This document shows, piece after piece, positions 1 through 64,000 of a stretch of 64,000 nucleotides of DNA. Position numbers and translations under genes: made by a program. The notes under the pieces were generated by a model that worked only from the letters and a program-made list of their open reading frames with translations, had not been told where the DNA came from and searched no databases. The DNA is taken from the sequence record PZ540767.1. One strand, given 5' to 3'. The first letter of the stretch is position 1, and the number at the start of each line of letters is the position of its first letter. The DNA comes from a phage.

Positions 1-5
1 ATTTA

Positions 6-239
6 TTACTTATCATCATCATCCAGTGATACACCAAGTGCAGCCAGCTGATTCTCCAGCTGCTTCTTGGTGCTGATGTATTCAGCTTTATCCTTCAGCT
101 CTACCATCTCACTGAAGCGCTTGGCTTTGTTATCCGCTACTTCAGCCAGACGTTTACCAGCTGATGCAAGCAGACCAGCAGTATCAATGGTATCAGTGAT
201 AGTCTTGGTTGCTGAGTCATACACTGCGCGAATACCCAT
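6..239 (-). CDS. hypothetical protein (77 aa), helical, acidic C-terminus
   Basis: Complete ORF; ATG at 239 preceded by AGAGGAA RBS-like motif; no recognisable family. Confidence 0.45.
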   Translation of the reverse strand: MGIRAVYDSATKTITDTIDTAGLLASAGKRLAEVADNKAKRFSEMVELKDKAEYISTKKQLENQLAALGVSLDDDDK

Positions 240-456
240 GGTTTAATTCCTCTTAGCTAAGTTATGAATGCATCATTGCATCCAATCAATGAGCGTGCTC
301 AGAGATGTGTAAGAAGAATGGTAATGGACATGAGTAAGAATTCTTTTTTATCGTTCAGCTCCGGGGGTAGATTCCCCTCTGTGTATCAGCCAGGTAGTAA
401 GTACTACCTCCATACCCAAATGAGCGAAAATTCCATATAGCGAGAAAATGTATCAA

Positions 457-639
457 TTATAGGTGAAATAGCACTTTTACTACTGCACCTACTAGTACTC
501 CCACTATCACTACGCCTATAACATCCCCTATAAAGCTGGGTAAAAGGTAGCTAAAACTATAGGACTTAAGGCAGTTAAACCAATAGAAACCTAGTAGCAA
601 AGATGTAGCAACTATGTAGATAATTATAAAGATTGTCAT
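457..639 (-). CDS. small hydrophobic membrane protein (about 60 aa)
   Basis: ORF track 457..669 begins at a non-ATG codon; first ATG is at 639; product almost entirely hydrophobic. Confidence 0.3.
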   Translation of the reverse strand: MTIFIIIYIVATSLLLGFYWFNCLKSYSFSYLLPSFIGDVIGVVIVGVLVGAVVKVLFHL

Positions 640-702
640 TTTCTGTACCCAAATTAGAAAAATTACCACAACCTGTAAGTTGAAACCGAATGCACCTATA
701 TC

Positions 703-731
703 TTGCTTATGTTTTAACTCTCATATATAAA
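703..731 (+). promoter_or_regulatory. candidate sigma70-like promoter upstream of 763..1023
   Basis: TTGCTT at 703..708, then TATATA/TATAAA about 15-17 nt downstream in an AT-rich stretch; by-eye only. Confidence 0.25.
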
Positions 732-762
732 ATATATAAATTTCACTATAGGCGGGTAGGTC

Positions 763-1023
763 ATGTTTACATTCACGAAAGCATTGGAAGAACTTAAAGC
801 AGGTAACAAGGTAGCTCGTAAAGGCTGGAATGGCGCTAATCAGTTTATCTGGTATGTACCTCCTGGTTTATACCCTGCACGTATGGAAGCCATCAAAGGA
901 TACTTTGCTGAAGATAAAGTTCCCTATGCTGGTTACATTGCACTTAAGAATGCTCAAGATCAGGTAGTACCTTGGCTACCATCACAGGGTGACTTACTGG
1001 CAGAAGACTGGGTTAAAGTTTAA
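763..1023 (+). CDS. DUF2829-family small protein, Tad2-like candidate anti-Thoeris signal sponge
   Basis: 86 aa; N-terminal ALEELKAGNKVARKGWNG signature resembles DUF2829 as recalled; followed by hairpin 1036..1054. Confidence 0.6.
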   Translation: MFTFTKALEELKAGNKVARKGWNGANQFIWYVPPGLYPARMEAIKGYFAEDKVPYAGYIALKNAQDQVVPWLPSQGDLLAEDWVKV

Positions 1024-1035
1024 AAGTAAAGACAA

Positions 1036-1054
1036 GAGGGGCTTAATGCCCCTC
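1036..1054. terminator. GC-rich hairpin between convergent ORFs
   Basis: GAGGGGC-TTAAT-GCCCCTC inverted repeat; sits right after the stop of 763..1023 and spans the stop of minus ORF 1053..1229; no clear T-tract. Confidence 0.4.
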
Positions 1055-1229
1055 AGTCAATTGGGAAGTACTTGTTGAAGAAAGGTACATACTTATCCCT
1101 GCACCACTCTGCCACTCTCTGTAACCAGTCACCAAACCACTCCAGTGCATTGCCTATCGCAAACAGTACCCAACAGCAGAAGACAAAGGGAAAGCAGAGA
1201 TAGCGTACTGTCCAGTTAAAATATTTCAT
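1053..1229 (-). CDS. small Cys/Trp-rich hydrophobic protein (58 aa), absent from ORF track
   Basis: Hand-translated minus ORF MKYFNWTVRYLCFPFVFCCWVLFAIGNALEWFGDW...; ATG at 1229, TGA at 1053..1055. Confidence 0.3.
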   Translation of the reverse strand: MKYFNWTVRYLCFPFVFCCWVLFAIGNALEWFGDWLQRVAEWCRDKYVPFFNKYFPID

Positions 1230-1285
1230 GATGTTTACCTAAAGTGACCTATAGCTTAAACTCCAGCTATCAACTGGAGGTGTTT

Positions 1286-1981
1286 ATGTCAAAGATTACG
1301 CTAGAAGAATTTAAGAATGCTTTGCCGAGTAACCTGGGTAAGAAAGCCAGTACCAAACTGGTAGATAAGATTAATGATATCTTAACTAATGACCCTGGTT
1401 TTGCAGAGCAGTATGCAAACAATCTATTTCAGTACACTAATGTACTGTCCAATGGTAAGTACAGACTCAGTAACTATGTAGAAGCTGTGCAGTTTGTAAG
1501 TTATCTGTCTATGGGTATGTCAAACCAGGATGCCTGGATTAAGACTTTCCCTGATCGCTATAAATATTATCTGAGTAAAGGACTGTCTTCGAAGGAGGTC
1601 AGTGCTTATGTCAGTATGTATTCTAACTCTAAACTGGTATCCAGCCTTAAAGAGGTAGCGTATATTCCTGTTCATATTATGTACAGGCATGTATTCCATG
1701 ATGCTGTGATGCATCAGGCATTGCTCATGAAGACTGCCACCAGCGAGAAGGTACAGAGTGATGCAGCAACTGCATTGATGAACTACCTGCGGCCTCCTGA
1801 AGCTAAGAAGGTGGAGCTGGATGTTTCTGTGAAACAGGATACCACCTTAACCGAGCTGAGACAGGTTATGGAAGGTTTGAGCCGTGAACAGCAACAAGTC
1901 ATTGCCAGTGGCATGAGAACAGCCAAGGAGATTGCTGAGGGCCGTATTATCGAAGGTGAGGTAATAGGCGATGACGATTAA
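1286..1981 (+). CDS. hypothetical protein; candidate terminase small subunit by position
   Basis: ATG at 1286 with GGAGG RBS 5 nt upstream (ORF track begins at 1244); immediately upstream of terminase large subunit. Confidence 0.5.
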   Translation: MSKITLEEFKNALPSNLGKKASTKLVDKINDILTNDPGFAEQYANNLFQYTNVLSNGKYRLSNYVEAVQFVSYLSMGMSNQDAWIKTFPDRYKYYLSKGLSSKEVSAYVSMYSNSKLVSSLKEVAYIPVHIMYRHVFHDAVMHQALLMKTATSEKVQSDAATALMNYLRPPEAKKVELDVSVKQDTTLTELRQVMEGLSREQQQVIASGMRTAKEIAEGRIIEGEVIGDDD

Positions 1982-2082
1982 CCAATGGTATGCCTGGTTA
2001 TTTCTAACATACCTTATGTGCTGGATAGCAGTGATTATATTGCCACGTAAGAAGCGCCCAGCACTGGGAGAGGAGAAAGGTT

Positions 2083-3687
2083 ATGAGTAATATTTTTGAC
2101 GTTGAACAGCCAAAGAAAACGGTAATAGATTGGCTAAACGGGGTGTCTTATGCAGAAGATCCTACGTATAAGCCGAGTCTGTTTGCTTTGCAGTTCGTTA
2201 ACTTTATCAAGCTGGTCAATGGTGGTCAGGGCGAGGAGCATAAGACTCCGGTGCTTCACTACAAAATGCTGGACACTGTTGTATCGGGTGATCGGCGTAT
2301 TGCTAATATGGTACACCGTGGTGCTGCTAAAACTACTGTGATGGCTGAATACCTATTCTTGTACTTAGGTGTGTTTGGTAGTCTGCCTGAGTTCGGACGT
2401 ATTGAACTGGCCCTGTATGTTTCTGACTCCGTGGATAACGGTGTGAAGAACATGCGTAAGAACTTAGAATTCCGTTGGGAAAACTCAGAATTCCTGAAGC
2501 GAATGATCCCTAAAGCCAAGTTTACGGATATTCGTTGGGAGTTTACCAACCTGGAAGGTCAAACCACAGTAATCAAAGGCTATGGTGCTAAGACGGGTGT
2601 TCGTGGTACGAAAGAGATGGGTAAACGTCCTAAGCTGGCGATCCTTGATGACCTGGTATCGGATGAGGATGCACGTTCACCTACCATCATTGCTGCTATC
2701 GAAGATACGGTATACAAGGCAGTAGAGTACGCATTGCACCCATCCAATAACATGATGATCTGGTCTGGTACTCCCTTTAACGCAGGTGACCCCCTGTATA
2801 AAGCAGTAGAGTCTGGAGCATGGACTGTCAACGTCTACCCAGTGTGTGAGATGTTCCCCTGTGAAGAATCAGAGTTCAGGGGCAGCTGGCCTGATCGTTT
2901 TGATTATCGTTATGTCAAACAGCAGTATGAGAAAGCATTACTGGGTGGCAAGATTGCCATGTTTAACCAGGAACTGATGCTTAAGATCATGTCTGATGAA
3001 GATCGCCTGATCGCTGATGGGGATATTCGTTACTACTCTCGTGCTGCCCTGTTGAAGAACAAGAGCAACTACAACTTCTACATCACCACTGACTTTGCCA
3101 CCAGTGACAAGCAGTCTGCTGACTTCTCTGTCATCTCTGTGTGGGCACTGAACAATAATGGTGACTGGTTCTACGTGGACGGTATCTGTGAACGCCAGCA
3201 CATGGGGCAAAATATCAGAGACTTGTTCCGTCTGGTTTCTCAGTACAACCCGCAGGAAGTTGGTATTGAAGTTACTGGTCAGCAATCTGGTTTCATTCCA
3301 TGGATTATTGAACAGCAGATCGATAAGAACGTATTCTTTAATCTGGCTTCCAGTAACAACTCAAGCCAGCCTGGTATTCGTCCTACCACTGATAAGTTAC
3401 AACGCTTTAACGTAGTGGTGCCCTGGTTTAAAGCTGGGAAGATGTATTTCCCTTCAGAGCTGAGAACCAGTAAAGCAATGATCGAGATGATGGAAGAACT
3501 TCGCCTTGCTTCATTGGGTGGTTTCAAATCCAAACACGATGATGCCATCGATACCATTTCTCAGCTGGCACTGTTGAAAACCTTTAAGCCAGGAACAGCT
3601 GCACCTGTATACTACAACGAAGAGAAAGACGTGTGGTACGAGCCAGACGTTGAAGTAGATACTCGACTCAGTAGCTATCTGGTTTAA
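2083..3687 (+). CDS. terL: terminase large subunit
   Basis: 534 aa; P-loop-like HRGAAKTT and ILDDLVSDEDA ATPase motifs in N-terminal half, acidic nuclease-type residues in C-terminal half; GGAGAAAGG RBS. Confidence 0.85.
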   Translation: MSNIFDVEQPKKTVIDWLNGVSYAEDPTYKPSLFALQFVNFIKLVNGGQGEEHKTPVLHYKMLDTVVSGDRRIANMVHRGAAKTTVMAEYLFLYLGVFGSLPEFGRIELALYVSDSVDNGVKNMRKNLEFRWENSEFLKRMIPKAKFTDIRWEFTNLEGQTTVIKGYGAKTGVRGTKEMGKRPKLAILDDLVSDEDARSPTIIAAIEDTVYKAVEYALHPSNNMMIWSGTPFNAGDPLYKAVESGAWTVNVYPVCEMFPCEESEFRGSWPDRFDYRYVKQQYEKALLGGKIAMFNQELMLKIMSDEDRLIADGDIRYYSRAALLKNKSNYNFYITTDFATSDKQSADFSVISVWALNNNGDWFYVDGICERQHMGQNIRDLFRLVSQYNPQEVGIEVTGQQSGFIPWIIEQQIDKNVFFNLASSNNSSQPGIRPTTDKLQRFNVVVPWFKAGKMYFPSELRTSKAMIEMMEELRLASLGGFKSKHDDAIDTISQLALLKTFKPGTAAPVYYNEEKDVWYEPDVEVDTRLSSYLV

Positions 3688-3696
3688 GGATCCTGT

Positions 3697-4578
3697 ATGA
3701 AACTGAAATTATCAGATGTGTTAGAGAACCTGGCAGCGGGTGAGTTATCTCACCTCTCCTTGTTTGAGAATGGGGCGGATATCCCATTTGAAACTTTTAA
3801 TAAACGACTGTTGCCCATTATCAATGCTGGTTTAACTGATATCCATATGCGTTTCTTTGTGAAACAGAAAGAGGTATGGCTCAAGCATTGTTGTGGTGAT
3901 ACTAAACTGGTACTGGATAGAAAGAATGCAGCAAGTGCTCACAGACTTCGTGGCAATGCTTTTATTCAGGATTGTGATGATCCCTTTAAGGATGATGTGG
4001 TAGAGATCCTCTCTATCTATAACCGGGATGGGCAACAATACCCGCTGAACATGGACACAGACCACACCCAGCCGAGAGGCTGTGGGTGTGGGCGTGGACA
4101 TGGATGCAACTGTACACCACCAAACTCATGGGCACGATATGACAGCACATTGGACTACCCGGCAACCATCACCACCAGAACCCCCTATGGCAGCTATGGT
4201 AGTTGTGGGCCTGGCTTGCCTGTGCTGTATACTCCTGCTGTTAATGTGATCAGACTGCCGGAGAATATGCCTTCTGGTTTCATGAAGGTATTCTATAAAG
4301 CTGCACCTGCTCGTATTCCTAAGCTGGAGGATAACGGGGTAACTACCTATGATCGTATCGATCTGGATTTACCCTTTACTTATCTGGATGCACTGGTTTA
4401 CTACATCTCATCCCGTCTGACTGCACCTACCAATGGTGGGCTGCAAGCAGGGACTAATGAGACAACCCAGTACTACAATAAGTATCTGTCTGCTTGTGCA
4501 GTGCTTACTGATCAAGGGGTGGATGTTTCTACTCAGGGATCTGGTTACAGCAGGTTTGCTAAGTCAGACTTCAGATAA
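3697..4578 (+). CDS. hypothetical protein with Cys/Gly/His-rich motif
   Basis: 293 aa; AAGGA RBS; contains HTQPRGCGCGRGHGCNC; followed by terminator. Confidence 0.6.
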   Translation: MKLKLSDVLENLAAGELSHLSLFENGADIPFETFNKRLLPIINAGLTDIHMRFFVKQKEVWLKHCCGDTKLVLDRKNAASAHRLRGNAFIQDCDDPFKDDVVEILSIYNRDGQQYPLNMDTDHTQPRGCGCGRGHGCNCTPPNSWARYDSTLDYPATITTRTPYGSYGSCGPGLPVLYTPAVNVIRLPENMPSGFMKVFYKAAPARIPKLEDNGVTTYDRIDLDLPFTYLDALVYYISSRLTAPTNGGLQAGTNETTQYYNKYLSACAVLTDQGVDVSTQGSGYSRFAKSDFR

Positions 4579-4583
4579 AAATA

Positions 4584-4610
4584 AAGCCCCTTAACCGGGG
4601 CTTTTCTTTA
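4584..4610. terminator. rho-independent terminator, likely bidirectional
   Basis: AGCCCC-TTAACC-GGGGCT hairpin followed by TTTCTTT on plus and preceded by A-run; lies between convergent genes 3697..4578 and 4608..5027. Confidence 0.7.
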
Positions 4611-5027
4611 GTACACCATATCAGGAGTATATTCCAGGAACCGTGTGACAATGGTTCGTTTAGTGTACGTCTTGCCCTTCATATTAGCCAAAGCCTCCTG
4701 CAAAGCCTGGCTTTCTAACTCGGACACTTTAATGTAGTTGGGGGTTTCCTTTTCCCGAGGGAACTCATGTTCCACCTTGTGCCCACTAATTACACCATTA
4801 GCTTCTACATAAAGTGAGACAGCGATGCACCCATTACCTTTCTTAAGTGCTTCAATAACAAGAGCACTAGGGTTACGTTTGGTAAAAGGATCTGCAAACT
4901 CATGGGCTAAGAATTGATCAGCTTTTTGCAGCATGTGGTGCATATCAGCAGATTCAGCCATCACTGCTTGGGCAGCATTGAGAATTCGTTCACGAACAGG
5001 CCCATCATTCATTTCTGTAATTTTCAT
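4608..5027 (-). CDS. hypothetical protein (139 aa)
   Basis: ATG at 5027 overlaps the stop of the upstream gene (ATGA); last gene of a three-gene minus-strand operon. Confidence 0.55.
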   Translation of the reverse strand: MKITEMNDGPVRERILNAAQAVMAESADMHHMLQKADQFLAHEFADPFTKRNPSALVIEALKKGNGCIAVSLYVEANGVISGHKVEHEFPREKETPNYIKVSELESQALQEALANMKGKTYTKRTIVTRFLEYTPDMVY

Positions 5028-5335
5028 TTCTGGTTTTCCTCGAACATTTTCTGCTTCAGGAGATAACCTTCTTTCTCCCAGATCTTTTCGAAGGCATTAT
5101 CATAGGCTTCCTTCCGCCCGATAGCTTCATTGTAACGGGAAGGATCCACACAGGCAGAAGTGCCTTCAACCTTGAAACCATTTTCCATGATGATGATACA
5201 GATGGTTACCAGGTTGAGTTCTGCGAGATCACGATCAGTGTATCCACCATTGCTGTTTTTAATGGCCTCACCAGCATTGATGAAGTACACACCACGGATC
5301 TTGGCTTCGATACTGGATTTACTTACGGTAGTCAT
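5024..5335 (-). CDS. hypothetical protein (103 aa)
   Basis: ATGA overlaps with both neighbours; no recognisable motif. Confidence 0.55.
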   Translation of the reverse strand: MTTVSKSSIEAKIRGVYFINAGEAIKNSNGGYTDRDLAELNLVTICIIIMENGFKVEGTSACVDPSRYNEAIGRKEAYDNAFEKIWEKEGYLLKQKMFEENQK

Positions 5336-5580
5336 ATGGATTCCTTTAAATAAATTTCGGGAAGATACTCTACAAAATATCCTAACTTTTGTTTAGTTGA
5401 GGTATCTGTACCTTTTACTAATCTTTCTACTTCAGTCCTTAGATGAGATTCAATCGCCCAAACATCAAGGTCTTCTAAAGAAACACCTTCAGGTGGTCTG
5501 TGAAGAATACTATCTACAGTGATGTAGCCATTGTGAGCAAACACCTTAATGACACTGAAGCCTTGTTTATCTGTATGCAT
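5332..5580 (-). CDS. hypothetical protein (82 aa)
   Basis: ATG at 5580 preceded by GGAGTAAACCA RBS; first gene of the three-gene operon. Confidence 0.5.
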   Translation of the reverse strand: MHTDKQGFSVIKVFAHNGYITVDSILHRPPEGVSLEDLDVWAIESHLRTEVERLVKGTDTSTKQKLGYFVEYLPEIYLKESI

Positions 5581-5596
5581 TGGTTTACTCCAGCTA

Positions 5597-5621
5597 AAGA
5601 AAAGCCCCTCCGAAGAGGGGC
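5597..5621 (-). terminator. rho-independent terminator downstream of tRNA cluster
   Basis: GCCCCTC-CGAA-GAGGGGC hairpin; A-run on plus strand gives a T-tract after the hairpin on the minus strand. Confidence 0.55.
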
Positions 5622-5798
5622 ATCCTAAGCATTTTACGTCTGCTAGACGAGGCAGGCGGTAATAACTAAGTATCTCTTACGAGTAAAGGTTGATAGCCAT
5701 ACTTAGTATTACTAATAACAGATTAGGTTACGGATCATAAACCTTGGTATGACAATTCCATAATCTGTTACACGGTCTTCCGGTAGCGAGTCGGAAGT

Positions 5799-5875
5799 TG
5801 GCTGGAGCATCTGGATTCGAACCAGAGAATGTCGGTATCAAAGACCGATGCCTTAACCTACTTGGCTATGCTCCA
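5799..5875 (-). tRNA. tRNA-Gln (anticodon TTG)
   Basis: Cloverleaf folded by eye on reverse complement: acceptor TGGAGCA/TGCTCCA, anticodon loop CTTTGAT, T-loop TTCGAAT, encoded CCA. Confidence 0.7.
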
Positions 5876-5878
5876 ATT

Positions 5879-5968
5879 TGGTGGAAGGTGAAGGATTCGA
5901 ACCTTCGGGCGCATCTCTGCACCTCCTGATTTCAAGTCAGGTACAATCGGCCTCTCTGACAACCTTCC
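5879..5968 (-). tRNA. tRNA-Ser (anticodon TGA), long variable arm
   Basis: Acceptor GGAAGGT/ACCTTCC, anticodon stem CCTGA/TCAGG with loop CTTGAAA, long variable arm, T-loop TTCGAAT, encoded CCA. Confidence 0.7.
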
Positions 5969-5974
5969 TAAATT

Positions 5975-6061
5975 TGGTGGGGGAAGATGGAGTTGAACCA
6001 CCCGAGCTTCTTAGGCAACAGATTTACAGTCTGTCCCGCTACCTCTACGGTCTATTCCCCC
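5975..6061 (-). tRNA. tRNA-Tyr (anticodon GTA), long variable arm
   Basis: Acceptor GGGGGAA/TTCCCCC, anticodon stem ACAGA/TCTGT with loop CTGTAAA, T-loop TTCAACT, encoded CCA. Confidence 0.6.
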
Positions 6062-6066
6062 GAATT

Positions 6067-6143
6067 TGGTCACCACGTAAGGATTCGAACCTTAGACACC
6101 TTGCTCCCAAAGCAAGTGCTCTACCAGACTGAGCTACGCAGTG
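6067..6143 (-). tRNA. tRNA-Pro (anticodon TGG)
   Basis: D-arm TAGCTCAGTCTGGTAGAGC, anticodon stem CTTGC/GCAAG with loop TTTGGGA, T-loop TTCGAAT, encoded CCA. Confidence 0.7.
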
Positions 6144-6209
6144 TAATTAGCCCTCTACTGTCGCCATCCAGTAATCCAGTTGGAATCGAACCAACACAGA
6201 GGGGTTATT

Positions 6210-6284
6210 TGGCGATGGGACTGGGACTCGAACCCAGCTGTCATAGATTAACAGTCTACCGCTTCACCGTTTAGCTATCCCATC
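6210..6284 (-). tRNA. tRNA-Asn (anticodon GTT)
   Basis: Acceptor GATGGGA/TCCCATC, anticodon loop CTGTTAA, T-arm CTGGG-TTCGAGT-CCCAG, encoded CCA. Confidence 0.6.
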
Positions 6285-6579
6285 TTATTAATTAAGACAC
6301 TCTGTTATCTGCCGATCCGTGTGGCAGTACGGAGTGATAACACATTGAGATTAGGGTATGAACCTGTTCAATGTTGAGTGCCCTAATTAATAAGCCCCTG
6401 TAAAGTAGGGGCTACTCCGAGTTCGATAACCTGGTTCTGGTTCCAGGGTACTCCAGCTTTTAGACCTTTGTACATAACAGGACACTGCCTGTGATCTGAA
6501 ATACCTTGTTGGGGTATGGCAACAGAATCAACATCGCAACACGCTTCTTCTGTTCTAAATACACTCGTGAATGTATTTA

Positions 6580-6605
6580 AAAAAGAAGCCCTAGCGAACT
6601 AGGGC
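6580..6605 (-). terminator. rho-independent terminator after 6660..7280
   Basis: GCCCTAG-CGAA-CTAGGGC hairpin with T-tract on the minus strand (AAAAAGAA on plus). Confidence 0.55.
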
Positions 6606-6659
6606 TAATGCAGGAATCCAATCCGAATCTTCGCTGGATTTAGTTATGCCATAGCTAAC

Positions 6660-7280
6660 TTAGTTAGACAAGTGCATTTGATTAATGATTTTAGCAACAG
6701 ACTGATATTTAGCCGCTTGCTCAGGATCATAGTCAGGAAACAGACTGGAAAAGTCAGGCTCCTTGAAGGTGATCATGTTCTTGAGGAACTTACCTTCTGG
6801 GTACTCCTTACCTTCAATGACAGTGGTTTTAGCTACTTTGATGTAAGCACGAGGGTATTCACCTTCAATGGTGAGTTCATCATCACCAAAGCCCATAGCC
6901 CAGTAGTAAGACAGGGCATCTTCCACTTCATCTTCATGACGAATGAACTTAGTCATATTAGATTCATGAACCAGGTCATAGATCTTATCAGCATCGAAGC
7001 CAGCAACATGAGCCAGACCATAAGCTACGGTAAGAATGTCACCAATAGCATCAGCCAGTTGGATCATGTTTACTGGACCAACATCAGCATTCGTTAGGCG
7101 TTTCTGCAAATGTACCTGTACCATCATGTCAGGATTACTGGCTTCAATGGCTTCAACTGATTCTTCAAGGCACAGCTTTGCCTGTTTTCTGATAGCATTG
7201 ACATTAGGATTGGAGAGATCGCCTTTAGGGTTACCAAAAGCAATATTAAGTTCAGCTACTTTTTCGGCATTGGACTTCAT
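6660..7280 (-). CDS. MazG-like nucleoside triphosphate pyrophosphohydrolase
   Basis: 206 aa; EESVEAIEA (EExxE) and IGDILTVAYGLA motifs resemble MazG-type all-alpha NTP-PPase; AAGAGG RBS. Confidence 0.55.
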   Translation of the reverse strand: MKSNAEKVAELNIAFGNPKGDLSNPNVNAIRKQAKLCLEESVEAIEASNPDMMVQVHLQKRLTNADVGPVNMIQLADAIGDILTVAYGLAHVAGFDADKIYDLVHESNMTKFIRHEDEVEDALSYYWAMGFGDDELTIEGEYPRAYIKVAKTTVIEGKEYPEGKFLKNMITFKEPDFSSLFPDYDPEQAAKYQSVAKIINQMHLSN

Positions 7281-7336
7281 TTGTATGGCCTCTTTCTGGT
7301 TTAATACAACAAATTATTTACTAAGGTTAGAACACT

Positions 7337-9598
7337 ATGAACGATGAAGATCAGAGCGTAAGTGTAGCTTACCATGATCAACCTGTAGGCATCGAGACAG
7401 GATGGAAGAATCCACCTACTCTATCGATTCTTAAACAGGATCTGACCAATGCTACGCCTATTCATGATACTCAGACCGCTAAGATAGCGGAGTGGGAACG
7501 CTACCGTAAAGGTAAGACGACTACCCCTAAAGGTGAGGGGCAATCTAAAATTCAGCCTAAGCTTATTCGTAAGCAGGCTGAGTGGCGTTATGCTGCTTTG
7601 TCTGAGCCATTCTTATCTACCCCGGACTTATACAACATTAACCCAGTAACTTGGGAGGATGTTCCTGGTGCCAGACAAAACAGTTTAATTCTTAATAACC
7701 AATTCCAGACACAAATTGATCGTGTTGCTTTCATTGATGCCTACGTTCGTAGTGCAGTAGATGATGGTACGATCATTGTTCGTGTTGGCTGGGATTTTGA
7801 AGAAAGAGAAGTTCCTAAACAGGAGCCTGTATACTCTTTCTCAGTTGCTGCTGACATGATGGATATCTATCAAAAGATGGCACAGGTTGAGCAGGAAAAT
7901 CCTGTATACCTCTTAAATTATCCTCAGCAATTACAGGATGGTTACGAGATTCTCAAGAGTACAGGGATCCCTTATGCACTGACTCCTATTGGTGTAGCTA
8001 ACACTACCGAGATGAAGACAATTAAGAACTGTCCTACGGTAGAAGTCTGTGATTTAAATAACCTGTATGTAGACCCTTCTTGTAAGGGTGACCTGGATAA
8101 CGCTAAGTTTGTTATCTATTCTTTTGAGACGTCCCTTGCAGAACTTAAAGCAGATGGGCGATACAAGAACCTGGAGCAGATCAATGTCTCGAACAGTTCA
8201 CCTCTCACTGAGCAAAACTATGAAGCACCTAATGACCCCAACTTCCAGCCGGAGGGTAAACCTCGAAAAAGAATTGTTGCTTATGAGTATTGGGGATATT
8301 GGGATACTGATAATTCTGGTTTGTTACGCCCTATTGTAGCAACCTGGGTTAACGGTATATTAATCCGTCTGGAAGAGAACCCTTTCCCGGACAAGAAGAT
8401 TCCGTTTGTCTCAGTTCCTTACCTGCCTGTAAAAAACTCTATCTATGGCGAACCAGATGCAGAACTGCTAAAGGATAACCAGGATATCATCGGTGCAGTA
8501 ACCAGGGGTATGATTGACTTGCTTGGTAAGTCAGCTAACTCTCAAACTGGTTTTGCTAAGAACATGCTGGATGAAACTAACAAGCGTAAATTCCAACGTG
8601 GTGATGATTATGAGTTCAACCCTGGTACTGATCCCCGTGTAGGTATTCATACCCACACCTTCCCTGAGATCCCACAGTCTGCTCAGTTTATGCTTCAGCT
8701 TATGAACACTGATGCTGAATCATTGACTGGGGTTAAATCATTCTCTGGGGCAGAAGGTATTTCTGGTGCTGGTTTAGGTCAAACAGCTGCTGGTGTCCGT
8801 GGTGCATTGGATGCTGCTTCTAAACGTGAGCTTGGTATCCTTCGTCGTTTATCCAATGGCCTCATTAAGATTGGTCGTAAGATCATTGCAATGAATGCTG
8901 AGTTCCTGGATGAGGAAACTGTAGTACGTATTACTGAAGATGAGTTTGTGCCTATTCGTCGTGATGACTTACCAGGTAACTATGATCTTCGTCTTACCAT
9001 CTCTACAGCTGAGGATGATCAGGCTAAAGCTCAACAGCTTGCTTTCATGCTGCAAACCAGTGCTCAGACACTTGGCCCTGACTTCAGTAAGTTGTTCCTT
9101 GCTGAAATTGCACGCCTGAACAAGATGCCTGATATGGTTCGTAAGATTGAGCAGTATCAGCCTCAACCTGATCCGATGCAGCAGATGATGCAGCAGAAAC
9201 AACTTGAACTGCTTCAAGCTCAGATCAACCTTACTAATGCCCAAGCTATGGCTGAAGGTAGTAAAGGTCAGCTTAACCAAGTTAAGCAGGGTACTGAGAT
9301 GGCTAAAGCTGGTCAGATCCAATCCCAGACTGACAAGAATAGTCTCGACTTCTTGCAGACTCAGAATGGTGTCAAACATCAACAGGCTCTGGAGATGGAA
9401 CAAGTTAAGGGTGATACCTTACTTGCTGCCCAAGCTCTTAAACAGCAAGGCACTCTGGATCAGATTCAGGCACAGCATCAATCTGGTTTACTCCAGCAAC
9501 TTGCTAATACCAGGCTGAACCATAATAGCCAGCTTCAGTTGTTAAGAGCACAGAGGGATTTAAATCCTCCTACTCAAAGCACTGGTAATAACTCGTAA
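7337..9598 (+). CDS. portal protein (N4 gp59-like by size and synteny)
   Basis: 753 aa; first gene of the head module, two genes upstream of the capsid gene; Gln-rich C-terminus. Confidence 0.7.
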   Translation: MNDEDQSVSVAYHDQPVGIETGWKNPPTLSILKQDLTNATPIHDTQTAKIAEWERYRKGKTTTPKGEGQSKIQPKLIRKQAEWRYAALSEPFLSTPDLYNINPVTWEDVPGARQNSLILNNQFQTQIDRVAFIDAYVRSAVDDGTIIVRVGWDFEEREVPKQEPVYSFSVAADMMDIYQKMAQVEQENPVYLLNYPQQLQDGYEILKSTGIPYALTPIGVANTTEMKTIKNCPTVEVCDLNNLYVDPSCKGDLDNAKFVIYSFETSLAELKADGRYKNLEQINVSNSSPLTEQNYEAPNDPNFQPEGKPRKRIVAYEYWGYWDTDNSGLLRPIVATWVNGILIRLEENPFPDKKIPFVSVPYLPVKNSIYGEPDAELLKDNQDIIGAVTRGMIDLLGKSANSQTGFAKNMLDETNKRKFQRGDDYEFNPGTDPRVGIHTHTFPEIPQSAQFMLQLMNTDAESLTGVKSFSGAEGISGAGLGQTAAGVRGALDAASKRELGILRRLSNGLIKIGRKIIAMNAEFLDEETVVRITEDEFVPIRRDDLPGNYDLRLTISTAEDDQAKAQQLAFMLQTSAQTLGPDFSKLFLAEIARLNKMPDMVRKIEQYQPQPDPMQQMMQQKQLELLQAQINLTNAQAMAEGSKGQLNQVKQGTEMAKAGQIQSQTDKNSLDFLQTQNGVKHQQALEMEQVKGDTLLAAQALKQQGTLDQIQAQHQSGLLQQLANTRLNHNSQLQLLRAQRDLNPPTQSTGNNS

Positions 9599-9667
9599 TT
9601 TATTTAAAACTATAGGCAGGAAGGGCAATTTGTTGTATTGTCCTCCTGCTTCTTTCATGAGGTTTCT

Positions 9668-9982
9668 ATGAACATCAATAATCTCGACAACGATATAAAA
9701 AAGTATAAGCAACAGGTAGCACTGGGCGAAGCTTTAGAACGTCTGGAGGTTAATCCAGATTTTCGTATGCTCATTGAACTCAACTATCTGGGAACTCATG
9801 CTTTGGATCTGGTTTATTCACGTACTCGTGATATGACCCCAGATAATGAAATCGCTCGTAAGATTGATGCTGTAGCTACCTTTAAGCAATATCTGGATGA
9901 AGTAAAAGATAACCGGGCAACGGCTACTAAATCTCTCAGAGAAGCGGAGCAGACCCGAGATGAATTTTACGACGAGGACTAA
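9668..9982 (+). CDS. hypothetical head-module protein
   Basis: ATG at 9668 with GAGG RBS (ORF track begins at a TTG at 9638); between portal and scaffold candidate. Confidence 0.5.
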   Translation: MNINNLDNDIKKYKQQVALGEALERLEVNPDFRMLIELNYLGTHALDLVYSRTRDMTPDNEIARKIDAVATFKQYLDEVKDNRATATKSLREAEQTRDEFYDED

Positions 9983-9985
9983 CCC

Positions 9986-11146
9986 ATGAGTAATTCAAAT
10001 GAGCAACTAGATCCTAATGACATCTTCTCCATGTCTGAGGATGAATTAAGCAAATTTGATCCTGAACAAGCAGCAGCGGAAGCTGATGCCCTGGCTACAG
10101 CTGAAGAAACTCCTGAAGAACATCAGGAAGAAACCCCTGAGACTGAAGAAGAAACAGAGCAGCCAGAGGAAGAAACCACCACTGAAACTGATCCTGAGCA
10201 GCCGGAAGAAACTTCTGATAATCCAGAAGACACAGATCCTAAAGCACAGCCTCAGCAGACTGATCCTAACTCCAGCAACGAAAACGCACCGGACTACAAA
10301 GCGTTATACGAGCAAATTGTTGGTAAGCCTTTCAAGGCTAACGGTCGTGACCTCACCATTAAATCTGCCGATGAAGCTGTTAAGCTCATGCAGATGGGTG
10401 CCAACTACCATGAGAAGATGGCTGCTCTGAAACCAGTTCGCCGTGTTGCTCAGATGCTTCAGCAAGCCAATGCAATGGATGAATCCACTGTGGCTTTCCT
10501 TCTGGATCTTCATAATAAGAAACCAGAAGCAATTGCAAAGCTCGTCAAGGACAGCGGTATTGATCTGTATGAGTTCGATGTAGCTCAAGCAGATAACTAT
10601 CAAACCAGTTATCAAGCTCCAACTGATGTTCAGATGCAGCTTAATGACACCATTGAAACATTAGCTACTCAACCTGGTTTCCAGGAAATGTTCACTGGTA
10701 TTGCTCAAAGCTGGGATGATGTAAGTCAGAAATTCATTACTGAAAATCCAGGTATTCTGGGTGTGCTTCAGGAAATGAATGCTCGTGGTGAATATCAGCA
10801 GATCATGGATGAAGTTAGTCGTCGTCGGTTGTTCCAACCAGAACTGGCTGCACAACCAATGCTTCAGTTATTCCGTGATACTGAAGTACGTTTACGTGAA
10901 GCTGGCCTTTTAAAAGCTACTGCTACCCCTGAACAAATTCAGCAGGTACAGCAAGCTCAAGCTCCAGCTGTTGCTACTACTACCCAGCTTAAACAGGGCA
11001 CTGCCTCTCAAACTGCTCAAGCACGTCGTGCAGCAGCTGCACCTCGTCAAGCTCCACAAACCAGTCAACGTAAATTAACTCCTGAAGATATCTTTTCCCT
11101 TTCTCCAGAAGAATTTGCTAAGATTGACCCAAGCAAATTTAATTAA
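9986..11146 (+). CDS. putative scaffolding protein (highly acidic N-terminal region)
   Basis: 386 aa; long E/T/P-rich acidic stretch, helical remainder; directly upstream of capsid gene. Confidence 0.5.
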   Translation: MSNSNEQLDPNDIFSMSEDELSKFDPEQAAAEADALATAEETPEEHQEETPETEEETEQPEEETTTETDPEQPEETSDNPEDTDPKAQPQQTDPNSSNENAPDYKALYEQIVGKPFKANGRDLTIKSADEAVKLMQMGANYHEKMAALKPVRRVAQMLQQANAMDESTVAFLLDLHNKKPEAIAKLVKDSGIDLYEFDVAQADNYQTSYQAPTDVQMQLNDTIETLATQPGFQEMFTGIAQSWDDVSQKFITENPGILGVLQEMNARGEYQQIMDEVSRRRLFQPELAAQPMLQLFRDTEVRLREAGLLKATATPEQIQQVQQAQAPAVATTTQLKQGTASQTAQARRAAAAPRQAPQTSQRKLTPEDIFSLSPEEFAKIDPSKFN

Positions 11147-11160
11147 GAGGTTACTGACCT

Positions 11161-12333
11161 ATGGTTATGCAATATAAGGCTCCTGCCCAAGGTAAACCGT
11201 CTAGCATTGGCCCGCAGATTAATACTGCGTATTACCAGCGTAAGGCGATGGAAGATGCTCAGAAAGAGCAATACTTTACTCAGCTGGCTTCTGCTAAAGC
11301 TATTCCGTCTAACTACGGTAAAAAGCTGAAGATGTTCCATTACCTGCCACTGCTTGATGATCGTAACATTAACGATCAGGGTATCGATGCAACTGGTGCT
11401 AAAATCGCTAATGGTAACCTGTATGGTTCCAGCCGTGATATCGGTACTATCCCGGACAAATTCCCTGTACTGGGTGAAAACGGTGGTCGTGTTAACCGTG
11501 TTGGTACTACTCGTATTGAACTGGAAGGTTCTTTCGAGAAGTTCGGTTTCTTCATTGAGTACACCCGTGACTCTCTGAACTTCGATACCGATGCTGAACT
11601 ACTCCAGCATATCAACCGTGAGATCATGATTGCTGCATCTGACATGAACGAAGATGCTCTGCAAATCGACCTGATCAACAACGCTGGTACTATCGTCTAT
11701 GCAGGCGATGCCAACTCTCGTGCTGAACTGGGCCAGGATGACGTCCTGTCTTACAGTAACTTCATGAAGCTGGCTATGGCTCTGGATAAGGCTGATACGC
11801 CGAAGAAAACCACCATCCTGTCGGGTACTCGTAATATCGATACTCGTGTAGTCCCAGCTGCTCGCTATCTGTTCTGTGGCCCTGAACTGCGTCCTACCCT
11901 GGAAGCAATGAAGAACCTGCACGATCAGCCAGCATTCATCTCTGCTGAACACTACGCTGCTGGTACTACTCTGGCTAACGGTGAAGTCGGTTCAGTAGGT
12001 CAGTTCCGTCTGATCGAAAACCAGAAGATGATGAAGTGGTCTGGTGGCGGTGCTACCTTGACTGGTGGTGATGAGTCTGTGTATTACAACGATGGCGAGA
12101 AGTACGATGTATTCCCTCTGCTGTGCGTTGGTGATGACTCCTTCTCTACTATCACCTTCCAGACTTCTGGTAACCGTGTGAAGTTCGAGATCAACAGCCG
12201 CAAACCAGGTGAGAACATCGACCGTACTGACCCGTATGGCGAGACTGGCTTCATCTCTATGCGCTGGTTCTATGGCTTCATGGCTCAACGTCCAGAACGC
12301 ATTGGTCTGATCATGACCACTGCTAAGATGTAA
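11161..12333 (+). CDS. major capsid protein (N4 gp56-like by size and synteny)
   Basis: 390 aa; AGAGG RBS; followed by the strongest terminator in the window, as expected for a highly expressed capsid gene. Confidence 0.7.
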   Translation: MVMQYKAPAQGKPSSIGPQINTAYYQRKAMEDAQKEQYFTQLASAKAIPSNYGKKLKMFHYLPLLDDRNINDQGIDATGAKIANGNLYGSSRDIGTIPDKFPVLGENGGRVNRVGTTRIELEGSFEKFGFFIEYTRDSLNFDTDAELLQHINREIMIAASDMNEDALQIDLINNAGTIVYAGDANSRAELGQDDVLSYSNFMKLAMALDKADTPKKTTILSGTRNIDTRVVPAARYLFCGPELRPTLEAMKNLHDQPAFISAEHYAAGTTLANGEVGSVGQFRLIENQKMMKWSGGGATLTGGDESVYYNDGEKYDVFPLLCVGDDSFSTITFQTSGNRVKFEINSRKPGENIDRTDPYGETGFISMRWFYGFMAQRPERIGLIMTTAKM

Positions 12334-12370
12334 TACTGGTTTATTAAATCAGTTTGCATTAAGCTTAAAG

Positions 12371-12394
12371 CCGGGGAATTCTCCCCGGTTTTTT
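12371..12394 (+). terminator. rho-independent terminator after capsid gene
   Basis: CCGGGGA-ATTC-TCCCCGG hairpin followed by TTTTTT. Confidence 0.8.
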
Positions 12395-12416
12395 ATTAAT
12401 TAAAGGTAGGTAAGAA

Positions 12417-12959
12417 ATGTCACAGTACACTGAACAAGATCGTGAATTATTGGAAGCTCAAGCTAACCAACTGGGTGTAGATTTCCACCCTAATATCAGC
12501 TCTGAAAAACTGGCTGCACGTATTGCAGAAGTTATGGAAGGGCAAGAACCCCAAGAAAAAGAACGCCCTGTTAAAGGGGAAACCAAAGAACAACGTCGTC
12601 AGCGTAAGCATAAAGAAGCTATGGCTCTGGTTCGTTGTCTCATCGTCTGTAATGACCCAAATAAACGTGAGTGGCCTGGTGAATGGTTAGGTGTATCCAA
12701 TGGTGCTGGCGTCCAAGTTCGTAAATTGGTTCCGTATAACCAACCTGATAAACCATTCCACTTACCACGTATCATGGTAAACATGCTTCGTGAAAAACAG
12801 GTTCAGATCTTTGCTTCTAAACCTGGTAAATATGGCACTACTATTCGAGTGCCTAAATCTATTCCAGCCTATACCATTACTGAGCTGCCTCCACTGACCC
12901 AAGCAGAGCTGGATGAATTGGCGCTTAGTCAGCTGCAACGTGGTGCTCTGGACGACTAA
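12417..12959 (+). CDS. hypothetical virion-module protein
   Basis: 180 aa; AGGTAGG RBS; located between capsid and structural genes. Confidence 0.5.
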   Translation: MSQYTEQDRELLEAQANQLGVDFHPNISSEKLAARIAEVMEGQEPQEKERPVKGETKEQRRQRKHKEAMALVRCLIVCNDPNKREWPGEWLGVSNGAGVQVRKLVPYNQPDKPFHLPRIMVNMLREKQVQIFASKPGKYGTTIRVPKSIPAYTITELPPLTQAELDELALSQLQRGALDD

Positions 12960-12968
12960 GGATAAACC

Positions 12969-14198
12969 ATGGCCGATATCACTATTGATCAAGTAGTAGC
13001 TAAAGATCTTCACCTTGAGGATCTGACTACTATTGACCTTCAGGGATCTGGCGTGTGGGATAAGATGCTGCGTAATATGCGTGTTCAACTCAACGATCAG
13101 TTTGAGAAGAATCGCATCACTGGCCCTACTTATGGGCAAGTATACGCAGCTACTTATGAGTCTACTCTTCAAGCTGCTATCACTTTACTTCTGGCTAAAG
13201 AACGTCAGGCATTAGAGATTAAGCAGCTTGAATTGCAGAACCAACTCACTCAAGCTCAGATTGATCAAATCCATGACCAGATGCAGAAGACGCCTTATGA
13301 GATCGAACAGATTAAGGCACAGACAGAGAATATCAAAACTGAGACTGCACAGACGCAGTACAATATTGATCATATTCTCCCACTTCAGGCTACTGGTTTA
13401 GAACTTGAAAACCAGACTCGTGAGTATAATCTCAACACTGTACTGCCTACTCAGGTAGCTCAGACCGAAGCTCAGACTTCACTGACTAAATCTCAGGAAG
13501 AACAGATCCGTGCTGAGATGCAGAAAGTACCATATGAGATTGAAGTACTTCAGTCCCAGGTGGATGAGTCTAAAATCAAGGTTCTGCAAGAGCAATATAA
13601 CCTCGATAACCTCATGCCTGCTCAGCTGGGTCAAATCAATGCTCAGACTGCTGGTGTGGTTAAAGAGACTGAACTTAAGGACTATCAACTGGTTAATCTG
13701 TACCCAGCACAGCTTGCAGGTACATTGGCCCAGACTGAGAATGTCCAACAAGATACTGCTCTCAAAGAGTATCAGGTACAGTTCCTCTACCCTGCTCAAT
13801 TAGCTCAGGCTAATAAGCAGCTTGAGTTAACTGAAGCTCAGATTGCTGTACAAAATAAGCAACTTGATCTACTTCAGGAACAGGTTAACCAGGCTAAAGC
13901 TCAGACTGATTACTATGCTCAGAAGGTTGTTACTGAGAAAGCTCAGACTGATGCTACAGTGATTGGGGATGGGTCAGTAATTAATACCCAGGTTCAGCTG
14001 ATGAATGCGCAGAAGGATGGGTATAAGCGTAATGCTGAACAGCAAGCTGCTCAGATTATGTCTAATACCTGGAATGTCCGTCGTCAAACTGATGAGGATA
14101 CTTCTGCAAACAGTACCAACTTACTGGATGATGCTACTGTGGGTAAAACCATTCAGACCTTGCTGTCTGGTGTAGGCGTAAATGTTAGCCCGTCCTAA
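12969..14198 (+). CDS. virion protein with internal tandem repeats (Q-rich, coiled-coil-like)
   Basis: 409 aa; repeated units such as YNLDNLMPAQLGQINAQT, LVNLYPAQLAGTLAQT, VQFLYPAQLAQANKQL. Confidence 0.55.
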   Translation: MADITIDQVVAKDLHLEDLTTIDLQGSGVWDKMLRNMRVQLNDQFEKNRITGPTYGQVYAATYESTLQAAITLLLAKERQALEIKQLELQNQLTQAQIDQIHDQMQKTPYEIEQIKAQTENIKTETAQTQYNIDHILPLQATGLELENQTREYNLNTVLPTQVAQTEAQTSLTKSQEEQIRAEMQKVPYEIEVLQSQVDESKIKVLQEQYNLDNLMPAQLGQINAQTAGVVKETELKDYQLVNLYPAQLAGTLAQTENVQQDTALKEYQVQFLYPAQLAQANKQLELTEAQIAVQNKQLDLLQEQVNQAKAQTDYYAQKVVTEKAQTDATVIGDGSVINTQVQLMNAQKDGYKRNAEQQAAQIMSNTWNVRRQTDEDTSANSTNLLDDATVGKTIQTLLSGVGVNVSPS

Positions 14199-14217
14199 TC
14201 GACTGGTATACTATATA

Positions 14218-14240
14218 GGGAGCCTTGTGCTCCCTTTTTT
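14218..14240 (+). terminator. rho-independent terminator
   Basis: GGGAGC-CTTGT-GCTCCC hairpin followed by TTTTTT. Confidence 0.7.
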
Positions 14241-14254
14241 ATTATGAGGTCACC

Positions 14255-17002
14255 ATGGGACTCTTTAGCGGAAAGAAGAAAACGTACCGAGACTTTAGCT
14301 ACTCTCGCCTAATTGAAGATGATTACCTGCCTGATGTTATGGGTCAGGCAGTTACTACGTATGTGCTGGATAAAGATAATACCAAATCACTTACTGATCT
14401 GATGCTGGAATATGGGTGGTCAGCTAACAATGTTAAGTGGGATGCTGCATATCGCTGGGCCAAAAAAGGTAAGTATTTTTATGGCCTCCCTACTACCACT
14501 ACTGTTACTGCTACTGACTTCACTGGTTCAGAGTCCTTAGAAGATGTTCTGCAATCACTCACAGGTCGTACAGATCTTACCTATGTATATAGTAAGTTTG
14601 TGCCTGGGAATTTCAGGCATGGTATGTGGCAGCAACTGATCTCAACTCAAAATTATAATGCCACTACTAATATCCTGGGATCTCTGACTTCATCTTTGGG
14701 CACTACGTGCTGGCTTCATAATGCTACTAACTATTTAACCAGTGAAACCAGGGAAGCTGTAGAAGACACCATGCTGGAGCATTGGGGCTTGTCACCTAAG
14801 AGTGGAGCTACCAATATTCGAAGCCAGGATTTGAATGCTGCTGATACTCCTGATGGGGTTAGTGCCACTGGTTCCAATTATGTCCGTGTGGAGTATGCGT
14901 GTAGCTTTGCTGGGGTAGAACGAATTAAGACCGTGGAAACCACTAAGGTAACCACTACAATTAAAACCCCAGATCCCAATGAGGAAGGTAGCTACACAGA
15001 AGAGACTTCATCTACTTCTTCAGATACCACTACTAACACGACTAACTGGAATGGGGTAACTCTACCTAATAACGTGATCAGTGCAGTGGATGTAGGTACA
15101 GGTACTTCAGAGGTTACTGAAAGTGATCCTGTCGATACGCAAACTACAACTGATGAAACTACTGGGGTAATTACAGAAGTCGTTACAGAGGTCACCAGAG
15201 TTATCACAACAAACACTGTTTCGATCAATGTTATTGCTTACTTCAATATGTCGTTTGGGATCTATGACTACAACCCTGATTCTGAAACCATTGACACTAC
15301 CACTGTGTTGGATGACCGAGATTCTGGGGATTATGATCCTACTGCTCCTCTGGTTCCAAGTGGGGAAGATACCGATGATTCCCCAGATTACTTCATGGTG
15401 TGTTATGAATATACCTCAGGGGGTACTCTCCATATTGGTTACTTTACCTATCAATATGGGTCTGGGAATTATCCTGCATTGGATGGGATCACAGGTACTG
15501 AGGTTGCCGACTTCGGACAACACTTCCCTCGTATGTATTTCCGTCTGGATGGTAAACGCCTCATTTCAGATGAGTACTCACAAACTGAAGGCTATAAGAC
15601 CAGTAAAAAGTTAGGTAATAAGCTGGACTTAGGTTGGTTAGATGTAGGAGAAGAAATTTATAATAGCTTGAGTTCTTTGGGCAAAATCAGAGATGTAATG
15701 ATGATTCTTATGGTTCCTGCCAATACTGAAAATGCTATTGAACAGGAATATCTCTATAACTATTTTCATACCCTCTGTATGTTACGTCCCCAGTACACTG
15801 AAAAAAACTGGACAATCTACTCAACTGAGTCTTCACAATCTGGTTCAGCTACAGTACCCCCATCAGATCTGGATACTTTTGATATGCGTTTAGGGGCTTT
15901 CATGGAGTCCTCTGACACATTTATTGCAACATCAAACCAGATGGACTGCCTGGGGTATGCTCGTATCACAGGCTCAATAGGTAACATTGGTGCCGTGGCT
16001 TCAGGGAGGGGTACAGGTAAGCTTCCCTTTAGATATGAATACAGACAGGATAATCAGCTTAAATACCGTTATGGTGTGAAAGATGTAGATTATCATTACT
16101 ACAGAGTTCAGGTATCCAGCACTCAGTATGATGAAGTCAGGGTGTATAACCTAAGCCACCAGGTTCGTGTAGGCGGTAAACAGGTTAACCGGAGTGGTTC
16201 CAGTGATGAACTCATGGTGCCTTTGGATCATGCTTTCAGAAAGCTGTTTAGTACTCATGAAAGAGAAACATTATATGCAAGGGCTGCTCAGATTTTAATC
16301 TGCACTGAGTATACAGTTAAGACTAAGTGGTATCAGACTAGCATTTTCAAGGCAATTACCGTTGTAATAGCTGTAGCTGTTTCTTGGTGGACTGGGGGAG
16401 CTTCTTTATCCATGATTAGTGTGTTAACTGCTGTAGCAACAACGGCAGCAACAATGATAGCTTTCTCACTATTGAGTAAGTATGTGTTCAGTAAACTGGG
16501 AAGTTGGGCTTCTATTCTGGCTACTGTAGTTGCTGTGGTCGCTGCTGTTTATGGGGGATATCTTGCTTATACAGGAACTACAGGCCCATATAGTTTAACT
16601 GCCCAAAATCTTATGCAGGCATCCAATGTTGCATTTAAAACTGCTGATGCTTCCCTAAAAGGACAGCAAATAGCTATGCAGCAAAAGTTTGGATCTCTTC
16701 AGAAAGAGTTAGAAGAAAAGCAGGAAGTACTACAGCAAGCTCAAGATGAGTTAAACCAGGGTTCTAATACTATTTCTGACTGGATATTCCTACAGGCTAC
16801 AAATGGCTATGTTAACTTAGGTGAAACACCTGATCAGATGATAACCCGTACTTTGAATACAAATATTGGAACACTGGCTTTACAGCTACCTGACGTATAC
16901 CTAAGTCAGGCATTGTCTTTACCTTCACCTGTAGAGATCATGCAGTTTATGCAACAAAAACTGTATACTGTTCCAGATGACGAACTCAATCCACTTACAT
17001 GA
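14255..17002 (+). CDS. large virion protein, candidate ejection/channel protein
   Basis: ATG at 14255 with GAGG RBS (ORF track begins at a TTG at 14225); Thr-rich low-complexity linker; long hydrophobic segments near C-terminus. Confidence 0.6.
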   Translation: MGLFSGKKKTYRDFSYSRLIEDDYLPDVMGQAVTTYVLDKDNTKSLTDLMLEYGWSANNVKWDAAYRWAKKGKYFYGLPTTTTVTATDFTGSESLEDVLQSLTGRTDLTYVYSKFVPGNFRHGMWQQLISTQNYNATTNILGSLTSSLGTTCWLHNATNYLTSETREAVEDTMLEHWGLSPKSGATNIRSQDLNAADTPDGVSATGSNYVRVEYACSFAGVERIKTVETTKVTTTIKTPDPNEEGSYTEETSSTSSDTTTNTTNWNGVTLPNNVISAVDVGTGTSEVTESDPVDTQTTTDETTGVITEVVTEVTRVITTNTVSINVIAYFNMSFGIYDYNPDSETIDTTTVLDDRDSGDYDPTAPLVPSGEDTDDSPDYFMVCYEYTSGGTLHIGYFTYQYGSGNYPALDGITGTEVADFGQHFPRMYFRLDGKRLISDEYSQTEGYKTSKKLGNKLDLGWLDVGEEIYNSLSSLGKIRDVMMILMVPANTENAIEQEYLYNYFHTLCMLRPQYTEKNWTIYSTESSQSGSATVPPSDLDTFDMRLGAFMESSDTFIATSNQMDCLGYARITGSIGNIGAVASGRGTGKLPFRYEYRQDNQLKYRYGVKDVDYHYYRVQVSSTQYDEVRVYNLSHQVRVGGKQVNRSGSSDELMVPLDHAFRKLFSTHERETLYARAAQILICTEYTVKTKWYQTSIFKAITVVIAVAVSWWTGGASLSMISVLTAVATTAATMIAFSLLSKYVFSKLGSWASILATVVAVVAAVYGGYLAYTGTTGPYSLTAQNLMQASNVAFKTADASLKGQQIAMQQKFGSLQKELEEKQEVLQQAQDELNQGSNTISDWIFLQATNGYVNLGETPDQMITRTLNTNIGTLALQLPDVYLSQALSLPSPVEIMQFMQQKLYTVPDDELNPLT

Positions 17003-17010
17003 GGTGACTA

Positions 17011-17436
17011 ATGGCTGGATTATCGATGTATCCAAGTCTGTGGGATCAGGGGTCTATGTCCCCATCTCTAGACTCTCTGAGTTCTGGTTTTACCAACTCA
17101 GCAAATACTTTTAACAATACGGCCCTTACTGGTTCAGGTGGTTCAGGTAGTTTCCTGGATAGTATCCTGGGAGGCTCTGGTGAAATGTCTGGTTTGCAGA
17201 TGGGCCAGCTTGGTCTGGGGGGTGTAACCAGTTTGCTTAATGGTTATCTTGGTTTCCAGAACCTGGGCCTTGCTAAGAAACAATACCAGTCTCAGCTTGA
17301 CCAGTTTAATAAGCAGTGGGATGCCAACAAGAAGTTAACCAATGCTTCTCTGGCAGACCGTCAGGCTGCTCGTGTTGCAAGTAACCCTAATGCATATCAG
17401 TCTGTTGATGACTATATGAAAAAATATGGGATCTAA
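17011..17436 (+). CDS. Gly/Ser-rich virion protein
   Basis: 141 aa; GAGG RBS; low-complexity G/S/L-rich composition. Confidence 0.5.
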   Translation: MAGLSMYPSLWDQGSMSPSLDSLSSGFTNSANTFNNTALTGSGGSGSFLDSILGGSGEMSGLQMGQLGLGGVTSLLNGYLGFQNLGLAKKQYQSQLDQFNKQWDANKKLTNASLADRQAARVASNPNAYQSVDDYMKKYGI

Positions 17437-17439
17437 ACC

Positions 17440-18516
17440 ATGGCTATTAGACTGCAACAAATTGCTGCACCTAACTTTGCTGGTTCTAACCAATTACTGC
17501 TGGCAGCAAACCAGCAGATTGGTAATGCTCTCCAGGGGCTACAAGGCACCCTGGGGCAGTATCGTGATGAAGTAGTACGCCGTAATACAGCTCAGGCTGT
17601 AGGACTGCTTACTGGGGCTACAGATGCTAATGATCTGGCCCAGCGTCAACAGCAAGTAGCACAGTTGGTTCAGCAAGGGGATATTGACCCCACTCGTGTA
17701 TCTGAAGTGGCAGCAACCATGCCAGATACTTTGTTAGGACGTCAGACTAATCAGCTAAAGCTGAACCAGATTCAGACTGCACAGCATGATGCACCATTAA
17801 TGGGTGCTTATATGCAAGCTGTTATGTCTGGGGATCAGAATGCAGCTAAAGGTATTTTGTCGCAATTCCAGGGGGATGCTTCAGATGCTCTGAAGTTTGC
17901 CTCTGATTGGGATATCAAAAACCAGCAGTTGAATCTTCAACGGTCTGAACTGGCACAGCGTCAAGCTCAGTTTGCTGCAACTCAGGCAGCAGCTAAGGCA
18001 AGAGCCGGGCAGAGTAATGCACTGCTTAAAGCCTTACCTGGTTTGCTTAACACAGGTAATGATATTCAGGGGAAGGCTGAAGCCAGGGATTTACAGGCTA
18101 ATGCTCAGGATGCTCAACAACGTGTTGCTATGGATCCTATAAACAACCCTAAGCTTAATGTTGCTGGGTGGGCTGATGCTAACAGTGATGTTTGGTTTAG
18201 GGGCTGGGGAAGACAGGCAGACTCTGACAGAATTTTTAATGCTCTGAAGGATCAACCAGCTTTTAAAGCACTTAATCCTCAACAGCAGATAAATATCCTA
18301 GACGGTGCCCTTGCTAATGAAAACTCCCGCGAAGATAAGGGAAATGTTTCTACTGTAAATGCTGCTACTAAGTATCTGACTGATGCAACGAAGCGCTTAA
18401 ATACCCTGAAGATTACTTCACGGCAAGCAGAGGATGCAAAAGATCAGCAATCTGTTATGCAAGAGCAAAGGGATCGTTTAAATAAGCTGCTTCTGCCCTT
18501 ACTTTTCCAACAGTAA
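17440..18516 (+). CDS. virion protein (Gln/Ala-rich)
   Basis: 358 aa; immediately upstream of the giant polymerase gene. Confidence 0.5.
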   Translation: MAIRLQQIAAPNFAGSNQLLLAANQQIGNALQGLQGTLGQYRDEVVRRNTAQAVGLLTGATDANDLAQRQQQVAQLVQQGDIDPTRVSEVAATMPDTLLGRQTNQLKLNQIQTAQHDAPLMGAYMQAVMSGDQNAAKGILSQFQGDASDALKFASDWDIKNQQLNLQRSELAQRQAQFAATQAAAKARAGQSNALLKALPGLLNTGNDIQGKAEARDLQANAQDAQQRVAMDPINNPKLNVAGWADANSDVWFRGWGRQADSDRIFNALKDQPAFKALNPQQQINILDGALANENSREDKGNVSTVNAATKYLTDATKRLNTLKITSRQAEDAKDQQSVMQEQRDRLNKLLLPLLFQQ

Positions 18517-18560
18517 TGAGGTTACAATCTGGGTACTCCACAATACTAAGGAATACTCAG

Positions 18561-21500
18561 ATGGCTGGTAACTCATCTCCTCTGGACAAGTTTCTTGTCC
18601 CACAACAGGTAACAGGTCAGGAAGCTGCTCAGGCACTTCCTGCACCTACCCAACCAACTATCGCCCAGCGTGTGAATGATGCTTCTACTCGTATCCTGAA
18701 TAACCTCACAGGACAGGGTATGTATCCTACAGAAGAAGGCGAGATTGCTCGACTCAAACGAATTAATAACGAACAGTCGGCATATGCTAAAGAAGTAGCT
18801 GCAAAAGATTCAGATTACGGTTGGTCTTCTACCAACTTCTTAGATCCTGAAACGTCTTCATTGACTGATCGTACAGCTTCTACCTTTGTTAACTATGGCA
18901 AAGCTCTTACTGATGCTGTTAATGGTCTTGCAGGCAAAACAGATAAGACTTTCAAAACACTGGGTAATGTGCTGGATCAGGCTTCTATTCCTAACGATGC
19001 ACTGGATGCTTATCGTCGTGTGCAAGCTGGTAAAGGCACCGAAGCTGATAATGCCCTGTTAGATCGTCAGGGTGCCTGGTGGACACAGCCTATTGAAGTA
19101 AATCAATATGGTGTACCAGAGATGGGTAACCAGACTCTTCGTCAACGTCTGGATGCTATCAACGAACGTCAGAAAACCCAAAACCAGAGTAGCTATGACA
19201 ATCTTGAGAAACTAGCTAACCCTGTTCAAATGCAGCAAGCTGCTGCTGATATTGAGAAATCAATTGAAGGTAAATCAGGACTTGATAAATTTGCTGCTGG
19301 TTTAGCTGCTATTGCTCGTAACCCTGGTGCTGCTGGTCAGACTATGGTGGAGTCTGCTCCATACATGGTTGGTGGTATCCCGGGTATGCTTGCTTCCTCT
19401 GCTATGCAGGGTGGCTCAGTATTGTCTCAGTATCTGGATACCCAACGTAAAGCTTCTGATGGTCAGATCCCTACAGCTAAAGATGTAGCTATCGGTACTG
19501 GTTTGGGTGTTGTTGATGGTGCTCTGAACTTTGCAGAAAGTATCATTAACCGTACTGCTATGCTTCCAGGATCTAAAGTATTACCTGCCGGAGTTGCTGA
19601 TCGTCTGGTGAACGCAGCACAGCGCATCGCACCACGCAGCTCTACGGCTGCTGCTGCTCTTGCGCGTGTGACTGCTCCTACCCTTGACCTTGCTAAGAAT
19701 GCCTTAACTGAAGGTCTGGTATCTGGTGCTCAAAACCAGATTGAGGAGAACTATGCGAAGGGTAAAAATGAATGGGATACCAAAGGTAATGATGTTGCTT
19801 TCTTCCAGGGGATTGCTGCTGCTACTGGTTTTGGTGCTCCTCGTGCTGCACTTAGTACTGCTGGTGAAGTAGCTAATACTGCTGCTCAGGCTATGCAGAA
19901 ACGTACTGAAGCACAAGATCCTGTAGGCCAAGCTGCTCGTAATACCACCCCAGAAGACTTAATGAATCCACAGTCAGAAGGATATAACCCAGCTGCTGCA
20001 ATTCGTCGTGCTGGTATGGAGTGGACTCGTAACACTGATGCTACTACTGATGAACAAAAGGCTGAGATTCAATCTCAGGCTCAGTCAGCTATGGATGCTG
20101 CACAGAATGATCACCAGAATAACCTGGATATGATTAACCAGAGGGCTACTGCTGAACGTACTCTTGCTGACGCTGGTAAGTTTATTCCTGCTATTCAGGA
20201 GAGACTGGATCAACTTAGTAATGATCCTAATGCAGATCCTGATGCTGTTAATCAGTTACAAACCATTCTGGCTCAACAGACTGAAGCTCGTGATGCTGCA
20301 CAGCAACAACTGGATGCTATGCCTTCTCAGGAGGAACTGGCACAGTCTGCTACCCGTTCTGCTGAAGTACTGGATCAGGCTAAGTCTGAGTTTGGTAAGT
20401 TCTCGTCAGCTACTGGTATGAATACCAATACAGCTAAACCAGAGAACCCAACAGCTTCTGACATTATCAGCCACCCAATGTCTTATACCAATGAAGACCT
20501 GCAAGAGTTTGTGCGTAATGCTCCTGCTAATGCTACCCCTGCTGAATTGGGTACGCTTCGTGCATTAGCTGATGCCAAAGTTGCAGAGAATGCTGTTAAG
20601 ACTGGTTCTAAGGTTAATAGTGAGATCTTCAAATCCACTTCTAATAACCTGTCACTGGGTGATTACCAACAGGGTATTAACACTGCTGTACAAGCTGGTG
20701 ATACTAACCGTATCCAATCCCTGATGACTGGTATCAACAACTTTGAAACTTCCCATACTGCTAAAGCAGATATTGCTCAACAGTACCTTAATGAAGCTAA
20801 ACAGAATGGTAAGTCTTACCAGATCCTGAAAACTTCTAATGGCTGGGAGTTAAATACTGGCAAACGTCTGGATGCTAAAGCACAGGCTAAGAATGGTGGC
20901 TTTACTATCCACAAAGGCTCTACTGGTCTGGTTAACAATATTGTTAATGAGGCCAAAGCTATTACAGCCACTCGTCAGTATATGGAAGGCATTGCTACCC
21001 CATCTACTAACCAGAATGTGACTGGCTCGACTGAGCAAGTAGCAAGCCCGGAGGCGCAGCCCGAGGGTGCAGCTACTGTAGCAGGAGAGACAGGAGCACA
21101 AGAACAACAAGCACAACCAACAATCAGCCCACTGACCACACGAGATATTCGTGCAATGGATCAGGCAACGCTGGAAAAGGTTATGGCTACTACTCAGCAG
21201 GCTATGTCTTCTGACACTAATCCTGTACTGGCTCGTAACCTGGATGCACTTGACCGTGAGTGGACTCGCCGTGCTGATGTGGCTACTAACCAGAATCGTG
21301 GTGTTGATGCTCCTCACCGTAAACTGGATGACTCCTTTAAGCCTAAAGCTCAGGAGAATGAGATCCAGCGTTCACAGGCTGAGACTACTACTCAAACTGA
21401 GCACACCCAGGCTGACATTGACAATGAGTCTACTGGTTCAGAATCTCAACAAACTGCCCCAGTTAACGTAGATGATGTTGTTACCAACACTGATACTTTG

Positions 21501-24500
21501 ACTGAGACTCAACAAGATAATGTAGCTCATGGTGCTCTGAGTATCTTTGGTAAAGTTGGTGAGTCCCTGAAAGCTCTGCGTGAGAAAGCTTTGGCTGAAC
21601 CTAAAGGCTTACAGAACCTTGTGCTTACTGGTTTCAACCAGCGAGTTCGTCCAGGTTTTGGTAGCCCACTGGTAGCAGTGAAAGACTTTATCAATACTCT
21701 GAAAACTGCTGTGGATACTGGTAGCTTCACTGAAGTTAACCGTTTCCTGAAACAGCATATCAGTGAGTCGAAAGCTGAAGGTGCTAAACAGAAAGCTCTG
21801 CTGAAACAGTTTGTGGAATTCCATGATCACATCACAGCTAACCTGGATAACATCATCCGTACTAAAGCCCCTGAGTATCGTTATCAGGACTTTGCTCAGT
21901 TTATCTTGGATGAGAATGGTAACTTTGACTCCAATACTAAAACTGGTATTGCAGCAGGTATCTTCTCCTGGCTTGGTGAGAATGGGGATAAGATGTTCCT
22001 GAACCAGAGTGAAGTAGCTAAAACTCTGCGTATCAAAGAAGATCAGTTAACTCCACAAGCCATGTCTCGTATGGCTGATATTGGCTATCGCCAAGACTTG
22101 ATCATGTCCCAACTTGGTCAACGTATTTATCAGGCTATGGGCTTTGCTAAACGTGCTGACGTTGATCCTAACCGTGCCAGCAAATTGCAGAATGCTCTGG
22201 GTGCTTATGCTCTCCATGCCATGTATTCCAATGGCTATATGGAACAGTCTTTAATGACTGCTAAAGAGTACTTCGATCTGCAAACCATGGGTCTGGATGA
22301 ACAATCAGCTAAAGAAGCTGCACAAGCTTTCCAGAATGACTTTGGTGTTTCCCCTAACGATGCCAAGCACAAGATTGTGTTTAGCCGTCCTGCACGTAAC
22401 TTTGATGCAGAAGGTAAACCAGTAGCTATTGAAGCTATCTCTGACATTAAGAATGGAATGAAAGATACCCGTTCTCTCATGTCTAAGCTGTTCGGTTATG
22501 ATCCTGCTGTACGTGAGGTTCTGACCACTAAGCCTGCTGGTTTCAAACAGAAAGTCTTCGGTAAAATGAATCGTGAAGTTCCTTCTGTTTTGGCTGCTCG
22601 TATCAGCAAAGCAATGCAATATGACTACACCATTGATCAGGGTGTAGTGAATGCTATGCGTACTATGTCCACTGTAGATAATGCTGCTCTGCAACATATC
22701 TTTGGTGTACGTACTGATGCTGATGTGCCCAATGAAATGGAGATCTTCAAGAAAGGACGTGAAGCCAAGAATGCTGATATCCAACGTTCTATGGAAATGG
22801 GTTTAGACTTTGCTAACCGTAGGGGTACTAACCCATTCTGGATGCCTATGGAAGTCTGGACTAACCAACGTATTGGTGATCTGGCTTCAGAGTTCAACCC
22901 ACAGGGTTCCAAAGTACACCGTGCTATGGGTGGCTTGAGTGCTCACCAGGTAGAGATTTCTGTAGCCCGTAATGCTCCTGTGCTGGACGCAGATGGTAAG
23001 CCTACTCAGTATGGCCTGTTCCTTGTATCCCTGGCTCAGGGTATGGAAGAAGCTCCTGTAATTGGTGCTGATGGTAAGAAACTGAAGTCTGTTGATAAGC
23101 AGACCTATGCTACCTTCTTACCTGCTTTCCAGAATTACCTGCGTAAACCAGAGAACATTAAGGCTGTACGTGCTATGCAGAAAGTGATCGCTGGTTCAGC
23201 TACTACTGCTGATACCAACGTCATTAAGAATGCTGTGGCTGAGTATGGTATGAATGGTCAGTCTTTTGCTGCCCTGCATAACCTGGCTCAGTATGCTACT
23301 GCTCTGGAATCTGGTAAGTCTTCTGTTAAGCTGCTGGCTCAAATGGAATCGGACGGTGTTACTAACGGCCCTATCCTGACTAACATCCTGAATGGCTCTG
23401 CTGACTTCGATCTACTGAAGCGTGGTGGTATTTATCGTGAAGGTGACAATATTACCAACATGCCTACTTATCGTGAGTTGGGTGGTCAGGATTACTACGA
23501 GCTGCTGGGTGATGCTATGCGTCAGCATTGGGCTGATTACAAAACCAATGCACCTGCTAGTCAGCAAGGTCAGATTCAGGCTCTGGAATATTTCTCTACT
23601 GGTTATGGTGCTCGTTCTAAGGCCAAGACTCTGGCTACCCCATTCAACTACTCTGCTGGTATTCCAGCACTGAAAGCTGCTATGGGCCGAGCTACTGTAG
23701 AGGATGTTTACTCTAAGATTGGTTCCCTGATCCCACTGGCTAAAAGCAATAACAAAGCAGACTTTGCCAAGGCTTATGCTGAGGTGAGTAAAAACCTTTC
23801 TGTACTCCTGGGTCAGAAAGTAAATCTGCCACGTACTGCTGATGGTCTGGTTAAGTTCAGCCTTAACCCGGCTCAAACTAAACGCATCATTGATGTGGAT
23901 TCTCAGACTCGCGGTGTTGCTACAGAGACTGCTGTTAATGAGGTTGCTGCTGACTTCATTGCATCTCGTGATGCTAATACCAGTCTGGTTAACACAACCT
24001 TTACCCTGGCTAACCTTCGCTACAATGCTGCTAAAGCTGCACTGCTGAAGAAGCGTATTGCTGAGGGTAAAATCCCTGTGGATGCTAAAGGTGCTCCATT
24101 GGAAGGACTCACTCAGGCAGATCTGGATAAGCTATCCCGCATGATTCCTAACATGCCTTCTGCAACTGGTGTTCTGTCTGAGAATACCAAAGCTTCTGGT
24201 TACCCAATGGCTAAGGTGGAGAAAGCTTTTACTGCTAAGTCTCCTGCCACCAGCATTGATATCTACTTCAAAGAAGCTGCTAACCCTAAACCAGCAATGG
24301 ATGCTAATGGGATGCTGCTGAGTCAAGGTCTGGTAGGTGGATACAAATCTACCCAGTCTACTGTGACTGAGACTAAGCTGACTAACCCTGGTGTTGCTAT
24401 GGGTGCTAACGTTACTCAGGGTACTGATGCTGCAATCAGCTCTGATGTAATCAGCAAGATCGAAAGCCAGAACGTGCATGATGCTAACATCCTGTCTCCT

Positions 24501-27500
24501 GACAATGTGCTGAAAGGTGCTCGTATCCAGAACAAAGCTATGTTTGATGCTGTGGTTTCTTATCATCCTCAACATCTGGCTGCTTCTGCACTGCTGACTG
24601 AAGTTCGTAGTCTGGCTGGTGCTAACCTGTCTACCAACGACAAGGTTGCAGCGAAGAAAGCTCTGGAAGCCATGAAGACTAAGATCCTGGGTAAAGACTT
24701 CAAGGGCAACATGAAAGCTGCTCTGAACACTATCCTTAACCAGGCATATGATCGTGACATTAAGAAACTGGAGACTCTCTCTGAAGTCTATGCTGTTAAC
24801 CAGTATGGTACTGAGGGGGGTGAATACCTGATCACTGATACTGATCGTAAGAAAATTGGTGATGAGATTGCACGTCTGAAACGTAGTCGTGCTGCTGGCT
24901 TACAACGTATCTCTGCTATGTTCTCTAAGGGTAATGCCCCAAAGGCTGAGGCCAACCAGTATCCTGATAAGATGAGACAATACCTGTATGAGGCTTCGGC
25001 CTCTACAGGCTCTGTGTCAGCTTCTGAGGTGATGGCTCGTACCAAAGGTAAGTTTGCTAACCCAGTATATAACGAACTCCACAATCTCATTTCTGGTTTG
25101 ATTCCAGCTGATGCTGTGGTGAACGTACTGGATGGGCAGACTATGCCTAAGAATGTTAAGGGGCAGTCACTGCCCCAGAACCGTGATGCCATTGCATGGT
25201 CTTATCAAGATAAAAACACTGCACAGGTTAACCTGTCACTCAGCAAAGAGGCTTCACCTGAAGTCTTGCTGCATGAACTGACTCACATTGCTCTGGGACG
25301 TGCAATTGCTACTGCTGATTCAAATCCAAAAGTAAAAGCTGTACTGGCCCGTACAGAGAAGCTAATGGGTAGAGTGACCAAGCTGGTTTCAGCTGATCCT
25401 CAATTGACTCAGAAGTTTGCCCCTGCTTTGGCTAACGTGGATGAATTTATCTCCTGGGGTATGACTAACCCAGAATTCCAACGTTACCTTGATACCATCA
25501 CTGGTGTGCCTGAAATCTCAGGTCGTAACCGTGGATGGTTGGGTACTGCCTTTAAACAGTTTGTGGATCAAATGTCAGGCATCTTTGCTGCTGTAACTGG
25601 TCGAGCTATTAATGCTCGGGTTACTACTGCTCTGGAAGCTCTGACCTTCGATACTGCACATCTGGTTCAGGCTATTAATCCTACTGCTATTGAGAGTCCT
25701 GTATCTTCTATCAGCCACCCTATGAGCAACACTAACAGTGCTGCTGATCAGGTAGCTAAGTTTAGCCATGTGGATATCTTTGATAACCTGGCTTCAACAG
25801 GTGGCAAGACTAACTCAGCACAGTTCACAGGTAACCTCCGTAATGTAATATCCACTGTGGCGGATCAGCTTTACGGTGCTTTAGGCTCCAGAGTCACCCA
25901 GAATGCCAATGAGAATTATACTCCTGGTCAAGTCTGGAATGAGGCTGTAGCCACTGGGAAAGCCCCTGTCAGCACCGAAGCACTGAGCAATGGGTTTGTA
26001 CTGACTAATCAGGAAGCCTTTGCTGTGGAGGCCATTGAGGCTGCTGTATCTGAATCTCTGGCTTCTGGTTTCACTTCACCAGTTAACCGGGAGATTCGTC
26101 GTACTTGGCAAGCTGCTAAACAATCCCTGAAACCAGAAGACTTCCATAATGGAAACTGGAATCAGGCAACTCAAGCAGAAAAACGAGCTGCTCAACAGAA
26201 ATGGAATTATCTGTTTGATGTAACGAATGACTCTGGTGAGTCCCAGCATCTGTCTCGTTTCGTTGCTATGGCTATTGGGCATGAAGACACCAGTAACTTA
26301 CTTGGCTTCCAGATGGAAGATGGTAAGGACTCTGGTAATACTGCCTTTGAACAGGCTACTGCTTACTTTAACCAGGCTGTTAATACAGTCTCTGGCATGT
26401 TGACCAATACCCATCAAGGACAAGCTGCAAATGCTCGTGCTCAAGCACTAGCTGAAAAGCTGATCCAGATTGAACTTAAGAACCGTGATACCACCATGAA
26501 TATTCTTACTGGTGGGATCGACAAAGTAGAGAATGCCTTAGATACGGCTGCTGCTAAGTCTAAACAGTTCCTGGGTAAAATCGTTAAAGCTACTGGTATT
26601 GATCAGTCCTCCAACAATGCTCTGAATGCTATGGGCAAAGTTGCAGGATTGGCTGCTCGTGATCAGCTGGGTAGCCTGAAAGAAACTATTAAAGAGTTCC
26701 GGGACTTTAATGCCCCTAGTACTCCAGAAGGTTCTCTGGCTTCCATTCTGACTGAAGCAACGAATGCTGATGATGTTCGTGCTCTGCATGAATCTCTGTT
26801 ACGTTCTACTAAACGTATTGAACAGGATCGTGCAACCTTAGCTGCTGTTACTGCTAAGAACTTAAATGAGATGTTTGATAACAATGGTCAAGACCTGACT
26901 AAAGAAGATCGTACAGCAATGACTTACTCACTGCTTCGTACTGATCTTCAGTCTGTGTTGCACATTGAAGGTATGAACCTGAATAACTTACATAAACTGG
27001 TTTCTAATACTGGTTATCGTAAGCAGCAGATCAATAACCTTGAGAAAACCATTAGCCAGTATGCTAACGGTAATGATAAGATCATTCGTGCCAAGGCTCT
27101 GGGATTCTGGATGGCTACTGGCAGAAATACCCTGGGACGTGATTTAGTTCTGAATGCAAAAGCTATTGCTACCGGAGCTGCTACTCACTATTCCACAGTA
27201 GGTATCGAACCGACTCTTGATGAAGTGAACGCCATTGATGCTCTGGCTTCAATGTACGCTCTAAGCTACACCAAGACCGAAAACCGTGTTCGCACTGCTG
27301 CTGTAATGGAACGTGAGCTTGCACGAGGTAAAGACAATGGCATTAAAATGCTGATGGCTACTTATGCGAACCTGATTGAGGATTCTGCTAATACGCTGTT
27401 TGCTGGTAACCAGTTGTCTCGCATTAAAGGCTATTTGCCTGAAGATACCAATCCTCATCATGACTTACGTGCGGTTGAGTCGGGGAGTGCAGATGAAGCA

Positions 27501-29198
27501 GCACTGGTGAACATGGGATACCAAAAAGTATCCCCACTGTCCCAGGACTCTTTGTCAAAACACTCTGGACGTGTACTGTATGTGACCAAAGAGAATGGGT
27601 ATCAACGAACCGTCTCTGGTACTTTCAGTTTAACTGGAAGCCAGCGTAAAGGTTCTTCCCTAAGTGGGGATCGTGCTGTTGCTGATCGTGTTCGAGCTGA
27701 CGAGTTAGAACAGTTAAGGCAAGCGTCCTATGCAGACGTGCGAGGGCGTGAAGCACTGTCCCACACTGCCTTTGATCCTACTCAGATCCAGGATAACCAT
27801 GTAGTGCCTGTATTAAGCACTGATGGTCATATCATGGACTTCCGTTACATGGCTACCCACAATACTCGTGACACGTTCCTTGATCGTAATAATGACTTTG
27901 CTGACCTTGTTGGTCGTCTGGCTGGTCAGAATATCGATAAGGGTGATGCCCCAAGCCAGAATGCTAAGATCCTGGAAGCTCTGCATGAAGACTCTAAGGC
28001 TAATATCCTGAAGAATCCTAATGCTTACTTTGAGATTGGGCCTAATGCACCTACTGAGCGAGGACGTGAGATCTGGGCAATGATGCCTTATGAAGCACGT
28101 ACTAAAGCTACTTCTCTGTGGGGTGCTGATCGTATGTATATTCGAAACGATCTGGTTAACCTTACTTTTGGCTTCCGTAAGTATTCACTGGCTAACATTT
28201 TTGATGTTGATCCAGAACAGCGTAATATTGCTCAGGGTGTTGCTGCTGGTTTACTTGAAGCTGCTTTTGGTGATAAGGCTAAAGCTTATGTAATTAAGGG
28301 TGAGCGTGGCATTCAGGAATTTATGCAGTCCTATAAGGACGTGATCGTTATTCGTAACCTGAAAACCCAGTTCAGTAATATTATGTCTAATACTGCTCTA
28401 CTGGCTGCTTATGGCGTTAACCCGGTACGTATGGTTAAAGATATCCGTACTGCTCTGGTTGCTGGGATTGACTACCGTAAACAGTACTCGCTGCTACTCA
28501 AGTATCAGCAACAGCAACGTGCTGGTATTGGTAACTTTGCTCAGATGGAGTCCCTGATCAATGAGACGCAGGATCGCTTGAATGCTAACCCTCTGGCTAA
28601 GTTTATTCAGGCAGGTATGATGCCTACCATCGTAGAAGACGTTCAGCCTGATGCTGATGGTTACACTTATGGTTCTAAGATCCGTAAGAAATTTAATGAG
28701 GTATCTGCCCATCTGCCAGCTTCTGCTGTAACAGCTGCTCGCTGGGCTGTGATTGATAAAGGTACTGCACCTCATAAATTCTTAAGTGATGCTGCTCAGT
28801 TCAGTGACTTTGCTGCTAAGTATGCTCTGTATAAGCACCTGACAGAACATGCCCGAGATCGCCTGAGTCATACTGAGGCTTTACAACGTGCATCTGATGC
28901 TTTTGTTAACTATGACATTCCAGCTACAGCTACTCGCCAATATCTGGATGATATGGGGATTACCATGTTTACGAAGTATCGTGTTCGTATCCAACGTGCA
29001 ATGTTCTACTTGATGGATAAACGTCCAGCATCTGTTATGGCACATATGGCAATTACAGGGCAGTTTACTCATGCACCTGATGCTATGGAGCCACTGTTTG
29101 CACGTAACTTAGGTAACCCATTCACACCTTCAGTATTGCAGGGTGGGAGTTTGTTGAATGTCCCAATGCCTTGGAACTTATTCAGAATGGCATACTAA
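18561..29198 (+). CDS. virion-packaged RNA polymerase (N4 vRNAP-like giant protein)
   Basis: Single uninterrupted ORF of about 3,550 aa; ATG at 18561 has an AAGGA RBS (first in-frame ATG at 18516 lacks one); followed by terminator. Confidence 0.85.
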   Translation: MAGNSSPLDKFLVPQQVTGQEAAQALPAPTQPTIAQRVNDASTRILNNLTGQGMYPTEEGEIARLKRINNEQSAYAKEVAAKDSDYGWSSTNFLDPETSSLTDRTASTFVNYGKALTDAVNGLAGKTDKTFKTLGNVLDQASIPNDALDAYRRVQAGKGTEADNALLDRQGAWWTQPIEVNQYGVPEMGNQTLRQRLDAINERQKTQNQSSYDNLEKLANPVQMQQAAADIEKSIEGKSGLDKFAAGLAAIARNPGAAGQTMVESAPYMVGGIPGMLASSAMQGGSVLSQYLDTQRKASDGQIPTAKDVAIGTGLGVVDGALNFAESIINRTAMLPGSKVLPAGVADRLVNAAQRIAPRSSTAAAALARVTAPTLDLAKNALTEGLVSGAQNQIEENYAKGKNEWDTKGNDVAFFQGIAAATGFGAPRAALSTAGEVANTAAQAMQKRTEAQDPVGQAARNTTPEDLMNPQSEGYNPAAAIRRAGMEWTRNTDATTDEQKAEIQSQAQSAMDAAQNDHQNNLDMINQRATAERTLADAGKFIPAIQERLDQLSNDPNADPDAVNQLQTILAQQTEARDAAQQQLDAMPSQEELAQSATRSAEVLDQAKSEFGKFSSATGMNTNTAKPENPTASDIISHPMSYTNEDLQEFVRNAPANATPAELGTLRALADAKVAENAVKTGSKVNSEIFKSTSNNLSLGDYQQGINTAVQAGDTNRIQSLMTGINNFETSHTAKADIAQQYLNEAKQNGKSYQILKTSNGWELNTGKRLDAKAQAKNGGFTIHKGSTGLVNNIVNEAKAITATRQYMEGIATPSTNQNVTGSTEQVASPEAQPEGAATVAGETGAQEQQAQPTISPLTTRDIRAMDQATLEKVMATTQQAMSSDTNPVLARNLDALDREWTRRADVATNQNRGVDAPHRKLDDSFKPKAQENEIQRSQAETTTQTEHTQADIDNESTGSESQQTAPVNVDDVVTNTDTLTETQQDNVAHGALSIFGKVGESLKALREKALAEPKGLQNLVLTGFNQRVRPGFGSPLVAVKDFINTLKTAVDTGSFTEVNRFLKQHISESKAEGAKQKALLKQFVEFHDHITANLDNIIRTKAPEYRYQDFAQFILDENGNFDSNTKTGIAAGIFSWLGENGDKMFLNQSEVAKTLRIKEDQLTPQAMSRMADIGYRQDLIMSQLGQRIYQAMGFAKRADVDPNRASKLQNALGAYALHAMYSNGYMEQSLMTAKEYFDLQTMGLDEQSAKEAAQAFQNDFGVSPNDAKHKIVFSRPARNFDAEGKPVAIEAISDIKNGMKDTRSLMSKLFGYDPAVREVLTTKPAGFKQKVFGKMNREVPSVLAARISKAMQYDYTIDQGVVNAMRTMSTVDNAALQHIFGVRTDADVPNEMEIFKKGREAKNADIQRSMEMGLDFANRRGTNPFWMPMEVWTNQRIGDLASEFNPQGSKVHRAMGGLSAHQVEISVARNAPVLDADGKPTQYGLFLVSLAQGMEEAPVIGADGKKLKSVDKQTYATFLPAFQNYLRKPENIKAVRAMQKVIAGSATTADTNVIKNAVAEYGMNGQSFAALHNLAQYATALESGKSSVKLLAQMESDGVTNGPILTNILNGSADFDLLKRGGIYREGDNITNMPTYRELGGQDYYELLGDAMRQHWADYKTNAPASQQGQIQALEYFSTGYGARSKAKTLATPFNYSAGIPALKAAMGRATVEDVYSKIGSLIPLAKSNNKADFAKAYAEVSKNLSVLLGQKVNLPRTADGLVKFSLNPAQTKRIIDVDSQTRGVATETAVNEVAADFIASRDANTSLVNTTFTLANLRYNAAKAALLKKRIAEGKIPVDAKGAPLEGLTQADLDKLSRMIPNMPSATGVLSENTKASGYPMAKVEKAFTAKSPATSIDIYFKEAANPKPAMDANGMLLSQGLVGGYKSTQSTVTETKLTNPGVAMGANVTQGTDAAISSDVISKIESQNVHDANILSPDNVLKGARIQNKAMFDAVVSYHPQHLAASALLTEVRSLAGANLSTNDKVAAKKALEAMKTKILGKDFKGNMKAALNTILNQAYDRDIKKLETLSEVYAVNQYGTEGGEYLITDTDRKKIGDEIARLKRSRAAGLQRISAMFSKGNAPKAEANQYPDKMRQYLYEASASTGSVSASEVMARTKGKFANPVYNELHNLISGLIPADAVVNVLDGQTMPKNVKGQSLPQNRDAIAWSYQDKNTAQVNLSLSKEASPEVLLHELTHIALGRAIATADSNPKVKAVLARTEKLMGRVTKLVSADPQLTQKFAPALANVDEFISWGMTNPEFQRYLDTITGVPEISGRNRGWLGTAFKQFVDQMSGIFAAVTGRAINARVTTALEALTFDTAHLVQAINPTAIESPVSSISHPMSNTNSAADQVAKFSHVDIFDNLASTGGKTNSAQFTGNLRNVISTVADQLYGALGSRVTQNANENYTPGQVWNEAVATGKAPVSTEALSNGFVLTNQEAFAVEAIEAAVSESLASGFTSPVNREIRRTWQAAKQSLKPEDFHNGNWNQATQAEKRAAQQKWNYLFDVTNDSGESQHLSRFVAMAIGHEDTSNLLGFQMEDGKDSGNTAFEQATAYFNQAVNTVSGMLTNTHQGQAANARAQALAEKLIQIELKNRDTTMNILTGGIDKVENALDTAAAKSKQFLGKIVKATGIDQSSNNALNAMGKVAGLAARDQLGSLKETIKEFRDFNAPSTPEGSLASILTEATNADDVRALHESLLRSTKRIEQDRATLAAVTAKNLNEMFDNNGQDLTKEDRTAMTYSLLRTDLQSVLHIEGMNLNNLHKLVSNTGYRKQQINNLEKTISQYANGNDKIIRAKALGFWMATGRNTLGRDLVLNAKAIATGAATHYSTVGIEPTLDEVNAIDALASMYALSYTKTENRVRTAAVMERELARGKDNGIKMLMATYANLIEDSANTLFAGNQLSRIKGYLPEDTNPHHDLRAVESGSADEAALVNMGYQKVSPLSQDSLSKHSGRVLYVTKENGYQRTVSGTFSLTGSQRKGSSLSGDRAVADRVRADELEQLRQASYADVRGREALSHTAFDPTQIQDNHVVPVLSTDGHIMDFRYMATHNTRDTFLDRNNDFADLVGRLAGQNIDKGDAPSQNAKILEALHEDSKANILKNPNAYFEIGPNAPTERGREIWAMMPYEARTKATSLWGADRMYIRNDLVNLTFGFRKYSLANIFDVDPEQRNIAQGVAAGLLEAAFGDKAKAYVIKGERGIQEFMQSYKDVIVIRNLKTQFSNIMSNTALLAAYGVNPVRMVKDIRTALVAGIDYRKQYSLLLKYQQQQRAGIGNFAQMESLINETQDRLNANPLAKFIQAGMMPTIVEDVQPDADGYTYGSKIRKKFNEVSAHLPASAVTAARWAVIDKGTAPHKFLSDAAQFSDFAAKYALYKHLTEHARDRLSHTEALQRASDAFVNYDIPATATRQYLDDMGITMFTKYRVRIQRAMFYLMDKRPASVMAHMAITGQFTHAPDAMEPLFARNLGNPFTPSVLQGGSLLNVPMPWNLFRMAY

Positions 29199-29203
29199 TA
29201 AAA

Positions 29204-29229
29204 AGCCCCTCAATGAGGGGCTTCTTTTT
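29204..29229 (+). terminator. rho-independent terminator after polymerase gene
   Basis: AGCCCCTC-AAT-GAGGGGCT hairpin followed by TCTTTTT. Confidence 0.75.
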
Positions 29230-29235
29230 GGCTCT

Positions 29236-29408
29236 TATGAGTCACGCTTTTCCTGGATGACTGCTCCAATGAGGCAAGCAATAAAAATTACAGCCACAAA
29301 GAACCAGAAGAAGCTAAGTAACCAGAAAGCTACCTTCATTAAAGCCAGTACAGCAATGGCTGCAATCACACAGAACAGGCCAATAAAGCCATTAATAACG
29401 TGTCTCAT
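29236..29408 (-). CDS. small membrane protein (57 aa), absent from ORF track
   Basis: Hand-translated MRHVINGFIGLFCVIAAIAVLALMKVAFWLLSFFWFFVAVIFIACLIGAVIQEKRDS; AGGTGA RBS; 10 nt downstream of 29419..30123. Confidence 0.35.
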
Positions 29409-29418
29409 AGATCACCTG

Positions 29419-30123
29419 TTAGTCGAAGTTAGCAAATGGGTCGTCTTCAGTATCTGCTGGTTTAGCAAAGCCAGCCTCACTGGTTTCAACTACTTTGGTT
29501 ACCGGAGTATCTGCCTGAGCAAACAGCTCGTCACCTTCAGATGAAGCCAGCCCAGCGTCTGCGAATGGATCGACTTCTTCTGCTACAGCAGCATCTTTGG
29601 CTTCTGGCAGCAGTTCATTTTCAGCACGCAGGTTTGCACCTTCGTCAATGTCGAATGGGGCAGCATTGTCTGCATCACTGGTTTCAGCAAAGAGATCTTC
29701 TTCACTTTCAGTTTGAGTTTCTGCTTCAGCTTTTACTTCAGCCTGTGCTGCGGCTTCTTCGGCAGCTTTATCAGCTTCGATTTCAGCTTTAGTACGACGT
29801 TTACGACGCTTAGGCTTATCGTCACCAGGTTCGTTACTGGTTTCCTCAGCTGAATCTTCTTCAGCCTCTTCCTCTTCCACTACTGGAGGCTCTGCGAAGA
29901 GTTGTTTAGCAACTTCAGACACAGAACCAGAACTAAGAGGGCCAGTTAAATCAGCAACAGATTTCAGGCGGAAGTTATCTTCGCCTACAGCTACAGCTGC
30001 CACGATCTGACCATCCAGAATACCTACTGTAACATCAGCCCCTTTAGCTGTAGGTACGAGACTGGAAAACGCATGTTTGGTCACCAGTTCGATCAGATCT
30101 TCAGTAGAAAGCAAAATACGCAT
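29419..30123 (-). CDS. acidic hypothetical protein with DDPF-type C-terminal tail
   Basis: 234 aa; AAGGA RBS; E/A-rich, basic KRRKRR patch, ends DDPFANFD. Confidence 0.55.
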   Translation of the reverse strand: MRILLSTEDLIELVTKHAFSSLVPTAKGADVTVGILDGQIVAAVAVGEDNFRLKSVADLTGPLSSGSVSEVAKQLFAEPPVVEEEEAEEDSAEETSNEPGDDKPKRRKRRTKAEIEADKAAEEAAAQAEVKAEAETQTESEEDLFAETSDADNAAPFDIDEGANLRAENELLPEAKDAAVAEEVDPFADAGLASSEGDELFAQADTPVTKVVETSEAGFAKPADTEDDPFANFD

Positions 30124-30125
30124 AG

Positions 30126-30689
30126 TTAATCCTTAGTAGCTAACATGGTTAGCATTTTGAAAGTTTCAGTTTTAATTCCAGCATGTACGGCTGCTACAGC
30201 GTCTGCCATGTGCTCTGCTTTACTGGCAATGATCTGGCCATTAAGTTTGGGCCAGTTAGCATCAGGATATAAACCAGATGCCCAATCAATACCTTGCTGC
30301 TTTGTTGCAGAGGATTTACCAGTGATTTCCATTCTGGTTTCAGTAGCATTTACACAGATCACAGGTTTAGCACCATGACTGTTTCGTATGGCTGCTATTA
30401 ACCCAATACAGGCACCTGCACCCAGTGAAGCTCTGGCATTCTGACTGCCATGAGGAACTTCAATACAGATGGCATCTATGTAAGGCATATAGCTCATTAC
30501 CTTCTCAAACAGGTATTCAGCTCTGGCTAAGTCCTGAGAAGATTTCCGTACTTGCTTGGAATTATCTTTGGGTGGTTGGATAACATCCAGCTTGGCAACA
30601 CTAAGAGATCTGGCTTCAGTGTCATATAACATTGCAGCCAGTCCCCAGTTACTAAAGCTTGGATCCATCCCCAGCAGTTTGAGTTTCAT
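30126..30689 (-). CDS. RuvC-like Holliday junction resolvase
   Basis: 187 aa; N-terminal LLGMDPSFSNWG resembles the RuvC motif I; later acidic residues (EVPH, HMADA) in expected order; GAGGA RBS. Confidence 0.55.
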   Translation of the reverse strand: MKLKLLGMDPSFSNWGLAAMLYDTEARSLSVAKLDVIQPPKDNSKQVRKSSQDLARAEYLFEKVMSYMPYIDAICIEVPHGSQNARASLGAGACIGLIAAIRNSHGAKPVICVNATETRMEITGKSSATKQQGIDWASGLYPDANWPKLNGQIIASKAEHMADAVAAVHAGIKTETFKMLTMLATKD

Positions 30690-30975
30690 TAGGATCCTCT
30701 TCCATGGTGAAGGGCAGTTTTAAGAACTGGTTCAGAGCATACTCTACACCCAGTTTAAATAAAGCACGTTCACGAGGATCAGTAATCAACTCAGGTTGAT
30801 CAGCACCATCGAATTGGACGTTAAGATCGATATCGTCCGGGGCTTGAATTACAGCCAACAGGTGATGGCCAATGTTACGATGCCAATCTGCTACCAGGAA
30901 ACCTAACTGAAGGTGGTTCTCTACTGGCAGAATGTTTTCAGGTTGATCCTGTACTACGGTTGAATCTTGGGTCAT
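30652..30975 (-). CDS. hypothetical protein (107 aa)
   Basis: ATG at 30975 with GAGG RBS; 3-prime end overlaps the resolvase start by 38 nt. Confidence 0.4.
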   Translation of the reverse strand: MTQDSTVVQDQPENILPVENHLQLGFLVADWHRNIGHHLLAVIQAPDDIDLNVQFDGADQPELITDPRERALFKLGVEYALNQFLKLPFTMEEDPNETQTAGDGSKL

Positions 30976-31017
30976 GGTAACCTCAGAATAAGCCCCCTGG
31001 TTTAGGGGGCTAAGTTA

Positions 31018-31758
31018 TTACATGGTAAATGGATCATCACCAGTGGTGGCATTGTCAGATCCTGGGTTGAAACCAGCACCTGCAAAGTTACCACCCGGAG
31101 CACCAGCGTTACCCTGACCAGTCACTTCTTTGAAGCGATCCCATACCTGGCCTTTGTTAGCTTCGAGCCACTTATCTTTGAAAGTAGCGACTTCCTGCTT
31201 ACCACGAATTTCCTGTTCAGTCTTATCGTCTTTACTACGGAAGACTTTTGCAATGGCATTGATCTCACGAGCTTCATTGATCGGCTCATACTGACCATCA
31301 TCGTTGCGTTTCTGCTTGTTCTCTTTAATACGCTGGATAGCGAAGGTGATCGGTTTACCACACAGATCCACCAGCATAGGAACATCAGTCGGAACTTCGG
31401 CTTTCTTCTCGAAGTTATACAGGTTGATGGTTTTGGTTTCTGGTTCCAGTTTAACCAGAGGCTTACCGCAGGCCAGCAGGCAGATCGAGTTTGCTTTCAG
31501 GAAGTTCTTGGTGTACTCGCCTTTATCGTTGACGACTTTACCCTGACCGTTCATGAACCAGATCTGCTCTTTGTAGATGCCGTGATCATCTTCGAATTCG
31601 ATGTTCATGGCTTGAGCTTTGGACTTTTCCGACTTGGTGATGTAAGCCAGTTTGATGATGCCCGGATAGACGTCAGTGTCACGAATGCGCATACCAGTGC
31701 CCAGGGTATCTTTCTCTACTGCTTTTTCTGCATCATAGTTAAAATCAAAATAAGACAT
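31018..31758 (-). CDS. ssb: single-stranded DNA-binding protein
   Basis: 246 aa; C-terminal Gly-rich linker ending in acidic GDDPFTM tail, like bacterial/phage SSB tips; AAGGTAA RBS; N4-like position. Confidence 0.6.
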   Translation of the reverse strand: MSYFDFNYDAEKAVEKDTLGTGMRIRDTDVYPGIIKLAYITKSEKSKAQAMNIEFEDDHGIYKEQIWFMNGQGKVVNDKGEYTKNFLKANSICLLACGKPLVKLEPETKTINLYNFEKKAEVPTDVPMLVDLCGKPITFAIQRIKENKQKRNDDGQYEPINEAREINAIAKVFRSKDDKTEQEIRGKQEVATFKDKWLEANKGQVWDRFKEVTGQGNAGAPGGNFAGAGFNPGSDNATTGDDPFTM

Positions 31759-31759
31759 G

Positions 31760-32290
31760 TTAGTTACCTTTTGTTTCTAGGCCATGGTTCTCATGGAAGC
31801 CTAATTCAATTAATTTCTCAGCCCGGCAGATAGCTGCTTCATTGGCTGTTTTGAAGGTACGTTGCCATACCTTCTTACGGTTCATCGTGATTTCTGCTAC
31901 ATAGCGATCACGACGTTTGCAGTACCAAATACCTTGGTGTCCAGTAATGGTATTGCTGATTGCACCCCTGTTTCGCATATTCTGAAGCATCGTAGTGTCC
32001 TTCAGATTTACTGCCCTGTTGTCATCACGAATATGGTTATCGTGGTCTACGTGCCCTTTAGGCCACTGCCTGTTGTGCATGTAGTAACAGATGATATGCT
32101 CTCCATAGGTAGTGCCGAAGATTGTTATATGGCGGTAGCCGCTAGCCTTGTGGAGACTCCCAGCGCGACTACCGATAACAATTCTCTTATTACAAGACTT
32201 GCTAATCCAAGTAAGATGTCCAGTAAGAGCATCATATTTTAGTACCTTTTCAAGCATTTCAAGGGTGAGATCTTTTTTGGGAATTTTCAT
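31760..32290 (-). CDS. HNH homing endonuclease with AP2-type DNA-binding domain
   Basis: 176 aa; HVDHDNHIRDDNRAVNL HNH motif followed by AP2-like GIWYCKRRDRYVAEI...ANEAAICRAEKL. Confidence 0.7.
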   Translation of the reverse strand: MKIPKKDLTLEMLEKVLKYDALTGHLTWISKSCNKRIVIGSRAGSLHKASGYRHITIFGTTYGEHIICYYMHNRQWPKGHVDHDNHIRDDNRAVNLKDTTMLQNMRNRGAISNTITGHQGIWYCKRRDRYVAEITMNRKKVWQRTFKTANEAAICRAEKLIELGFHENHGLETKGN

Positions 32291-33018
32291 GCGTAATACT
32301 CATGCAAACGGTCTAAGACCAACTGCATGTCATTATCGATGAAGGTTTCCTTGATATCAAATAAGTCCTCTGGGCCACGTAAACGCTCGTTAATGGTGTT
32401 CTTAGTAACCTGGGTCTGGTAAACATGCTTGTACCCGAGCATCTCCTCGCGCTCGTTAATGTGAAGTAACCCGTTCTGGTATTCTTCCAGATCCGTAAGC
32501 TTCACTTTCTTACAGGCAATAACCAGACTGAAGTATGACTCAATGCCCTGGTTCTTCAGTGCCCCTTTAACAGGTACACAGGTTTCACGAACCATGTCAT
32601 CGTTAACTTCATCCTTCGTGTGAGCTAAGAAGATCACGTTCTTGGTAGACGTGGCTACCAGCACCTGCATCAGGTGTTTGAACTGCTGGGCAAATTGGCC
32701 CCATGCAGCTTGGGTATTCGAGCTAGTAAGTACGAGCTGGCTCTCTACCATGTCCATGTAGTACGTCAGTGAATCAACTACAATGGTGTGAATATTCGGC
32801 TGGGTTTCAGCCCACTGAAACGCTTTAGGGAGGATATCCCAACGTGCAATGGTACGTTCCAGGAAACCTGATTTGAACGGCAGCTTTTTACCTGATTCAC
32901 AGTTAAGGTACAGCACACCTTCCGGGTTCTTCAGGTTCTTCAGTGACCGTGATTTACCACTTGCTGATTTACCTACAAGCAGTACAAGGTTGTCATTAAC
33001 GCTGATTTGATCGGACAT
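32287..33018 (-). CDS. P-loop ATPase, probably RecA-like recombination/replication ATPase
   Basis: Walker A GKSASGKS near N-terminus; ATG at 33018 with AGAGGT RBS (ORF track begins earlier at a non-ATG codon). Confidence 0.55.
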   Translation of the reverse strand: MSDQISVNDNLVLLVGKSASGKSRSLKNLKNPEGVLYLNCESGKKLPFKSGFLERTIARWDILPKAFQWAETQPNIHTIVVDSLTYYMDMVESQLVLTSSNTQAAWGQFAQQFKHLMQVLVATSTKNVIFLAHTKDEVNDDMVRETCVPVKGALKNQGIESYFSLVIACKKVKLTDLEEYQNGLLHINEREEMLGYKHVYQTQVTKNTINERLRGPEDLFDIKETFIDNDMQLVLDRLHEYYA

Positions 33019-33087
33019 AATTACCTCTTTTGAAATGCCCCCGAAGGGGCAAACCCACAAAGGGAACGGAAGTTCCCCAACACACAA

Positions 33088-35247
33088 TTACTTAACTTTC
33101 TTGGCAATGGTGAGCATGATGCTGCCATCAATTTCACTCTCGTCCAGCTTACCGGGAAGCTTGTTGTTCAGTTCCTTCACCTGGCTTCTGATACGATCCA
33201 GAGAGAACCCTGCATCTACCAGTACCATGGCATAGTTGAACAGCTGCTTATTACGGTTACCATCACCAGTGTTGTTAAGTACCCAACGTTCCAGATTATC
33301 CAGTTGATGCTGATCAGTAAGCATTTGCTTACGATCCTCGTTCTTACTGGTTTTAGGAATGAAGGGGAGCACATCGAATAGCTGACCATCCGTATACTCA
33401 TAATGCCCTTTATGTGTTAACCATTTCTTAGAACGGTGTGAACACTGGTCATCAGCTTTAAATGGCAAGCCTTCAAGGACGTTGTTATAAAACTCCTTGT
33501 AGTCTTTGGCATCCAGCTTCAGCTCATAGTTAATAGGCAAAATGATACGGAAACGGTTAGTCTCTTCGGTATGTCGTTTAGTGGTGTAATACAAAGCCCT
33601 GTAGTCTTTCAGCAGTAACTTAGCTGTAGACAACTGACAGGTTCCATCCACATCAATAACCAGAAGGTTAAAGCCAGGAATGGCATTCTCTTCATTACGA
33701 TAACCGTTCATCACTTTATGGGTCAGCCAGTGAAGATCAGGCTGATTTACCAGTCTGTGCAGTTGATCGAATGGTACGTCTTTAGGTACGAAACCAGTGG
33801 TTAAATCCTTGCTGTATGACAAGATCATCTCATCAAGGTTAGTTGGTTTCAGAGATTCACCACTCAGGAATAAGATGCCATCAGTGTAGCTTCGCTTCAC
33901 AATGATGTTGTTTTTATAACCATAAGCAATAGCCAGGTTAATCATCTCATCCTTCTGGTTTTTACCACCACGGAAATAAGGCAGATCCTCATCCATGTCA
34001 GCCAAAGTAACGTCTGTGCCTACATCAGCTAAATACTTAGCCAACTTGGCATAGTTACGTTCAGGCGTAAGCAGCTTGGCAAAAGCTTCACCACATTCTT
34101 CAGTAAGCTTAATGGCGTTCTCCAGATGATCCTGAGAAAGCACAGGTGAACCATCTACGAAAGCATAAGCAGCAGCCAACTTCATGCACTTAAAGTAACG
34201 GTTCTCAAGTTCACCCTTTTGGATAGTTTGATACTCGTTTAAGTGTTTGGATTTGGCTTCGCAGTCCAGACGGTACTGCAAGATGTTACGTAGTACTTCG
34301 CGTGGGATAGTGATAGCTTTACGAAGGTTAGAGATATCTGCCAGCTTCTCCAGCTTCTTACCTAGATCGGTAATGAAGGTATCAGCATTGGCATCAAACA
34401 TCTGCTTCATAATGTCATCAGCTGTAATCCCTTCTGGTTTCTTAGCTTTCAGCAGGAAACCAAAGTGACAACGACGTGCATAGCCCATCTCCAGCATGTC
34501 ATACAGACGACGTTCAGTTACATCCCCATCAAACAGCTTGGTTGGAGTACCAAACAACAACATGTTAGTTGGAGTACTACCTACCAGCTTCTCATGGCGA
34601 ACGTTTTCAGCAGACGATTTGATCAGCTTATCTTTTACTAAACCGAGGTCATAGAGTTCCAGGAAAGTATCCAGTACCTCAGTCTGACCTACCAGGTTTG
34701 CACCGATTTCATCAATCTGCAAGTTAACAGCACCTGCATTACCCATAAGCAGTTTATGACGCATCTGCTTAACTGCTGGGGTAGTACCAGAGTCAAAGCT
34801 AAACAGAAGACTGCCTAAGCTTTCAAACTCTTTACGCACCTTCTCCAGCTCATCTTCTGGGTCAACCAGATTAGACGCTGTGGATTTACGTTGAGCACGT
34901 TTCTGAGCAAGCTCAAACATGTTCTGTTCAGCTACTGTAGGGAAAGTTACTTCCAGGAATCGTTCACGGAATCCTGCAAGCAATTCACGTTCGATCAGGC
35001 TGGTGGAATAGCCTTTACCAGTACCTGACGGAGACAGGTTCAGAGCGTAGATATTGATAGGCAGATCGTTACGATCATATCCTTTAATGACTGCTCGCAT
35101 AGACGAGGCCATTACACCCCAGTAGTAAGCCAGAACTACCCTGAAAAAGAGTCGTTCTTCGTTAAGGGTTTTAGCATTGAGAAAATCAACGATCTTCTCA
35201 CTGGTGGGATGATATTTCATCTCACTCACTGGTTTGATGGAGATCAT
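33088..35247 (-). CDS. primase-like replication protein (N4 gp43-like by position)
   Basis: 719 aa; N-terminal P-loop-like SPSGTGKGYS, C-terminal acidic LLVIDVDG motif; AAGGA RBS. Confidence 0.5.
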   Translation of the reverse strand: MISIKPVSEMKYHPTSEKIVDFLNAKTLNEERLFFRVVLAYYWGVMASSMRAVIKGYDRNDLPINIYALNLSPSGTGKGYSTSLIERELLAGFRERFLEVTFPTVAEQNMFELAQKRAQRKSTASNLVDPEDELEKVRKEFESLGSLLFSFDSGTTPAVKQMRHKLLMGNAGAVNLQIDEIGANLVGQTEVLDTFLELYDLGLVKDKLIKSSAENVRHEKLVGSTPTNMLLFGTPTKLFDGDVTERRLYDMLEMGYARRCHFGFLLKAKKPEGITADDIMKQMFDANADTFITDLGKKLEKLADISNLRKAITIPREVLRNILQYRLDCEAKSKHLNEYQTIQKGELENRYFKCMKLAAAYAFVDGSPVLSQDHLENAIKLTEECGEAFAKLLTPERNYAKLAKYLADVGTDVTLADMDEDLPYFRGGKNQKDEMINLAIAYGYKNNIIVKRSYTDGILFLSGESLKPTNLDEMILSYSKDLTTGFVPKDVPFDQLHRLVNQPDLHWLTHKVMNGYRNEENAIPGFNLLVIDVDGTCQLSTAKLLLKDYRALYYTTKRHTEETNRFRIILPINYELKLDAKDYKEFYNNVLEGLPFKADDQCSHRSKKWLTHKGHYEYTDGQLFDVLPFIPKTSKNEDRKQMLTDQHQLDNLERWVLNNTGDGNRNKQLFNYAMVLVDAGFSLDRIRSQVKELNNKLPGKLDESEIDGSIMLTIAKKVK

Positions 35248-35255
35248 ACTTGTCC

Positions 35256-36230
35256 TTATACTTCGAGATGACCAGAACGAATTAGCTCATCTTTTTGTTT
35301 ACAGATTGGAAAGGCTGGGCAGTATGCACAAGCTTTAACTTGACCAGGGTTATGTACGATCATACCCACGTTGCCATCGTCAGCTAGACGCTTATAAGCT
35401 TCAGCCTCAGTGTCAAAGTTTTTGGTTGATCGGGTCATGTTTGCCGGGTTCTTGTAGTACTTCCAGACCGGAGCATCACGCCATAACTCTTCATCGGTAC
35501 ATTCAGGAATGTCTTCGTCTTTGGCCTGTTTATATTTCTCATACAGGGCAATACGACCTTCAACATACTTCTGAGTTTCTTCCAGAGAGAGCAACTGATA
35601 ACGCTTGGTTTCAGTCTTTCGCTGTGGGTAGTTAGGGTTAGCTCTGGCTTGAGCACGTTGCCAGTCAGTAAAGATAAACTGGATAGACATTACATCTTTA
35701 GTAATGATATCCGGGTTAAGCCAGCGATAGATACTACCTTGCAGGGCATAGTCCAGATCCTTACTACCCTTCATATAGCTGAAGGTTGAGGTGGACTTAA
35801 AGTCCTCTAAGGCACCATTACCTACAAAGTCAAACTTACCAGTAACACGGTAACCCATGACTTCTTTCTCAGATCGGATTTCCATATACACTGGGATATC
35901 CCCAGCCTTCAATTCCCATGGTTTAGGGTTCACCTTAACCTTGGCAATCAGATCAGGTGAGTAACCTAGCTTCTCCATAGCTTTAGGGAAGTTTTCCGGT
36001 GACCAAGCCAGCTCAATACCCGAGTGAATAGCTGTACCCATACGAGACGCTACCAGGTCTTCCAGGTCAGCTGTTTGCAGCTCTGGAGGAACACGGGGAG
36101 TCAGTATCAACTGACGAATAGGCTTCAGCAGTTTGGTTGCTGAGAAGGTTCCAGGGATATAATCGTAATGATCAGTAGCCAGGAACACTGCCATAGATAA
36201 TGGGATCTTAGTGTTGTTTGTGTAAATCAT
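35256..36230 (-). CDS. PD-(D/E)xK family nuclease with C-terminal Cys cluster (Cas4/RecB-like)
   Basis: GKFDFVGNGALEDFK resembles a D...E.K nuclease core; C-terminal CAYCPAFPIC cluster; first ATG at 36230 (ORF track begins at a GTG at 36239). Confidence 0.5.
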   Translation of the reverse strand: MIYTNNTKIPLSMAVFLATDHYDYIPGTFSATKLLKPIRQLILTPRVPPELQTADLEDLVASRMGTAIHSGIELAWSPENFPKAMEKLGYSPDLIAKVKVNPKPWELKAGDIPVYMEIRSEKEVMGYRVTGKFDFVGNGALEDFKSTSTFSYMKGSKDLDYALQGSIYRWLNPDIITKDVMSIQFIFTDWQRAQARANPNYPQRKTETKRYQLLSLEETQKYVEGRIALYEKYKQAKDEDIPECTDEELWRDAPVWKYYKNPANMTRSTKNFDTEAEAYKRLADDGNVGMIVHNPGQVKACAYCPAFPICKQKDELIRSGHLEV

Positions 36231-36341
36231 AACAACCACCCAGTAAGGTTTGTGATCAGTTTAGCTACACCAAAGTACATGAAGAAACCTGCTGTAGCTC
36301 CCCAGGCTGCAAATGCTGCAAACACAAAGGTAGACATTAAC

Positions 36342-36809
36342 TTACTTAGCATTGGCTGATTCCTCGCCCCATAAGGCTGCATATGCTGCCAGATCTTCAA
36401 AGTTATCCAGCTTAAATTCACCCTGGTTTGCACGGACAATTTTCAGTAGGACTTGAATGAGCCACCCATCAGCCGGGGTAAGATCCTTACCACGAATCTT
36501 ATTGAACAGCTCAATGACCAGTGGAATGGAACGTTCACCTTCTGCATTATCATAGGTAACTGCACGATCCTCTAAATGCCCAGCAGCAGCCAGTAGTACC
36601 TTGTGGGCACTGACTGTTGTATCTACTGGTTTAGGTTTAAGATCTTCAAGCTGTGCCTTTAGGTCAGTTATAGCTTGCTCATACTTTTTAACCTGGTTTC
36701 CCCAGTAAACTTTTTTATGCTCTGCACAAGACATACCTAAGTAGTTCTTAGCCTCATGCAGACACTTTTCTGCATAAGCAAGAGAGCGTTTTAATGATCT
36801 TTTACTCAT
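36342..36809 (-). CDS. hypothetical protein (about 156 aa)
   Basis: ATG at 36809 with AGGAAA RBS (ORF track begins at a GTG at 36866). Confidence 0.45.
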   Translation of the reverse strand: MSKRSLKRSLAYAEKCLHEAKNYLGMSCAEHKKVYWGNQVKKYEQAITDLKAQLEDLKPKPVDTTVSAHKVLLAAAGHLEDRAVTYDNAEGERSIPLVIELFNKIRGKDLTPADGWLIQVLLKIVRANQGEFKLDNFEDLAAYAALWGEESANAK

Positions 36810-36866
36810 TTGGATTTCCTTTGCAAAGAATTCACAGAGTGCCCGGAAGGGCACCCCACAAAACAC

Positions 36867-38597
36867 TTAAGCCTGACAGCTTAAGCATTCATCCTTAACA
36901 ACCACACCACTTCGTGAGTAGACGTAGTAAACAGACAGGATTTCTTCATCCAGTACACAACGAGTCATCAACTCTGAGATCAGATCTTCTGATCCATCTT
37001 CAGGTACGAAGAAGTTCAGGGACTGACCTTGGCAGATATGTTTCTGACGTAAGCTGGCACGACGTAACAGGACTCGCTGATCCATTTCAAAGGCAGTCTT
37101 AAATACCTGCTTCTCGTGGTCATCAAGCCAGTCAACGTGTTGTACTGAGCCTACATGGTTAATGATATCGTTGATGGTTTCTGCTGAGTACACTCCACGT
37201 TCCTGCATGAGTTTGTAAATCTCAGGCACGATACGACTGAGCTGCCCAGCAGCAGAGCTGGCTTCAAATACCATTCCAGGATCCGGGAACCAGGATTCAG
37301 ATACACCACCCATTAACAGGGCTGTGCTCTTGGTAGGTGCAATGGCTGTACGGTGAGTATTACGTACACCATGACCTTCACACCATTCTGGTTCACCCAT
37401 GACTTCTGCCATCCACTGAGAAGCTTTGAGGCTTTCATCATGGATATGCTTGAAGATCTCTTGGTCGATAAATTGAGCTTCCAGTGACTCGTAGGGAATA
37501 CGCTTCGATTGGAAATAGGTACTGAGTCCCATTACACCTAAGCCAATTGCTCGGCCTTTGATGGTAAAGTCTCGTACTTTTTCTAAGCCCTCAATACCAT
37601 CACTAACTTCGATGAACTCTGAGCACAAGCAGTCCAGGAAAATAGTGGAATAGAATACTGCTTTGCTGGTTTTAATCTTATCCCAGTGAACCAGGTTCAA
37701 TGAGGACAGAATACAGCTATAGGTCAGATCCTTGGATGAATGCAGCATGATTTCGGTACACAGATTGCTTGCCTTAAGCATCAGGTCACGGTCTTTGTAC
37801 ATTGCAGGACGATGGCGGTTAGCCTTGTCTATGAAGTACAGATAACCCTTACCTGTCAGCATTTTGACATGCACAGCATCTTCGAATCGCTGGTTTGCTT
37901 CTGCATCACCAGCTTTCAGTTTCTCAACGAAACTATCTTTAATGATCCAGCCATAGTTCTTACCATTAGGATCGGTCTTCAGTGAGTTAAGGCACTCATA
38001 GAAATCCCCATGCTCGATATCGAGATAGGCACCAACAGAACCACGTCTGTTACCTCCCTGGCTTACCTTGCTGGTACAAGTGAAGAAGTCATCAATAACT
38101 TCCTTAGCACCATTAGCAATGCCACCAGTGCTGATCTTGGCACCACGAGGTCGGATATCCGAGAAGTCTGCTGAAGTACCAAATCCATATTTGGACAGGA
38201 TTGCAGTCTCTCGTAAGGCTGAGTAGAAGCCATCAATGCTATCTGCCACTACCTGCCCAGAGCAGGACACAGGCATACCACGATCGGTTCCTGTATTAGC
38301 CAGTGCTGGTGTAGCGGGTGACAAGATGCCATTCCACATAAGATCGAAGAATGCTTTTTCAAGTTCACCACGATAAAGCTGTGGTACATGACGTGCCAGA
38401 GTGTGTGCAATCTTCTGGTGACGTGCTCTTAATGAGCCTTCACTCTCGACGATGTACTTACTCTTGAACATTTGCCATGCTTGAGTTGTATACCAATCAG
38501 GGAGTAATCCCTGTGCTTGTAACTTCTTACGCTCGGCACTAAGTGCTTCGAACTCAGTAGCGACTGAAGTTTCTACTCCTGTAGGTTTAAACGACAT
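36867..38597 (-). CDS. nrdA: ribonucleotide reductase large subunit
   Basis: 576 aa; NLCTEI active-site region, IAPTKS motif, C-terminal ECLSCQA cysteine pair; AGGAGAG RBS. Confidence 0.85.
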   Translation of the reverse strand: MSFKPTGVETSVATEFEALSAERKKLQAQGLLPDWYTTQAWQMFKSKYIVESEGSLRARHQKIAHTLARHVPQLYRGELEKAFFDLMWNGILSPATPALANTGTDRGMPVSCSGQVVADSIDGFYSALRETAILSKYGFGTSADFSDIRPRGAKISTGGIANGAKEVIDDFFTCTSKVSQGGNRRGSVGAYLDIEHGDFYECLNSLKTDPNGKNYGWIIKDSFVEKLKAGDAEANQRFEDAVHVKMLTGKGYLYFIDKANRHRPAMYKDRDLMLKASNLCTEIMLHSSKDLTYSCILSSLNLVHWDKIKTSKAVFYSTIFLDCLCSEFIEVSDGIEGLEKVRDFTIKGRAIGLGVMGLSTYFQSKRIPYESLEAQFIDQEIFKHIHDESLKASQWMAEVMGEPEWCEGHGVRNTHRTAIAPTKSTALLMGGVSESWFPDPGMVFEASSAAGQLSRIVPEIYKLMQERGVYSAETINDIINHVGSVQHVDWLDDHEKQVFKTAFEMDQRVLLRRASLRQKHICQGQSLNFFVPEDGSEDLISELMTRCVLDEEILSVYYVYSRSGVVVKDECLSCQA

Positions 38598-38599
38598 GC

Positions 38600-39664
38600 T
38601 TACTCTCCTGGTTTCAATAAAGCTGACAGATCACGGGCACCAGATAGCTCAGTAGCTAAGTTCTGGTTAAAGCCTAATTTATGCTTGGCCCAGTTACGGG
38701 TGTACTGCAACTGAGTACCAGCAAAGAAATCTGCAAACTTATAGGAAGACAAGGAGGTATAGAACCAACTGGAGATAACGCCTGATTCCTGCTCGAACAT
38801 GTTCGGCATACCCAGACGATTCAGCACCACGTTCACACGATCACGAATGAAGTGCTGCATTTCTTCTTTGGTTACTACACGGATGGTTTCAGGAGCCTTG
38901 GCAAAGATACGTTCGATCATAGCGAACTCATGATCATGAACATCTTTAGCCATCTTCCAGATAGCATCAGCTAATGCTTCCTGTTTGGCTTCATCCATAT
39001 TGCCAGCTTCAATACGTTCCTTTTTACAGGTGTTATGAAGCCAGGCAGAGAACATGCTGTGATAGTTTTCATCTTTGGCTGAACCGTCGATACCTGCCAC
39101 AAAATGGGGGATCAACTTAAAGCCAGGACGGCTGAATGATTTGAAGAATGCAAATGCTGAGAACAGCATCACACCTTCGAGGAATGCTAACGCTGCTGTA
39201 GCTTCCAGAGCATCACCAGAAGACGCTTGTTCGTCGATCCATGCAATATGCTTGGACAGGTCTTCGTCACGCTTCCAGGTGGTGTAGAACTCATCTGTAG
39301 CCAGATCCAATGACTGATTAATCAGATCATAGAATGGGGCATGAGAGTTAAGCTCAACCATAGCGAATACAGCACAGGCACGTTGAACGTGAGGACGAGG
39401 GAACAGACGCTGGATACGTCCACCCCACATCTCTTCACCACCGATCATTAACTCATACTGAGTCAGGACGGTCTGGAGAGTGAGGATACCTTCACGTTCA
39501 CCTTCAGTTAGTTTGTTGTGGAAGTCACCAACGTCTTCCTCTACACCCAGTTCTTCAGCAGGCCAGAAGATAGCCATCTGGCTAGTGGCTGCTTCGATAG
39601 CTTGGGGGTAGTCGATGACGTAAGACTCTGTTGGAGTCTCAATACGTGAGAGAGGTTTAGTCAT
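38600..39664 (-). CDS. nrdB: ribonucleotide reductase small subunit
   Basis: 354 aa; ferritin-like di-iron carboxylate protein pattern; 2 nt downstream of nrdA. Confidence 0.8.
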   Translation of the reverse strand: MTKPLSRIETPTESYVIDYPQAIEAATSQMAIFWPAEELGVEEDVGDFHNKLTEGEREGILTLQTVLTQYELMIGGEEMWGGRIQRLFPRPHVQRACAVFAMVELNSHAPFYDLINQSLDLATDEFYTTWKRDEDLSKHIAWIDEQASSGDALEATAALAFLEGVMLFSAFAFFKSFSRPGFKLIPHFVAGIDGSAKDENYHSMFSAWLHNTCKKERIEAGNMDEAKQEALADAIWKMAKDVHDHEFAMIERIFAKAPETIRVVTKEEMQHFIRDRVNVVLNRLGMPNMFEQESGVISSWFYTSLSSYKFADFFAGTQLQYTRNWAKHKLGFNQNLATELSGARDLSALLKPGE

Positions 39665-39750
39665 AATTTACCCAAAGAATATTGAGTTGGTTGAAAAGGG
39701 TAGTGAGCATAACTCACTTCCCCGGATTCTGTAATCTGGTTATTTAACCA

Positions 39751-40509
39751 TTATGACTTGGTGAGTGCTGCCCAGCTAACCGGGAACAGAGGTTCCACAA
39801 TAGCTGCTACAGCATGGGCCAGATCCTGAATTTCCTGCTGTGCATGAGAATCAGAACGCTTGTTGAAGAAATTAGCAAAGGCCAGCAAGTTACCTGTCCA
39901 AATCCAGTTAACCATAGCACCTTGAGGCAGTACGAAACGTGCTTGCTCAGGGGCAACACCATCTTCAATCATCTTCTCATAAAGAGCTACTGCCTCTTGA
40001 GTATGGTAGATGTATTGGCGTTTCCAGTAGTCGTTTGCTTCATGGATACCAGCACTACCTTGCTTGATTGAGCCTTCTGGTTTCTGGCGGAATTCAGGGA
40101 TGAAGATCTCAGGAGTACTGCTGATATAACGACGAGACTCTTCATTCTCAACCAGTCCCTGCTTATGTTTGAAGCACTGGGTACGGATAGGAATTGGAGC
40201 CTTCATACGCAACGTGATTGCAGTATGGGCAAATGGTGTCCAGTGAACAGCCTGATGACGGATACGATCATAAAGCCATTCTGCTTCTTCTTTGCCAGAA
40301 GTAGAGTAGTTATCTGATCCCTCTTGGATCATGTTGATAATTACAGCTTTATCTTTACTGGTTACACCATTAGCCAGGAAACGGATAAGACTGGCATCCT
40401 GTTCAGGGGTAGTGACCTTTTTCAGTGGGCCAAATGAAATACGAGCTACATCTACTACACGTTGATCATCACCCATGTGATCAATGTACTCTGCTACTTG
40501 TTGGATCAT
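39751..40509 (-). CDS. thyX: flavin-dependent thymidylate synthase
   Basis: 252 aa; ESRRYISS and FFNKRSDSHAQQEIQDLA segments match ThyX signature regions; GAGGTAAG RBS. Confidence 0.7.
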   Translation of the reverse strand: MIQQVAEYIDHMGDDQRVVDVARISFGPLKKVTTPEQDASLIRFLANGVTSKDKAVIINMIQEGSDNYSTSGKEEAEWLYDRIRHQAVHWTPFAHTAITLRMKAPIPIRTQCFKHKQGLVENEESRRYISSTPEIFIPEFRQKPEGSIKQGSAGIHEANDYWKRQYIYHTQEAVALYEKMIEDGVAPEQARFVLPQGAMVNWIWTGNLLAFANFFNKRSDSHAQQEIQDLAHAVAAIVEPLFPVSWAALTKS

Positions 40510-40591
40510 TATACTTACCTCAGTAAAGGGCTATGCTGCCCATTGTTTAAAAAACAGTTATCATGTCTGTATTCATATACAGGAGACTCCC

Positions 40592-41311
40592 ATGAATATT
40601 CGAACCACTAAGGTAGATGTGTACCTGGTTAATCCAGATGGATCGCCAGCTACTAATTTACGTTTTTACGTTAAACCATTGCGAGCAAGCTTCTGGTCAA
40701 CCTACCCAGGGGTTGCTATAGATGTGGAGCTTTGTGAAACTACGGACAGTACAGGGCATTGTATTTTAGATCTCGTTGCTCTGCCTTATCCATATGAGCT
40801 TACCTATGATGACTCTGATGATTCAATCCCTGGTAGCTTCTTGTTCTATGTCCCGGATGTAGACTTCACAGTTAATTTCCAGGATCTGATCGTTACCCGA
40901 GCTGATTCTCAGGATAAGTATGTAGATAATGCTCTTAACCAGATTATTGATGGTGTGGTTAAATCTAAGCATTATAGCGAAGTGGCTCAAGCAGCTTCTG
41001 AAGCTGCGAAGCAAGCGGAAGAAGCCATTGAGACACAAGCTCAAGTACTCGCACCACAGATTACACAAACTGAACAGATGTTAACAGAAGCTCAAGAGGC
41101 TTTGACTGAAGTTCAGCAAGCCAAATCAGACTTTGAAAGTACCAATGCTTCCATTGTTACTGCTGCGGGTATTATTCAAAACAGTGCTATTACTGGAAAG
41201 TTACCTATTGGGGAATACACCCTCTGGGTTGATGCTGATGGATTACTTCGTATTATCCATGGCAACCCAACAGGGGACAAAGATGGGGTTGTTGTGGGAT
41301 CTCAATCATAA
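40592..41311 (+). CDS. hypothetical tail-associated protein
   Basis: ATG at 40592 with AGGAG RBS; ORF-track start at 40484 would overlap thyX on the other strand; first gene of the plus-strand island. Confidence 0.5.
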   Translation: MNIRTTKVDVYLVNPDGSPATNLRFYVKPLRASFWSTYPGVAIDVELCETTDSTGHCILDLVALPYPYELTYDDSDDSIPGSFLFYVPDVDFTVNFQDLIVTRADSQDKYVDNALNQIIDGVVKSKHYSEVAQAASEAAKQAEEAIETQAQVLAPQITQTEQMLTEAQEALTEVQQAKSDFESTNASIVTAAGIIQNSAITGKLPIGEYTLWVDADGLLRIIHGNPTGDKDGVVVGSQS

Positions 41312-41389
41312 CGGGTAATTTCGATAGCCTTATAGTAAGATCTTCCATTAAGATTAGGGTAGTGACTTATTTTTGATGGGAGATCTTCT

Positions 41390-43627
41390 ATGTCTTGTAA
41401 TTGCACCAACAATTGCAATTGTGGTGATCCATGTTCAGATACCCAGATTCGTCGCATTGTTGATGATGCTGTAGCAGACCGCGTAGAGGACTTGGAAGGT
41501 ATTGCTTCTGACGCCCAAGGTTCTGCTACTGCTTCTGCAAACTCTGCAAACCAATCTGCACAATCTGCTACACAATCACAGCAATTTGCAACCACTGCTG
41601 GTAACAATGCCACTTCTGCTGCCCAGTCAGCACAGCAAGCTGCTGTATCTGCTACTGCTGCGGCTGAATCCGCGTCAGCAGCTGTTCAGGTTACTACTGG
41701 TTTAAAACAAGTAGCTGATGAGCTGACTGCTACTGCTTCTGGTTTATCTTCTAAGGTTGATCAGGCAAACCAGAATGCTGAATTAGCTGAGACTGCTCGT
41801 GATGAGGCTGTTGCTGCTGCTTCCAGTGCTCAAAATAGTGCTGCTACTTCCACAGCATCTGCCAGTGCTGCTAATGTGGCTGCTTCGGCTGCTGCTTCGT
41901 CGTCAGGCACTGCACAAACTGCTGCGGGTCAAGCAGGTGAGTACGCTGTACAAGCTGCTGAGTTAGTTTCTAATCTTGATACTAAGATTGATACTGCTGT
42001 ATCTACTGCACTGGATAATGCAACCGAAGATGTAATTAATGCTGCTACTGAACAGGCTACTTCAGCTGCAAACTCTGCATCTGCTGCTGCCAGTTCTTTA
42101 GAAACTATGTCCAGCACTCTCGCAGCTGCAACTACTAGTGCGGTTGCTCAAGCTACTGAAGATGCTGAAGCTGCACGAGATGCTGCTGAGTTAGCTCGTG
42201 ATCAGGCTAATGCAATAGCAACCTCTGTGGGACTGGTGCCTGATGAGGCTACTGGTTTAGCAAATACCACTGAAGGGCAGTATTTTACTGTAGGTCAGGG
42301 TACAGAATCTGATGCTGCAACTATCACCTACCGTAATGTTGGCGGGGTTGCTGTGCCAGTATTTACTTCTGTGGGTACGGCTGCTTTTACCAAACTGTCT
42401 ACTAAGTTCTTAAACCTGGTAACCCAGGTAGACTATGGAAATGCTGTTGCTGGTTTTATCGATGATGCAAACATGTCTCCTCTGTTTATTAATCCAGAAG
42501 GGTATGTGATCATTAACAACCTCAATTTCCTTGAGCAAGTGCAAGCTCTGCTTAATAAAATTGATGCTTTCTATAACTTCTTTAATAGCTATCCATCTGA
42601 TGAGTATGTCCAGAAGGGTGGCTTTATTGATGATGAAGGCAAACTTCCCCTGTACTTTGACCAGTATGGGGATGTTTGGTTGGGTGATGGCCCGGTTAAC
42701 CTCAGCAAATTTGTGCAGGATTACTCAGCACTGGTTACTAAGGTTAATGATGCAGTTTATGAGATCAATGGAACAGGTAATATTGTCTGTCATGGTGACT
42801 CATTAACTGCTGGTGCAGGTTCTGCTACAGGTCGTGGGTATGTTGAACGTTTACGTACTCGTCTTGCCCCACAGGGTATTACTGTAACTAAACGTGCTGT
42901 AGGTGGGCAGGGTGCCCAGGCTATCGCTACTCGACAAGGTGGTTATGTTAACCTGTTAACGCTGGAGAATAACATTCTTCCTGCTGCTGTTCAGCCAGTT
43001 AACATTGTATCCAGTTCCCAAAATCCAATCACCAGCCAAGGTGGTGGGCCTATCTCAGGTATGCTTAATGGTATTCGTGGTACTGTAGCTGCTACTTTCA
43101 ATGGCACTACCCGCCTTACTTATACCTTTACCCGAGCAGAGGCTGGAACTGCTGATGTCTATATTGATCCTGAATCTCCGTTTATCAAAACTGAAGACGG
43201 TCATGAATACGATATTGACATTATCTGGCTTGGTCGTAATAACACCTCAAGCCCTGACTTGGCTCAAATTTGTTTAGATGCTCTGGATGCTTGTGTTAAG
43301 CATCTTAAAGCTAAAAATAAACGTTTTGTGGTAATGTCCATCCTCAATGGTGCGTACTCCACTGAGTACAAGGGAGGCGAGGTTTACCAGCGTATTATTA
43401 ATGCAAACAATGCCATTAAGTACAAATACCCTGAGAACTATTTGGAAGTTCGTGGGCCATTGGTGCGTTCTTATAACCCATCTGTTCCTCAAGATGTGGT
43501 TGATTTTAACAATGATATTGTTCCTTCAAGTCTCCGTAATGATGCTATCCACTTAAATGACAGTGGGTATGATATCCTTGAAGAACTGGTTTACAACTTT
43601 TTGAAAAGTAAAGGATGGGTAGCCTAA
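41390..43627 (+). CDS. tail fibre/spike protein with C-terminal SGNH (GDSL) esterase domain
   Basis: 745 aa; Cys-rich N-terminus, long Ala/Ser/Thr-rich helical repeat region, then IVCHGDSLTAGAG GDSL block with downstream D/H residues. Confidence 0.7.
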   Translation: MSCNCTNNCNCGDPCSDTQIRRIVDDAVADRVEDLEGIASDAQGSATASANSANQSAQSATQSQQFATTAGNNATSAAQSAQQAAVSATAAAESASAAVQVTTGLKQVADELTATASGLSSKVDQANQNAELAETARDEAVAAASSAQNSAATSTASASAANVAASAAASSSGTAQTAAGQAGEYAVQAAELVSNLDTKIDTAVSTALDNATEDVINAATEQATSAANSASAAASSLETMSSTLAAATTSAVAQATEDAEAARDAAELARDQANAIATSVGLVPDEATGLANTTEGQYFTVGQGTESDAATITYRNVGGVAVPVFTSVGTAAFTKLSTKFLNLVTQVDYGNAVAGFIDDANMSPLFINPEGYVIINNLNFLEQVQALLNKIDAFYNFFNSYPSDEYVQKGGFIDDEGKLPLYFDQYGDVWLGDGPVNLSKFVQDYSALVTKVNDAVYEINGTGNIVCHGDSLTAGAGSATGRGYVERLRTRLAPQGITVTKRAVGGQGAQAIATRQGGYVNLLTLENNILPAAVQPVNIVSSSQNPITSQGGGPISGMLNGIRGTVAATFNGTTRLTYTFTRAEAGTADVYIDPESPFIKTEDGHEYDIDIIWLGRNNTSSPDLAQICLDALDACVKHLKAKNKRFVVMSILNGAYSTEYKGGEVYQRIINANNAIKYKYPENYLEVRGPLVRSYNPSVPQDVVDFNNDIVPSSLRNDAIHLNDSGYDILEELVYNFLKSKGWVA

Positions 43628-44403
43628 TGGGTAACTTCATTAAAATGGGCACTACGCTGAGTAATGCCAACCTGACTAAATTAACTGCTGATGCGACCAT
43701 CGATAACAGCACTGTAATGCTGATTGACTTTGGGCGTAAAACTTCAGTGCCTAACCAAACAGATCTGGTTAACGGTGATACTGTTGGCAACCTGGTTGAA
43801 GGTCAAGCAGGGGGTTCTGTAATTACCGGAACCAAATTCCTCTTCTCTGCTGCTGGTAAGTACATTACTAAGCAAGAAGGCGATATCTCAACCCGAATCC
43901 AGTTGCCTGATGTTTGTAAGGTTAAATCTACTGATCGTAGCTTCCAATTTAGCCTGTGGTTTACCCACATTGATAAAACGGATACTCAGGGTAGCCAAGC
44001 ATTGGGTGGTTATGCATCTAACTCCAGTAACCAGATGCCTTTTGCATTTTACTGGTATGATGGTCAATACAACTTGGGTTGTGCTGGTTCACGTACTGCA
44101 TTTGCTACTCCAGCGGCGGGAACAGTACACCAGTTGTCTGTTGCTTGTGACCTAGATCTGGGTATTCGTAAGTTCTATCACAACAATGAACTGATCCGTA
44201 CTGAGACTAATATTGGTCTTAGTGAAATGACTCAGCCTGCTGCTGGATCTCTGCCTTGGTTGTTCTACCTGGGTGGTGGTTTTAACAGCCGTGGTAACGT
44301 TAAGATGCACCGAGCATGGCTTGATATTAACGGTGGTGGTGCTAAGTTCGATGCAAAAGTAGCTGCGGACTACAACACCAACTACAGCCGATTTGCGGCT
44401 TAA
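43627..44403 (+). CDS. tail fibre-associated protein, possible receptor-binding jelly-roll domain
   Basis: ATG at 43627 overlaps the upstream stop (TAATG); Gly/aromatic-rich beta-type composition; followed by terminator. Confidence 0.45.
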   Translation: MGNFIKMGTTLSNANLTKLTADATIDNSTVMLIDFGRKTSVPNQTDLVNGDTVGNLVEGQAGGSVITGTKFLFSAAGKYITKQEGDISTRIQLPDVCKVKSTDRSFQFSLWFTHIDKTDTQGSQALGGYASNSSNQMPFAFYWYDGQYNLGCAGSRTAFATPAAGTVHQLSVACDLDLGIRKFYHNNELIRTETNIGLSEMTQPAAGSLPWLFYLGGGFNSRGNVKMHRAWLDINGGGAKFDAKVAADYNTNYSRFAA

Positions 44404-44420
44404 GTTAGTAACTTAGAACT

Positions 44421-44446
44421 AAGCCCCTTTATTAGGGGCTTTTTTA
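44421..44446 (+). terminator. rho-independent terminator
   Basis: AAGCCCCT-TTATT-AGGGGCTT hairpin followed by TTTTT. Confidence 0.8.
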
Positions 44447-44461
44447 TATATGAGGTTTATT

Positions 44462-44950
44462 ATGAAAATGTCGAATGAAGGACGCAAAGTAACTAAGTAT
44501 TTTGAGTCCCTTAAATTACGTGCTTACCCTGATCCTGCTACTGGGGGTAAACCATGGACTATTGGGTATGGTCATACTGGCCCAGATGTTTATCCTGGTT
44601 TGGCAATTTCGCAAACCAGAGCTGAACAGTTGCTTGATGCTGACCTTGCTAAGGCTGAAGCAGAAGTAAACAAGTATGGGCATAACCTTACCCAAGGTCA
44701 GTTCGATTGCCTTGTGGACATGGTATTTAATATGGGATCTGGTTTTATCCGGCCTGACAACATCAAGGGTGATTTTGATGACTTTGTTGCATCGGGTAAT
44801 ACTGCTGAGATGCGTAAACGTATTCCTCAATTCCGTATGGCCAACGGTAAAGTTATGAGAGGTTTAGTACGTCGTCGTGCTGCTAACCTTGCTACATGGG
44901 ACGGTAAGTCTGGTGATGAAGCAATTAAAATAGGGGTAAATGCTGCATGA
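44462..44950 (+). CDS. endolysin, GH24 T4-type lysozyme
   Basis: FESLKL...YPDPATGG...TIGYGHT catalytic E/D/T triad pattern and DCLVDMVFNMG motif; GAGG RBS before ATG 44462. Confidence 0.85.
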   Translation: MKMSNEGRKVTKYFESLKLRAYPDPATGGKPWTIGYGHTGPDVYPGLAISQTRAEQLLDADLAKAEAEVNKYGHNLTQGQFDCLVDMVFNMGSGFIRPDNIKGDFDDFVASGNTAEMRKRIPQFRMANGKVMRGLVRRRAANLATWDGKSGDEAIKIGVNAA

Positions 44951-45168
44951 AACTTGTAGAAAACTGGAAGTCAGCATGGAAGTGGTATTCTGTGCATATT
45001 ATGGTAGTGATCGTTGCACTTCCTGAAATCTGGAGTTACTTTCCACAGGAGTTTAAGGATTCATTACCTCCACATGCTCTTGCTGGATTAACAACTTTCC
45101 TGGGTATCTCAGCGATTGTTGCTCGTCTGGTTTCTCAGGAGAAACGTAATGATCAAGGATCTAATTAA
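44947..45168 (+). CDS. small membrane protein, candidate holin
   Basis: 73 aa; start overlaps endolysin stop (ATGA); two hydrophobic segments; inside lysis cassette. Confidence 0.45.
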   Translation: MKLVENWKSAWKWYSVHIMVVIVALPEIWSYFPQEFKDSLPPHALAGLTTFLGISAIVARLVSQEKRNDQGSN

Positions 45169-45658
45169 ACAGTATGCTGTTTTGTTAGGTTCTGTTCTGG
45201 CCCTGGCTTTACTTGCCGGGGCTTGTTACTTAACCTATGTTGTAACAGATAACCACTGGTCTGCTAAGTATTCTGGATTAGAACAGAAGTATAGTGATGC
45301 TTCTGCCAAAGCTACTCAGGAGGCCAGAGTCAAAGAATGGGAGTACCAAAACAATGTTGATGCAATCGCACAGCAAGGGGCTAAAGACCTCGCACAAGCT
45401 CGCTCTGACGCTGATATTGCCAATGCTTCTGTTAGCAGGTTGCAGCAACGGATCAACCGTTTACTTGCCAACACCAGCTCCGAAGATTCCGGCACTACCC
45501 AAAGAGGCAAGACAGCCAGAGAAGCCCTCGATCTGCTTGCCAACGTGCTCGAAAAATCTCTCGAACGAAACAGACAGTTGGCTGACTACGCCGACAAAGC
45601 CAGTAGTGCTGGATTCACCTGTGAAAAAGCCTACGACGCCATCCAATCAGGCAAGTAA
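45149..45658 (+). CDS. i-spanin (Rz-like)
   Basis: AGGAG RBS before ATG 45149; N-terminal TM helix then periplasmic coiled-coil region; an o-spanin-like ORF overlaps in another frame. Confidence 0.6.
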   Translation: MIKDLIKQYAVLLGSVLALALLAGACYLTYVVTDNHWSAKYSGLEQKYSDASAKATQEARVKEWEYQNNVDAIAQQGAKDLAQARSDADIANASVSRLQQRINRLLANTSSEDSGTTQRGKTAREALDLLANVLEKSLERNRQLADYADKASSAGFTCEKAYDAIQSGK

Positions 45659-45683
45659 TACTAAGTTGGTTTATTTCGTATAA
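45354..45683 (+). CDS. o-spanin (Rz1-like outer-membrane lipoprotein), out of frame within and past i-spanin
   Basis: Signal peptide ending in lipobox LLAGC, Pro-rich mature region; start is my best guess among in-frame ATGs. Confidence 0.5.
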   Translation: MLMQSHSKGLKTSHKLALTLILPMLLLAGCSNGSTVYLPTPAPKIPALPKEARQPEKPSICLPTCSKNLSNETDSWLTTPTKPVVLDSPVKKPTTPSNQASNTKLVYFV

Positions 45684-45734
45684 ACCAGTAGAATGATGTA
45701 CATTAACTAGACTTTTCATGAAGAGGAAACACCT

Positions 45735-46178
45735 ATGTCTAAAGTCCCCTCTATCGGTGCTGGTGTTATCACTACCGATGATGTGCTGGCACAAGGCTAT
45801 GATTTTATCCCCCTGAAAATGGGTGGTATGGCTAAAGTGCCTGCTGATGTAGCCGCTGCTCAATCTAAAGACGTCACTGGTGCTGCTTATACTAAACCAG
45901 CAGCTCTGAGTCTGACTACTGATCTGACTGCTACTAAATCTGTTGCTGAAGGTGCTGCCCTGGAACTGAAAGTAGTTCCTGCTGGCGGTGTTGCACCTTA
46001 CAGCGTTACCTGGTTTAAAGGTGGCTCTGCTATCCAGACTCTGGGTAGTTCTACCCTTAACCTGGGTGCAGCTACTCTGGATATGGCTGGCTCTTACCAT
46101 GCTGAAGTCTACGACGCAGCTGGTAAAGAGATTCAGTCTACTACCTGCGTAGTGACTGTCACTGAAGCTGGTGGTTAA
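45735..46178 (+). CDS. Ig-like domain capsid decoration protein (N4 gp17-like)
   Basis: 147 aa; GAGGAAA RBS; beta-sandwich-type pattern YSVTWFKGG...GSYHAEVYD...CVVTV; followed by terminator. Confidence 0.55.
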   Translation: MSKVPSIGAGVITTDDVLAQGYDFIPLKMGGMAKVPADVAAAQSKDVTGAAYTKPAALSLTTDLTATKSVAEGAALELKVVPAGGVAPYSVTWFKGGSAIQTLGSSTLNLGAATLDMAGSYHAEVYDAAGKEIQSTTCVVTVTEAGG

Positions 46179-46196
46179 TAGCTACCAGCATGAATA

Positions 46197-46220
46197 AGCC
46201 CCCATTTGGGGGCTTTTTTA
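46197..46220. terminator. rho-independent terminator, likely bidirectional
   Basis: AGCCCCC-ATTT-GGGGGCT hairpin followed by TTTTTT; lies between convergent plus and minus genes. Confidence 0.8.
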
Positions 46221-46406
46221 TTACCCTGTTAAACCTAAAAGGTTATCAGGATCCTTTACCGCCGTATCTTTGATAAAGGCAAAGGGAACGATGATCTTCC
46301 CGAAATGGAAGGCATTAGCACTTTCTACAATTTTATTTGCTTTGAAAGTGAGTGCACCATTATTTCTGAAAAAGATAGTTATCTCAGCTGGAATTTTGTC
46401 TGTCAT
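46221..46406 (-). CDS. small hypothetical protein (61 aa)
   Basis: Translationally coupled (ATGA overlap) to the upstream small ORF. Confidence 0.35.
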   Translation of the reverse strand: MTDKIPAEITIFFRNNGALTFKANKIVESANAFHFGKIIVPFAFIKDTAVKDPDNLLGLTG

Positions 46407-46633
46407 AGAGAGGCAATCCTGTGAGTTGCAGCCCTGATACGACTAATACGCTTAGTGTGTATTGTCTCATTTCTGTCGTAGCCTCGGGCATTTCTACGAA
46501 TGGTTTCACACTCTGCCCTATAGGCAGGAGTCTGAGTTTGTTTTTGTAGGATCTTAGAACATTTAGAGTGAACTCGTTTATTTCGTAAGATCCCACAGAT
46601 TGGACATACGTTAAATGTTGGACTGAAAATCAT
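46403..46633 (-). CDS. small basic Cys-containing protein, possible zinc ribbon
   Basis: 76 aa; CPICG near N-terminus, Arg/Lys-rich; start overlaps methyltransferase stop (ATGA); competing frame 46384..46596 judged less likely. Confidence 0.4.
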   Translation of the reverse strand: MIFSPTFNVCPICGILRNKRVHSKCSKILQKQTQTPAYRAECETIRRNARGYDRNETIHTKRISRIRAATHRIASL

Positions 46634-47436
46634 GGTTTTAGTACAGCAATGATATCTTTGGCTACTTCTCGTGATTCAGCTTTAGCTGAGATGCTACGAG
46701 TTGCAGTTAATGGGTGAATGTCAAAACCAGCTTTGGTATAGAGATCAACTAAACGTGGAGCACTACTATTTGTAATGACCACTCTTACACCTCTGGCTTT
46801 AAGCTCAAGAGCTTTACCTACCAGACGTTTCTGATCTCCCCACTTAAAGCTGGTGCCACTATAGCTTGTGAACCCCTGATGTTTAGGCATAGGCTCATAA
46901 GGTGGATCACAAAATACAACATTACCTTCCTCAGCAGTGTTCATAAATAACATGAAGTCTGTATTTGCTACTGTTGGTTTCAAACCAGAATTGATGAAAT
47001 CTCTGAGTTCCTGTTCAGGGAAGTAAGGTTGTTCTTTCTGGCCCCAAGGAACATTGAATTCCTTTTTCTTGTTGTAACGACACAGGCCATTAAAGCCAGT
47101 ACGATTGAGCACCAGGAAGAACACGGCTTTAGACAGGGAATTGAACTTACCACTGTTAAAGTTAGCCCTGAGCTGATTGTAGCGAGCTTCTGAGTTACAC
47201 CACTCATGCAGTTTCTTTGCCTGGTTCAATACATAATCACCATTATGGATGAGGGCTAAGTAGAGCTGGCATAGATCAGGATTTACATCATTGATAGCCA
47301 CCTTATCGAAACCAGCATTCATAAATACTGATCCTGCACCCACAAAAGGTTCAATGAGACGATTACCAACTAAGAATGGTTGGATTTGAGGAAGCTGGCG
47401 ATACTTGCCACCTGCCCACTTAAGCCAAGGTTTCAT
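46630..47436 (-). CDS. dam: Dam-like N6-adenine DNA methyltransferase
   Basis: 268 aa; N-terminal WAGGKYRQL, FVGAGSVF AdoMet-binding motif and catalytic DPPY motif. Confidence 0.85.
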   Translation of the reverse strand: MKPWLKWAGGKYRQLPQIQPFLVGNRLIEPFVGAGSVFMNAGFDKVAINDVNPDLCQLYLALIHNGDYVLNQAKKLHEWCNSEARYNQLRANFNSGKFNSLSKAVFFLVLNRTGFNGLCRYNKKKEFNVPWGQKEQPYFPEQELRDFINSGLKPTVANTDFMLFMNTAEEGNVVFCDPPYEPMPKHQGFTSYSGTSFKWGDQKRLVGKALELKARGVRVVITNSSAPRLVDLYTKAGFDIHPLTATRSISAKAESREVAKDIIAVLKP

Positions 47437-47545
47437 TTGAGCACCAATGCTAACAGGTTCATAACGAGTTCATTGGCTTGATAGGCCAAGAACCAGAAGG
47501 CACCCAGCAGTATTGCCAGTATGCACCACACTTTTCCGCGAAAGC

Positions 47546-47884
47546 TCATAAAATTCCTATCCTCTTTTTGAGTAAAATTTCAGCAGTTAAAGGGACTGAT
47601 ACTTGAACTTTGATGGGTAATACAACATCATCATAGATATCCCAGGCATCCCCTTCAGTAAGTGCTATCGTCCCTTCCCCTAACTCATTTAATACAATGA
47701 CTTGATCATGAGGGCAGTACCAGCTATCACTACGTTCTCGGAACATAATTACTGTTTTTTCTACTTCAATGAATTGGTCATTGAATATTGTAAAAGTGTC
47801 GTCTACCTCTACTCCTACTTCCCTGTTATTTAGCAGGATGATAATACCTGTAATAGTAGTTAGATCCATTGCAGTAATCTGCAT
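47546..47884 (-). CDS. hypothetical protein
   Basis: ATG at 47884 with GGAGGGG RBS (ORF track begins at a TTG at 47896). Confidence 0.45.
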   Translation of the reverse strand: MQITAMDLTTITGIIILLNNREVGVEVDDTFTIFNDQFIEVEKTVIMFRERSDSWYCPHDQVIVLNELGEGTIALTEGDAWDIYDDVVLPIKVQVSVPLTAEILLKKRIGIL

Positions 47885-47896
47885 GATCCCCTCCAA

Positions 47897-47920
47897 TGAA
47901 AAAGCCCTCCGAAGAGGGCT
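47897..47920 (-). terminator. rho-independent terminator
   Basis: AGCCCTC-CGAA-GAGGGCT hairpin with T-tract on the minus strand. Confidence 0.55.
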
Positions 47921-47925
47921 TGAGG

Positions 47926-48249
47926 TTACTTAGGTGAACCTGTGTAGGACGTCTTGCCTTCAAACAGCCTTTCTACATACTGGAAGATCTTAATCCCCAG
48001 ATAGGCAGATGCTGAAGTGAATATGGGTTGCGTAATCCCAGTAGGCAACTGACTTGCCACTACAGGGTAGGCATCCCATGCCAAATAGCCTGCGAGTAGA
48101 GCTGCTGACATTTCTGTAGCTGCTGCAACGAAGGTTACCTGACCATAGCGTAGGATTCGTCTCCCAACGGAGATTGCACCACTGACAGTACTAATCAGGA
48201 GAGCACCCAGTAGCTGAACATAAAAGTTCTGTTGCTGATCTGGGGTCAT
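47926..48249 (-). CDS. membrane protein with three predicted TM segments
   Basis: ATG at 48249 with GGAG RBS; hydrophobic segments throughout. Confidence 0.45.
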   Translation of the reverse strand: MTPDQQQNFYVQLLGALLISTVSGAISVGRRILRYGQVTFVAAATEMSAALLAGYLAWDAYPVVASQLPTGITQPIFTSASAYLGIKIFQYVERLFEGKTSYTGSPK

Positions 48250-48294
48250 GACACTACTCCAATTCACTTACATGAAATGGATTGTAACGTTAAT

Positions 48295-48669
48295 TTACTT
48301 TGAATGCTCAGAATTATCTGACCATAAACTAGCAAATTTAGCGTTGATCGCTTTCATGAACCCTTTCTGGTTATGGTTACGAAGACGTAGACGACTAAAG
48401 TTAATCTCATGAAGACCTTTAGTAATCCCTTTAAGGTTCTCAACAAAGATAGCCTTGTCAGGTTCTTCTTGTACCAATGTGACTTTCTGGTTTAGAAAGT
48501 ACAACTGACCATTAAGCAACGTCCAGAAACCAGTGCATTGATACACACTCTCAGCCACTGGAGCACCCATAATTATCTGGCTTGCCAGTGATGTGATGCT
48601 CTCAGGGCATTCAAGGTATAACCCTACCTCTGGTTTAAGGTACTTGAGTTCAATGTTAAGTTTTACCAT
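48295..48669 (-). CDS. hypothetical protein (124 aa)
   Basis: GAGGA RBS; start overlaps stop of the HAD-like gene. Confidence 0.45.
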   Translation of the reverse strand: MVKLNIELKYLKPEVGLYLECPESITSLASQIIMGAPVAESVYQCTGFWTLLNGQLYFLNQKVTLVQEEPDKAIFVENLKGITKGLHEINFSRLRLRNHNQKGFMKAINAKFASLWSDNSEHSK

Positions 48670-49163
48670 GGATCCTCTACGCTAAACTTGGGCACCAAGA
48701 TAGCGCTGACGTTAGGCAGGTATTTTCTGACTTTATTAATGACAGATTTGTCATCATCGATCAGGAAAATTTCTACTTTATCCATCGTAGTCATGGCACC
48801 CATGCAAAACATTGGGATCAGTGACAGCAATGCTTCCAGTTTGAAGTTAGCTGCACTTCCACCCAGATTTTCACTGCGGTTATGGAGTAAGTCGAAGATA
48901 AGATTACCTTCTTCTTTGAAACGATCGTTTGTTTCTTTATCCAGAACTTTGCTACGGTTAGACAGACTAATCAGAACTGAATCCTGATTAATCAGCGATT
49001 TAACCATTTCAATACCTTTATGGTTCAAAGGCTCTAAGATCCAGGCTTTATGCCAATCAAGCCACTCGTGCTGGTTTGATGGGTCTTTGGGGATGTACTG
49101 CTTTCGAAACTCACTGTTACCGTTTAGAACTCCGTCCAGGTCACAGAAGATCAGTCTACGCAT
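48663..49163 (-). CDS. HAD-superfamily phosphatase, possibly deoxyribonucleotidase-like
   Basis: N-terminal IFCDLDGVLNG matches HAD motif I (DxDGV); AGAGG RBS; start overlaps DNA polymerase stop. Confidence 0.55.
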   Translation of the reverse strand: MRRLIFCDLDGVLNGNSEFRKQYIPKDPSNQHEWLDWHKAWILEPLNHKGIEMVKSLINQDSVLISLSNRSKVLDKETNDRFKEEGNLIFDLLHNRSENLGGSAANFKLEALLSLIPMFCMGAMTTMDKVEIFLIDDDKSVINKVRKYLPNVSAILVPKFSVEDPW

Positions 49164-51780
49164 GTGATGCCTCTTTTTGTTTTAGCTTATCCAGTGCTTT
49201 AGCCACAAAGGGCTTTATATCATCTTCTGCGAGGTTGTTAGGCAGAGTGATAGCATTGGCCCAGTTGGGATAATACAAGTCCAGTTCAGCTGGCAGAGGG
49301 ATTCGTGGATCAGCAATTTCAGGTAAACCTTTCCATGCCATACACTCGATCAAGTTGTCATTAACAAACTTGATTACCCTTACGTTGTTACGCATCAGCA
49401 CATAGATAGCATCATGAATCAGAGCCACAGGCAGAATGTCATAACGAAACTCTGAAGCCCACACACGCTCCATGAACTCATTAGCAGCACGGTTGGTTAA
49501 CAGACCATAAGACTGACCTGAGATAGCATTGCCTAATGTACGTCCCTCAGCTTCAGCTTCACGTAGCGTCTTGGTGGTATCCAGGATCGAACGTGCAAGG
49601 AGCGGGGTACGAATACGCAGCCCAAAGGCAGCAGTGGCATAGCCGTCATTACAGGCTTGTCTGATGCGTTCTTTAACCCATTCACCCGATACAGCATAGA
49701 GTGCATGGAAACTGGCTTCAGTTTCTTTGGCTTCCTCTTCAGAGAAACCACAGTTCTTAACCAGGGTAATCCAGGTGCCTTGATACTGAAGTGCAAAGCT
49801 TGGTGCTTTAGACTTATTACGTAGCGGGTAGTATGGGTGATCCTTTTCAGCTATCTGGTTTACAGAAGCTGGATCATTAATGTCGATATCCGGCATTAAC
49901 TTGGCACCCCAATAGCCCACAGCACGTAACGAGTGACCGTCGAAGCCATCCGTGAACACTTTGACCTTGTTAGGATCTTGTGTTAACAGTGCATTGATAC
50001 GATCTTCCAGAGCATTAAAGTCTGCTCCACCGAATACCCAACCATCGGGTGCAGCAAAGCATTTCTTGATGAGTTTACCGAAGGTACTCCCAGAAGGTAG
50101 CTGCTGTAGGTTTGGATCCGATGAGCTTAATCGCCCTGATACTGTACCACCCAGGTTGAAGTTACCATGAAGGTAAGATCTTCCATTACCTTTGTTGAAG
50201 GCATTTTTAAAGGTGGGTATAAAACTGGTGAGGATCTTCTCACCGTCTCCAAACTCACGAAGAGTTTTGAGTACTATCTTTCCACTTTCAGTAGCATGGT
50301 TTTCCAGCTTCTTAAGTGTTGCACCAGCCGTAGATGGCTGCTTGGTTTTGGTTCTGTCCAGCACAGGAAGTTTCATCACTTCATAAAGTAAAGTGATCAG
50401 ATGGTTGCCACTATTAGGGTTAAACTTAAGGTGACTGAAAGCACTGAGAGGGTACTGTTTAGTCTTCAGAGTGGCATTCTTAGCTTCCATTGCTCTGGTT
50501 TGAATAAGCAATTCTGCTTTCTGAACCAGGGGGTGTGCATACAAAGTTTTAAGACTTCGATCATGCAATTCCTGTAATTGCTTCTCTGCCTTATCCACCA
50601 TAGCGGGGATCATAGGCATACCAGTAAGTTCAATCTGGGTGATTGTCTTCTGGCTTGGCATCATCAGGTATTTATACAGCTCAAGCTGCATATCACGAAC
50701 CATAACAGGGTAATACTTGTTATAGACGTACCAGGTAGACATGGTATCGATGATGTTATAGCGGAGCAGTTCAGGCAGGGGGATCACCAGGATATTGGTA
50801 ATATCAGACATAGCCCAGTTACCTGCAAATTCATGAGCAAGCTGTTTCAAGCTCAGTTCATTTTTTGCAGTATTGTTCAGTGCGAGATAAGCAATGATGC
50901 GAGTATCATCACAATCTCGATAGAGACAATCCAGGCCACGCAGTAAACCTTCATTATCCAGGGGATCTTTCATCCAGAGGTTATAGATCAGGACTTTGGT
51001 ATCAAAGTTAGCCCTGTGGAATTTCAGGTTACCCTTATATTCCTCAAAGAACTTACGCAGCTTAATACGAAAGCCTTCGTTAAACCAACGGTAGTTTTCC
51101 CCTTCACTTACTGCAAGGTCACAGGTAAATGCTATACCGCCTGTATTATCAGGGCTGAAAGCAATAGTACCAATGCCAGCAGTAAAGATATCAAGACTGA
51201 AAGTTTCGATATCACAGGTCAGCTTAGGGTAAGACATTAACTTGGCAAATGCCTCGTCAATTTCCTTTTCAGTCTGGGGATACAAAGCCCATTTCAGGAT
51301 ATCAGCACCCAAAGCTTTATAGCTGTTGGTTACCTTACCTGCTAAGGCTTGCACAGACATTTCCAGTTTATCTGCCTGGTTTGGGTTATAGAGTAGAGCC
51401 TGATAGTTAATACCTACCAGTATTTCAATATCCTCGTACCCCGGTATTGAACAGGGAGTGCCATAACCGATCATTGCATCGATCTTGGCATTCTTAACCA
51501 GACACTTAAAGTAAGTGGAGTCAGCACAGTAAATGTACTTAACACCCATCTTCTTAAGCTGAGGGAGAATTTTAGCCAGATAATCCTTACAGAACTTGGC
51601 TGGAGCTTTACCATTGGATTCATACTCTAGCGAAAACGCCAGAATGTTCTCTTTGGCATAGCCAGCTTCGACTAAAGGATTAACGTAGTGACGCTCAATC
51701 TGATCCTGATAGAAAGCAGACTCTTTGATGAGTATTGCTGTCTCGAATTCAGGTTTATGAGCGAACATGATATGACGCAT
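49156..51780 (-). CDS. DNA polymerase, family A
   Basis: 874 aa; exonuclease-like CDIETFSLD near N-terminal half; polymerase-type FGGADFNALEDR, KAPSFALQYQG and HDAIY in C-terminal half. Confidence 0.85.
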   Translation of the reverse strand: MRHIMFAHKPEFETAILIKESAFYQDQIERHYVNPLVEAGYAKENILAFSLEYESNGKAPAKFCKDYLAKILPQLKKMGVKYIYCADSTYFKCLVKNAKIDAMIGYGTPCSIPGYEDIEILVGINYQALLYNPNQADKLEMSVQALAGKVTNSYKALGADILKWALYPQTEKEIDEAFAKLMSYPKLTCDIETFSLDIFTAGIGTIAFSPDNTGGIAFTCDLAVSEGENYRWFNEGFRIKLRKFFEEYKGNLKFHRANFDTKVLIYNLWMKDPLDNEGLLRGLDCLYRDCDDTRIIAYLALNNTAKNELSLKQLAHEFAGNWAMSDITNILVIPLPELLRYNIIDTMSTWYVYNKYYPVMVRDMQLELYKYLMMPSQKTITQIELTGMPMIPAMVDKAEKQLQELHDRSLKTLYAHPLVQKAELLIQTRAMEAKNATLKTKQYPLSAFSHLKFNPNSGNHLITLLYEVMKLPVLDRTKTKQPSTAGATLKKLENHATESGKIVLKTLREFGDGEKILTSFIPTFKNAFNKGNGRSYLHGNFNLGGTVSGRLSSSDPNLQQLPSGSTFGKLIKKCFAAPDGWVFGGADFNALEDRINALLTQDPNKVKVFTDGFDGHSLRAVGYWGAKLMPDIDINDPASVNQIAEKDHPYYPLRNKSKAPSFALQYQGTWITLVKNCGFSEEEAKETEASFHALYAVSGEWVKERIRQACNDGYATAAFGLRIRTPLLARSILDTTKTLREAEAEGRTLGNAISGQSYGLLTNRAANEFMERVWASEFRYDILPVALIHDAIYVLMRNNVRVIKFVNDNLIECMAWKGLPEIADPRIPLPAELDLYYPNWANAITLPNNLAEDDIKPFVAKALDKLKQKEASHA

Positions 51781-51803
51781 AGCCTACCTCTCTAGTGGCA
51801 TAC

Positions 51804-51827
51804 GAAAGAAAAGGGGCCGAAGCCCCT
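51804..51827 (-). terminator. rho-independent terminator
   Basis: AGGGGC-CGAA-GCCCCT hairpin with T-tract on the minus strand. Confidence 0.55.
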
Positions 51828-51832
51828 CGGTA

Positions 51833-53710
51833 CTACTTAAGCCAGGTTTTCAGTTCATCACTGACTTTCGGATCAAGTCCGAATGCTTTTGGCCCTTTCT
51901 TACGAGAGGACATGAAGAACTGGAGTTCCCCTGCTGCATCTTTGGTGTCAGCACGGTTACCTTTGGCTTTAGTCTCTTTGAAGACACGATACAGCTCTTG
52001 TGCCTGCTCTTTGACTGTCATAGCCTTACCTTCTGGTTTAGCTGGAGATTCAGCTTTTGTTTCAGGAGTAGTGACTTTGATATCACTGGCTTCACGAATG
52101 GACAGGATCAGCTCTGCATCTTCATCAGAGATGCCCAGTTTAGCCCAGCCTTTCTTAGCTTTCTGTTTGGCAGAGATTAATTCCTCTGCAAACTTCTGGG
52201 CAGTAGCCAGATCTTCAGCCAGATAAGCAGCTTCAAATTGCTCCCAAAGGAGGTCAATTTTAGTCTTCTTGATTTCAGGGGCAATAACTGGGGCAGGTTC
52301 TTTCAGATCAGCAGCCAACACTGGCGATACTTTTTCAGTAGGTGCTGCTTCTGACAGATCAGATTGTTCCAGTGTTTCCTTAACCAGATCTACTTTTACT
52401 TCTTCAGCTTTTGCTGTTTCAGTATTTTCGACCTTGGTATAGGTTACATTGCTGCCATTGTGACCACCCACTTCAACCAGTTCAGTAATGCCCACATGAG
52501 CACCACGCAGAACTTTGTTCAGCAGCTCTTTACCCTCTGGGATAGAAGAAATAGAGCCACCACTGTTAACGTGGTTACGCAGCGATTCAGGCAGTACAGC
52601 AAGGATGTGGTAACCACATACACGCATTTTAGTGCGGCTGTATTCTGGTACAGCAAAGACGTCTTCAGGACGTACTTTAGCCATCACAGTGACGTTACCA
52701 GGGAAGCTGCTGAGATAGCCCAGGGAAGCTACATGGAGGCCATTAGAGCAGTCCTGACGGCGGTTAGGATCTACCAGACCTGGTTTCATGAAGACATAGG
52801 AACCCACATTCTGTTTGATGTTCCCGGAATGAACATCCACGAAAGTTCCATGCTTCTCTTTGAGACGTTTGTAGATAACGATACAGCCGTCATCTGCAAT
52901 AGGAAGATCACCATGTTCGATGAACTTCATCAGGTCTTCAGCAGAGTGACCACGATCTTTCAGAACAGGTTCCAGACGGTTCAGGAAGTTTACGAAGCCA
53001 CGGAAATCCTTCAGCTTACTTGCTGCTTTCATCTGAGATGATAGCTTGTGAGCATGAGGAATCACACTACCTGTCTTGGTGTTGACTGCCACAATGGTAT
53101 CAGGATCTTCATCCGTGATAGGTTTGTGGAAATCAGGATCATCAACAGTACTACCTTTGCCTGCAAGCTCGCGCATACGGGCTGTAGCCAGATCGATTTT
53201 CTGATCATTGGTGAGTTCTGCTGGTTTGGTTACCTCATTTGCAGGGGCTTCAACTACTTCTTTCAATGCTTCTAGGGCTTCTTCTGCTTCTACTGCCGCA
53301 GATGGAGCTTCCAAAGCATAAGTGAGGTCATCAGCTTCCTCTACATCCAGAATGGTCTGGCCTGGCTTGATACCCAGTTCCAGTGGCGAGATGTGAGCAA
53401 CACTCTCATCCACCTTTTCAGGGGATTCAGTGTCGATGAACTTTTTGACGAAACTTTTGGCAACACGGAAGAACTTGATAAGTCCCCCAGTGCCTTCTTC
53501 AGTTTCTTTGAACTCATTGCGTACCTTGATAGGTTCTGCAATGTCTACAACCGCAGAGCCATCCACAGGGATGTACTTTTTGGCTGTTTCGACGATGTTC
53601 GGCAAACGAGGATCACCCTGTGCAATGGTCACAGTACTGCCATCCTCTAAATAGAGGACAGCATTCTGAGCATCGACAGAGATTCCTACGATGGTCACTA
53701 GTTTTTTCAT
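51833..53710 (-). CDS. rIIB: rIIB-like protein
   Basis: 625 aa; start overlaps stop of rIIA-like gene (ATGA); assignment by position and pairing, no diagnostic motif recognised. Confidence 0.45.
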   Translation of the reverse strand: MKKLVTIVGISVDAQNAVLYLEDGSTVTIAQGDPRLPNIVETAKKYIPVDGSAVVDIAEPIKVRNEFKETEEGTGGLIKFFRVAKSFVKKFIDTESPEKVDESVAHISPLELGIKPGQTILDVEEADDLTYALEAPSAAVEAEEALEALKEVVEAPANEVTKPAELTNDQKIDLATARMRELAGKGSTVDDPDFHKPITDEDPDTIVAVNTKTGSVIPHAHKLSSQMKAASKLKDFRGFVNFLNRLEPVLKDRGHSAEDLMKFIEHGDLPIADDGCIVIYKRLKEKHGTFVDVHSGNIKQNVGSYVFMKPGLVDPNRRQDCSNGLHVASLGYLSSFPGNVTVMAKVRPEDVFAVPEYSRTKMRVCGYHILAVLPESLRNHVNSGGSISSIPEGKELLNKVLRGAHVGITELVEVGGHNGSNVTYTKVENTETAKAEEVKVDLVKETLEQSDLSEAAPTEKVSPVLAADLKEPAPVIAPEIKKTKIDLLWEQFEAAYLAEDLATAQKFAEELISAKQKAKKGWAKLGISDEDAELILSIREASDIKVTTPETKAESPAKPEGKAMTVKEQAQELYRVFKETKAKGNRADTKDAAGELQFFMSSRKKGPKAFGLDPKVSDELKTWLK

Positions 53711-56184
53711 GGTTTAGTTCCGTTTTTGAGTGCACTTAAAACGATGGTTTTCAGAGCAGAAGCTCGCTCTGGGTATTGAATGAGCCACTGAAGGACACTT
53801 CCGTCACCATGCCCAAGGGCACGTAACATAGGGTCTTTACGCAGCACTTTCAATTTCTTGATAAAGGGTAACTCTTCCAGCCTACCCCGCATGATGGTTT
53901 GGATAGGATCCCAGTTTTCATCTGCGTTGAGTTTCTCATACTCTTCTGGAGTATAAGCATAGACAGCCACCACAGACGGAGTAAGAGTGAGAATACGCTC
54001 AAAGTAAGGATCATACCGTAGTTTCTCTAAACCAGGCAGTTTAATGCCGAGTTTAGTACACAGCTTGATATCCTGAGATGAGATACGATGCTGAGTAGCC
54101 AAGGCTTTCTGGCGTTCTTTGGTAACATACTTTGCAAATGCTTTACTCAATACCACTTGTTTAACACGCGGTATAAAATAGGCATCTACATCGATAGCAC
54201 CACGGTTCTCAGCCATACGGCGTTCGATACCATTACGAACAACTACCCCATCAAACAAGTCCTCTGGTGTAGCATCCTTCAGATGAATAAAGCTTCCCAG
54301 CATACCCCCATGGATATCATCAATAGAGATGAAATACTTAGGGTTTTGGTTCACCTGGGTTGGCTCTTTACAGGCAGTAATTTCACCTTTAAGTTTCCAG
54401 TTACCGTTTTTCAGATAAGCAGAGACAGTACCCAGATTATTGCCTGGTTTTTCAGCTTTAATCTTGGCTTTTTTCTCACGCTTTTCCTTTGCTTCAAGGA
54501 TTTCTTGATAGGCAGGATCCCATTCTACACCTGGGGTTAGATCCACTACAGTAAACCCAAGCTTTTCCAGTTTTGCTGTGACAGCAGCAATCTCAGGAGC
54601 TTTAGCTCGTGGATCCACTTTCAGTGCCCATGCAGCATTGGAAGTTCCCTGAACATAACCCTTATATGCTGACTTACTCGCAGCAATACCTTTCAAACGG
54701 GAAGTAAGAAACACTACCTGGTTTTCAAGGTAAGTTACGATTTGAGTTCCTGAGAATGGAATACGACGCATAAAGCCATCGCTATAGACATTACGGCCCC
54801 ACCAGGTATTTTCCTGGGTACTAAAGCGTAAACTCTTAACCGAGATAAAATCAGCCCCAGCAATACCTCGCATAATACGTTTGATAGTATGTTTGCGAAG
54901 GAATGCATAGATAGCTTCACGGGTTCTGTGAGTGCCATATGTGGTAGCTTTACGTAAATCCCACAGAGCCTGGTTAGCATATAGCCATTCTGGATTAGTA
55001 AACTGGTATAACTTTTTGAAGCCAACATGTTCGGCTTCTTTGAGTTCTTTCCAGTACTTCATACGAATAGAGGATCCCAGGTTACTACCAAGATAGCGTT
55101 TAACTACGTTAGGTTGGATTTCCTCCAGAATGTTGGCAGTACTGCCAATAGCAGGTTGTCCCTTATAAAACTTACCTTCACGCATACGCTTGCAAGTAGC
55201 AGCAATAGAAGAAGGAATCTGAGCAATGATATCCTTTTCCATGGTTGCAACTAATTGCACACAGAGATCGGTAAGACCATCTTCAGTCAGTTTCTGACTG
55301 GAGAGGGCTTCACGAGCTGGGGTTAATGCCAGAGTATCAGGGGCTGCTTGAACCAGCAGACGTTGAATACCAACGATCTCCATAAACTCTGAGAGCATTC
55401 CAGTGGCTTTGCTGGTGGCTTCTGTAAACAGCATTGGGTAGATGACAGCACCATAACGCACAAAGATTCTGTGGTTACCCATGTACTTGTTGTACCAGAC
55501 TTCATCATCTGTATTCCATGAACCAGGCTCCTGGGACATACCCAGTTTAGCCATAGGCTCAAATTCGCCACCCATCCAACTGAGTTCTGCATTCATTTCA
55601 CCATGCATAACCAGATACTTCAGGTAGGTATGAGCTGTCTGGGCCTGATCCAGGGTTAAACGAAAGCTGACAGTTAAACCAGAGCGGGTAGTAGGGACGC
55701 TAACCATAGGTGTAATACCTGGTTTGCCCCGGTTCTCTACTACTGAACGAGCCATGTTATAGACTGTCTTCGTTCCGTTGTGCTCAGAAGTCACACGGAA
55801 GGCATCCACAAGTGCCCATGGAGCTTTACTACCCAAACCAAAGCCACCGGTAGTCTTACTGTCGTTACGCTTGGTGGAAGCACCATAGGTGCCATAGATT
55901 TGGGCGATCTTCTCCGGGGGAATACCCAGACCGTTATCCTGAATGATCAGTTCACCATCAGTGGTGATGGAGATCTTCAGGGGTTGATCGGTAGTACCAG
56001 CTTCGATATTAGCATCCCATGCATTACACAGTGGCTCACGAATAGCTGCCAGCAGCTGGTTTGAATACAGGTTAGATGACAGCATCATCAGAAATGCAGC
56101 ATCCTCTACCATAGATACAGCGAGAGTTTCCCCAGCACCCAGAGAGGCAGAGGTCGATTTGTTTTGCATATCCGCAACTTGCAT
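53707..56184 (-). CDS. rIIA: rIIA-like protein with GHKL (histidine kinase-like) ATPase domain
   Basis: 825 aa; N-terminal EPLCNAWDA (N box), DNGLGI (G1) and GGFGLGSKA (G2) ATP-binding motifs; GAGGA RBS. Confidence 0.7.
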   Translation of the reverse strand: MQVADMQNKSTSASLGAGETLAVSMVEDAAFLMMLSSNLYSNQLLAAIREPLCNAWDANIEAGTTDQPLKISITTDGELIIQDNGLGIPPEKIAQIYGTYGASTKRNDSKTTGGFGLGSKAPWALVDAFRVTSEHNGTKTVYNMARSVVENRGKPGITPMVSVPTTRSGLTVSFRLTLDQAQTAHTYLKYLVMHGEMNAELSWMGGEFEPMAKLGMSQEPGSWNTDDEVWYNKYMGNHRIFVRYGAVIYPMLFTEATSKATGMLSEFMEIVGIQRLLVQAAPDTLALTPAREALSSQKLTEDGLTDLCVQLVATMEKDIIAQIPSSIAATCKRMREGKFYKGQPAIGSTANILEEIQPNVVKRYLGSNLGSSIRMKYWKELKEAEHVGFKKLYQFTNPEWLYANQALWDLRKATTYGTHRTREAIYAFLRKHTIKRIMRGIAGADFISVKSLRFSTQENTWWGRNVYSDGFMRRIPFSGTQIVTYLENQVVFLTSRLKGIAASKSAYKGYVQGTSNAAWALKVDPRAKAPEIAAVTAKLEKLGFTVVDLTPGVEWDPAYQEILEAKEKREKKAKIKAEKPGNNLGTVSAYLKNGNWKLKGEITACKEPTQVNQNPKYFISIDDIHGGMLGSFIHLKDATPEDLFDGVVVRNGIERRMAENRGAIDVDAYFIPRVKQVVLSKAFAKYVTKERQKALATQHRISSQDIKLCTKLGIKLPGLEKLRYDPYFERILTLTPSVVAVYAYTPEEYEKLNADENWDPIQTIMRGRLEELPFIKKLKVLRKDPMLRALGHGDGSVLQWLIQYPERASALKTIVLSALKNGTKP

Positions 56185-56223
56185 TTGAATATCCTCAAGT
56201 AAGATTTACTAAGACTTTTAATA

Positions 56224-56248
56224 AGAAAAAGCCAGAATAAATCTGGCT
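56224..56248 (-). terminator. rho-independent terminator
   Basis: AGCCAGA-ATAAA-TCTGGCT hairpin with T-tract on the minus strand. Confidence 0.5.
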
Positions 56249-56390
56249 TATTTGTTAGGCAGCTTGATTTAAGGCTTCAATACCTTGTGGTGTGAGGTGC
56301 CAGCCATACATCTGATTAAACTTGATAAGGCCAGCTTTAGCTAAAGCAGTCCCTGTACGGTTTTTATTAGAACGAGGGGCAGTACCAGAC

Positions 56391-56759
56391 TTAGCCATCT
56401 TGAGGAAGACGACTTGTTGCTTCGAGAGCGGCATTTCTTTTCCTTTCAAAACGTAGGTTTTTGAGTCCTCCCGGATAGCTATCAGCTATACGTCTGGCAA
56501 GACGATGGGAGATATTAAAGTGAGCTTCGGCCTGTTCCAGCGTGTGATCAAAGAGATAATCCAGGATTTTAATTCTGGTTTCATCTCTGATCTCTTTACG
56601 CAATTCAGAAAGTCCAAGCACCCTGATTGCAGAGTCTATTGAGTTAATAGATCTCCCCAAACAGACAGCAAGTCTTTTAATGGGCATACCTCGTAGGTAG
56701 TTATCAATCAGGAAGCTTTTTTCTTCTTTAGTCCATGGCCTCCTAATTGATGAGGCCAT
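56391..56759 (-). CDS. putative DNA-binding regulator (helix-turn-helix)
   Basis: 122 aa; WTKEEKSFLIDNYLRGMPIKRLAVCLGRSINSIDSAI resembles an HTH module; 3-prime end overlaps the uncertain ORF 56255..56449. Confidence 0.4.
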   Translation of the reverse strand: MASSIRRPWTKEEKSFLIDNYLRGMPIKRLAVCLGRSINSIDSAIRVLGLSELRKEIRDETRIKILDYLFDHTLEQAEAHFNISHRLARRIADSYPGGLKNLRFERKRNAALEATSRLPQDG

Positions 56760-57124
56760 TAGTCAGGCTCTTTAGGCAACTTGCTTGCCATAGCTTGCAG
56801 GGTGAATACAGCCATATCAGATGCCTGATCATCGCTGATTTCAGCTAAATCAAAGTCCCAGGATTCATCCCACTCTTCAGCGATTCGTTGAACTTCACCT
56901 AGACCGGCATTCACCATGTCTTTGGTAGGCTCTATCCAGAGCTTTTCCAACTGTTCAATACGATCCAGCAAGACTGTGATCATTGCTGGTGAAGTGAGTT
57001 CACGCCATTGACTGATAGCTGTAACACGCTCATCCAGTTTCATGGTTTGAGTACTCAATGCCTGTTCAGCTACTGGAAGCAGCTTACGAAGGTCATGCAT
57101 AACATCTTTGACTACTGGTTTCAT
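56759..57124 (-). CDS. hypothetical protein (121 aa)
   Basis: Acidic helical protein; translationally coupled to both neighbours. Confidence 0.45.
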   Translation of the reverse strand: MKPVVKDVMHDLRKLLPVAEQALSTQTMKLDERVTAISQWRELTSPAMITVLLDRIEQLEKLWIEPTKDMVNAGLGEVQRIAEEWDESWDFDLAEISDDQASDMAVFTLQAMASKLPKEPD

Positions 57125-57642
57125 ATGATTGATCCTTTGTTAACCCCAATGCTTTCCATCGTTTTACGACGTTTAAACATTGAGATTGCTTTTGCATGTT
57201 CTTTACGGAATTCTACGATTTGCTCTGAAGATACCGAAGTGGGTTCATCATGAGCTTTTAATCCTATTGACCTGATAGTTTCATGCATAGCTTCAGGCAG
57301 AAGGACAAAAAAGTCAGATAGACTGCCACTATTAGCTACGAGATCCCTCAGAAGGTATTCGTAGTAATTACCCTCAAGTTCTTCCATTTGACGTAACTGG
57401 TCATACCGTTCGTCAAAGGCTTCACATAATGAAGGGTGTAGTTGAACTACAGGGGCATCCTCTATTACGTAAGTTGGGTGATGCTCCCCATTTCTGGTGA
57501 AATACTTAGAACCTGTTAAAGCTGTGTGTTTAGGCACTATCTCTTCGAACACCCAAACTTTAAAGTCTGTTTTGGCTTTATCAAACATAGCCTGTTTGAA
57601 ACACCGACAAAAAAGATCCATTTCAGTGGTCTTAATTATCAT
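57121..57642 (-). CDS. hypothetical protein (about 173 aa)
   Basis: ATG at 57642 overlaps helicase stop (ATGA); ORF-track start at 57729 would overlap the helicase. Confidence 0.45.
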   Translation of the reverse strand: MIIKTTEMDLFCRCFKQAMFDKAKTDFKVWVFEEIVPKHTALTGSKYFTRNGEHHPTYVIEDAPVVQLHPSLCEAFDERYDQLRQMEELEGNYYEYLLRDLVANSGSLSDFFVLLPEAMHETIRSIGLKAHDEPTSVSSEQIVEFRKEHAKAISMFKRRKTMESIGVNKGSII

Positions 57643-59036
57643 GGTATATCCCCCGTAAGTACTACCTGCAAACGAGCACGAGAAATAGCTACGTAGAGCA
57701 GGCGACGAAGCTGATCGATATCCCGGCAACGATTGAGGTCACCCAAGTCCACATAGACACGACGGAAGGTGGAACCTTGTGCTTTATGGATAGTGCATCC
57801 GAACACTGGACGTAGATCGATCCAGGTACTTTTAACCTTATCCAAGGCATTTTTGATTGCGGTGAACTCTTCTGGGTTTTCTGCGAAAACCATTCCCTGA
57901 AGCTTCTTGGAGTAACGTCTTAACAGCTTATCTTTGGCCTTTTTATCATTAGGCATAAAATAAGCTTGAACTTTCTCACCTGATTTAAAATCCTTTGAAC
58001 CTTTACGGTTACGGTCGGTATAAACCCAGTGCCCTTCTTCCCCCAACTGTTTACCTCGTTCTAAACCAGTAAGGTAAACGAGACGGTCTGTGCCAATAGC
58101 AGGTAGGACATTCTTAATGCCCCCTACATAGCTGTTACAGATCGCATAGTCACCTTCTCTGAGCGTCTGAGAGCCAGTAACCTGAGAATAAATCTTATGG
58201 TTTACTTCGTTCACACGCTTGTTGGTAAAGGCCAGGAATTTGCTGGTGGAGTATTCCCATTCATCACGGGACATATCCCTGATCATCCCTGCTTCGAACT
58301 TACTACGTTCTACCCAGATGATGTTCTTACCGTCCACATTACATGGAGGAGTAGGGCCACCTTCAAGCACCCATTGACGAAGACGCTTAGATAACGCCTG
58401 TACAGGGTTATCGTCAGACTGTCTCATGATCTGGGTTAACTCGACCATGGGGAAGCGTCCTTCTTCGAATACAGGCAAGTCACCTTCAGCAGTCTTACAT
58501 TGGGCTTTGTCACCCATGAAGATTACTTTGGTGCCTTTACCCAGCTTCATATAGATATGCTCTAACAAGGTCATATCGATGTAGCTGGCTTCATCAACAA
58601 AGACGAAGGTATTCCACAGCAATTCATCTGGTTTATGGGATACGAGAACATCCTTATAAGTCTTAGGATCTTCTTCCATACCCAACCGAAGCAAGCTATG
58701 GATCGTCTTTGCAGTACAACCCATAGCATGTTCGAAGGCTTCAGCAGCCTTATTGGTGGTAGCTGTGAATTCGACGCGGGGATTACGCTGTACTTTAATC
58801 CCCAGTGCTTCCATCGTCTTTTGTACTTTTTCCAGATGTTCAAGCACATACTTAATGACGGTGGTTTTCCCTGTACCAGCAGCACCAGATAAGACCATTA
58901 CCTGATTACTGTTGAATATCATGGGATCTTCATCCCCCTTAAAGCGGGGGACATAGATATCATGAGGTTGATGTTTGTTAAGCAGAAAGTCCGTGATGAA
59001 CTCACAGGCTTTCTGTTGACCTTGGGATAGCTGCAT
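57639..59036 (-). CDS. Dda/RecD-like superfamily 1 DNA helicase
   Basis: 465 aa; Walker A SGAAGTGKTT, C-terminal CTIHKAQGSTF motif typical of RecD/Dda-type helicases; AGGAG RBS. Confidence 0.8.
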   Translation of the reverse strand: MQLSQGQQKACEFITDFLLNKHQPHDIYVPRFKGDEDPMIFNSNQVMVLSGAAGTGKTTVIKYVLEHLEKVQKTMEALGIKVQRNPRVEFTATTNKAAEAFEHAMGCTAKTIHSLLRLGMEEDPKTYKDVLVSHKPDELLWNTFVFVDEASYIDMTLLEHIYMKLGKGTKVIFMGDKAQCKTAEGDLPVFEEGRFPMVELTQIMRQSDDNPVQALSKRLRQWVLEGGPTPPCNVDGKNIIWVERSKFEAGMIRDMSRDEWEYSTSKFLAFTNKRVNEVNHKIYSQVTGSQTLREGDYAICNSYVGGIKNVLPAIGTDRLVYLTGLERGKQLGEEGHWVYTDRNRKGSKDFKSGEKVQAYFMPNDKKAKDKLLRRYSKKLQGMVFAENPEEFTAIKNALDKVKSTWIDLRPVFGCTIHKAQGSTFRRVYVDLGDLNRCRDIDQLRRLLYVAISRARLQVVLTGDIP

Positions 59037-59060
59037 AAATGCTCCTGGTTAAGGGGGCTT

Positions 59061-60242
59061 CTATACAAGCCCTTCCATTGTAAAGTGAACCACTTTGCCA
59101 AATTTTGGTACAAAGTTGGGGTTATCATAAACGAACCAGATTACAGGACGTTTAGGATCTACCAGATTGTGCTGGCTGAGGTAACCATCAGTCAGGATAA
59201 ACATCCCCAGTGATGCTTTATCACGGGCGAAGTCTTCGATGGTACTGTCGATGCAAGTACCGCCACCACCACTGAATTTAACATTGAGCAGATCACGTAC
59301 TGTACATATACGAGAGATATCCTTGATATCAGTATCAAACTGATACAGCTTTATCTCGTCTGGTTTAAACAGTTTCAGTACCTGATAAACACCACCTAAG
59401 AAGATGGTGAACTCTTTCTTGCCAATGGAACCAGATACGTCAATAGCCCATGAAATACGTCCCAGGGACTTACCACGGCGTTCTGGAGCAGTGATATCGT
59501 GTACCAGCATACGACGACGAAGACGTGACCATGTACGGCCAGGCTTACGTGTGACCTTCTCACAGAAGATCTTCAGATAGTGCTGCCAAGGAATTGGAGG
59601 ATTCAGGAGATCCTCAATACGGCGAGCCATATCCTTAGTACCACGCCCAAACTGTTTACCAGTCTGGTTTGCCTCAGCCATTTCAGCTGCCATGTTAGCA
59701 CCCAGTAAGATGCTATCAATTTGCTGCTTCTGGCTATCCTGTTCTTCTTGGGTCAGGGACTGTTTATTGAAATCAGGCATAGGGTTTTTACCCTTGTGAG
59801 TGCCTGGTTTCTTAGCCTCTTCCTGTTGAAGAATCCGGTATACCTGCATGGTGGTCATACCATCAAAGCGGGAGTCTACCAATACCTTAATAGTTGTAGG
59901 CATTGGCATTCCAGACTTTTTCAATTCCAGGTTGATTACATAGTCACCAGCCTGGTTCCACAGATCTTCATCCAGATCGGCAGGGAAAGTAGTGCAGTGT
60001 TCATGCACAATATGCCCAACTTCATGAGCCACCACAAAAGGGTGTTCAGCAGGTTTGAGCATCTCCATGAATTTCTGGTTGTAATACACGGTTAAAGAAT
60101 CCGTGTAAGCAGAATCACAAGGGTGCCCAGCGGGCACTTCCTTATGTTTTAATCTGAGGATCATTGAAGCCCAGAACACATACTTCTCATCCAAAGCCAG
60201 GGTAGTAAAGGCTTTGTCGAGGATCTTCTCAAGTGGTGACAT
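59061..60242 (-). CDS. metallopeptidase-motif protein with probable VWA-like C-terminal domain
   Basis: 393 aa; HExxH-type motif AHEVGHIVHEH in N-terminal half; adjacent to AAA+ ATPase; AAGGAA RBS. Confidence 0.5.
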   Translation of the reverse strand: MSPLEKILDKAFTTLALDEKYVFWASMILRLKHKEVPAGHPCDSAYTDSLTVYYNQKFMEMLKPAEHPFVVAHEVGHIVHEHCTTFPADLDEDLWNQAGDYVINLELKKSGMPMPTTIKVLVDSRFDGMTTMQVYRILQQEEAKKPGTHKGKNPMPDFNKQSLTQEEQDSQKQQIDSILLGANMAAEMAEANQTGKQFGRGTKDMARRIEDLLNPPIPWQHYLKIFCEKVTRKPGRTWSRLRRRMLVHDITAPERRGKSLGRISWAIDVSGSIGKKEFTIFLGGVYQVLKLFKPDEIKLYQFDTDIKDISRICTVRDLLNVKFSGGGGTCIDSTIEDFARDKASLGMFILTDGYLSQHNLVDPKRPVIWFVYDNPNFVPKFGKVVHFTMEGLV

Positions 60243-60251
60243 TGTAATTCC

Positions 60252-61304
60252 TTAGAAAAGTTCGTCAGCGTGGCGAGTACACCAGTTGCTTACCTCAGCA
60301 TTACTGCCGAGTTTAGGGTTACGTGCAATGATGCTGCGCATTGAGATTACCTGGTAGGACGCTGGCATACGCTCAATGAAGGTCATTGCTTTAGCAATGT
60401 TATCTTCAGCTACACCACGAGCCAGTACACCAGTCAGCGCATACATCCAGGATGGTTCATTAGTAGGGATACGAGCACCTTCAGGATCTTTGAGGATCTG
60501 TTCCATAGTTACTACTTTAGAGAAGTAGGTAACGAAGGTACGGAAGCTACGTCCAGTGGCTACACCTACAGTGCCGTCGATCATCGGTTCCCAGCCTTCA
60601 ATAGATTCCAGCGGGGTGATGAGCTTGGACAGCATAGACCAGGTACGAGCACACGCATGGGTATACTCGTTGGCATCCGGGTTGAATTTGTTGAATGCAT
60701 CTGGCTCGTAGTTGAGGAATGCCACAATACGAGGATCCAGAGTTGCAGTGAACAGTTTCAGCCAGTACTTCAGGTTTTCTTTGATGGTCAGGTTGACCAC
60801 ACGAGAACCCAGAGCAGTACCCAGAGAGGATGCAATTGCACCATCATCTTCACGGTTACCAGCAGCCATGATCCACATACGTTTGTGTACGTGTTTCTGG
60901 CCTACTTTCTTGTCCAGAATGAACTTGTAGCTTGCAGCTTTGGTGTCGTCAGCAGCAGAGGTCAGTTCGTCCAGCAGTACCAGGAAACCAGCGTACTGCT
61001 TGCCAGTTTTAGGGTTAACCGGGATAGGATCACCTTCCAGCGGGATTTCATCCAGAGGGATGTATTTACCCTTGGTTTTGTCATCGTTGAAGCCCAGTAC
61101 GCCATTCATGTCTACTGGTTCCATACCAGCCAAACGCAGGTCGATCAGCAGCAGGTTGTAAGTATCAGCTACTTCCTGCGCAATAGAGGATTTACCGAAG
61201 CCAGGAGCACCATACAGCATTGGTACAAGACCCTGCTTCATGATGTGGGCTACGGTAGTAGCAGCTTTGGAAATGTCGAGCGGAGTTGTCAGAGTCGTTG
61301 CCAT
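60252..61304 (-). CDS. AAA+ ATPase, MoxR-like
   Basis: 350 aa; Walker A GAPGFGKS, Walker B-like LLLIDL and LVLLDEL segments. Confidence 0.65.
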   Translation of the reverse strand: MATTLTTPLDISKAATTVAHIMKQGLVPMLYGAPGFGKSSIAQEVADTYNLLLIDLRLAGMEPVDMNGVLGFNDDKTKGKYIPLDEIPLEGDPIPVNPKTGKQYAGFLVLLDELTSAADDTKAASYKFILDKKVGQKHVHKRMWIMAAGNREDDGAIASSLGTALGSRVVNLTIKENLKYWLKLFTATLDPRIVAFLNYEPDAFNKFNPDANEYTHACARTWSMLSKLITPLESIEGWEPMIDGTVGVATGRSFRTFVTYFSKVVTMEQILKDPEGARIPTNEPSWMYALTGVLARGVAEDNIAKAMTFIERMPASYQVISMRSIIARNPKLGSNAEVSNWCTRHADELF

Positions 61305-61305
61305 G

Positions 61306-61545
61306 TTAGATAGTCTCTACTTTAGATGCGGTGAATTTAATACGGTCGCCTAAGCTACCGTCTTTATTGATCATATAACCAATACCCTTACCACCTTGGG
61401 CAAGGATCTTGTTTGATACAGCAGACATTACTTCAGCAGTAATGACTTGAGGATCCATGATAGGCACACCATCAAGGATCACTTGAACAGTAATTTCTGG
61501 GGTAGTGTCGGTAGTGACACCGATTGCTAATGCAACATCGAACAT
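61306..61545 (-). CDS. hypothetical protein (79 aa)
   Basis: AAGGAA RBS; tightly packed with neighbours. Confidence 0.4.
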   Translation of the reverse strand: MFDVALAIGVTTDTTPEITVQVILDGVPIMDPQVITAEVMSAVSNKILAQGGKGIGYMINKDGSLGDRIKFTASKVETI

Positions 61546-61554
61546 GTGAATTCC

Positions 61555-62238
61555 TTAGCAGGAGCAGGAGAAGAAGTTAGGTTTCTCAACATTAGTGAGA
61601 TCACGATTAAGCAATACAGACATTGCTTCCCAAAATTCAGCAGAAGGTCGTTCACCTTCCATAGAGGAACCACCCACCAGGTAGTTATATCCGTTAGGAT
61701 CCTCAATGGCTTCTAACCCCTGATCAAAAAGTTGTTCAGCAGTTATGTCACCCTCATAGTCTGAGAGTTCTTCAGCATAGTTTTCCATGAACTCCCATGC
61801 TTTACCTAACTCAGTACCGATAGCTACATGGGTTTTACGTTCAGCATCATTGAGATCATCCCATGCTTTGGATACTGCTACTTCATGGCTGGTTTCACGA
61901 GAATCAGGAAAATCAGGATGTTCCCAGACGTGGCGAAGGGAAGTGATCATACGTGGGGCCATGACGAACCAAAACGCTTCCCCTGGTAATGGGCCTTTAG
62001 GAAGGAATGGGTCAACAATACCGTGATACGGTACAATTTTACCATCCCATTCAATACCAGTGGCATATGCATGACCGTCAATAATGCCAATACGCTGACC
62101 TGGGTATAGGCCAGCACTTGCTGCTATTACTGGCTCAACACCCAAGTGAATAGCATCACGTTTTTCATCGTGTTGATGGATCATGCCCAGAGTTTCCAGA
62201 GCATCAGTATGGGGAGTACGTTTGTCATTATGGGACAT
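61555..62238 (-). CDS. hypothetical protein (227 aa)
   Basis: AAGGAA RBS; acidic, ends in CSC; no recognisable family. Confidence 0.5.
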   Translation of the reverse strand: MSHNDKRTPHTDALETLGMIHQHDEKRDAIHLGVEPVIAASAGLYPGQRIGIIDGHAYATGIEWDGKIVPYHGIVDPFLPKGPLPGEAFWFVMAPRMITSLRHVWEHPDFPDSRETSHEVAVSKAWDDLNDAERKTHVAIGTELGKAWEFMENYAEELSDYEGDITAEQLFDQGLEAIEDPNGYNYLVGGSSMEGERPSAEFWEAMSVLLNRDLTNVEKPNFFSCSC

Positions 62239-62262
62239 GATTAATTCCTTAATAGGTTGAAG

Positions 62263-62448
62263 TTACTTAATAGGTTTAAACGCATTAGCAGGTAATTTTT
62301 TAGCTCCTGCTACAGCATTCTGAATTGCTTTGATTCTCCCAAATAGGGTGTCAGGTTCACCTGGATAGGATCGGGCAAATTCAAAGCCAGAATGTTCAAG
62401 TTGCCCCTCTTTGGTAACAACCATGTATCCGAATTTAGTTACGATCAT
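62263..62448 (-). CDS. hypothetical protein (61 aa)
   Basis: Strong GGAGGA RBS before ATG at 62448. Confidence 0.45.
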   Translation of the reverse strand: MIVTKFGYMVVTKEGQLEHSGFEFARSYPGEPDTLFGRIKAIQNAVAGAKKLPANAFKPIK

Positions 62449-62532
62449 TAATCCTCCAGATTTTCTGAATAATTAGGGAATAGTGTGAATAACTTTCACA
62501 AACCTGGCTTACATGAAACCAGGTTTAGGAAG

Positions 62533-63369
62533 TTACTTAACAGGGACGAAAGGTACAGAAGCACCTGGCACCATAGTGGTAGGCATTACACCGTTCCACT
62601 TAGCAATGGCATCCAGTTGAATTACGTTCGGGTTAGCAGCGAGTGCTTCACCACGCAATTTGATAGCATCAGCTTCACCTTGGGCACGGATACGTGCAGA
62701 GTCGGATTCACCACGAGCTTTCGCACGTTCTTTCTCCGCTTCAGCTTCAGATTGTTTGATCTCTTGTTCACGCTGCAATGTAACCTGGTTTGCAGTTACT
62801 TTGGCGTTAATGGAAGCAATGACGGTTGGTGGGTATTCAGGCTTGCCCACATAGGACAGACTGATCACCTCAATACCAACTGGGGTCATTTCAGCCTGGA
62901 TCATACTGAGTGCTTGGGTCAAGAGATCAGATTTACCACCATCAATGAACTTGTCAGTAGTCATACGTGAGGCCAGACGGTTCAGGCTGTCAGCAATCTT
63001 CTGTTGCAGATCGCTGTCGGTGATTTCATCCACACCTTTACGATAGGTCTGGAAGACTGTCGCTACTTTAGTCGGGTTGACTTTATAAGCCACACCGATG
63101 TGATAGCCGATGGTTGTACCGTCAGACATTTGGAACGTAAAGATCCCGTCGTAGGTTTTCATCTGCTTGAAGGTCGGGAACGTGTACAGGTCTTCGTTCC
63201 AGCCGATCCAGTAACGGCCTACACCTTTCACTTGCTGTTCAACACCCTTCTCGTCACCGAGACGGTTAACGATAATACCCACGTTACCTGGTTCGACACG
63301 CTCATAGCAGCCTGTCAGCGAGGTCATTGCAACGACTGCCAGAATGCAGCCCATGATAAATTTACGCAT
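62533..63369 (-). CDS. SPFH/band-7 (stomatin/prohibitin-like) domain lipoprotein
   Basis: Signal peptide MRKFIMGCILAVVAMTSLTGC with lipobox LTGC, then SPFH-like core and C-terminal Ala/Glu-rich coiled coil; ORF-track start at 63510 is a non-ATG extension. Confidence 0.55.
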   Translation of the reverse strand: MRKFIMGCILAVVAMTSLTGCYERVEPGNVGIIVNRLGDEKGVEQQVKGVGRYWIGWNEDLYTFPTFKQMKTYDGIFTFQMSDGTTIGYHIGVAYKVNPTKVATVFQTYRKGVDEITDSDLQQKIADSLNRLASRMTTDKFIDGGKSDLLTQALSMIQAEMTPVGIEVISLSYVGKPEYPPTVIASINAKVTANQVTLQREQEIKQSEAEAEKERAKARGESDSARIRAQGEADAIKLRGEALAANPNVIQLDAIAKWNGVMPTTMVPGASVPFVPVK

Positions 63370-63565
63370 GTTTGATCTTCTTTTTGATTTGACGATAAAC
63401 GAAAGTGACCACCAGAGCAGGCCACACCAGAGCACCAGCAATGCCGATGAACACGAGGATGGTATCTTTAGCTGATACCAATGAAGGCAATATGCCTCCA
63501 TACAGGACACCTGACAGGAGTAAGATCACTACTCCATACAGGTAGAGTTTCAGATATTTATTCAT
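63362..63565 (-). CDS. small two-TM membrane protein, possible partner of SPFH protein
   Basis: 67 aa; two hydrophobic segments and basic C-terminus; 8-nt overlap with SPFH gene start. Confidence 0.45.
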   Translation of the reverse strand: MNKYLKLYLYGVVILLLSGVLYGGILPSLVSAKDTILVFIGIAGALVWPALVVTFVYRQIKKKIKHA

Positions 63566-63884
63566 CTGTTTTGCGATTCCTTAAACCAGGGATTGTGTAG
63601 GCTTTGGAGATATACTCCCCAATATAGAAATACTCATGAATTTCACTTTCAATCATTCGTACTTCAGAGCCTGCATCAGTCAGTACGGTGTAACAGGGTT
63701 CTGGCTTAAAGTCGGCAATGCTCATTGTGGATCCGATTTTGGTAATGAAAGCATTACCTAACCGACGTCCATCTTTTGTGCATAGCTGACGATGTAATTC
63801 CAGAGTCCCGGACGGATCGTAACGTTCAGCCCAGTCAGGCAGGACTTCACGTTTAAACTGTTCGTCATACTCTTCGTCTGTCAT
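63558..63884 (-). CDS. hypothetical protein (108 aa)
   Basis: Strong AAGGAGG RBS; start overlaps stop of a partial upstream ORF (ATGA). Confidence 0.45.
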   Translation of the reverse strand: MTDEEYDEQFKREVLPDWAERYDPSGTLELHRQLCTKDGRRLGNAFITKIGSTMSIADFKPEPCYTVLTDAGSEVRMIESEIHEYFYIGEYISKAYTIPGLRNRKTDE

Positions 63885-64000
63885 GAAGCCTCCTTTAAAG
63901 CTTTGTCACGACGCTTACAGTTTTCTTTCTGGCTTACCATTTCCAGATGTGCAGGGTTACAGCACAAGCGATTACGACACTTATGGTCTATCTGCTTCTT
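63881..64000 (-). CDS. partial ORF (C-terminus only), Cys/His-rich nuclease-like motif
   Basis: Hand-translated ...KKQIDHKCRNRLCCNPAHLEMVSQKENCKRRDKALKEAS; truncated by window edge. Confidence 0.3.
   Translation of the reverse strand, partial: KKQIDHKCRNRLCCNPAHLEMVSQKENCKRRDKALKEAS

What the first reader, a model, noticed from the sequence alone, without database searches (positions are those of the whole stretch)
18561..29198. Giant single-ORF virion RNA polymerase marks this as an N4-like phage genome
An uninterrupted ORF of about 3,550 aa is essentially diagnostic of the N4-type RNA polymerase that is packaged in the capsid and injected with the DNA. Gene order around it (portal, two small genes, capsid, five virion genes, polymerase, then converging SSB/primase/nuclease genes) mirrors what I recall of phage N4 gp59 to gp42. 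Tail genes are relocated relative to N4 and an NrdAB-ThyX block is added.
Basis: partly seen in the sequence, partly recalled or inferred. Interest (0 to 1): 0.55.

Follow-up and report, generated by a model that had tools for sequence, protein, structure and literature searches.

The report
N4-type virion RNA polymerase gene

Summary
Observation confirmed. One uninterrupted + strand ORF runs to the stop at 29196-29198. It is 3,560 aa from the first ATG (18516), or 3,545 aa from the better-supported ATG at 18561. The chance of such an ORF arising at random is about 1e-87.

Interpretation supported.
- The gene is 94-95% (nt) and 97% (aa) identical to the annotated "virion RNA polymerase" of Klebsiella phages of the genus Efbeekayvirus (FBKp27, P184, HS106 and others).
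- It matches the PHROG vRNAP family end to end (1,750 bits).
- It is collinear with N4 gp50.

A central-domain profile built without N4 hits only N4 mini-vRNAP structures in the PDB (E = 3e-43). The T/DxxGR arginine and all five catalytic residues are conserved: R1437, D1598, R1685, K1689, Y1697 and D1974.

The gene order gp69-68-67...59-57-56-55-54-53-52-50, followed by converging gp46-45-44-43-42, was verified gene by gene. The relocated tail/lysis block and the added NrdAB-ThyX block are also real.

Minor corrections:
- Only one of the two genes between portal and capsid is small.
- The early region lies outside the window. It holds the RNAPII genes and the probable hairpin promoters.

Novelty: already known. 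Interest is low.

The parts
18561..29198 (+). vRNAP coding sequence (3,545 aa plus stop). An alternative upstream ATG at 18516 would add 15 aa.
18548..18553 (+). AAGGAA Shine-Dalgarno sequence, 7-8 nt upstream of the 18561 ATG
   Evidence: read directly from the sequence
18561..21038 (+). N-terminal domain (aa 1-826), equivalent to the N4 NTD (1-906/919). Similarity to N4 is weak (16.5% identity; one HSP at E = 0.17 over the Gly/Ala-rich segment aa 245-426).
   Evidence: The role in membrane association and ejection is inferred from N4 (PMC13434306).
21039..21551 (+). T/A/Q/D/E-rich low-complexity linker (aa 827-997), equivalent to the N4 linker 907-1006
21552..24938 (+). Polymerase (mini-vRNAP-like) domain, aa 998-2126, a T7-like single-subunit RNAP
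22869..22871 (+). R1437, the invariant Arg of the T/DxxGR motif (N4 mini-vRNAP R424), followed by FNPQG as in T7 RNAP
23352..23354 (+). D1598, the motif A catalytic Asp (N4 D559), in ESDGVTNGP
23613..23651 (+). Motif B: R1685, K1689 and Y1697 (N4 R666, K670, Y678)
24480..24482 (+). D1974, the motif C catalytic Asp (N4 D951), in NVHDAN
24966..25679 (+). CTD subdomain C1 (aa 2136-2373). It carries invariant HExxH (H2238, E2239, H2242; nt 25272-25286) and a downstream invariant E2295...G2300.
   Evidence: The motif was described for N4 in PMC13434306.
25680..29195 (+). CTD subdomain C2 (aa 2374-3545), the part best conserved with N4 (E = 1e-38, about 25% identity). In N4 the CTD is required for encapsidation and autoinhibits the polymerase.
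   Evidence: Function is taken from PMC13434306 and PMC13492108.
29203..29223 (.). Intrinsic terminator hairpin: 9-bp GC-rich stem, an A-run before and a T-run after. It is likely bidirectional at the convergent junction.
   Evidence: The equivalent is annotated on both strands in FBKp27.
17440..18516 (+). Gene in the gp51 position (358 aa; PHROG 24558 virion structural protein). No detectable similarity to N4 gp51. Presumed ejection protein.
17011..17436 (+). gp52 homologue (141 aa), an ejection protein in N4
   Evidence: (E = 1e-5)
14225..17002 (+). gp53 homologue (tail plug in N4)
   Evidence: PMC13434306
12969..14198 (+). gp54 homologue (tail tube in N4), here carrying an internal repeat expansion

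Best explanation
The ORF at 18561-29198 encodes the orthologue of coliphage N4 gp50. This is a giant, single-chain, multi-domain RNA polymerase that is packaged into the capsid and ejected into the cell with the DNA.

Shown here:
- It has the N4 domain order: NTD, low-complexity linker, T7-like polymerase domain, HExxH-bearing C1, and a large alpha-helical C2.
- Its polymerase active site is intact.
- It is under purifying selection.
- It sits at the end of the same late structural/ejection operon as in N4 (tail tube gp54, plug gp53, ejection protein gp52, a gp51-position gene, then vRNAP), closed by a strong terminator.

Inferred from N4, DEV and LUZ7 biology:
- A few copies are encapsidated through the C-terminal domain.
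- On infection the protein is threaded through the tail after the small ejection proteins, and the NTD anchors it at the inner membrane.
- The polymerase domain then transcribes the early genes from 3-nt-loop DNA hairpin promoters, independently of host RNAP.
- The early products include the two-subunit RNAPII, which takes over for the middle genes.

The early region is not in the window. In the close relative FBKp27 it contains gp15 and gp16 homologues and a family of three intergenic hairpins that are good promoter candidates.
For: - ORF and start codon.
- 91-95% nt identity over the full length to 13 Klebsiella phages whose gene is annotated as virion RNA polymerase.
- PHROG 2206 'virion RNA polymerase', 1,750 bits, covering aa 60-3555.
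- Collinear BLASTP HSPs against N4 gp50 (E = 1e-38, 5e-4, 0.003, 0.17).
- HMM built without N4 scores 549 bits on N4 gp50, with the central segment at E = 1e-47.
- Central-domain profile against the PDB hits only N4 vRNAP chains (2PO4, 3C2P, 3Q0A and others) at E = 3e-43.
- R1437, D1598, R1685, K1689, Y1697 and D1974 align with N4 R424, D559, R666, K670, Y678 and D951.
- tblastn of the central domain finds 251 phage records, all in N4-like phages and annotated as vRNAP wherever a function is given.
- Purifying selection.
- Synteny with N4 and all seven hallmark genes: with the hallmark list from PMC10654107.
- Neighbouring genes fall in Schitoviridae PHROG families.
- Terminator.
- RNAPII homologues and hairpin families in relatives. 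The N4 positive control is. LUZ7 early promoters are hairpins (PMC9163698).
- Domain functions: PMC13434306, PMC13492108.
Against: - No experiment on this phage or its genus was found showing packaging, ejection or rifampicin-resistant early transcription.
- Identity to N4 is low in the Pol domain (17%).
- The N-terminal roughly 330 profile positions of the Pol domain, which hold the promoter-recognition module, did not align significantly with N4.
- N4's promoter-stacking residue W129 falls in a segment with no counterpart here, so promoter specificity cannot be transferred from N4.
- No homologue of N4 gp51 is detectable by sequence.
- There are no Pfam hits, and the direct profile comparison with T7 RNAP is not significant.
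- The early promoters and RNAPII genes are outside the window, so the cascade is inferred from relatives.
Confidence: 0.93

Rival explanations
1. It is the same gene and function, but translation starts at the upstream ATG at 18516. That start is coupled to termination of the preceding gene through the TAATG overlap and gives a 3,560-aa protein.
For: 18516 is the first ATG of the ORF, and it overlaps the stop codon of the gp51-position gene by one base. That arrangement is typical of translational coupling.
Against: There is no Shine-Dalgarno sequence upstream of 18516, whereas AAGGAA precedes 18561. RefSeq annotates the downstream start in FBKp27. Other vRNAPs begin 'MA...' with no equivalent 15-aa leader.
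Confidence: 0.15
2. The protein is retained mainly as a structural or ejection protein, and its polymerase domain is no longer an active enzyme.
For: Only 17% identity to N4 in the Pol domain. No Pfam RNAP domain is detected. The N4 W129 promoter-contact segment is absent.
Against: All five catalytic residues and the T/DxxGR arginine are conserved across ten genera-spanning vRNAPs. The Pol domain is the least variable part relative to FBKp27, with 1-8 differences per 250 aa. Purifying selection is strong.
Confidence: 0.03
3. The giant ORF is unrelated to N4 vRNAP. It could be a different kind of giant virion protein, a crAss-type two-barrel RNAP, or an assembly or annotation fusion of several genes.
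For: ORF length alone does not discriminate between these, and other phage groups also encode very large virion proteins.
Against: The protein is collinear along its full length with N4 gp50 and with nine other vRNAPs of 3,220-3,696 aa. The only PDB sequence hits are N4 vRNAP. The same uninterrupted ORF is present in 13 independently sequenced relatives.
Confidence: 0.01

Closest known systems
Virion RNA polymerase of Klebsiella phage vB_KpP_FBKp27 (YP_010563440.1; Schitoviridae, Efbeekayvirus) and its relatives P184, HS106, Tribble_ER49, GADU21, cp20 and pKP-BM327-1.2
   Same: 95.0% nt and 97.2% aa identity, the same length (3,545 against 3,546 aa), the same flanking genes and the same terminator.
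   Different: There are 97 amino-acid substitutions, concentrated in the first 250 aa and around aa 3000-3250. Genome-wide the window is about 93-94% identical over 72-94% coverage, with a different tailspike region. It is probably a distinct species or strain of the same genus. The exact protein is not on record.
Coliphage N4 gp50 (vRNAP; PDB 2PO4, 3C2P, 3Q22, 9PNR, 9PNQ, 11GP)
   Same: The domain order, the catalytic motifs, the HExxH C1 module, the large C2 domain, the position at the end of the gp54-53-52-51 cassette, and the convergent replication genes downstream.
   Different: Only 16-20% identity. The promoter-recognition N-terminal part of the Pol domain is not alignable, and the W129 segment is absent. 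N4 gp51 has no detectable homologue. The N4 tail-sheath and appendage genes gp64-66 are replaced by Klebsiella-type tail spikes located elsewhere, and NrdAB/ThyX, MazG and a tRNA cluster are added.
Cbunavirus vRNAPs (Pectobacterium phage phiA41, Escherichia phage EK8)
   Same: These are the nearest outgroup: 37-41% identity in the Pol domain, and the same genome layout of gp69-terL-gp67, reverse small genes plus tRNA plus MazG, then portal to vRNAP.
   Different: They are about 150 aa longer. The candidate early hairpins have an ATA loop rather than an ACA loop.
T7 RNA polymerase and the T7-like single-subunit RNAP family
   Same: The T/DxxGR...FNPQG segment is the one region that aligns. Motifs A, B and C are shared through N4, whose structure shows the T7-like right-hand fold (PMC13492108).
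   Different: There is no significant global sequence similarity (hhalign probability 8%; no Pfam RNA_pol hit). The protein is four times larger, with ejection and encapsidation domains, and in N4 it uses hairpin promoters on single-stranded DNA rather than duplex promoters.

Membership tests
N4-type virion RNA polymerase (N4 gp50 family; PHROG 2206) | End-to-end collinear homology with gp50-family proteins of about 3,200-3,700 aa | tested here: met
   PHROG 2206 at 1,750 bits over aa 60-3555. Collinear HSPs with N4. An HMM built without N4 scores 549 bits on N4 gp50 in three collinear segments.
N4-type virion RNA polymerase (N4 gp50 family; PHROG 2206) | Central domain homologous to N4 mini-vRNAP | tested here: met
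   Profile A1 (nine sequences, N4 excluded) against all PDB sequences returns only N4 vRNAP chains, at E = 3e-43 and 151 bits.
N4-type virion RNA polymerase (N4 gp50 family; PHROG 2206) | Catalytic residues: T/DxxGR Arg, motif A Asp, motif B Arg/Lys/Tyr, motif C Asp | tested here: met
   R1437, D1598, R1685, K1689, Y1697 and D1974 align with N4 R424, D559, R666, K670, Y678 and D951. Codons were verified.
N4-type virion RNA polymerase (N4 gp50 family; PHROG 2206) | C-terminal domain (C1 with HExxH, then large C2) homologous to the N4 CTD | tested here: met
   C2 at E = 1e-38 and 378 bits by profile. HExxH and a downstream Glu are invariant in the nine sequences aligned across C1.
N4-type virion RNA polymerase (N4 gp50 family; PHROG 2206) | N-terminal domain with membrane-associating segment, followed by a low-complexity linker | tested here: inconclusive
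   The linker is present (aa 827-997, T/A/Q/D/E-rich). NTD similarity to N4 is only E = 0.17 pairwise and E = 3e-13 by profile. A Kyte-Doolittle scan found no segment above 1.4.
N4-type virion RNA polymerase (N4 gp50 family; PHROG 2206) | Promoter recognition through hairpin-contact residues (N4 R119, W129) and cognate 3-nt-loop hairpin promoters | tested here: inconclusive
   An Arg aligns with R119, but the W129 segment has no counterpart and the alignment is unreliable there. There are no promoter-type hairpins in the window. Candidate hairpin families exist in the early regions of FBKp27 and phiA41.
N4-type virion RNA polymerase (N4 gp50 family; PHROG 2206) | [quoted passage not shown] | not testable with these tools
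   This needs virion proteomics and rifampicin experiments. It is known for N4 (PMC13434306, PMC13492108); for DEV and LUZ7, PMC11445570 and PMC9163698 state it.
Schitoviridae (N4-like phages) | Seven hallmark genes (gp39 DNAP, gp56 MCP, gp59 portal, gp67, gp68 TerL, gp69, gp50 vRNAP; PMC10654107) | tested here: met
   All seven give tblastn hits in the window. gp67 is weak (E = 2e-5) but is confirmed by PHROG 2125 at 3e-46.
Schitoviridae (N4-like phages) | Two-subunit RNAPII (gp15 and gp16) for middle transcription | tested here: inconclusive
   There is no hit in the window. The roughly 12-kb early region lies beyond the window's end. FBKp27 carries both genes there (E = 6e-25 and 1e-49).
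Genus Efbeekayvirus | High nucleotide similarity across the genome to member phages (genus level is roughly 70% or more) | tested here: met
   93-94% identity over 72-94% of 25-kb segments to FBKp27, P184, HS106 and others, and 95% over the vRNAP gene.
T7-like single-subunit RNA polymerases (Pfam RNA_pol) | Detectable sequence similarity to T7 RNAP or the Pfam model | tested here: inconclusive
   No Pfam hit. hhalign against T7 RNAP gives probability 8%, and the single aligned stretch is the T/DxxGR-FNPQG motif. The link rests on N4's solved structure.

The most novel reading that the evidence does not exclude
The C1 module of the vRNAP may be an active gluzincin-type metallopeptidase rather than a structural relic. 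It carries HExxH plus an invariant Glu about 53 residues downstream (H2238, E2239, H2242, E2295), and these residues are invariant in the nine vRNAPs aligned across C1 (eight genera). Such an enzyme could process the polymerase or its partner ejection proteins, or cut a host envelope component during ejection. A second, smaller possibility is that the Efbeekayvirus and Cbunavirus enzymes read a distinct hairpin-promoter class (template-strand loops TGT and TAT) through a promoter-binding module that lacks N4's W129 element.
Probability: 0.2. Interest if true: 0.5.

Novelty: already known. Interest (0 to 1): 0.1.

Why it matters
The result correctly classifies the window as an N4-like (Schitoviridae) Klebsiella phage. 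That classification predicts its biology: host-RNAP-independent early transcription, a three-polymerase cascade, and an ejectosome built around a 390-kDa protein. This is useful for annotation and for phage-therapy bookkeeping, because Efbeekayviruses are being isolated against K. pneumoniae. It adds nothing new about vRNAPs, since RefSeq already annotates the same gene at 97% amino-acid identity. The only mildly open points are general to the family: the function of the HExxH module, promoter specificity outside N4, and the identity of the gp51 analogue.

Tried and rejected
1. The search for homologous proteins on the central domain returned no hit at all, although near-identical GenBank homologues exist. 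The index evidently does not serve these giant proteins. I used tblastn on the phage collection instead.

Single-sequence AlphaFold2 models of the Pol domain (pLDDT 37) and of C1 (pLDDT 45) are unusable, so no fold search was run.

3. Pfam on the whole protein gave nothing meaningful. Pfam on nine C1 segments gave only sub-threshold hints: PhageMetallopep at E = 0.09 on the HExxH stretch, and SprT-like at 0.03 in one member.

4. hhalign against T7 RNAP was not significant.

5. A search for N4-type hairpin promoters inside the window found none. Apart from the terminator, the 3-nt-loop hairpins there appear to lie within ORFs.

6. Exact-sequence look-ups of the vRNAP and the capsid protein in public assemblies found nothing on record.

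7. A hydropathy scan for transmembrane helices in the NTD found none above threshold.

8. I considered and rejected three alternatives: an ORF-fusion artefact, a crAss-type RNAP, and a catalytically dead polymerase (see the rival explanations).
Full report
**Observation.** The window contains exactly one ORF longer than 1,000 codons: 18516..29198 on the + strand, 3,560 aa from the first ATG. I favour it for three reasons. It is preceded by AAGGAA at 18548-18553, whereas the 18516 ATG merely overlaps the upstream stop (TAATG) with no Shine-Dalgarno sequence. RefSeq uses the equivalent start in the closest reference. From 18561 the window reads MAGNSS, matching the 'MA' start of eight of the nine other vRNAPs compared, with no 15-aa leader. 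An open frame of this length has a chance probability of about 1e-87 at the window's base composition. Against the FBKp27 orthologue there are 390 synonymous-only and 97 non-synonymous codon differences, with 412 of 536 nucleotide differences at codon position 3. It is therefore a real gene under purifying selection.

**What it is.** Megablast of the ORF finds 13 Klebsiella phage records covering 96-100% of its length at 91-95% identity. RefSeq annotates the gene as 'virion RNA polymerase' in FBKp27 (Schitoviridae; Efbeekayvirus) and in P184. The amino-acid identity to FBKp27 is 97.2%. The protein matches PHROG 2206 'virion RNA polymerase' end to end, at 1,750 bits over aa 60-3555. Pfam has no model for it.

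- A single-sequence search against the PDB gave strong hits to full-length N4 vRNAP only in the C-terminal third (E about 1e-33). The central domain was marginal.
- Pairwise BLASTP against N4 gp50 gave collinear HSPs: C-terminal domain 1e-38, motif A block 5e-4, HExxH block 0.003, and N-terminal block 0.17.
- tblastn of the central domain found 251 phage records, annotated as vRNAP wherever a function is given. They form a graded chain: 97-98% in Efbeekayvirus, 37% in Cbunavirus, 29-30% in Acinetobacter phages such as Presley, 26% in LUZ7 and LIT1, and 21-25% in Vibrio phages and N4-proximal coliphages.
- From nine full-length vRNAPs (N4 excluded) I built an HMM. It scores 549 bits on N4 gp50, with the central segment (N4 1324-2417) at E = 1e-47.
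- A central-domain-only profile (alignment A1) searched against all PDB sequences returns only N4 vRNAP chains (2PO4, 3C2P, 3Q0A, 9PNR, 11GP and others) at E = 3e-43.
- In a ten-sequence MAFFT alignment, the published mini-vRNAP residues R424, D559, R666, K670, Y678 and D951 align with R1437, D1598, R1685, K1689, Y1697 and D1974 of the window protein. I first verified that those residues sit at N4 positions 1421, 1556, 1663, 1667, 1675 and 1948. The window codons were checked.
- The refutation criterion is not met.
- A direct hhalign comparison with T7 RNAP is not significant (probability 8%). Its single aligned stretch is the T/DxxGR-FNPQG region, which is the correct motif.

**Anatomy.** Mapping the domains published for N4 (PMC13434306, PMC13492108) through the alignment gives the following:

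| Domain | Residues | Note |
|---|---|---|
| NTD | 1-826 | weak similarity to N4 |
| Linker | 827-997 | T/A/Q/D/E-rich, low complexity |
| Pol domain | 998-2126 | T7-like polymerase |
| C1 | 2136-2373 | invariant HExxH (H2238, E2239, H2242) and invariant E2295...G2300 |
| C2 | 2374-3545 | large alpha-helical domain |

The HExxH motif has already been reported for N4 C1 (PMC13434306), so it is not new. A 9-bp GC-rich hairpin flanked by an A-run and a T-run lies 5 nt after the stop codon (29203-29223). It serves as the terminator of the convergent junction.

**Context and synteny.** tblastn of 57 N4 proteins against the window gives the following order.
- On the + strand: gp69 (1295-1972), TerL gp68, gp67, portal gp59 (7397-9394), gp57, capsid gp56 (50.6% identity), gp55, gp54, gp53, gp52 and gp50.
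- Converging on the - strand: gp46, SSB gp45, Sak4 gp44, primase gp43 and exonuclease gp42.
- Further along: DNA polymerase gp39, rIIB, rIIA, gp32, helicase gp37, gp25, gp24, gp20 and gp22.

PHROGs places the genes in the gp58 and gp51 positions in virion-protein families typical of these phages. [quoted passage not shown]

The other claims also hold. N4's gp60-66 lysis and tail block has no counterpart between gp67 and the portal. That interval instead holds two reverse genes, five tRNAs and MazG. The tail fibre/spike, endolysin, spanin and Hoc-like genes lie at 40484-46178 on the + strand. NrdA, NrdB and ThyX are confirmed by Pfam at 36867-40509 on the - strand, and N4 lacks them. The layout is shared with Cbunavirus phiA41, so it is a lineage trait rather than something peculiar to this phage. 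One correction is needed: the two genes between portal and capsid are 114 aa and 386 aa, so only one is small.

**Mechanism.**
- Shown here: an intact T7-like active site, the N4 domain order, membership of the gp54-53-52-(51)-50 cassette, and purifying selection.

The early region is outside the window, which lacks about 12 kb relative to FBKp27. In FBKp27 that region encodes homologues of N4 gp14, gp15 and gp16 (E = 4e-46, 6e-25 and 1e-49). It also carries three intergenic hairpins, aTTRYCC-ACA-GGRYAAt, upstream of early ORFs. phiA41 has three analogous hairpins with an ATA loop, and one in each phage lies directly upstream of the same 'toxin' gene. The same scan recovers N4 P1 and P2 as a positive control. 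On the template strand the loops read TGT and TAT, against GGA and GAA in N4, so the central base is a purine in every case. These are candidate promoters only. N4's promoter-stacking residue W129 lies in a segment that does not align outside N4's lineage, and the first ~330 profile positions of the Pol domain did not match N4. Promoter specificity therefore cannot be transferred from N4.

**Novelty.** The gene and its interpretation are already in RefSeq for phages 95% identical in this gene. The window as a whole is about 93-94% identical over 72-94% of each 25-kb segment to the nearest genomes, and the tailspike region differs. Its exact vRNAP and capsid sequences are not on record. It is probably another species or strain of a known genus. 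The finding is correct and ordinary.

**Dead ends.**
- The large protein index returned nothing for the central domain.
- Single-sequence models were unusable.
- Pfam gave only sub-threshold metallopeptidase hints for C1.
- No clear transmembrane segment was found in the NTD.

Noticed in passing
window 12969-14198 (+): The gp54-like tail-tube protein is 409 aa here, against about 272 aa in FBKp27 and the other Efbeekayviruses and 299 aa in N4. The extra ~137 aa is an internal expansion of a ~30-aa repeat (..Y-N/Q-L-x4-P-A/T-Q-L/V..). Only one phage in the collection, pKP-BM327-1.2, shares the long form (95.4%). It might lengthen part of the tail tube.
   Followed up: partly
window 6144-6209 (-): A remnant of the tRNA-Asp(GTC) gene that FBKp27 carries between tRNA-Pro and tRNA-Asn. 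The window is 21 nt shorter here, and ARAGORN and Rfam call only five tRNAs: Gln, Ser, Tyr, Pro and Asn.
   Followed up: partly
window 62536-63369 (-): The homologue of N4 gp20 (annotated as a lipoprotein) is 63.7% identical to N4 over its full length. That is higher than any core gene (capsid 50.6%, TerL 56.9%, DNA polymerase 44%), which suggests relatively recent exchange or strong constraint.
   Followed up: no
window 25272-25286 and 25443-25445 (+): HExxH is followed about 53 residues later by a Glu (E-x4-G). Both are invariant in the nine vRNAPs aligned across C1. This is a gluzincin-like ligand pattern. Pfam hints (PhageMetallopep at E = 0.09; SprT-like at 0.03 in one member) are below threshold. 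The HExxH motif itself is already noted for N4 in PMC13434306.
   Followed up: partly
L003 1391-1407, 3577-3595, 4932-4950 (FBKp27 early region); L014 14321-14305, 8991-8975, 8626-8612 (phiA41): Families of three intergenic 7-8-bp-stem, 3-nt-loop hairpins lie upstream of early ORFs in two genera (ACA and ATA loops). One in each phage is upstream of the same 'toxin' gene. They are candidate vRNAP early promoters. Hairpins with a TCC loop followed by T-runs look like early terminators (L003 9473, 9817; L014 12913); L003 2573 has the same loop but no T-run.
   Followed up: partly
PQ898399.1 (Enterobacter phage SonariX, 248,734 bp): This jumbo-sized record carries a vRNAP central domain (36.8% identity). 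It also carries N4-like segments whose matches have identity, score and extent identical to those of the 76-kb phage vB_Ecl_SABI. It looks like a concatenated or chimeric record rather than a jumbo phage with a vRNAP.
   Followed up: no
window 31760-32290 (-): An HNH endonuclease (Pfam HNH_3 plus a weak AP2 domain) is inserted between SSB and the Sak4-like gene. N4 has no gene at this position. It is also present in FBKp27 and in Cbunavirus.
   Followed up: no
window 5012-5335 (-) and 769-1014 (+): Homologues of N4 gp48 and gp49 are relocated. In N4 these two genes sit immediately next to the 3' end of gp50. Here they lie near the terminase and the left end of the window.
   Followed up: no
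window 17000-30200: Sigma-70-like promoter matches are depleted across the vRNAP region: 8 found against 19.3 +/- 3.7 in shuffles.
   Followed up: no
window 17440-18516 (+): The gene in the gp51 position is 358 aa, against 644 aa for N4 gp51, and shows no detectable similarity to it. It belongs to PHROG 24558 and weakly resembles the N-terminus of the 'lytic tail fiber protein' family (PHROG 28504). The outer ejection protein may have been replaced or may be highly diverged in this lineage.
   Followed up: partly

Follow-up and report, generated by a model that had tools for sequence, protein, structure and literature searches.

Genes and features of the SSB region

The DNA analyzed here, a stretch of 64 kb that we call the window, comes from a Klebsiella N4-like phage (Schitoviridae, Efbeekayvirus). 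Its minus strand carries an SSB gene (31018..31758), a gene for a RuvC-like Holliday-junction resolvase (30126..30689; PHROG 159, E=1.8e-32) and, with the resolvase gene directly upstream, the gene of an acidic protein (29419..30123). A terminator-like hairpin (30993..31008, minus strand) lies directly 3' of the SSB gene, at a place where a terminator is also annotated in phage FBKp27, and a bidirectional terminator hairpin (29203..29223), likewise annotated in FBKp27, separates the acidic-gene operon from the convergent virion RNA polymerase gene. A 57-aa hydrophobic ORF of membrane type (29235..29408, minus strand), present 3' of the acidic gene in many N4-like phages, is mentioned as context only.

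The SSB has 246 aa and belongs to the N4 gp45 family (PHROG 743, E=3.5e-65). A tblastn search with it returned 450 phage records, among them N4 SSB, with which it shares 33% identity over residues 10–208; thus the identity proposed in a preliminary description of this DNA, where it was an SSB candidate, holds. The gene order is also that of N4-type SSB genes, i.e. after the primase and a Sak4-like ATPase, before the resolvase and convergent with the virion RNA polymerase gene. The protein ends in ...GQGNAGAPGGNFAGAGFNPGSDNATTGDDPFTM, in which a Gly-rich linker is followed by DDPF two residues before the stop. In the translation this flexible linker is rich in Gly, Ala and Asn (about aa 214–239; 31042..31119, minus strand), and in the SSB alignment it is gap-rich and poorly aligned. 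The tail itself, GDDPFTM (31021..31041, minus strand), includes F244, which occupies an invariant column and aligns with F262 of N4 SSB. A motif of the form [SDKTNAP][LIMVP]F was found within the last 12 aa of 86 of 89 SSBs, and the remaining three have GLF or VLF. A sequence search found no solved structure for the SSB family.

The acidic protein has 234 aa, a pI of 4.05 and 59 D+E against 20 K+R. It terminates in ...KPADTEDDPFANFD, with DDPF four residues before the stop. Its tail, EDDPFANFD (F230 and F233; 29422..29448, minus strand), is identical in 121 of 121 close homologues; the preliminary description had named a non-conserved tail among the points that would speak against its proposal. 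Upstream of the tail there are four internal motifs, all on the minus strand: EEDLFAE (F145; 29683..29703), conserved in Efbeekayvirus loci, AAPFDI (F157; 29647..29664), EVDPFAD (F187; 29557..29577) and GDELFAQ (F201; 29515..29535). The protein therefore holds five such motifs, the tail included, and about five D[LP]F motifs are likewise present in the Nepra and MIF8 orthologues. A basic patch, KPKRRKRRTK (aa 103–112; 29788..29817, minus strand), followed by a conserved AEIEADK segment, is invariant in 121 homologues; comparable basic patches occur in orthologues.

The preliminary description had pointed to two DDPF-type tails in this region, and this was confirmed. In fact, a six-frame translation of the window contains DDPF only three times, twice in the tails of the SSB and the acidic protein. 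Computed from the window's own amino-acid frequencies, DDPF within the last ~9 residues is expected in ~0.003 of the ~90 window proteins, and the chance that at least two proteins carry it near the C-terminus is ~4e-6. The Asp codons of the SSB and acidic-protein tails are unlike (GAT GAT versus GAC GAC), so what the tails have in common is protein sequence rather than a repeat in the DNA.

The acidic protein belongs to a large family in Schitoviridae

The homologues found for the acidic protein number 332. A tblastn search with it yielded only 13 close Klebsiella phages, since other matches were lost to the low-complexity filter. Wider relatives were therefore collected from syntenic loci and with an HMM for the N-terminal domain. 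Judged by its sequence, the protein is a member of a large uncharacterized Schitoviridae family, here named N4 gp47-like, to which it is matched by the HMM of the N-terminal domain alone with E=1.5e-14. The family comprises PHROGs 7641, 18842 and 27655, each labelled "unknown function", and reaches 3095 clusters at 50% identity (profile search, E<=1e-3). With the N-terminal-domain HMM alone, a gp47-like protein was found in 65 loci. One homologue on a 146-kb contig was considered as a non-Schitoviridae member and rejected, as its locus proved to be a replication module of the usual N4-like kind. Nothing in Pfam or NCBIfam matched the SSB, the acidic protein or typical gp47-like family members.

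Members of the family have an N-terminal alpha/beta domain of ~50 residues, a basic patch, a long disordered acidic linker and, close to the C-terminal end or right at it, one or more short [S/D]-[L/I/P]-F motifs. The N-terminal domain follows the pattern MxIxLxxxEIxxAlxxY... and corresponds to no known fold. In the AlphaFold2 model of the family member P0143, residues 1–52 are ordered (pLDDT ~90) and the rest is disordered. From this model and the family alignments, the N-terminal domain of the window protein is predicted to span about aa 1–58 (29950..30123, minus strand), with a helix and then a beta hairpin; this domain is divergent (14–25% identity to the family), and its own AlphaFold2 model is poor (pLDDT 50). 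The window protein otherwise has the features of the family, namely the N-terminal domain, a disordered acidic linker ending in [S/D][L/I/V/P]F and a resolvase-adjacent gene.

The tail motif is present in 62 of 65 gp47-like proteins and 86 of 89 SSBs, versus 40 of the 776 other ORFs with a length of 100 aa or more. Moreover, in a divergent set of new gp47-like representatives recruited through the N-terminal domain, it was found in 136 of 137 (SLF in 68 and SIF in 50). Most relatives, N4 included, have neutral or basic tails such as ..KSLFGKK, and the acidic DDPF is a derived state of the Efbeekayvirus/Cbunavirus lineage. The SLF core hardly varies, whether the phage infects alpha-, beta- or gamma-proteobacteria; a highly conserved host target would account for this no less well than a target encoded by the phage.

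We found no published description of the gp47-like family or of its likeness to SSB tails in the literature on gp47, Efbeekayvirus and SSB-Ct mimics, and no literature report of a second family-wide conserved protein with a tail of the N4 SSB type. To our knowledge, no second protein bearing an SSB-type tail has been described for N4; in the reference N4 gp47 sequence, the protein's own tail is hidden behind a probable frameshift. The "gp47" of a 2026 Migulavirinae preprint, a tail-fibre chaperone, has no relation to this family.

Linkage and fusion to Holliday-junction resolvases

The acidic gene starts 2 nt past the resolvase stop codon, and its AAGGA Shine-Dalgarno sequence lies inside the 3' end of the resolvase gene. 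Across the family, a resolvase gene immediately precedes the gp47-like gene in 36 of 40 non-redundant loci (27 RuvC-like and 9 RusA-like). In addition, RusA::gp47-like fusions were observed in 5 loci and in 10 of the 137 representatives; their basic patch reads GGRPR. These fusions retain the N-terminal domain, whose role can therefore not be just to bind the resolvase. The adjacency might reflect only co-expression. The gene order together with the fusions suggests a link with DNA metabolism no less than with transcription.

The fusions also explain a misleading annotation. The window protein matches PHROG 14238, "RusA-like Holliday junction resolvase", with E=2.7e-5, but the match covers only profile positions 145–281, i.e. 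the gp47-like module of RusA::gp47-like fusions, and the window protein has no RusA domain. The label "RusA-like resolvase" on the Tribble_ER49 orthologue is thus rejected, since the RusA part is present only in fusion proteins.

The two tails change together

We compared the tails of the SSB and the gp47-like protein of the same genome. Their best-segment similarity is 19.25, against 15.55 ± 0.63 in shuffled pairings, and none of 20000 shuffled pairings reached the observed value. The net charges of the two tails are correlated (rho=0.83, p=2e-12), as are the residue counts after the Phe (rho=0.64), and the residue preceding [LIVP]F is identical in 33 of 45 tail pairs (permutation p=0.0006). 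These statistics refer to distinct tail pairs from related lineages, with no phylogenetic correction. Examples of pairs (SSB/gp47-like) are QSDLFL/VLDLFS, PASLFS/GGSLFS, PKSMFG/GKSIFG, KSSLFDD/KSSIFDVD and, in the window, GDDPFTM/EDDPFANFD. Such co-variation suggests that the two tails share a docking partner.

Tail type does not go with the host: Klebsiella phage Pylas has the tails ..PTKSLFSK and ..KTRSLFART, whereas the window phage, also from Klebsiella, has DDPF in both proteins. Codon identity at residues common to both tails is 46%, versus 38 ± 4% in shuffled pairs, and this comparison speaks against gene conversion between the 3' ends of the SSB and acidic genes and excludes a recent event of this kind. 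Tail charge was also set against the net charge of neighbouring proteins, and the same trend appeared for the SSB core, Sak4, RuvC and primase. The complementarity between SSB core and tail is therefore unspecific, and no single receptor was picked out by the charge correlation with neighbouring proteins.

The preliminary description had regarded the tails as protein-recruitment handles. This idea is strengthened by their conservation and co-variation across Schitoviridae, but the "acidic tip" on which it was built is no rule of the family, N4 itself ending in ..KSLFGKK.

Interpretation and alternative explanations

We consider that the acidic protein is probably a resolvase-linked adaptor that mimics the SSB tail, and put the probability of this reading at about 60%. 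Since the tails change together by lineage, they may be read as ligands of the same receptor or receptors, with the acidic protein imitating the SSB. The gp47-like gene is translationally coupled to the resolvase gene, and in some phages the two are fused; hence an adaptor role is proposed, in which the protein would bring the resolvase or a branch-processing activity to the docking site of the SSB tail, or would exchange there with the SSB. In the clade of the window phage, both tails changed from the usual K-S-L-F-G-K-K type to the acidic D-D-P-F, and the proposed adaptor reached five motif copies, which makes it multivalent. The motif with its conservation and co-variation, the gene linkage with the fusions, and the disorder of the linker are observations; partner binding by the motif, the use of a common partner by both proteins and the resolvase as cargo are inferred. 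As for the receptor, we give slightly less than an even chance to a phage-encoded partner, i.e. the SSB core, the DNA polymerase or the primase, and part of the remainder to something else.

A precedent is T7, whose gp2.5 and gp4 have in common a tail ending in Phe, through which both bind to a single site on the DNA polymerase (PMC12339929). In both phages, the SSB and a second protein of DNA metabolism carry the same short Phe-containing C-terminal tail on a flexible segment. However, the proteins are non-homologous, the second one is a helicase-primase in T7 and a disordered, resolvase-linked protein in the window phage, and most members of the present family have basic and not acidic tails. 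The two window tails are acidic and contain Phe, but, unlike in T7 gp2.5 and gp4, this Phe is not terminal: TM comes after it in the SSB, and ANFD in the acidic protein. Neither tail therefore has the canonical form of the E. coli SSB-Ct (DDDIPF-COOH), with its free carboxylate on the last Phe, and neither appears to be of the T7 type.

An alternative that we hold to be rather unlikely is the idea of the preliminary description, which is partly supported, namely regulation of late transcription, in which the acidic protein would compete at late promoters for host RNA polymerase as an anti-activator or timer, or would co-activate it while tethered to DNA. N4 SSB is a textbook transcription activator that acts without DNA binding, and its C-terminal residues were mapped decades ago. 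According to PMC2784036 (citing Miller 1997) and PMC4496689, activation needs the tail residues S260, K264 and K265, which were mapped as the region that activates host RNA polymerase, and N4 SSB touches the conserved C-terminal region of the beta' subunit. The window SSB is homologous, and S260 sits inside the family-wide SLF tail motif. Moreover, the motif core is kept in phages of very different hosts, as would fit a conserved host target, the disordered region, with acidic residues around bulky hydrophobic ones, resembles an activation domain, and the basic patch could bind nucleic acid. Against this, in the N4 tail ..KSLFGKK, S260 opens the SLF and the last two Lys are K264 and K265, whereas the acidic GDDPFTM has D/P and T/M instead and only the Phe aligns. 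The activating residues are thus absent from the window SSB, and activation of host RNA polymerase is not simply transferable from N4 to GDDPFTM. The link to N4 SSB and RNA polymerase drawn in the preliminary description is accordingly kept for the homologous N4 tail, which does hold the activating residues, and falls for the residues themselves in the window. Oppositely charged tails also occur in phages of the same host species, and late transcription leaves the resolvase link unexplained.

A wider form of the adaptor reading is more speculative still. The [S/D][L/I/P]F tail might be a portable address tag by which the SSB and the resolvase adaptor reach a common hub, in N4 the beta' subunit of the host's RNA polymerase. 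In that case gp47-like proteins would form a new class of viral SSB-tail mimics coupling recombination or branch resolution to an SSB-dependent late-transcription switch, with the five-motif form of the window as a multivalent scaffold or decoy.

We think it improbable that the tail receptor is the host beta sliding clamp, and equally that both tails are clamp motifs (QL[SD]LF) tethering the SSB and the resolvase adaptor to clamps on replicating phage DNA. Precedents exist: the archaeal Hjc resolvase has a C-terminal PCNA-binding motif, and in T4 a clamp-binding tail common to the late-transcription factors and the polymerase couples replication proteins to late transcription. Like the clamp-binding tails of T4 gp43, gp33 and gp55, the [S/D]-L-F core is C-terminal in more than one protein of the same system; it equals the last three consensus positions, and S and D alternate at exactly the position where the consensus has [SD]. 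The Cbunavirus motifs QSDLF, VLDLF and SLDLF are near-canonical. However, the match to the consensus (QL[SD]LF or QLxLxL) is generally partial: most tails lack the Q of position 1 and the L of position 2, EEDLF and GDELF match 2–3 of 5 positions, and DDPF and APF are poor matches. Among relatives, QSDLF and VLDLF occur. No clamp is encoded by N4-like phages, and we know of no reported requirement of N4 replication for the host clamp or Pol III. The clamp pockets, for their part, are conserved across bacteria (PMC11253446).

Clade-specific mimicry of the host SSB-Ct (DDDIPF), by which host proteins that interact with SSB, such as RecQ, ExoI, PriA, RecG and the chi subunit, would be captured or inhibited, appears very unlikely to us. 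As in bacterial SSB, where such a tip recruits partners, a disordered linker precedes a short acidic, Pro-Phe tip, and the acidic residues followed by P-F resemble DDDIPF (PMC5872125; for the context of SSB-Ct pockets see PMC3159472). DUF669 relatives of N4 SSB also have acidic tails (PMC4889955). Five copies would add avidity, and multivalent contacts with SSB cores are possible, as in SSB condensates (PMC11253446). The differences are nevertheless considerable, since the SSB has an N4/DUF669-like fold, the Phe is internal, and a second protein has acquired the motif and multiplied it. Pockets for the canonical SSB-Ct recognize the terminal carboxylate. Furthermore, the phage's own SSB bears the motif and the rest of the family is of the basic SLF type, so that one family-wide function is the simplest assumption.

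Finally, coincidence, a low-complexity artefact (e.g. a DNA mimic) or gene conversion of the two 3' ends is hardly credible and has already been largely refuted by the chance estimate, the motif in 136 of 137 divergent representatives, the strong co-variation and the codon comparison, although the low-complexity protein does draw spurious matches (a "tail protein" PHROG and a "ribonuclease E" label) and its whole C-terminal half is conserved within a shallow Klebsiella clade.

Significance

The resolvase-linked adaptor that we favour keeps from the preliminary description the notion of shared, functional-looking handles, and adds what was missed there, namely the five motifs, the large family and the tie to the resolvase. 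Two annotations can be corrected, the "RusA-like resolvase" label and the C-terminus of N4 gp47. The co-varying tail pair offers two independent probes for the tail receptor, and the adaptor role would be the first testable one for a family of more than 3000 clusters. Through it, SSB and resolvase, and perhaps late transcription as well, would belong to the same network of interactions.

The two tails and their genetic context

The 29000–32300 region matches the Klebsiella phages P19-618 and FBKp27 and their relatives (genus Efbeekayvirus, Schitoviridae) at 95–96% identity. The minus-strand operon runs in the order primase (33088–35247), Sak4-like/AAA_24 ATPase (32287–33087), HNH endonuclease (31760–32290), SSB (31018–31758), a 107-aa Gam-like ORF (30652–30975), RuvC-like resolvase (30126–30689), the acidic ORF (29419–30123) and a 57-aa membrane-type ORF (29235–29408), and a strong bidirectional hairpin terminator (29203–29244) separates it from the plus-strand virion RNA polymerase gene (3560-aa ORF, 18516–29198). 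A weaker terminator-like hairpin (30993–31008) lies directly 3' of the SSB gene, so SSB may be expressed at a different level from the resolvase and acidic-protein genes. The HNH endonuclease has an AP2-like domain, and its ends abut or overlap the neighbouring ATPase and SSB genes. At this position it is present in Efbeekayvirus and Cbunavirus and absent in N4, Pylas, Litunavirus and S6, and it is probably a homing-endonuclease insertion.

The preliminary description held that SSB and the acidic protein both end in DDPF-type tails, which was borne out. SSB closes, after a Gly-rich linker, with NATTGDDPFTM, and the acidic protein (234 aa, 59 D+E, pI 4.05) with TEDDPFANFD. Across the six frames of the 64-kb window DDPF occurs three times, two of them being these tails; the chance of two such tails, computed with the window's amino-acid frequencies, is about 4e-6. 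A DNA repeat as the source of the match is ruled out because the Asp codons of the two tails differ. Since Phe is terminal in neither tail, both depart from the canonical bacterial SSB-Ct and T7-type tips.

A protein family with SSB-like tails

By synteny, a protein at the same position was found in N4, Pectobacterium phage Nepra, Erwinia phage MIF8, Litunavirus, Erwinia phage S6, phage ECBP1 and a Vibrio phage. Their common features are a shared ~50-residue N-terminal segment, a patch of basic residues and a low-complexity acidic linker, and the C-terminus resembles the SSB tail of the same phage. The window's acidic protein belongs to this large family, here referred to as gp47-like. We took 80 further N4-like loci from IMG/VR via the SSB alignment and searched their ORFs with an HMM restricted to the N-terminal domain, which kept the tail from influencing detection. 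The motif [SDKTNAP][LIMVP]F fell within the last 14 residues of 62 of the 65 gp47-like proteins in this set and within the last 12 residues of 86/89 SSBs (the remaining three have GLF or VLF); among 776 other ORFs ≥100 aa long only 40 had it, and several of these 40 are unrecognised family members or fusions. Moreover, searching 1.84 billion representative proteins with a profile returned 3095 clusters at E≤1e-3 (1656 at E≤1e-10), and in 136 of 137 new representatives the motif lay no more than about 20 residues from the end (SLF 68, SIF 50).

In the N4 reference gp47 (EF056009; locus L002, 6316–6750) an A-run is one base shorter than in OLB145 (locus L091, 901–1356), with a 12-nt indel in addition. 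The last ~20 codons are out of frame relative to OLB145 and the DNA downstream is identical; read in the OLB145 frame, the 3' DNA gives AKPSLFAGLKR and a stop. The record thus probably conceals an SLF tail, masked either by an error in sequencing the homopolymer or by a frameshift in the lab strain.

The window's SSB is homologous to N4 SSB (33% identity), with 450 phage records matching, and when eight diverse SSBs are aligned the column of the tail Phe is invariant. The commonest SSB tails are KSLFGKK (N4), ASLFS, KSMFG and KSLFKK, while the window's lineage has GDDPFTM, GDNPFL (MIF8) and QSDLFL (Nepra). In N4 SSB, S260, K264 and K265 constitute, at least in part, the activating region for host RNA polymerase (PMC2784036, PMC4496689). 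Counted back from residue 265 (AAKSLFGKK), S260 is the Ser of SLF, and K264 and K265 are the lysines at the end; the activating residues therefore fall in the tail, and this family-wide element is functional in N4, the only phage tested in this respect.

Co-variation of the two tails

Distinct SSB/gp47-like tail pairs were compared, 40 for the segment score and 45 for the other measures. Within genomes, the top-scoring ungapped BLOSUM segment averaged 19.25 versus 15.55 ± 0.63 in shuffled pairs, and none of 20000 shuffles, which take no account of phylogeny, reached it. Over the 45 pairs, again with statistics that ignore phylogeny, tail net charge (rho=0.83) and residue count after Phe (rho=0.64) were correlated, and the residue preceding [LIVP]F was the same in 33 (permutation p=0.0006). 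Matched variants are spread over many separate lineages, including TTSLFG/TTSLFG, KNIFGKK/KSIFAKKK, KSSLFDD/KSSIFDVD, ADSLFQD/VDSLFNT and PTKSLFAK/PTKSLFARN. Gene conversion between the tails does not explain the similarity: where the residues agree, 46% of codons are identical versus 38 ± 4% in shuffled pairs, so the similarity is maintained at the protein level. Nor does tail type track the host: Klebsiella phage Pylas carries PTKSLFSK (SSB) and KTRSLFART (gp47-like), unlike the window's Klebsiella phage with DDPF in both proteins.

Linkage and fusion to resolvases

The preliminary description overlooked a connection to resolvases. Among 40 non-redundant loci, the ORF directly upstream of the gp47-like gene is RuvC-like in 27 and RusA-like in 9, two unrelated folds occupying one gene position. 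The window's acidic gene begins 2 nt past the resolvase stop codon, and its AAGGA Shine-Dalgarno sequence lies inside the resolvase's last codons. In five IMG/VR loci (L035 2281–3216; L067 6850–7692; L071 4552–5562; L072 6850–7692; L080 6854–7699) and 10 of the 137 representatives (P0190, P0210, P0222, P0227 and others), a RusA-like resolvase is fused ahead of a gp47-like part, which comprises the N-terminal domain, a GGRPR patch (basic, AT-hook-like), the acidic linker and the tail, with [SN][LI]F present two or three times. These fusions account for the weak match of the window's acidic protein to 'RusA-like' PHROG 14238, confined to profile positions 145–281. PHROG 14238 was built from RusA fusions, and through it the misleading label 'RusA-like resolvase' has passed to stand-alone gp47-like proteins, e.g. 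that of phage Tribble_ER49.

A multi-motif acidic variant

Both tails have turned acidic in the window's clade. Most family members have one or two motif copies versus five in the window's acidic protein (EEDLFAE, AAPFDI, EVDPFAD, GDELFAQ and EDDPFANFD), and D[LP]F is likewise present about five times in the orthologues of Nepra and MIF8, whose linkers are otherwise divergent. EDDPFANFD and KPKRRKRRTK, the basic patch, are retained in 121/121 close homologues; the patch region KPKRRKRRTKAEIEADK (29788–29838, minus strand; aa 96–112 and following) is invariant in these and retained in Nepra and MIF8. It is similar to arginine-rich RNA- or DNA-binding peptides.

A second repeated internal motif, [DE]PPF[DE]P, occurs as EDPPFDP, EDPPFEP, TEPPFEP or DEPPFDV in the gp47-like linkers of several lineages (L070, L050, L042, L026, L048 and L005) in which a basic, SLF-type motif is terminal. 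The window's clade may have derived its acidic P-F motif from this older one.

The 'Mu Gam-like' ORF (PHROG 15896, E=9e-11) overlaps the resolvase start and was observed in no lineage but the acidic-tail one (Efbeekayvirus, Cbunavirus). The sequence close to its C-terminus is FLKLPFTMEEDP, PFTM being the SSB end as well, and LPF followed by an acidic tail is kept in its Nepra and MIF8 orthologues; it may be a third motif-bearing protein or a coincidence. A 350-aa ATPase (60252–61304, minus strand; PHROG 1297, E=1.4e-96) ends in RHADELF, acidic and Phe-terminal like a T7-type tip. This end lies inside the conserved profile match and may thus belong to the fold instead of forming a free tail.

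Discussion

The simplest reading is that the tail would be a short linear docking motif by which SSB and the gp47-like protein engage the same receptor(s). The earlier interpretation thus finds partial support: the shared handle is well supported by comparison, as the tails are conserved and co-vary, but extrapolating from it to an 'acidic tip' and to RNA polymerase activation is unjustified for the DDPF tail type.

The evidence on the receptor is divided. Charge class shifts in both proteins together and irrespective of host, and the gene is consistently linked to the resolvase; these two findings favour a partner in DNA metabolism that the phage itself encodes, with the SSB core and DNA polymerase as candidates, by analogy with T7, where the gp2.5 and gp4 tails have one polymerase site in common (PMC12339929). 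The N4 data point to the beta' subunit of host RNA polymerase, and a conserved target in the host, whether beta' or the beta clamp, would fit an SLF core that hardly varies among phages whose hosts are distant. The beta clamp consensus is QL[SD]LF; the tail motif has the [S/D]LF core in common with it, and Nepra's QSDLF and VLDLF are near canonical. A charge-complementarity scan was non-specific and singled out no receptor.

An SSB tail common to a second protein (T7) and tails as interaction hubs (bacterial SSB) are already known. Our literature search found no description of the gp47-like family, of how its tail is shared with SSB throughout the family and co-varies with it, of its being coupled or fused to resolvases, or of the multivalent acidic variant in the window's phage. 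These results are relevant to workers on N4 or SSBs. The gp47-like protein would act as a resolvase-linked adaptor or competitor, and a multivalent tail array could, by analogy with SSB condensates (reviewed in PMC11253446), partition into SSB-rich assemblies.

Follow-up and report, generated by a model that had tools for sequence, protein, structure and literature searches.

A small gene for a putative HNH endonuclease lies between the genes for SSB and a recombination ATPase in a Klebsiella N4-like phage (sequence record PZ540767.1). An initial annotation described it as a free-standing HNH nuclease gene with an AP2 domain, which interrupts an N4-like run of replication genes and marks recent genome plasticity. 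The locus raises the question of whether this gene is a newcomer or a long-standing resident, and of what its product might do. The analysis was based on a window of 64,000 nt, which is the whole stretch of DNA considered here. The source phage belongs to Efbeekayvirus, within the Schitoviridae, and shows approximately 97% identity to FBKp27 and P184; the segment 30600-33600 shares 96-97% identity with FBKp27, P184, Tribble_ER49 and others. The features of the locus are listed in Table 1.

Table 1. Features of the HNH-AP2 locus, with positions given in the 64,000-nt window.
Feature	Position	Strand	Evidence
Terminator-like hairpin directly after SSB	30993..31008	minus	Consensus scan
N4 gp45-type SSB, downstream neighbour	31018..31758	minus	PHROG 743, E 3.5e-65
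HNH-AP2 endonuclease gene, 176 aa	31760..32290	minus	ORF list, ATG start; Pfam, PHROG and I-HmuI profile matches
AP2-like DNA-binding domain, residues 117-162	31805..31942	minus	Sub-threshold Pfam AP2, ortholog PF00847, predicted fold
HNH (beta-beta-alpha-metal) catalytic core, residues 65-106, 'HNN' type	31973..32098	minus	Pfam HNH_3, invariant residues, I-HmuI alignment
N-terminal region, residues 1-63, helix then beta strands	32102..32290	minus	AlphaFold2 model, fold match, invariant residues
ATGA overlap, HNH start / Sak4 stop	32287..32290	minus	Read from sequence
Sak4-like AAA_24 ssDNA-annealing ATPase, upstream neighbour	32287..33018	minus	Pfam AAA_24 E 1.4e-14; PHROG 124 E 5e-48
DNA primase, N4 gp43 type, phylogenetic marker	33088..35247	minus	PHROG 2135, 1060 bits

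The open reading frame and the Pfam and PHROG matches of its product agree with the initial annotation in placing an HNH gene between SSB and the recombination ATPase. Pfam HNH_3 (PF13392) matches residues 65-106 (E 6e-8) with 32.6 bits, above the curated gathering score of 24.8, and PHROG 99, 'HNH endonuclease', covers the full length of the protein (E 3e-49). A profile built from eight orthologs matched a single solved structure, that of I-HmuI (1U3E), over residues 45-111 (E 4.6e-7), and the catalytic segment of the gene aligns with 'vDHkDgnkdnNlstNLRwVTqkiNveN' of I-HmuI. The residues H65, D82, H83, N95, N104 and N107 are invariant across 58 aligned orthologs, the most divergent of which have 35% identity. 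The same 58 sequences exhibit invariant Y19, G24, W28, A43, G44, G51 and Y52 in the N-terminal region.

With the 58-sequence alignment as input, AlphaFold2 returned a model with a mean pLDDT of 83. The N-terminal part, which is probably DNA-binding, comprises a helix (10-16) and four strands (17-20, 25-28, 53-57 and 60-63) with pLDDT values of 89-97. The core at residues 80-105 is predicted to be a beta-beta-alpha unit (strands 80-83 and 96-99, helix 101-105), and the catalytic D-H...N...N pattern is present on this predicted beta-beta-alpha-metal fold. A low-confidence linker at residues ~106-120 is followed by a C-terminal part made of strands 121-124, 129-136 and 139-146 and a helix at 149-162 (pLDDT 84-90); the predicted model thus contains an AP2-type fold, namely a three-stranded antiparallel sheet with one packed helix. 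In a Foldseek search of the PDB, I-HmuI ranked first, with a probability of 1.0 and the whole chain aligned. The next matches were AP2 domains, with probabilities of 0.75-0.97 and weak E-values (WRINKLED1, 7wq5; Plasmodium PF14_0633, 3igm; TEM1, 7et4).

Of the two domains named in the initial annotation, the HNH domain is confirmed above the curated threshold, whereas the AP2 domain holds by fold and by orthologs and fails the Pfam cut-off. Pfam AP2 (PF00847) matches residues 117-153 with E 4.6e-5 and 24.1 bits, below its gathering score of 33.3. We nevertheless uphold the AP2 call, because PF00847 is precomputed on several orthologs with 51-63% identity to the 176-aa protein, because a sheet and a helix are predicted, and because AP2 structures are the next matches after I-HmuI. 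'HNH-AP2' is therefore a fair label, in which the AP2 part is less firmly established than the HNH part. Taken from profile and fold matches, the best-supported description of the gene is that of a modular endonuclease of the I-HmuI type, with a putative DNA-binding N-terminus, a single-metal HNH centre, a flexible linker and an AP2-like C-terminus.

I-HmuI, from Bacillus phage SPO1 (PDB 1U3E), shares with the HNH-AP2 protein the N-terminal beta-sheet region and an HNH core with the D-H...N...N pattern. The two proteins are of similar length (174 versus 176 aa), with approximately 17% identity over the structural alignment. The I-HmuI gene is carried by a group I intron and its product has a C-terminal helix-turn-helix domain, whereas the HNH-AP2 gene is free-standing and intergenic, and its product ends in an AP2-like sheet and helix. 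The free-standing HNH-AP2 genes of phages, cyanobacteria and protists likewise combine an N-terminal HNH domain with a C-terminal AP2 domain, and the present gene resembles this family in being a small free-standing gene inserted amid conserved phage genes.

The HNH-AP2 gene is already known in kind: close relatives carry it as an annotated gene, and its family has been described. GenBank orthologs occupy the same position with 47-99% identity (FBKp27 gp09, YP_010563434; GADU21, UOX39342; Possum gp077; CB1_71; XC38 gp23). The genes of FBKp27 and GADU21 are 99% identical to it and are annotated 'putative HNH endonuclease', and the Cbunavirus orthologs are annotated 'HNH homing endonuclease'. 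In the paper on CB1, CB3 and CB4, such HNH genes are counted as selfish elements (PMC6027278). The combination of HNH with a C-terminal AP2 domain is described as a homing endonuclease family in PMC10448857, which cites Magnani et al. 2004 on this point. In contrast to the IPA-HNH genes of ICP1 (PMC10448857), which are too divergent for the HNH_3 profile, the gene at 31760..32290 does match HNH_3. Proteins of the HK97 gp74 type are likewise small, stably retained phage HNH proteins, and these serve the phage; they adjoin the terminase and the cos site and lack an AP2 domain, whereas the HNH-AP2 gene is located between Sak4 and SSB. A terminase-helper role of the HK97 gp74 type was considered and rejected on account of this position, the neighbours being Sak4, SSB, primase and exonuclease.

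The gene order exonuclease, primase, Sak4, [HNH], SSB is that of gp42, gp43, gp44 and gp45 in N4. In N4, gp44 and gp45 are directly adjacent, with a 45-nt gap and no HNH gene, which bears out the claim that the gene interrupts an N4-like replication run. The genes are tightly packed: the HNH stop and the SSB start form a TAA-C-ATG junction with a 1-nt spacer, and Sak4 and HNH overlap or nearly abut in other carriers as well. The hairpin that follows SSB is likely the end of a primase-Sak4-HNH-SSB transcription unit; a terminator is annotated at the matching position after SSB in FBKp27 and Halo_KS_7. A dedicated HNH promoter was also considered. There is one sigma-70-like match (32360-32332), which is not evidence of a promoter, since the region contains seven matches and shuffled sequence contains 13.3. 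Mechanically, the Sak4 ORF runs 23 codons further upstream to a TTG at 33087, abutting the primase stop. Homolog alignments favour an ATG at 33018 as the start, so that ~70 nt (33019-33087) separate Sak4 from the primase. Downstream of RuvC, a minus-strand ORF (29419-30123) encodes a very acidic, low-complexity protein of 234 aa and shows the highest variability in the 9-kb region among close relatives (nucleotide diversity ~0.096).

The comparison of this junction in related phages revealed the empty-site alleles that the initial annotation had proposed to look for, in nine named phages and 55 IMG/VR loci. Besides the 45 nt of N4, the empty spacer between Sak4 and SSB measures 40 nt in G7C, 26 nt in the LIT1-type DL64, 14 nt in LUZ7, 9 nt in TR2, 13 nt in Fifi011, 52 nt in 98PfluR60PP, 115 nt in Presley and 112 nt in Ab2712; across N4 and most Schitoviridae, the range is 9-170 nt. 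When IMG/VR was scanned with aligned Sak4 sequences, 80 loci were obtained, comprising 10 carriers, 55 empty junctions, 5 uninformative cases and 10 junctions with other cargo, the families of the latter being judged by sequence motifs only. Given these empty junctions and the unrelated cargo in other lineages, the HNH gene is an insertion relative to most of Schitoviridae, and the Sak4/SSB junction is a general slot for accessory genes.

Regarding the other cargo, MazG-like ORFs with the motif 'EELGD.EF' fill the junction in six Schitoviridae-like IMG/VR contigs (L127, L146, L147, L154, L158 and L177). In L144 and L166, it holds proteins of 221-254 aa from a second family, and in L116 (3225-3782) a Cys-rich ORF of 185 aa. 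In the Ab2712 and Presley spacers, blastn-short and tblastx found no HNH remnants above chance. The idea that these 112-115 nt spacers are deletion scars was rejected: other empty sites include spacers of this length, which is not evidence of a scar. At the divergence between carriers and non-carriers, the nucleotide sequences of the junction are saturated. In the spacer of Acinetobacter phage Ab2712 (L096 6982-7093), TACG/TACGTAC repeats follow one another, …GTACGTATGTATG…CGTACGTACGTACTTACGTAC…; this possible regulatory or hairpin element does not resemble the HNH gene.

A tblastn search with the HNH protein against 50,697 phage records gave best matches, from 99% to 47% identity, exclusively in N4-like phages. 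These records comprise 13 Klebsiella, two Enterobacter, Escherichia EK8, 14 Pectobacterium, two Kosakonia, Erwinia MIF8 and four Acinetobacter phages, and each of those inspected has the gene between Sak4 and SSB. The next match, in phage T1 (40% identity, E 2e-16), has an unrelated context. All homologs of at least 44% identity with examined context occupy exactly the Sak4/SSB junction, and none of those with 43% identity or less that were placed in context does. Among the IMG/VR loci of at least 44% identity, Sak4 is immediately upstream in 23 of 23, and SSB is downstream in all but one, which is an incomplete contig. Among the weaker IMG/VR loci, 56 of 57 have neither Sak4 nor SSB adjacent; the remaining one (L062) is an N4-like contig with the HNH homolog outside the junction. 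A collection of 5.8 billion proteins yielded ~100 HNH clusters of 43%-99% identity, many of them on contigs of 70-78 kb; of the members sampled, those at 44% and 48% identity are at the Sak4/SSB junction and one at 38% is elsewhere.

The position is also fixed in its dimensions, Sak4 and SSB being separated by 508-550 nt in all carriers. In GenBank, the gene is present in all 13 Efbeekayvirus and all 20 Cbunavirus-like records. A search with the primase found homologs in 470 Schitoviridae-type phage records. Those with 95-98% primase identity carry the HNH gene without exception (13/13), as do those with 67-70% (20/20), giving 33/33 at 67% or above. The sole non-carrier in the band of 60-80% primase identity is Ab2712, at 61%. 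The initial annotation had named universal presence without empty sites, together with a lack of nuclease activity, as evidence against its reading; such presence is found in Efbeekayvirus and its sister genera, and not across the Schitoviridae.

The history of the gene was examined with a neighbour-joining tree built on two proteins, primase and Sak4, with 79 taxa and 100 bootstraps. All carriers fall within one clade with 100% bootstrap support, which includes two non-carriers, Ab2712 and Presley; the ~57 sampled taxa outside this clade are all without the HNH gene. Nodes inside the carrier clade have 56-86% support. Scattered carriers had appeared in a first tree of 26 taxa, a picture that was overturned by the 79-taxon sampling in favour of one well-supported clade. 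Pairwise HNH distances correlate with those of primase and Sak4 (r = 0.92), the tree topologies agree on the same groups, and no conflict of the HNH phylogeny with the host-genome phylogeny was seen. Between Efbeekayvirus and the Cbunavirus-like phages, the mean identity is 58% for HNH, 69% for primase, 69% for Sak4 and 45% for SSB. Between Efbeekayvirus and the Acinetobacter group, the corresponding values are 47%, 54%, 48% and 32%. At every depth, the between-group identity of HNH falls between that of Sak4 or primase and that of SSB. Within the genus, the dN/dS of HNH is 0.10, compared with 0.08 for SSB, 0.08 for RuvC, 0.13 for the Gam-like gene, 0.05 for Sak4 and 0.04 for primase. The HNH gene is under purifying selection comparable to that on SSB and RuvC. 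Free-standing HNH-AP2 genes are usually seen as sporadic, variable insertions. Unlike these, the gene of the Efbeekayvirus clade occupies a single fixed site in several genera and has diverged together with its neighbours.

As the carriers form a single clade with two non-carriers inside it and the gene co-diverges with its neighbours, we favour one gain and two losses. The HNH gene would have entered the short Sak4-SSB spacer once, in the ancestor of the clade comprising Efbeekayvirus, Cbunavirus, Exceevirus and relatives. It would then have been passed on vertically with its neighbours, intact under selection, and probably lost twice, in Ab2712 and in Presley. One old gain followed by vertical descent and two losses is the most economical history. 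Several ancient gains at the same junction are a possible alternative, because support inside the carrier clade is only 56-86%; the insertion is old under either history.

Regarding function, the HNH protein would bind a long asymmetric site through its N-terminal region and the AP2-like domain and, as a monomer, would nick or cut DNA with its single-metal HNH centre. In a mixed infection with an HNH-less relative, it would cut the HNH-less allele near the Sak4/SSB junction. Repair from the carrier genome would then copy the HNH gene together with flanking markers, resulting in homing and marker exclusion. We infer nuclease activity, target and present-day homing from sequence, and the literature searched contained no experimental work on this protein or its close relatives. 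Whether such a homing gene still homes is not decidable by sequence alone (PMC10448857). Judging from all of the above, we are moderately confident in the joint reading of an I-HmuI-type HNH-AP2 homing gene with one old gain, vertical inheritance, maintenance by selection and a putative homing mechanism.

The claim that the gene marks recent plasticity does not stand. According to that reading, the gene is a recent homing insertion into the junction, with current plasticity and ongoing lateral spread. The empty junctions of N4 and most of Schitoviridae would fit, as would the variable cargo of the slot across the family and the additional variable HNH genes found elsewhere in phages of this clade, six in CB1 versus four each in CB3 and CB4 (PMC6027278). 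However, sporadic presence and absence is not seen among close relatives, with no empty allele in the 33 closest GenBank records or in close IMG/VR contigs; the nearest non-carrier, Ab2712, is already distant in its primase, and the carriers form a single clade under selection. The HNH tree agrees with the core genes, and HNH identity declines in step with that of the neighbours, down to 44%. The composition of the gene is ordinary, with a GC content of 43.3% versus 44.7% for the window and no anomaly in GC or GC3, and no paralogs were found within the window. A sliding-window scan among close relatives showed no diversity seam and no local dip centred on HNH. The dS of Sak4 and HNH is below that of primase and SSB, which was considered as a footprint of recent homing or co-conversion and rejected, as sliding-window diversity is equally low elsewhere in the primase. 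Recent insertion is contradicted by the sequence data presented here, and we regard it as very improbable. A similarly low probability is given to the protein being a catalytically inactive DNA-binding protein, in which the HNH fold would be a scaffold and the AP2-like domain would regulate the transcription or replication of the neighbours. Elsewhere, AP2 domains, which bind specific DNA sequences, have been recruited as regulators, and the final motif position is N and not H, which could point in this direction. Nevertheless, 'HNN' is the form found in I-HmuI, the closest solved relative, which is active with this motif, and the invariance of D82, H83, N95 and N104 in the 58 orthologs would be unexpected if catalysis were dispensable.

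Once a homing gene is fixed and its own population offers no empty targets, decay is expected, as in the classic cycle of invasion, decay and loss. The long-term purifying selection on the HNH gene fits a domesticated, phage-beneficial role at least as well as selfish homing. In the main rival reading, the gene is a former homing endonuclease that is retained for its service to the phage and not for selfish spread, which we consider possible but rather unlikely. Such a nuclease might act as a nickase that provides 3' ends or breaks to recombination-dependent replication by Sak4, SSB, exonuclease and RuvC, or it might be a weapon against competing phages or satellites. Fixation in all sampled members of several genera, a dN/dS similar to that of SSB and RuvC, co-divergence with the neighbours, the ATGA overlap with Sak4 and a transcription unit shared with recombination genes are consistent with this role, for which Odn of ICP1 and HK97 gp74 are precedents among phage homing genes (PMC10448857). 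Against an essential role, the same replication and recombination module operates without the HNH gene in N4 and the vast majority of Schitoviridae, and Ab2712 and Presley are viable isolates inside the clade that do without it. In other lineages, the slot holds unrelated cargo, including MazG-like genes, which identifies it as an accessory slot, and close packing, being usual among phage genes, is no proof. That the protein is, in this one clade of Schitoviridae, a site-specific nickase working as part of the Sak4-SSB module or a standing weapon against relatives is unlikely in our judgement. If true, it would explain why the gene has been retained intact at one site, under selection resembling that on core genes, since the genera diverged.

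Further observations concern the surrounding replication block. Between positions 33400 and 34600, the divergence from Halo_KS_7 (L015) is ~1% near 34450 and ~21% near 33700, within the primase; this is a recombination seam between Efbeekayvirus genomes that is unrelated to HNH. In Vibrio phage VCO139 (KC438283.1, 30399-33596), the primase match falls into two pieces over 3.2 kb, beneath which the record places a 'putative HNH homing endonuclease', and HNH genes abut the primase in Vibrio phage 2.130.O and Pseudomonas phage inbricus (MG592668.1 and NC_054970.1). Various HNH genes seem to have landed repeatedly in the N4-type replication block. Two IMG/VR loci, L179 (1-7495) and L183 (1-20495), from clusters P0102 and P0108, contain an N4-type replication block followed by a phage integrase gene. 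The block comprises a 716-aa primase-like gene, AntA, AAA_24/Sak4, an HNH gene at 48% identity and a 233-aa gene in the SSB position. Bacterial genes come directly after the integrase (isochorismatase, NADH-dehydrogenase/antiporter-like subunits), and members of the two clusters are on contigs of 210-375 kb. This gene content suggests an element that has integrated, and is possibly temperate, with a replication module of the N4-like kind. Schitoviridae are regarded as strictly lytic, and such an element, if true, would be unusual for the family.

Two public records also deserve mention. PQ898399.1 (Enterobacter phage SonariX, 248,734 bp) contains an N4-like primase-Sak4-HNH segment at 229173-233018, with match statistics equal to those of the 76-kb Enterobacter phage SABI, which suggests a concatenated or chimeric assembly and not a true jumbo phage. 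In OY979417.1 (Klebsiella phage K17alpha62, 23410-28053), the primase, the HNH gene and their neighbours are labelled 'RIIA/RIIB lysis inhibitor' and 'DNA polymerase I', and the feature table appears to be shifted relative to the sequence.

What the present analysis adds is that the HNH gene, as judged from its distribution and divergence, is an ancient, clade-defining resident of the locus. This corrects its reading as a marker of recent plasticity to that of an old insertion. The gene is a handy synapomorphy of the Efbeekayvirus, Cbunavirus and Exceevirus group of N4-like phages, and it offers a natural case for studying why purifying selection maintains some homing genes long after they have become fixed. 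With regard to the engineering of these Klebsiella phages for therapy, the HNH gene is conserved and may bias the inheritance of markers in mixed infections.

Follow-up and report, generated by a model that had tools for sequence, protein, structure and literature searches.

The exonuclease gene and its surroundings

The window analysed here is a stretch of 64,000 nucleotides (sequence record PZ540767.1) from an N4-like Klebsiella phage (Schitoviridae, genus Efbeekayvirus). Its minus strand carries, at 35256..36230, the complete coding sequence of a gp42-type exonuclease (324 aa, with the stop codon inside these coordinates), as given by both the ORF listing and the raw sequence; the ATG lies at 36228-36230 and the TAA stop at 35256-35258. 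There is also an in-frame GTG 9 nt upstream of the ATG; the homologues support the ATG as the start, as does the 975-nt coding sequence annotated in phage P184. The ATG overlaps the stop codon of a small upstream ORF (ATGA), and 8 nt past the TAA comes the ATG of a primase gene, so that the small ORF, the exonuclease and the primase look translationally coupled.

That primase is of the N4 gp43 type (33088..35247, minus strand; PHROG 2135, E 0). It is followed on the same strand by a Sak4-like ssDNA-annealing protein of the gp44 type (32287..33018; PHROG 124, E 5.5e-48; Pfam AAA_24) and by an SSB of the N4 gp45 type (31018..31758); in both phage P184 and N4 the corresponding gene is annotated as SSB. 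Over the 6 kb around the exonuclease gene, identity to P184, FBKp27 and other phages is 95-96%. The earlier note had placed the gene in the position of the N4 replication exonuclease, and it does occupy the gp42 slot of the replication module.

We counted synteny over 80 related viral contigs, admitting to each count only those loci with enough sequence. The primase gene is directly adjacent downstream in 72 of 77 loci, the Sak4-like gene lies downstream in 69/69 and the SSB gene in 58/60. In N4-like phages the primase gene separates the exonuclease gene from the Sak4-like gene (69/69 loci); the pairing of exonuclease with Sak4-like protein is one by module, not strict adjacency. A search for related loci with the diverse alignment returned close N4-like loci only, and no distant relatives. 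Two distant relatives have unrelated annealing proteins close by: in Leptospira phage LE4 a single small ORF separates the nuclease gene from RecT, and in Synechococcus phage MinM2 a single MazG gene separates it from Erf. Neither of these two relatives has a primase alongside.

A protein encoded by Klebsiella phage cp20 has the same sequence (100% identity), and identity to gp42 of coliphage N4, which RefSeq labels 'exonuclease', is 43%. Residues 1-323 match positions 2-329 of the 330 in PHROG 2139, also an 'exonuclease' (E 3.8e-137). The phage collection yielded 477 records with a homologue, almost all of them N4-like, and in 472 of these the match spans 80% or more of the query; a tblastn cutoff loosened to E 5 gave the same 477 records, with no weaker tail and no bridging canonical members. 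A large protein collection held 3752 relatives at E<=0.001, including thousands of metagenomic proteins, and a 50%-identity representative library held 3139.

Matches to other annotated families were weak. The second PHROG match is to phrog_1706, 'CRISPR/Cas system associated' (E 8.7e-5). Pfam PF12705 PDDEXK_1 (Cas4/AddB family) matches residues 104-311 only, at 20.2 bits (E 6e-4), below its 22-bit gathering threshold; a precomputed PF12705 match is present in a few close homologues (P0036, P0083, P0084 and P0100), and no NCBIfam model of any kind matches. The labels that depositors gave to homologues are inconsistent, running from 'hypothetical' through 'exonuclease', 'putative RecB family exonuclease' and 'PD-(D/E)XK nuclease superfamily protein' to the 'CRISPR-associated exonuclease' of Kosakonia phage Kc283. 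We conclude that the gene is the conserved gp42 exonuclease gene of N4-like phages and that it encodes a single-domain RecB/Cas4-like PD-(D/E)XK nuclease of predicted activity. The family, the predicted nuclease nature and the RecB/Cas4 affinity are already in public annotation, and our result refines that annotation; it is no discovery.

Catalytic core and fold

Conservation was counted over 147 aligned representatives, about 38-55% identical to the query. RecB motif I is H69-SGI-E73 (36012..36026, minus strand), with H69 kept in 147/147 and E73 in 142/147; it aligns with LGDILHLGLE of the Cas4 protein SSO0001. Motifs II and III run from D134 (in GKFDF) to D143-F-K145 (35796..35831, minus strand), with D134, D143 and K145 each present in 147/147, and hhalign places them on D99 and the E-x-K of SSO0001; a D99A mutation kills SSO0001 activity (PMC3466216). 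The Q-h-x-x-Y motif, Q164-GSI-Y168 (35727..35741, minus strand; Q164 and Y168 each 147/147), aligns with the QxxxY of SSO0001 and of SIRV2 gp19. E117 is also kept, within the same range of 142-147 of 147. All of RecB motifs I, II, III and QhxxY (PMC4176176) are present in the gp42 family. The earlier note had proposed a D...E.K nuclease core; the core stands, but its glutamate, probably E142, does not, that position being E in only 40/147 relatives, and the invariant motif III is D143-F-K145, D-x-K rather than E-x-K.

A wider alignment of 77 sequences took in N4 gp42 and two distant relatives at 24-27% identity. It retains 14 invariant columns, four of which are the cysteines described below; the catalytic motifs and these four cysteines stay invariant down to 24% identity.

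We used two canonical references for profile comparison with hhalign, SIRV2 gp19 (from its virus record) and residues 23-144 of SSO0001 (from a printed alignment). The N-terminal half of the gp42 family matches SSO0001 and SIRV2 gp19 with Prob 93% and E 2.9e-7, pairing H62/E66 of SSO0001 with H69/E73, D99 with D134, E-x-K with D143-x-K145, and QxxxY with Q164..Y168. Searching PDB sequences, whether by the single protein or by two family profiles, brought no meaningful match, so that the link to Cas4 is one of fold and profile-profile comparison only.

An AF2 model built from a 34-sequence alignment has a mean pLDDT of 93.3 and a pTM of 0.86, with no residue below 70. Its best Foldseek match is 4ic1 (E 2.5e-6), the [4Fe-4S] Cas4 SSO0001, which also heads the structural matches with a score of 12.4 and 185 of 202 residues aligned; after it come a Cas4-Cas1 fusion (10.6), human EXO5 (9.9), type I-C Cas4 (9.6), AdnAB (9.3), MGME1 (9.1), Dna2 (9.0), RecE (8.9) and the Zn-containing DUF3799 protein 3L0A (8.6). 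In a viral structure library the whole architecture was matched by one entry only, a protein of an N4-like Delftia phage (TM 0.91); the other viral Cas4-like nucleases there have only the core in common with it (query-normalised TM <=0.48). At the level of prediction, then, a PD-(D/E)XK fold of the Cas4/RecB branch is established, and the earlier note's proposal of such a fold is upheld by the AF2 model, the Foldseek match and the hhalign probability alike.

Four conserved cysteines and an inserted mini-domain

The only cysteines in the protein are C244, C301, C304 and C310. The last three form a C301-x2-C304-x5-C310 triad (CAYCPAFPIC, residues 301-310; 35301..35330, minus strand), a cluster-binding motif of the Cas4/AddB type, and in a six-frame scan of the window this was the sole C-x2-C-x5-C match wholly within a long ORF. 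C244 (35499..35501, minus strand), the proposed fourth metal ligand, sits in the motif P-x-C-T-D-E-E-L-W. The earlier note does not mention C244.

C244 is present in 147/147 relatives, C301 and C304 in 146/147 each and C310 in 145/147, whereas no other cysteine column of this alignment exceeds 12/147 and none stands at a conserved N-terminal position. To go by the alignments, conservation of the cysteines is far beyond chance, and the C-terminal cluster pointed out in the earlier note is real. The cluster, which that note called notable for this position, is not special to this phage: N4 itself and essentially the whole family carry it.

The pattern was found in 146 sequences, and 144 of them have the 2,5 triad spacing; the linker from C244 to the triad varies from 53 to 77 residues across the family alignment. 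In full-length hhalign the triad aligns to C193/C196/C202 of SIRV2 gp19. It also aligns to the DUF2800 motif CRYCPARGNC of Vibrio phage Artemius; when the family was compared by hhalign with Artemius ORF29, a canonical DUF2800 Cas4-like nuclease, this cysteine motif alone was aligned. Two distant relatives, LE4 gp62 and the nuclease of MinM2, also have C244.

Between C244 and the triad lies an inserted mini-domain of ~55 residues (residues 245-300; 35331..35498, minus strand) with a strand-strand-helix-strand order, its elements in the AF2 model being E255-259, E270-272, H275-284 and E290-294. Full-length hhalign likewise shows residues ~237-291 as an insertion relative to SIRV2 gp19, placed after the last core helix and before the triad. 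Conserved residues of the mini-domain are W250, K257, Y258, T269, N271, G286 and G289, and it has local matches to small EEHE and zinc-finger-like folds. The mini-domain is highly conserved and is basic and aromatic in character (WKYYKNP...RSTKNF).

A missing N-terminal cysteine and a candidate replacement

The canonical Cas4/AddB layout has one N-terminal and three C-terminal cysteines (PMC4176176, PMC3466216), which hold a [4Fe-4S] or [2Fe-2S] cluster as an 'iron staple' (PMC4176176, PMC3466216, PMC5704561). The gp42-type protein has no cysteine upstream of residue 244, so this feature of the canonical layout is absent. The Cas4/AddB arrangement of the earlier note therefore stands for the C-terminal triad but not for the layout as a whole, there being no N-terminal cysteine and the fourth candidate, C244, lying past the core.

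Where the N-terminal ligand would be expected can be seen in the segment S30-R46 (SATKLLKPIRQLILTPR; 36093..36143, minus strand), the counterpart of the Cas4 motif '(S/T)xhhxC-P-R', which has Pro37 at the position of the first Fe-S cysteine. The first ligand of SSO0001, Cys32, pairs with Pro37 at a posterior of about 0.7, and Cys31 of SIRV2 gp19 falls on Pro37 too, in an independent full-length alignment. Position 37 is Pro in 99/147 relatives and Ser in 42/147, never a conserved Cys; the distant relatives have S-P-R and E-P-R in place of the C-P-R of Cas4. In global mode hhalign put C244 opposite the first cysteine of the gp19 triad, in an alignment that we set aside as unreliable (Prob 2%).

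Since C244 and C301 are the two ends of one insertion, they should be close in space. By this insertion-end argument, and from the co-invariance of the cysteines, the simplest reading is that C244 replaces the lost N-terminal cysteine as fourth ligand. The metal centre would then clamp the base of the inserted mini-domain, and not the N- and C-terminal halves of the nuclease. We read the protein as a variant rather than a plain member of the Cas4 family, because five testable features of that family were found and one defining feature was absent. More tentatively, and leaning slightly against so broad a claim, we raise the idea that the gp42 family is a distinct topological class of Fe-S nuclease, in which the staple cysteine has been lost and a mini-domain cysteine completes the cluster, clamping a new module in place. 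The mini-domain module could dock DNA ends, or the Sak4-like or SSB partners.

A probable metal centre and its identity

The four cysteines probably hold an iron-sulfur (or zinc) centre, which we treat as putative. In the mechanism that we propose they would bind a single metal centre, most likely [4Fe-4S] or [2Fe-2S], as in Cas4, AddB, Dna2 and EXO5. We favour Fe-S because of the C-x2-C-x5-C signature and because the top structural matches belong to Fe-S enzymes; on these grounds an Fe-S centre seems reasonably probable, zinc unlikely though worth keeping in mind, and neither of the two quite improbable. In a literature search that reached only a minority of subscription-journal papers, we found nothing on a metal centre of N4 gp42 and no biochemistry of any family member.

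A possible objection is that the four cysteines bind structural zinc, with the nuclease otherwise working alike. The DUF3799 protein 3L0A has a comparable four-cysteine site and was crystallised with Zn (PMC3466216), although its authors caution that the zinc may be an over-expression artefact (PMC3466216). Fe-S proteins give the best structural matches of the AF2 model, and 'iron-staple' nucleases with Fe-S clusters have the C-x2-C-x5-C spacing of the gp42 family as their signature (PMC3466216, PMC4176176); we accordingly regard zinc as the less likely metal, though a respectable one.

The cysteines might instead carry no metal at all, being kept as disulfides or for some other reason, with the C-terminal region a mere packing element; a metal is of course invisible in a sequence or an AF2 model, but four invariant cysteines in a cytoplasmic protein, at a fixed 2,5 spacing down to 24% identity, as conserved as the catalytic residues and with a triad aligned to proven Fe-S ligands, make this most improbable. 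Counting against our overall reading, some Cas4 proteins can cleave without their cluster (PMC4176176).

Proposed role in recombination and replication

In our analysis the enzyme most likely serves the recombination and replication of the phage as a resection exonuclease, with an inferred 5'-3' polarity. We propose this role because the gene is grouped with those for primase, Sak4-like protein and SSB, and because RecT or Erf is encoded near the distant relatives. Cas4 enzymes that have been characterised act on ssDNA as metal-dependent 5'->3' exonucleases and have been proposed as makers of recombinogenic 3' tails (PMC3466216, PMC4176176). N4 SSB is required in replication and recombination, and it is related to an SSB that stimulates Sak4 annealing (PMC5928155).

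Under this proposal the enzyme would digest DNA 5'->3' from ends or nicks to leave 3' single-stranded tails, which the gp45-type SSB would coat and the gp44-type Sak4-like protein would anneal; in this way it would promote concatemer formation, replication that depends on recombination, or repair of the phage genome, which is linear and terminally redundant. The exonuclease would also provide the 5'-3' exonuclease activity missing from the phage DNA polymerase, the N4-type polymerase having no 5'-3' exonuclease domain (PMC2784036). As to the classical N4 5'-3' exonuclease, the same literature search, within that coverage, found no paper that names its gene.

A second interpretation deserves consideration, namely that the enzyme works chiefly in replication, clearing RNA primers or 5' flaps from Okazaki fragments as its structural relatives Dna2, EXO5 and MGME1 do, and not in resection for recombination. 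Against this, the LE4 and MinM2 relatives keep company with RecT or Erf and have no adjoining primase, and the Sak4-like protein and SSB are always in the exonuclease module. N4 replication, moreover, reportedly uses the 5'-3' exonuclease of host Pol I, together with ligase, for lagging-strand maturation. We consider primer or flap removal as the main role rather unlikely, although it and resection are not mutually exclusive.

Far less credible is the idea that the protein is a phage 'Cas4' that alters host CRISPR adaptation by feeding in host-derived spacers, as has been proposed for Campylobacter phages: phage Cas4-like proteins have been tied to spacer acquisition (PMC4283603, as cited in PMC5704561), and both the weak phrog_1706 match and the label of the Kc283 homologue point the same way, but its gene belongs to the fixed core of the replication/recombination module in hundreds of lytic phages, irrespective of host, the protein lacks the canonical Cas4 cysteine layout, and it falls below the Pfam threshold and matches no NCBIfam model. 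Nor were cas1/cas2 neighbours or a CRISPR array found, the neighbours in this lytic phage being primase, Sak4-like protein, SSB and ribonucleotide reductase. The reading of the protein as a CRISPR decoy was dropped on this genomic context.

Overall we hold with some confidence that the best explanation is a gp42-family exonuclease with a four-cysteine metal centre in which one ligand has shifted, serving in 5'->3' resection.

Significance

What appears to be new is modest: in this family, as far as the alignments go, the canonical N-terminal ligand has been lost and a cysteine heading an inserted mini-domain stands in its place. This gives a precise and testable label to a core gene of 477 phage records and to thousands of metagenomic proteins. 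Were the centre Fe-S, it would mean that the ligand set of the 'iron staple' can shift along the chain while the triad stays, and the family would bear on the purpose of such clusters, be it structure, DNA-end binding or redox sensing. Should the gp42 family indeed be a distinct class of Fe-S nuclease, the classical N4 5'-3' exonuclease would be an Fe-S enzyme, and replication and recombination in Schitoviridae would depend on host Isc/Suf assembly and on iron and oxygen status, a matter of relevance to the therapeutic phages of Klebsiella, Pseudomonas and E. coli that belong to this family. If the centre is zinc or purely structural, the protein would be an ordinary member of a known nuclease superfamily. 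A specialist would find the result neat and not surprising.

Comparison with known nucleases

The closest known system is N4 gp42 itself, or PHROG 2139, a core gene of Schitoviridae. Likeness extends to full-length homology, the same length, the four cysteines and the catalytic residues, as well as to position upstream of the gp43 primase, the gp44 Sak4-like protein and the gp45 SSB. Nothing essential differs, and the gene of the window is a member of the family; only the upstream neighbours are different, being a DUF6378 gene and ribonucleotide reductase here and gp40/gp41 in N4.

Cas4 SSO0001 of S. solfataricus (PDB 4IC1), a [4Fe-4S] 5'->3' ssDNA exonuclease, has no sequence-level match to gp42. 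Its first ligand, Cys32, corresponds to Pro37; gp42 has in addition residues 1-25, an insertion at ~76-112 and the insertion at ~237-291 that carries C244, and its gene is unlinked to CRISPR. In AddB/AdnB, Dna2 and EXO5 the first ligand lies upstream of the nuclease core, so that the cluster staples the domain shut, whereas in gp42 the core precedes all four cysteines. AddB, AdnB and Dna2 are moreover fused to or partnered with helicases, while gp42 is a stand-alone protein of 37 kDa. The DUF3799 nuclease EUBREC_2131 (PDB 3L0A) has a RecE-like fold and a four-cysteine site with zinc in the crystal; its cysteines are described as having the AddB/Cas4 layout (PMC3466216), and it shows no sequence-level homology to gp42.

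With lambda Exo/Beta and RecE/RecT, finally, gp42 would share a logic, that of a 5'-3' exonuclease encoded beside an ssDNA-annealing protein, and both lambda Exo and RecE are structural matches of the gp42 model. The differences are that gp42, for which nothing points to a toroidal trimer, belongs to another branch of the PD-(D/E)XK nucleases, with a putative cysteine metal site, and that its proposed partner is a RecA-like Sak4 protein together with a dedicated SSB.

Genes neighboring the exonuclease

The start codon of the Cas4-like exonuclease gene (N4 gp42-type) overlaps, in an ATGA, the end of a small hydrophobic ORF at 36227-36439 on the minus strand, suggesting from the gene arrangement that the two are translationally coupled. 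This ORF is 41 aa in the annotation of the related Klebsiella phage P184 vs 70 aa here, when read from a TTG start; a search for a PHROG match to it found none. The immediate upstream neighbor of the exonuclease operon is a 155-aa gene (36342-36809, minus strand), whose product matches Pfam DUF6378 (E 1.7e-8) and also PHROG 474. The label of PHROG 474 is 'phosphofructokinase', which has been propagated into several phage records; for a protein of 155 aa this label looks dubious.

Further upstream, the large subunit of ribonucleotide reductase (36867-38597, minus strand) ends in ...ECLSCQA, with a C-terminal cysteine pair of the same kind as found in class Ia ribonucleotide reductases. This C-terminus was the only other near-match in our scan for C-x2-C-x5-C, the cysteine triad of the exonuclease, and that near-match crosses the stop codon.

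A 176-aa ORF (31760-32290, minus strand) is placed between the genes for the gp45-type SSB and the Sak4-like protein. It contains an HNH_3 endonuclease domain (E 6e-8), together with a match to the AP2 DNA-binding domain that falls below threshold; as predicted from these domains, its make-up is that of a typical phage homing endonuclease. The element seems to be variable among close relatives, because the same gap in P184 holds only a 321-nt ORF, noted there as HNH-like.

Naming, particle association and comparison with Cas4 proteins

Orthologues of the exonuclease carry at least six different names among deposited phage records (e.g. MZ348421.1, OP829055.1, MG592610.1): hypothetical protein, gp42, exonuclease, PD-(D/E)XK nuclease superfamily protein, putative RecB family exonuclease and CRISPR-associated exonuclease. 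Naming it after CRISPR is misleading. In roseophage vB_DshP-R7L, a gp42-like exonuclease (gp60) and a gp45-like SSB were found by SDS-PAGE of purified particles and classed under 'structural proteins' (PMC11934525); they may be genuinely packaged, or may have been carried over into the preparation as abundant replication proteins.

The exonuclease has a second insertion of ~30-35 residues (AMEKLGY...NPKP; residues ~76-112, about 35895-36005, minus strand), forming two short helices and a strand. It occurs in the N4-like members and is missing from the distant relatives in Leptospira phage LE4 and Synechococcus phage MinM2. The canonical Cas4-type proteins SSO0001 of Sulfolobus solfataricus and SIRV2 gp19 likewise lack this insertion, in contrast to the N4-like exonucleases.
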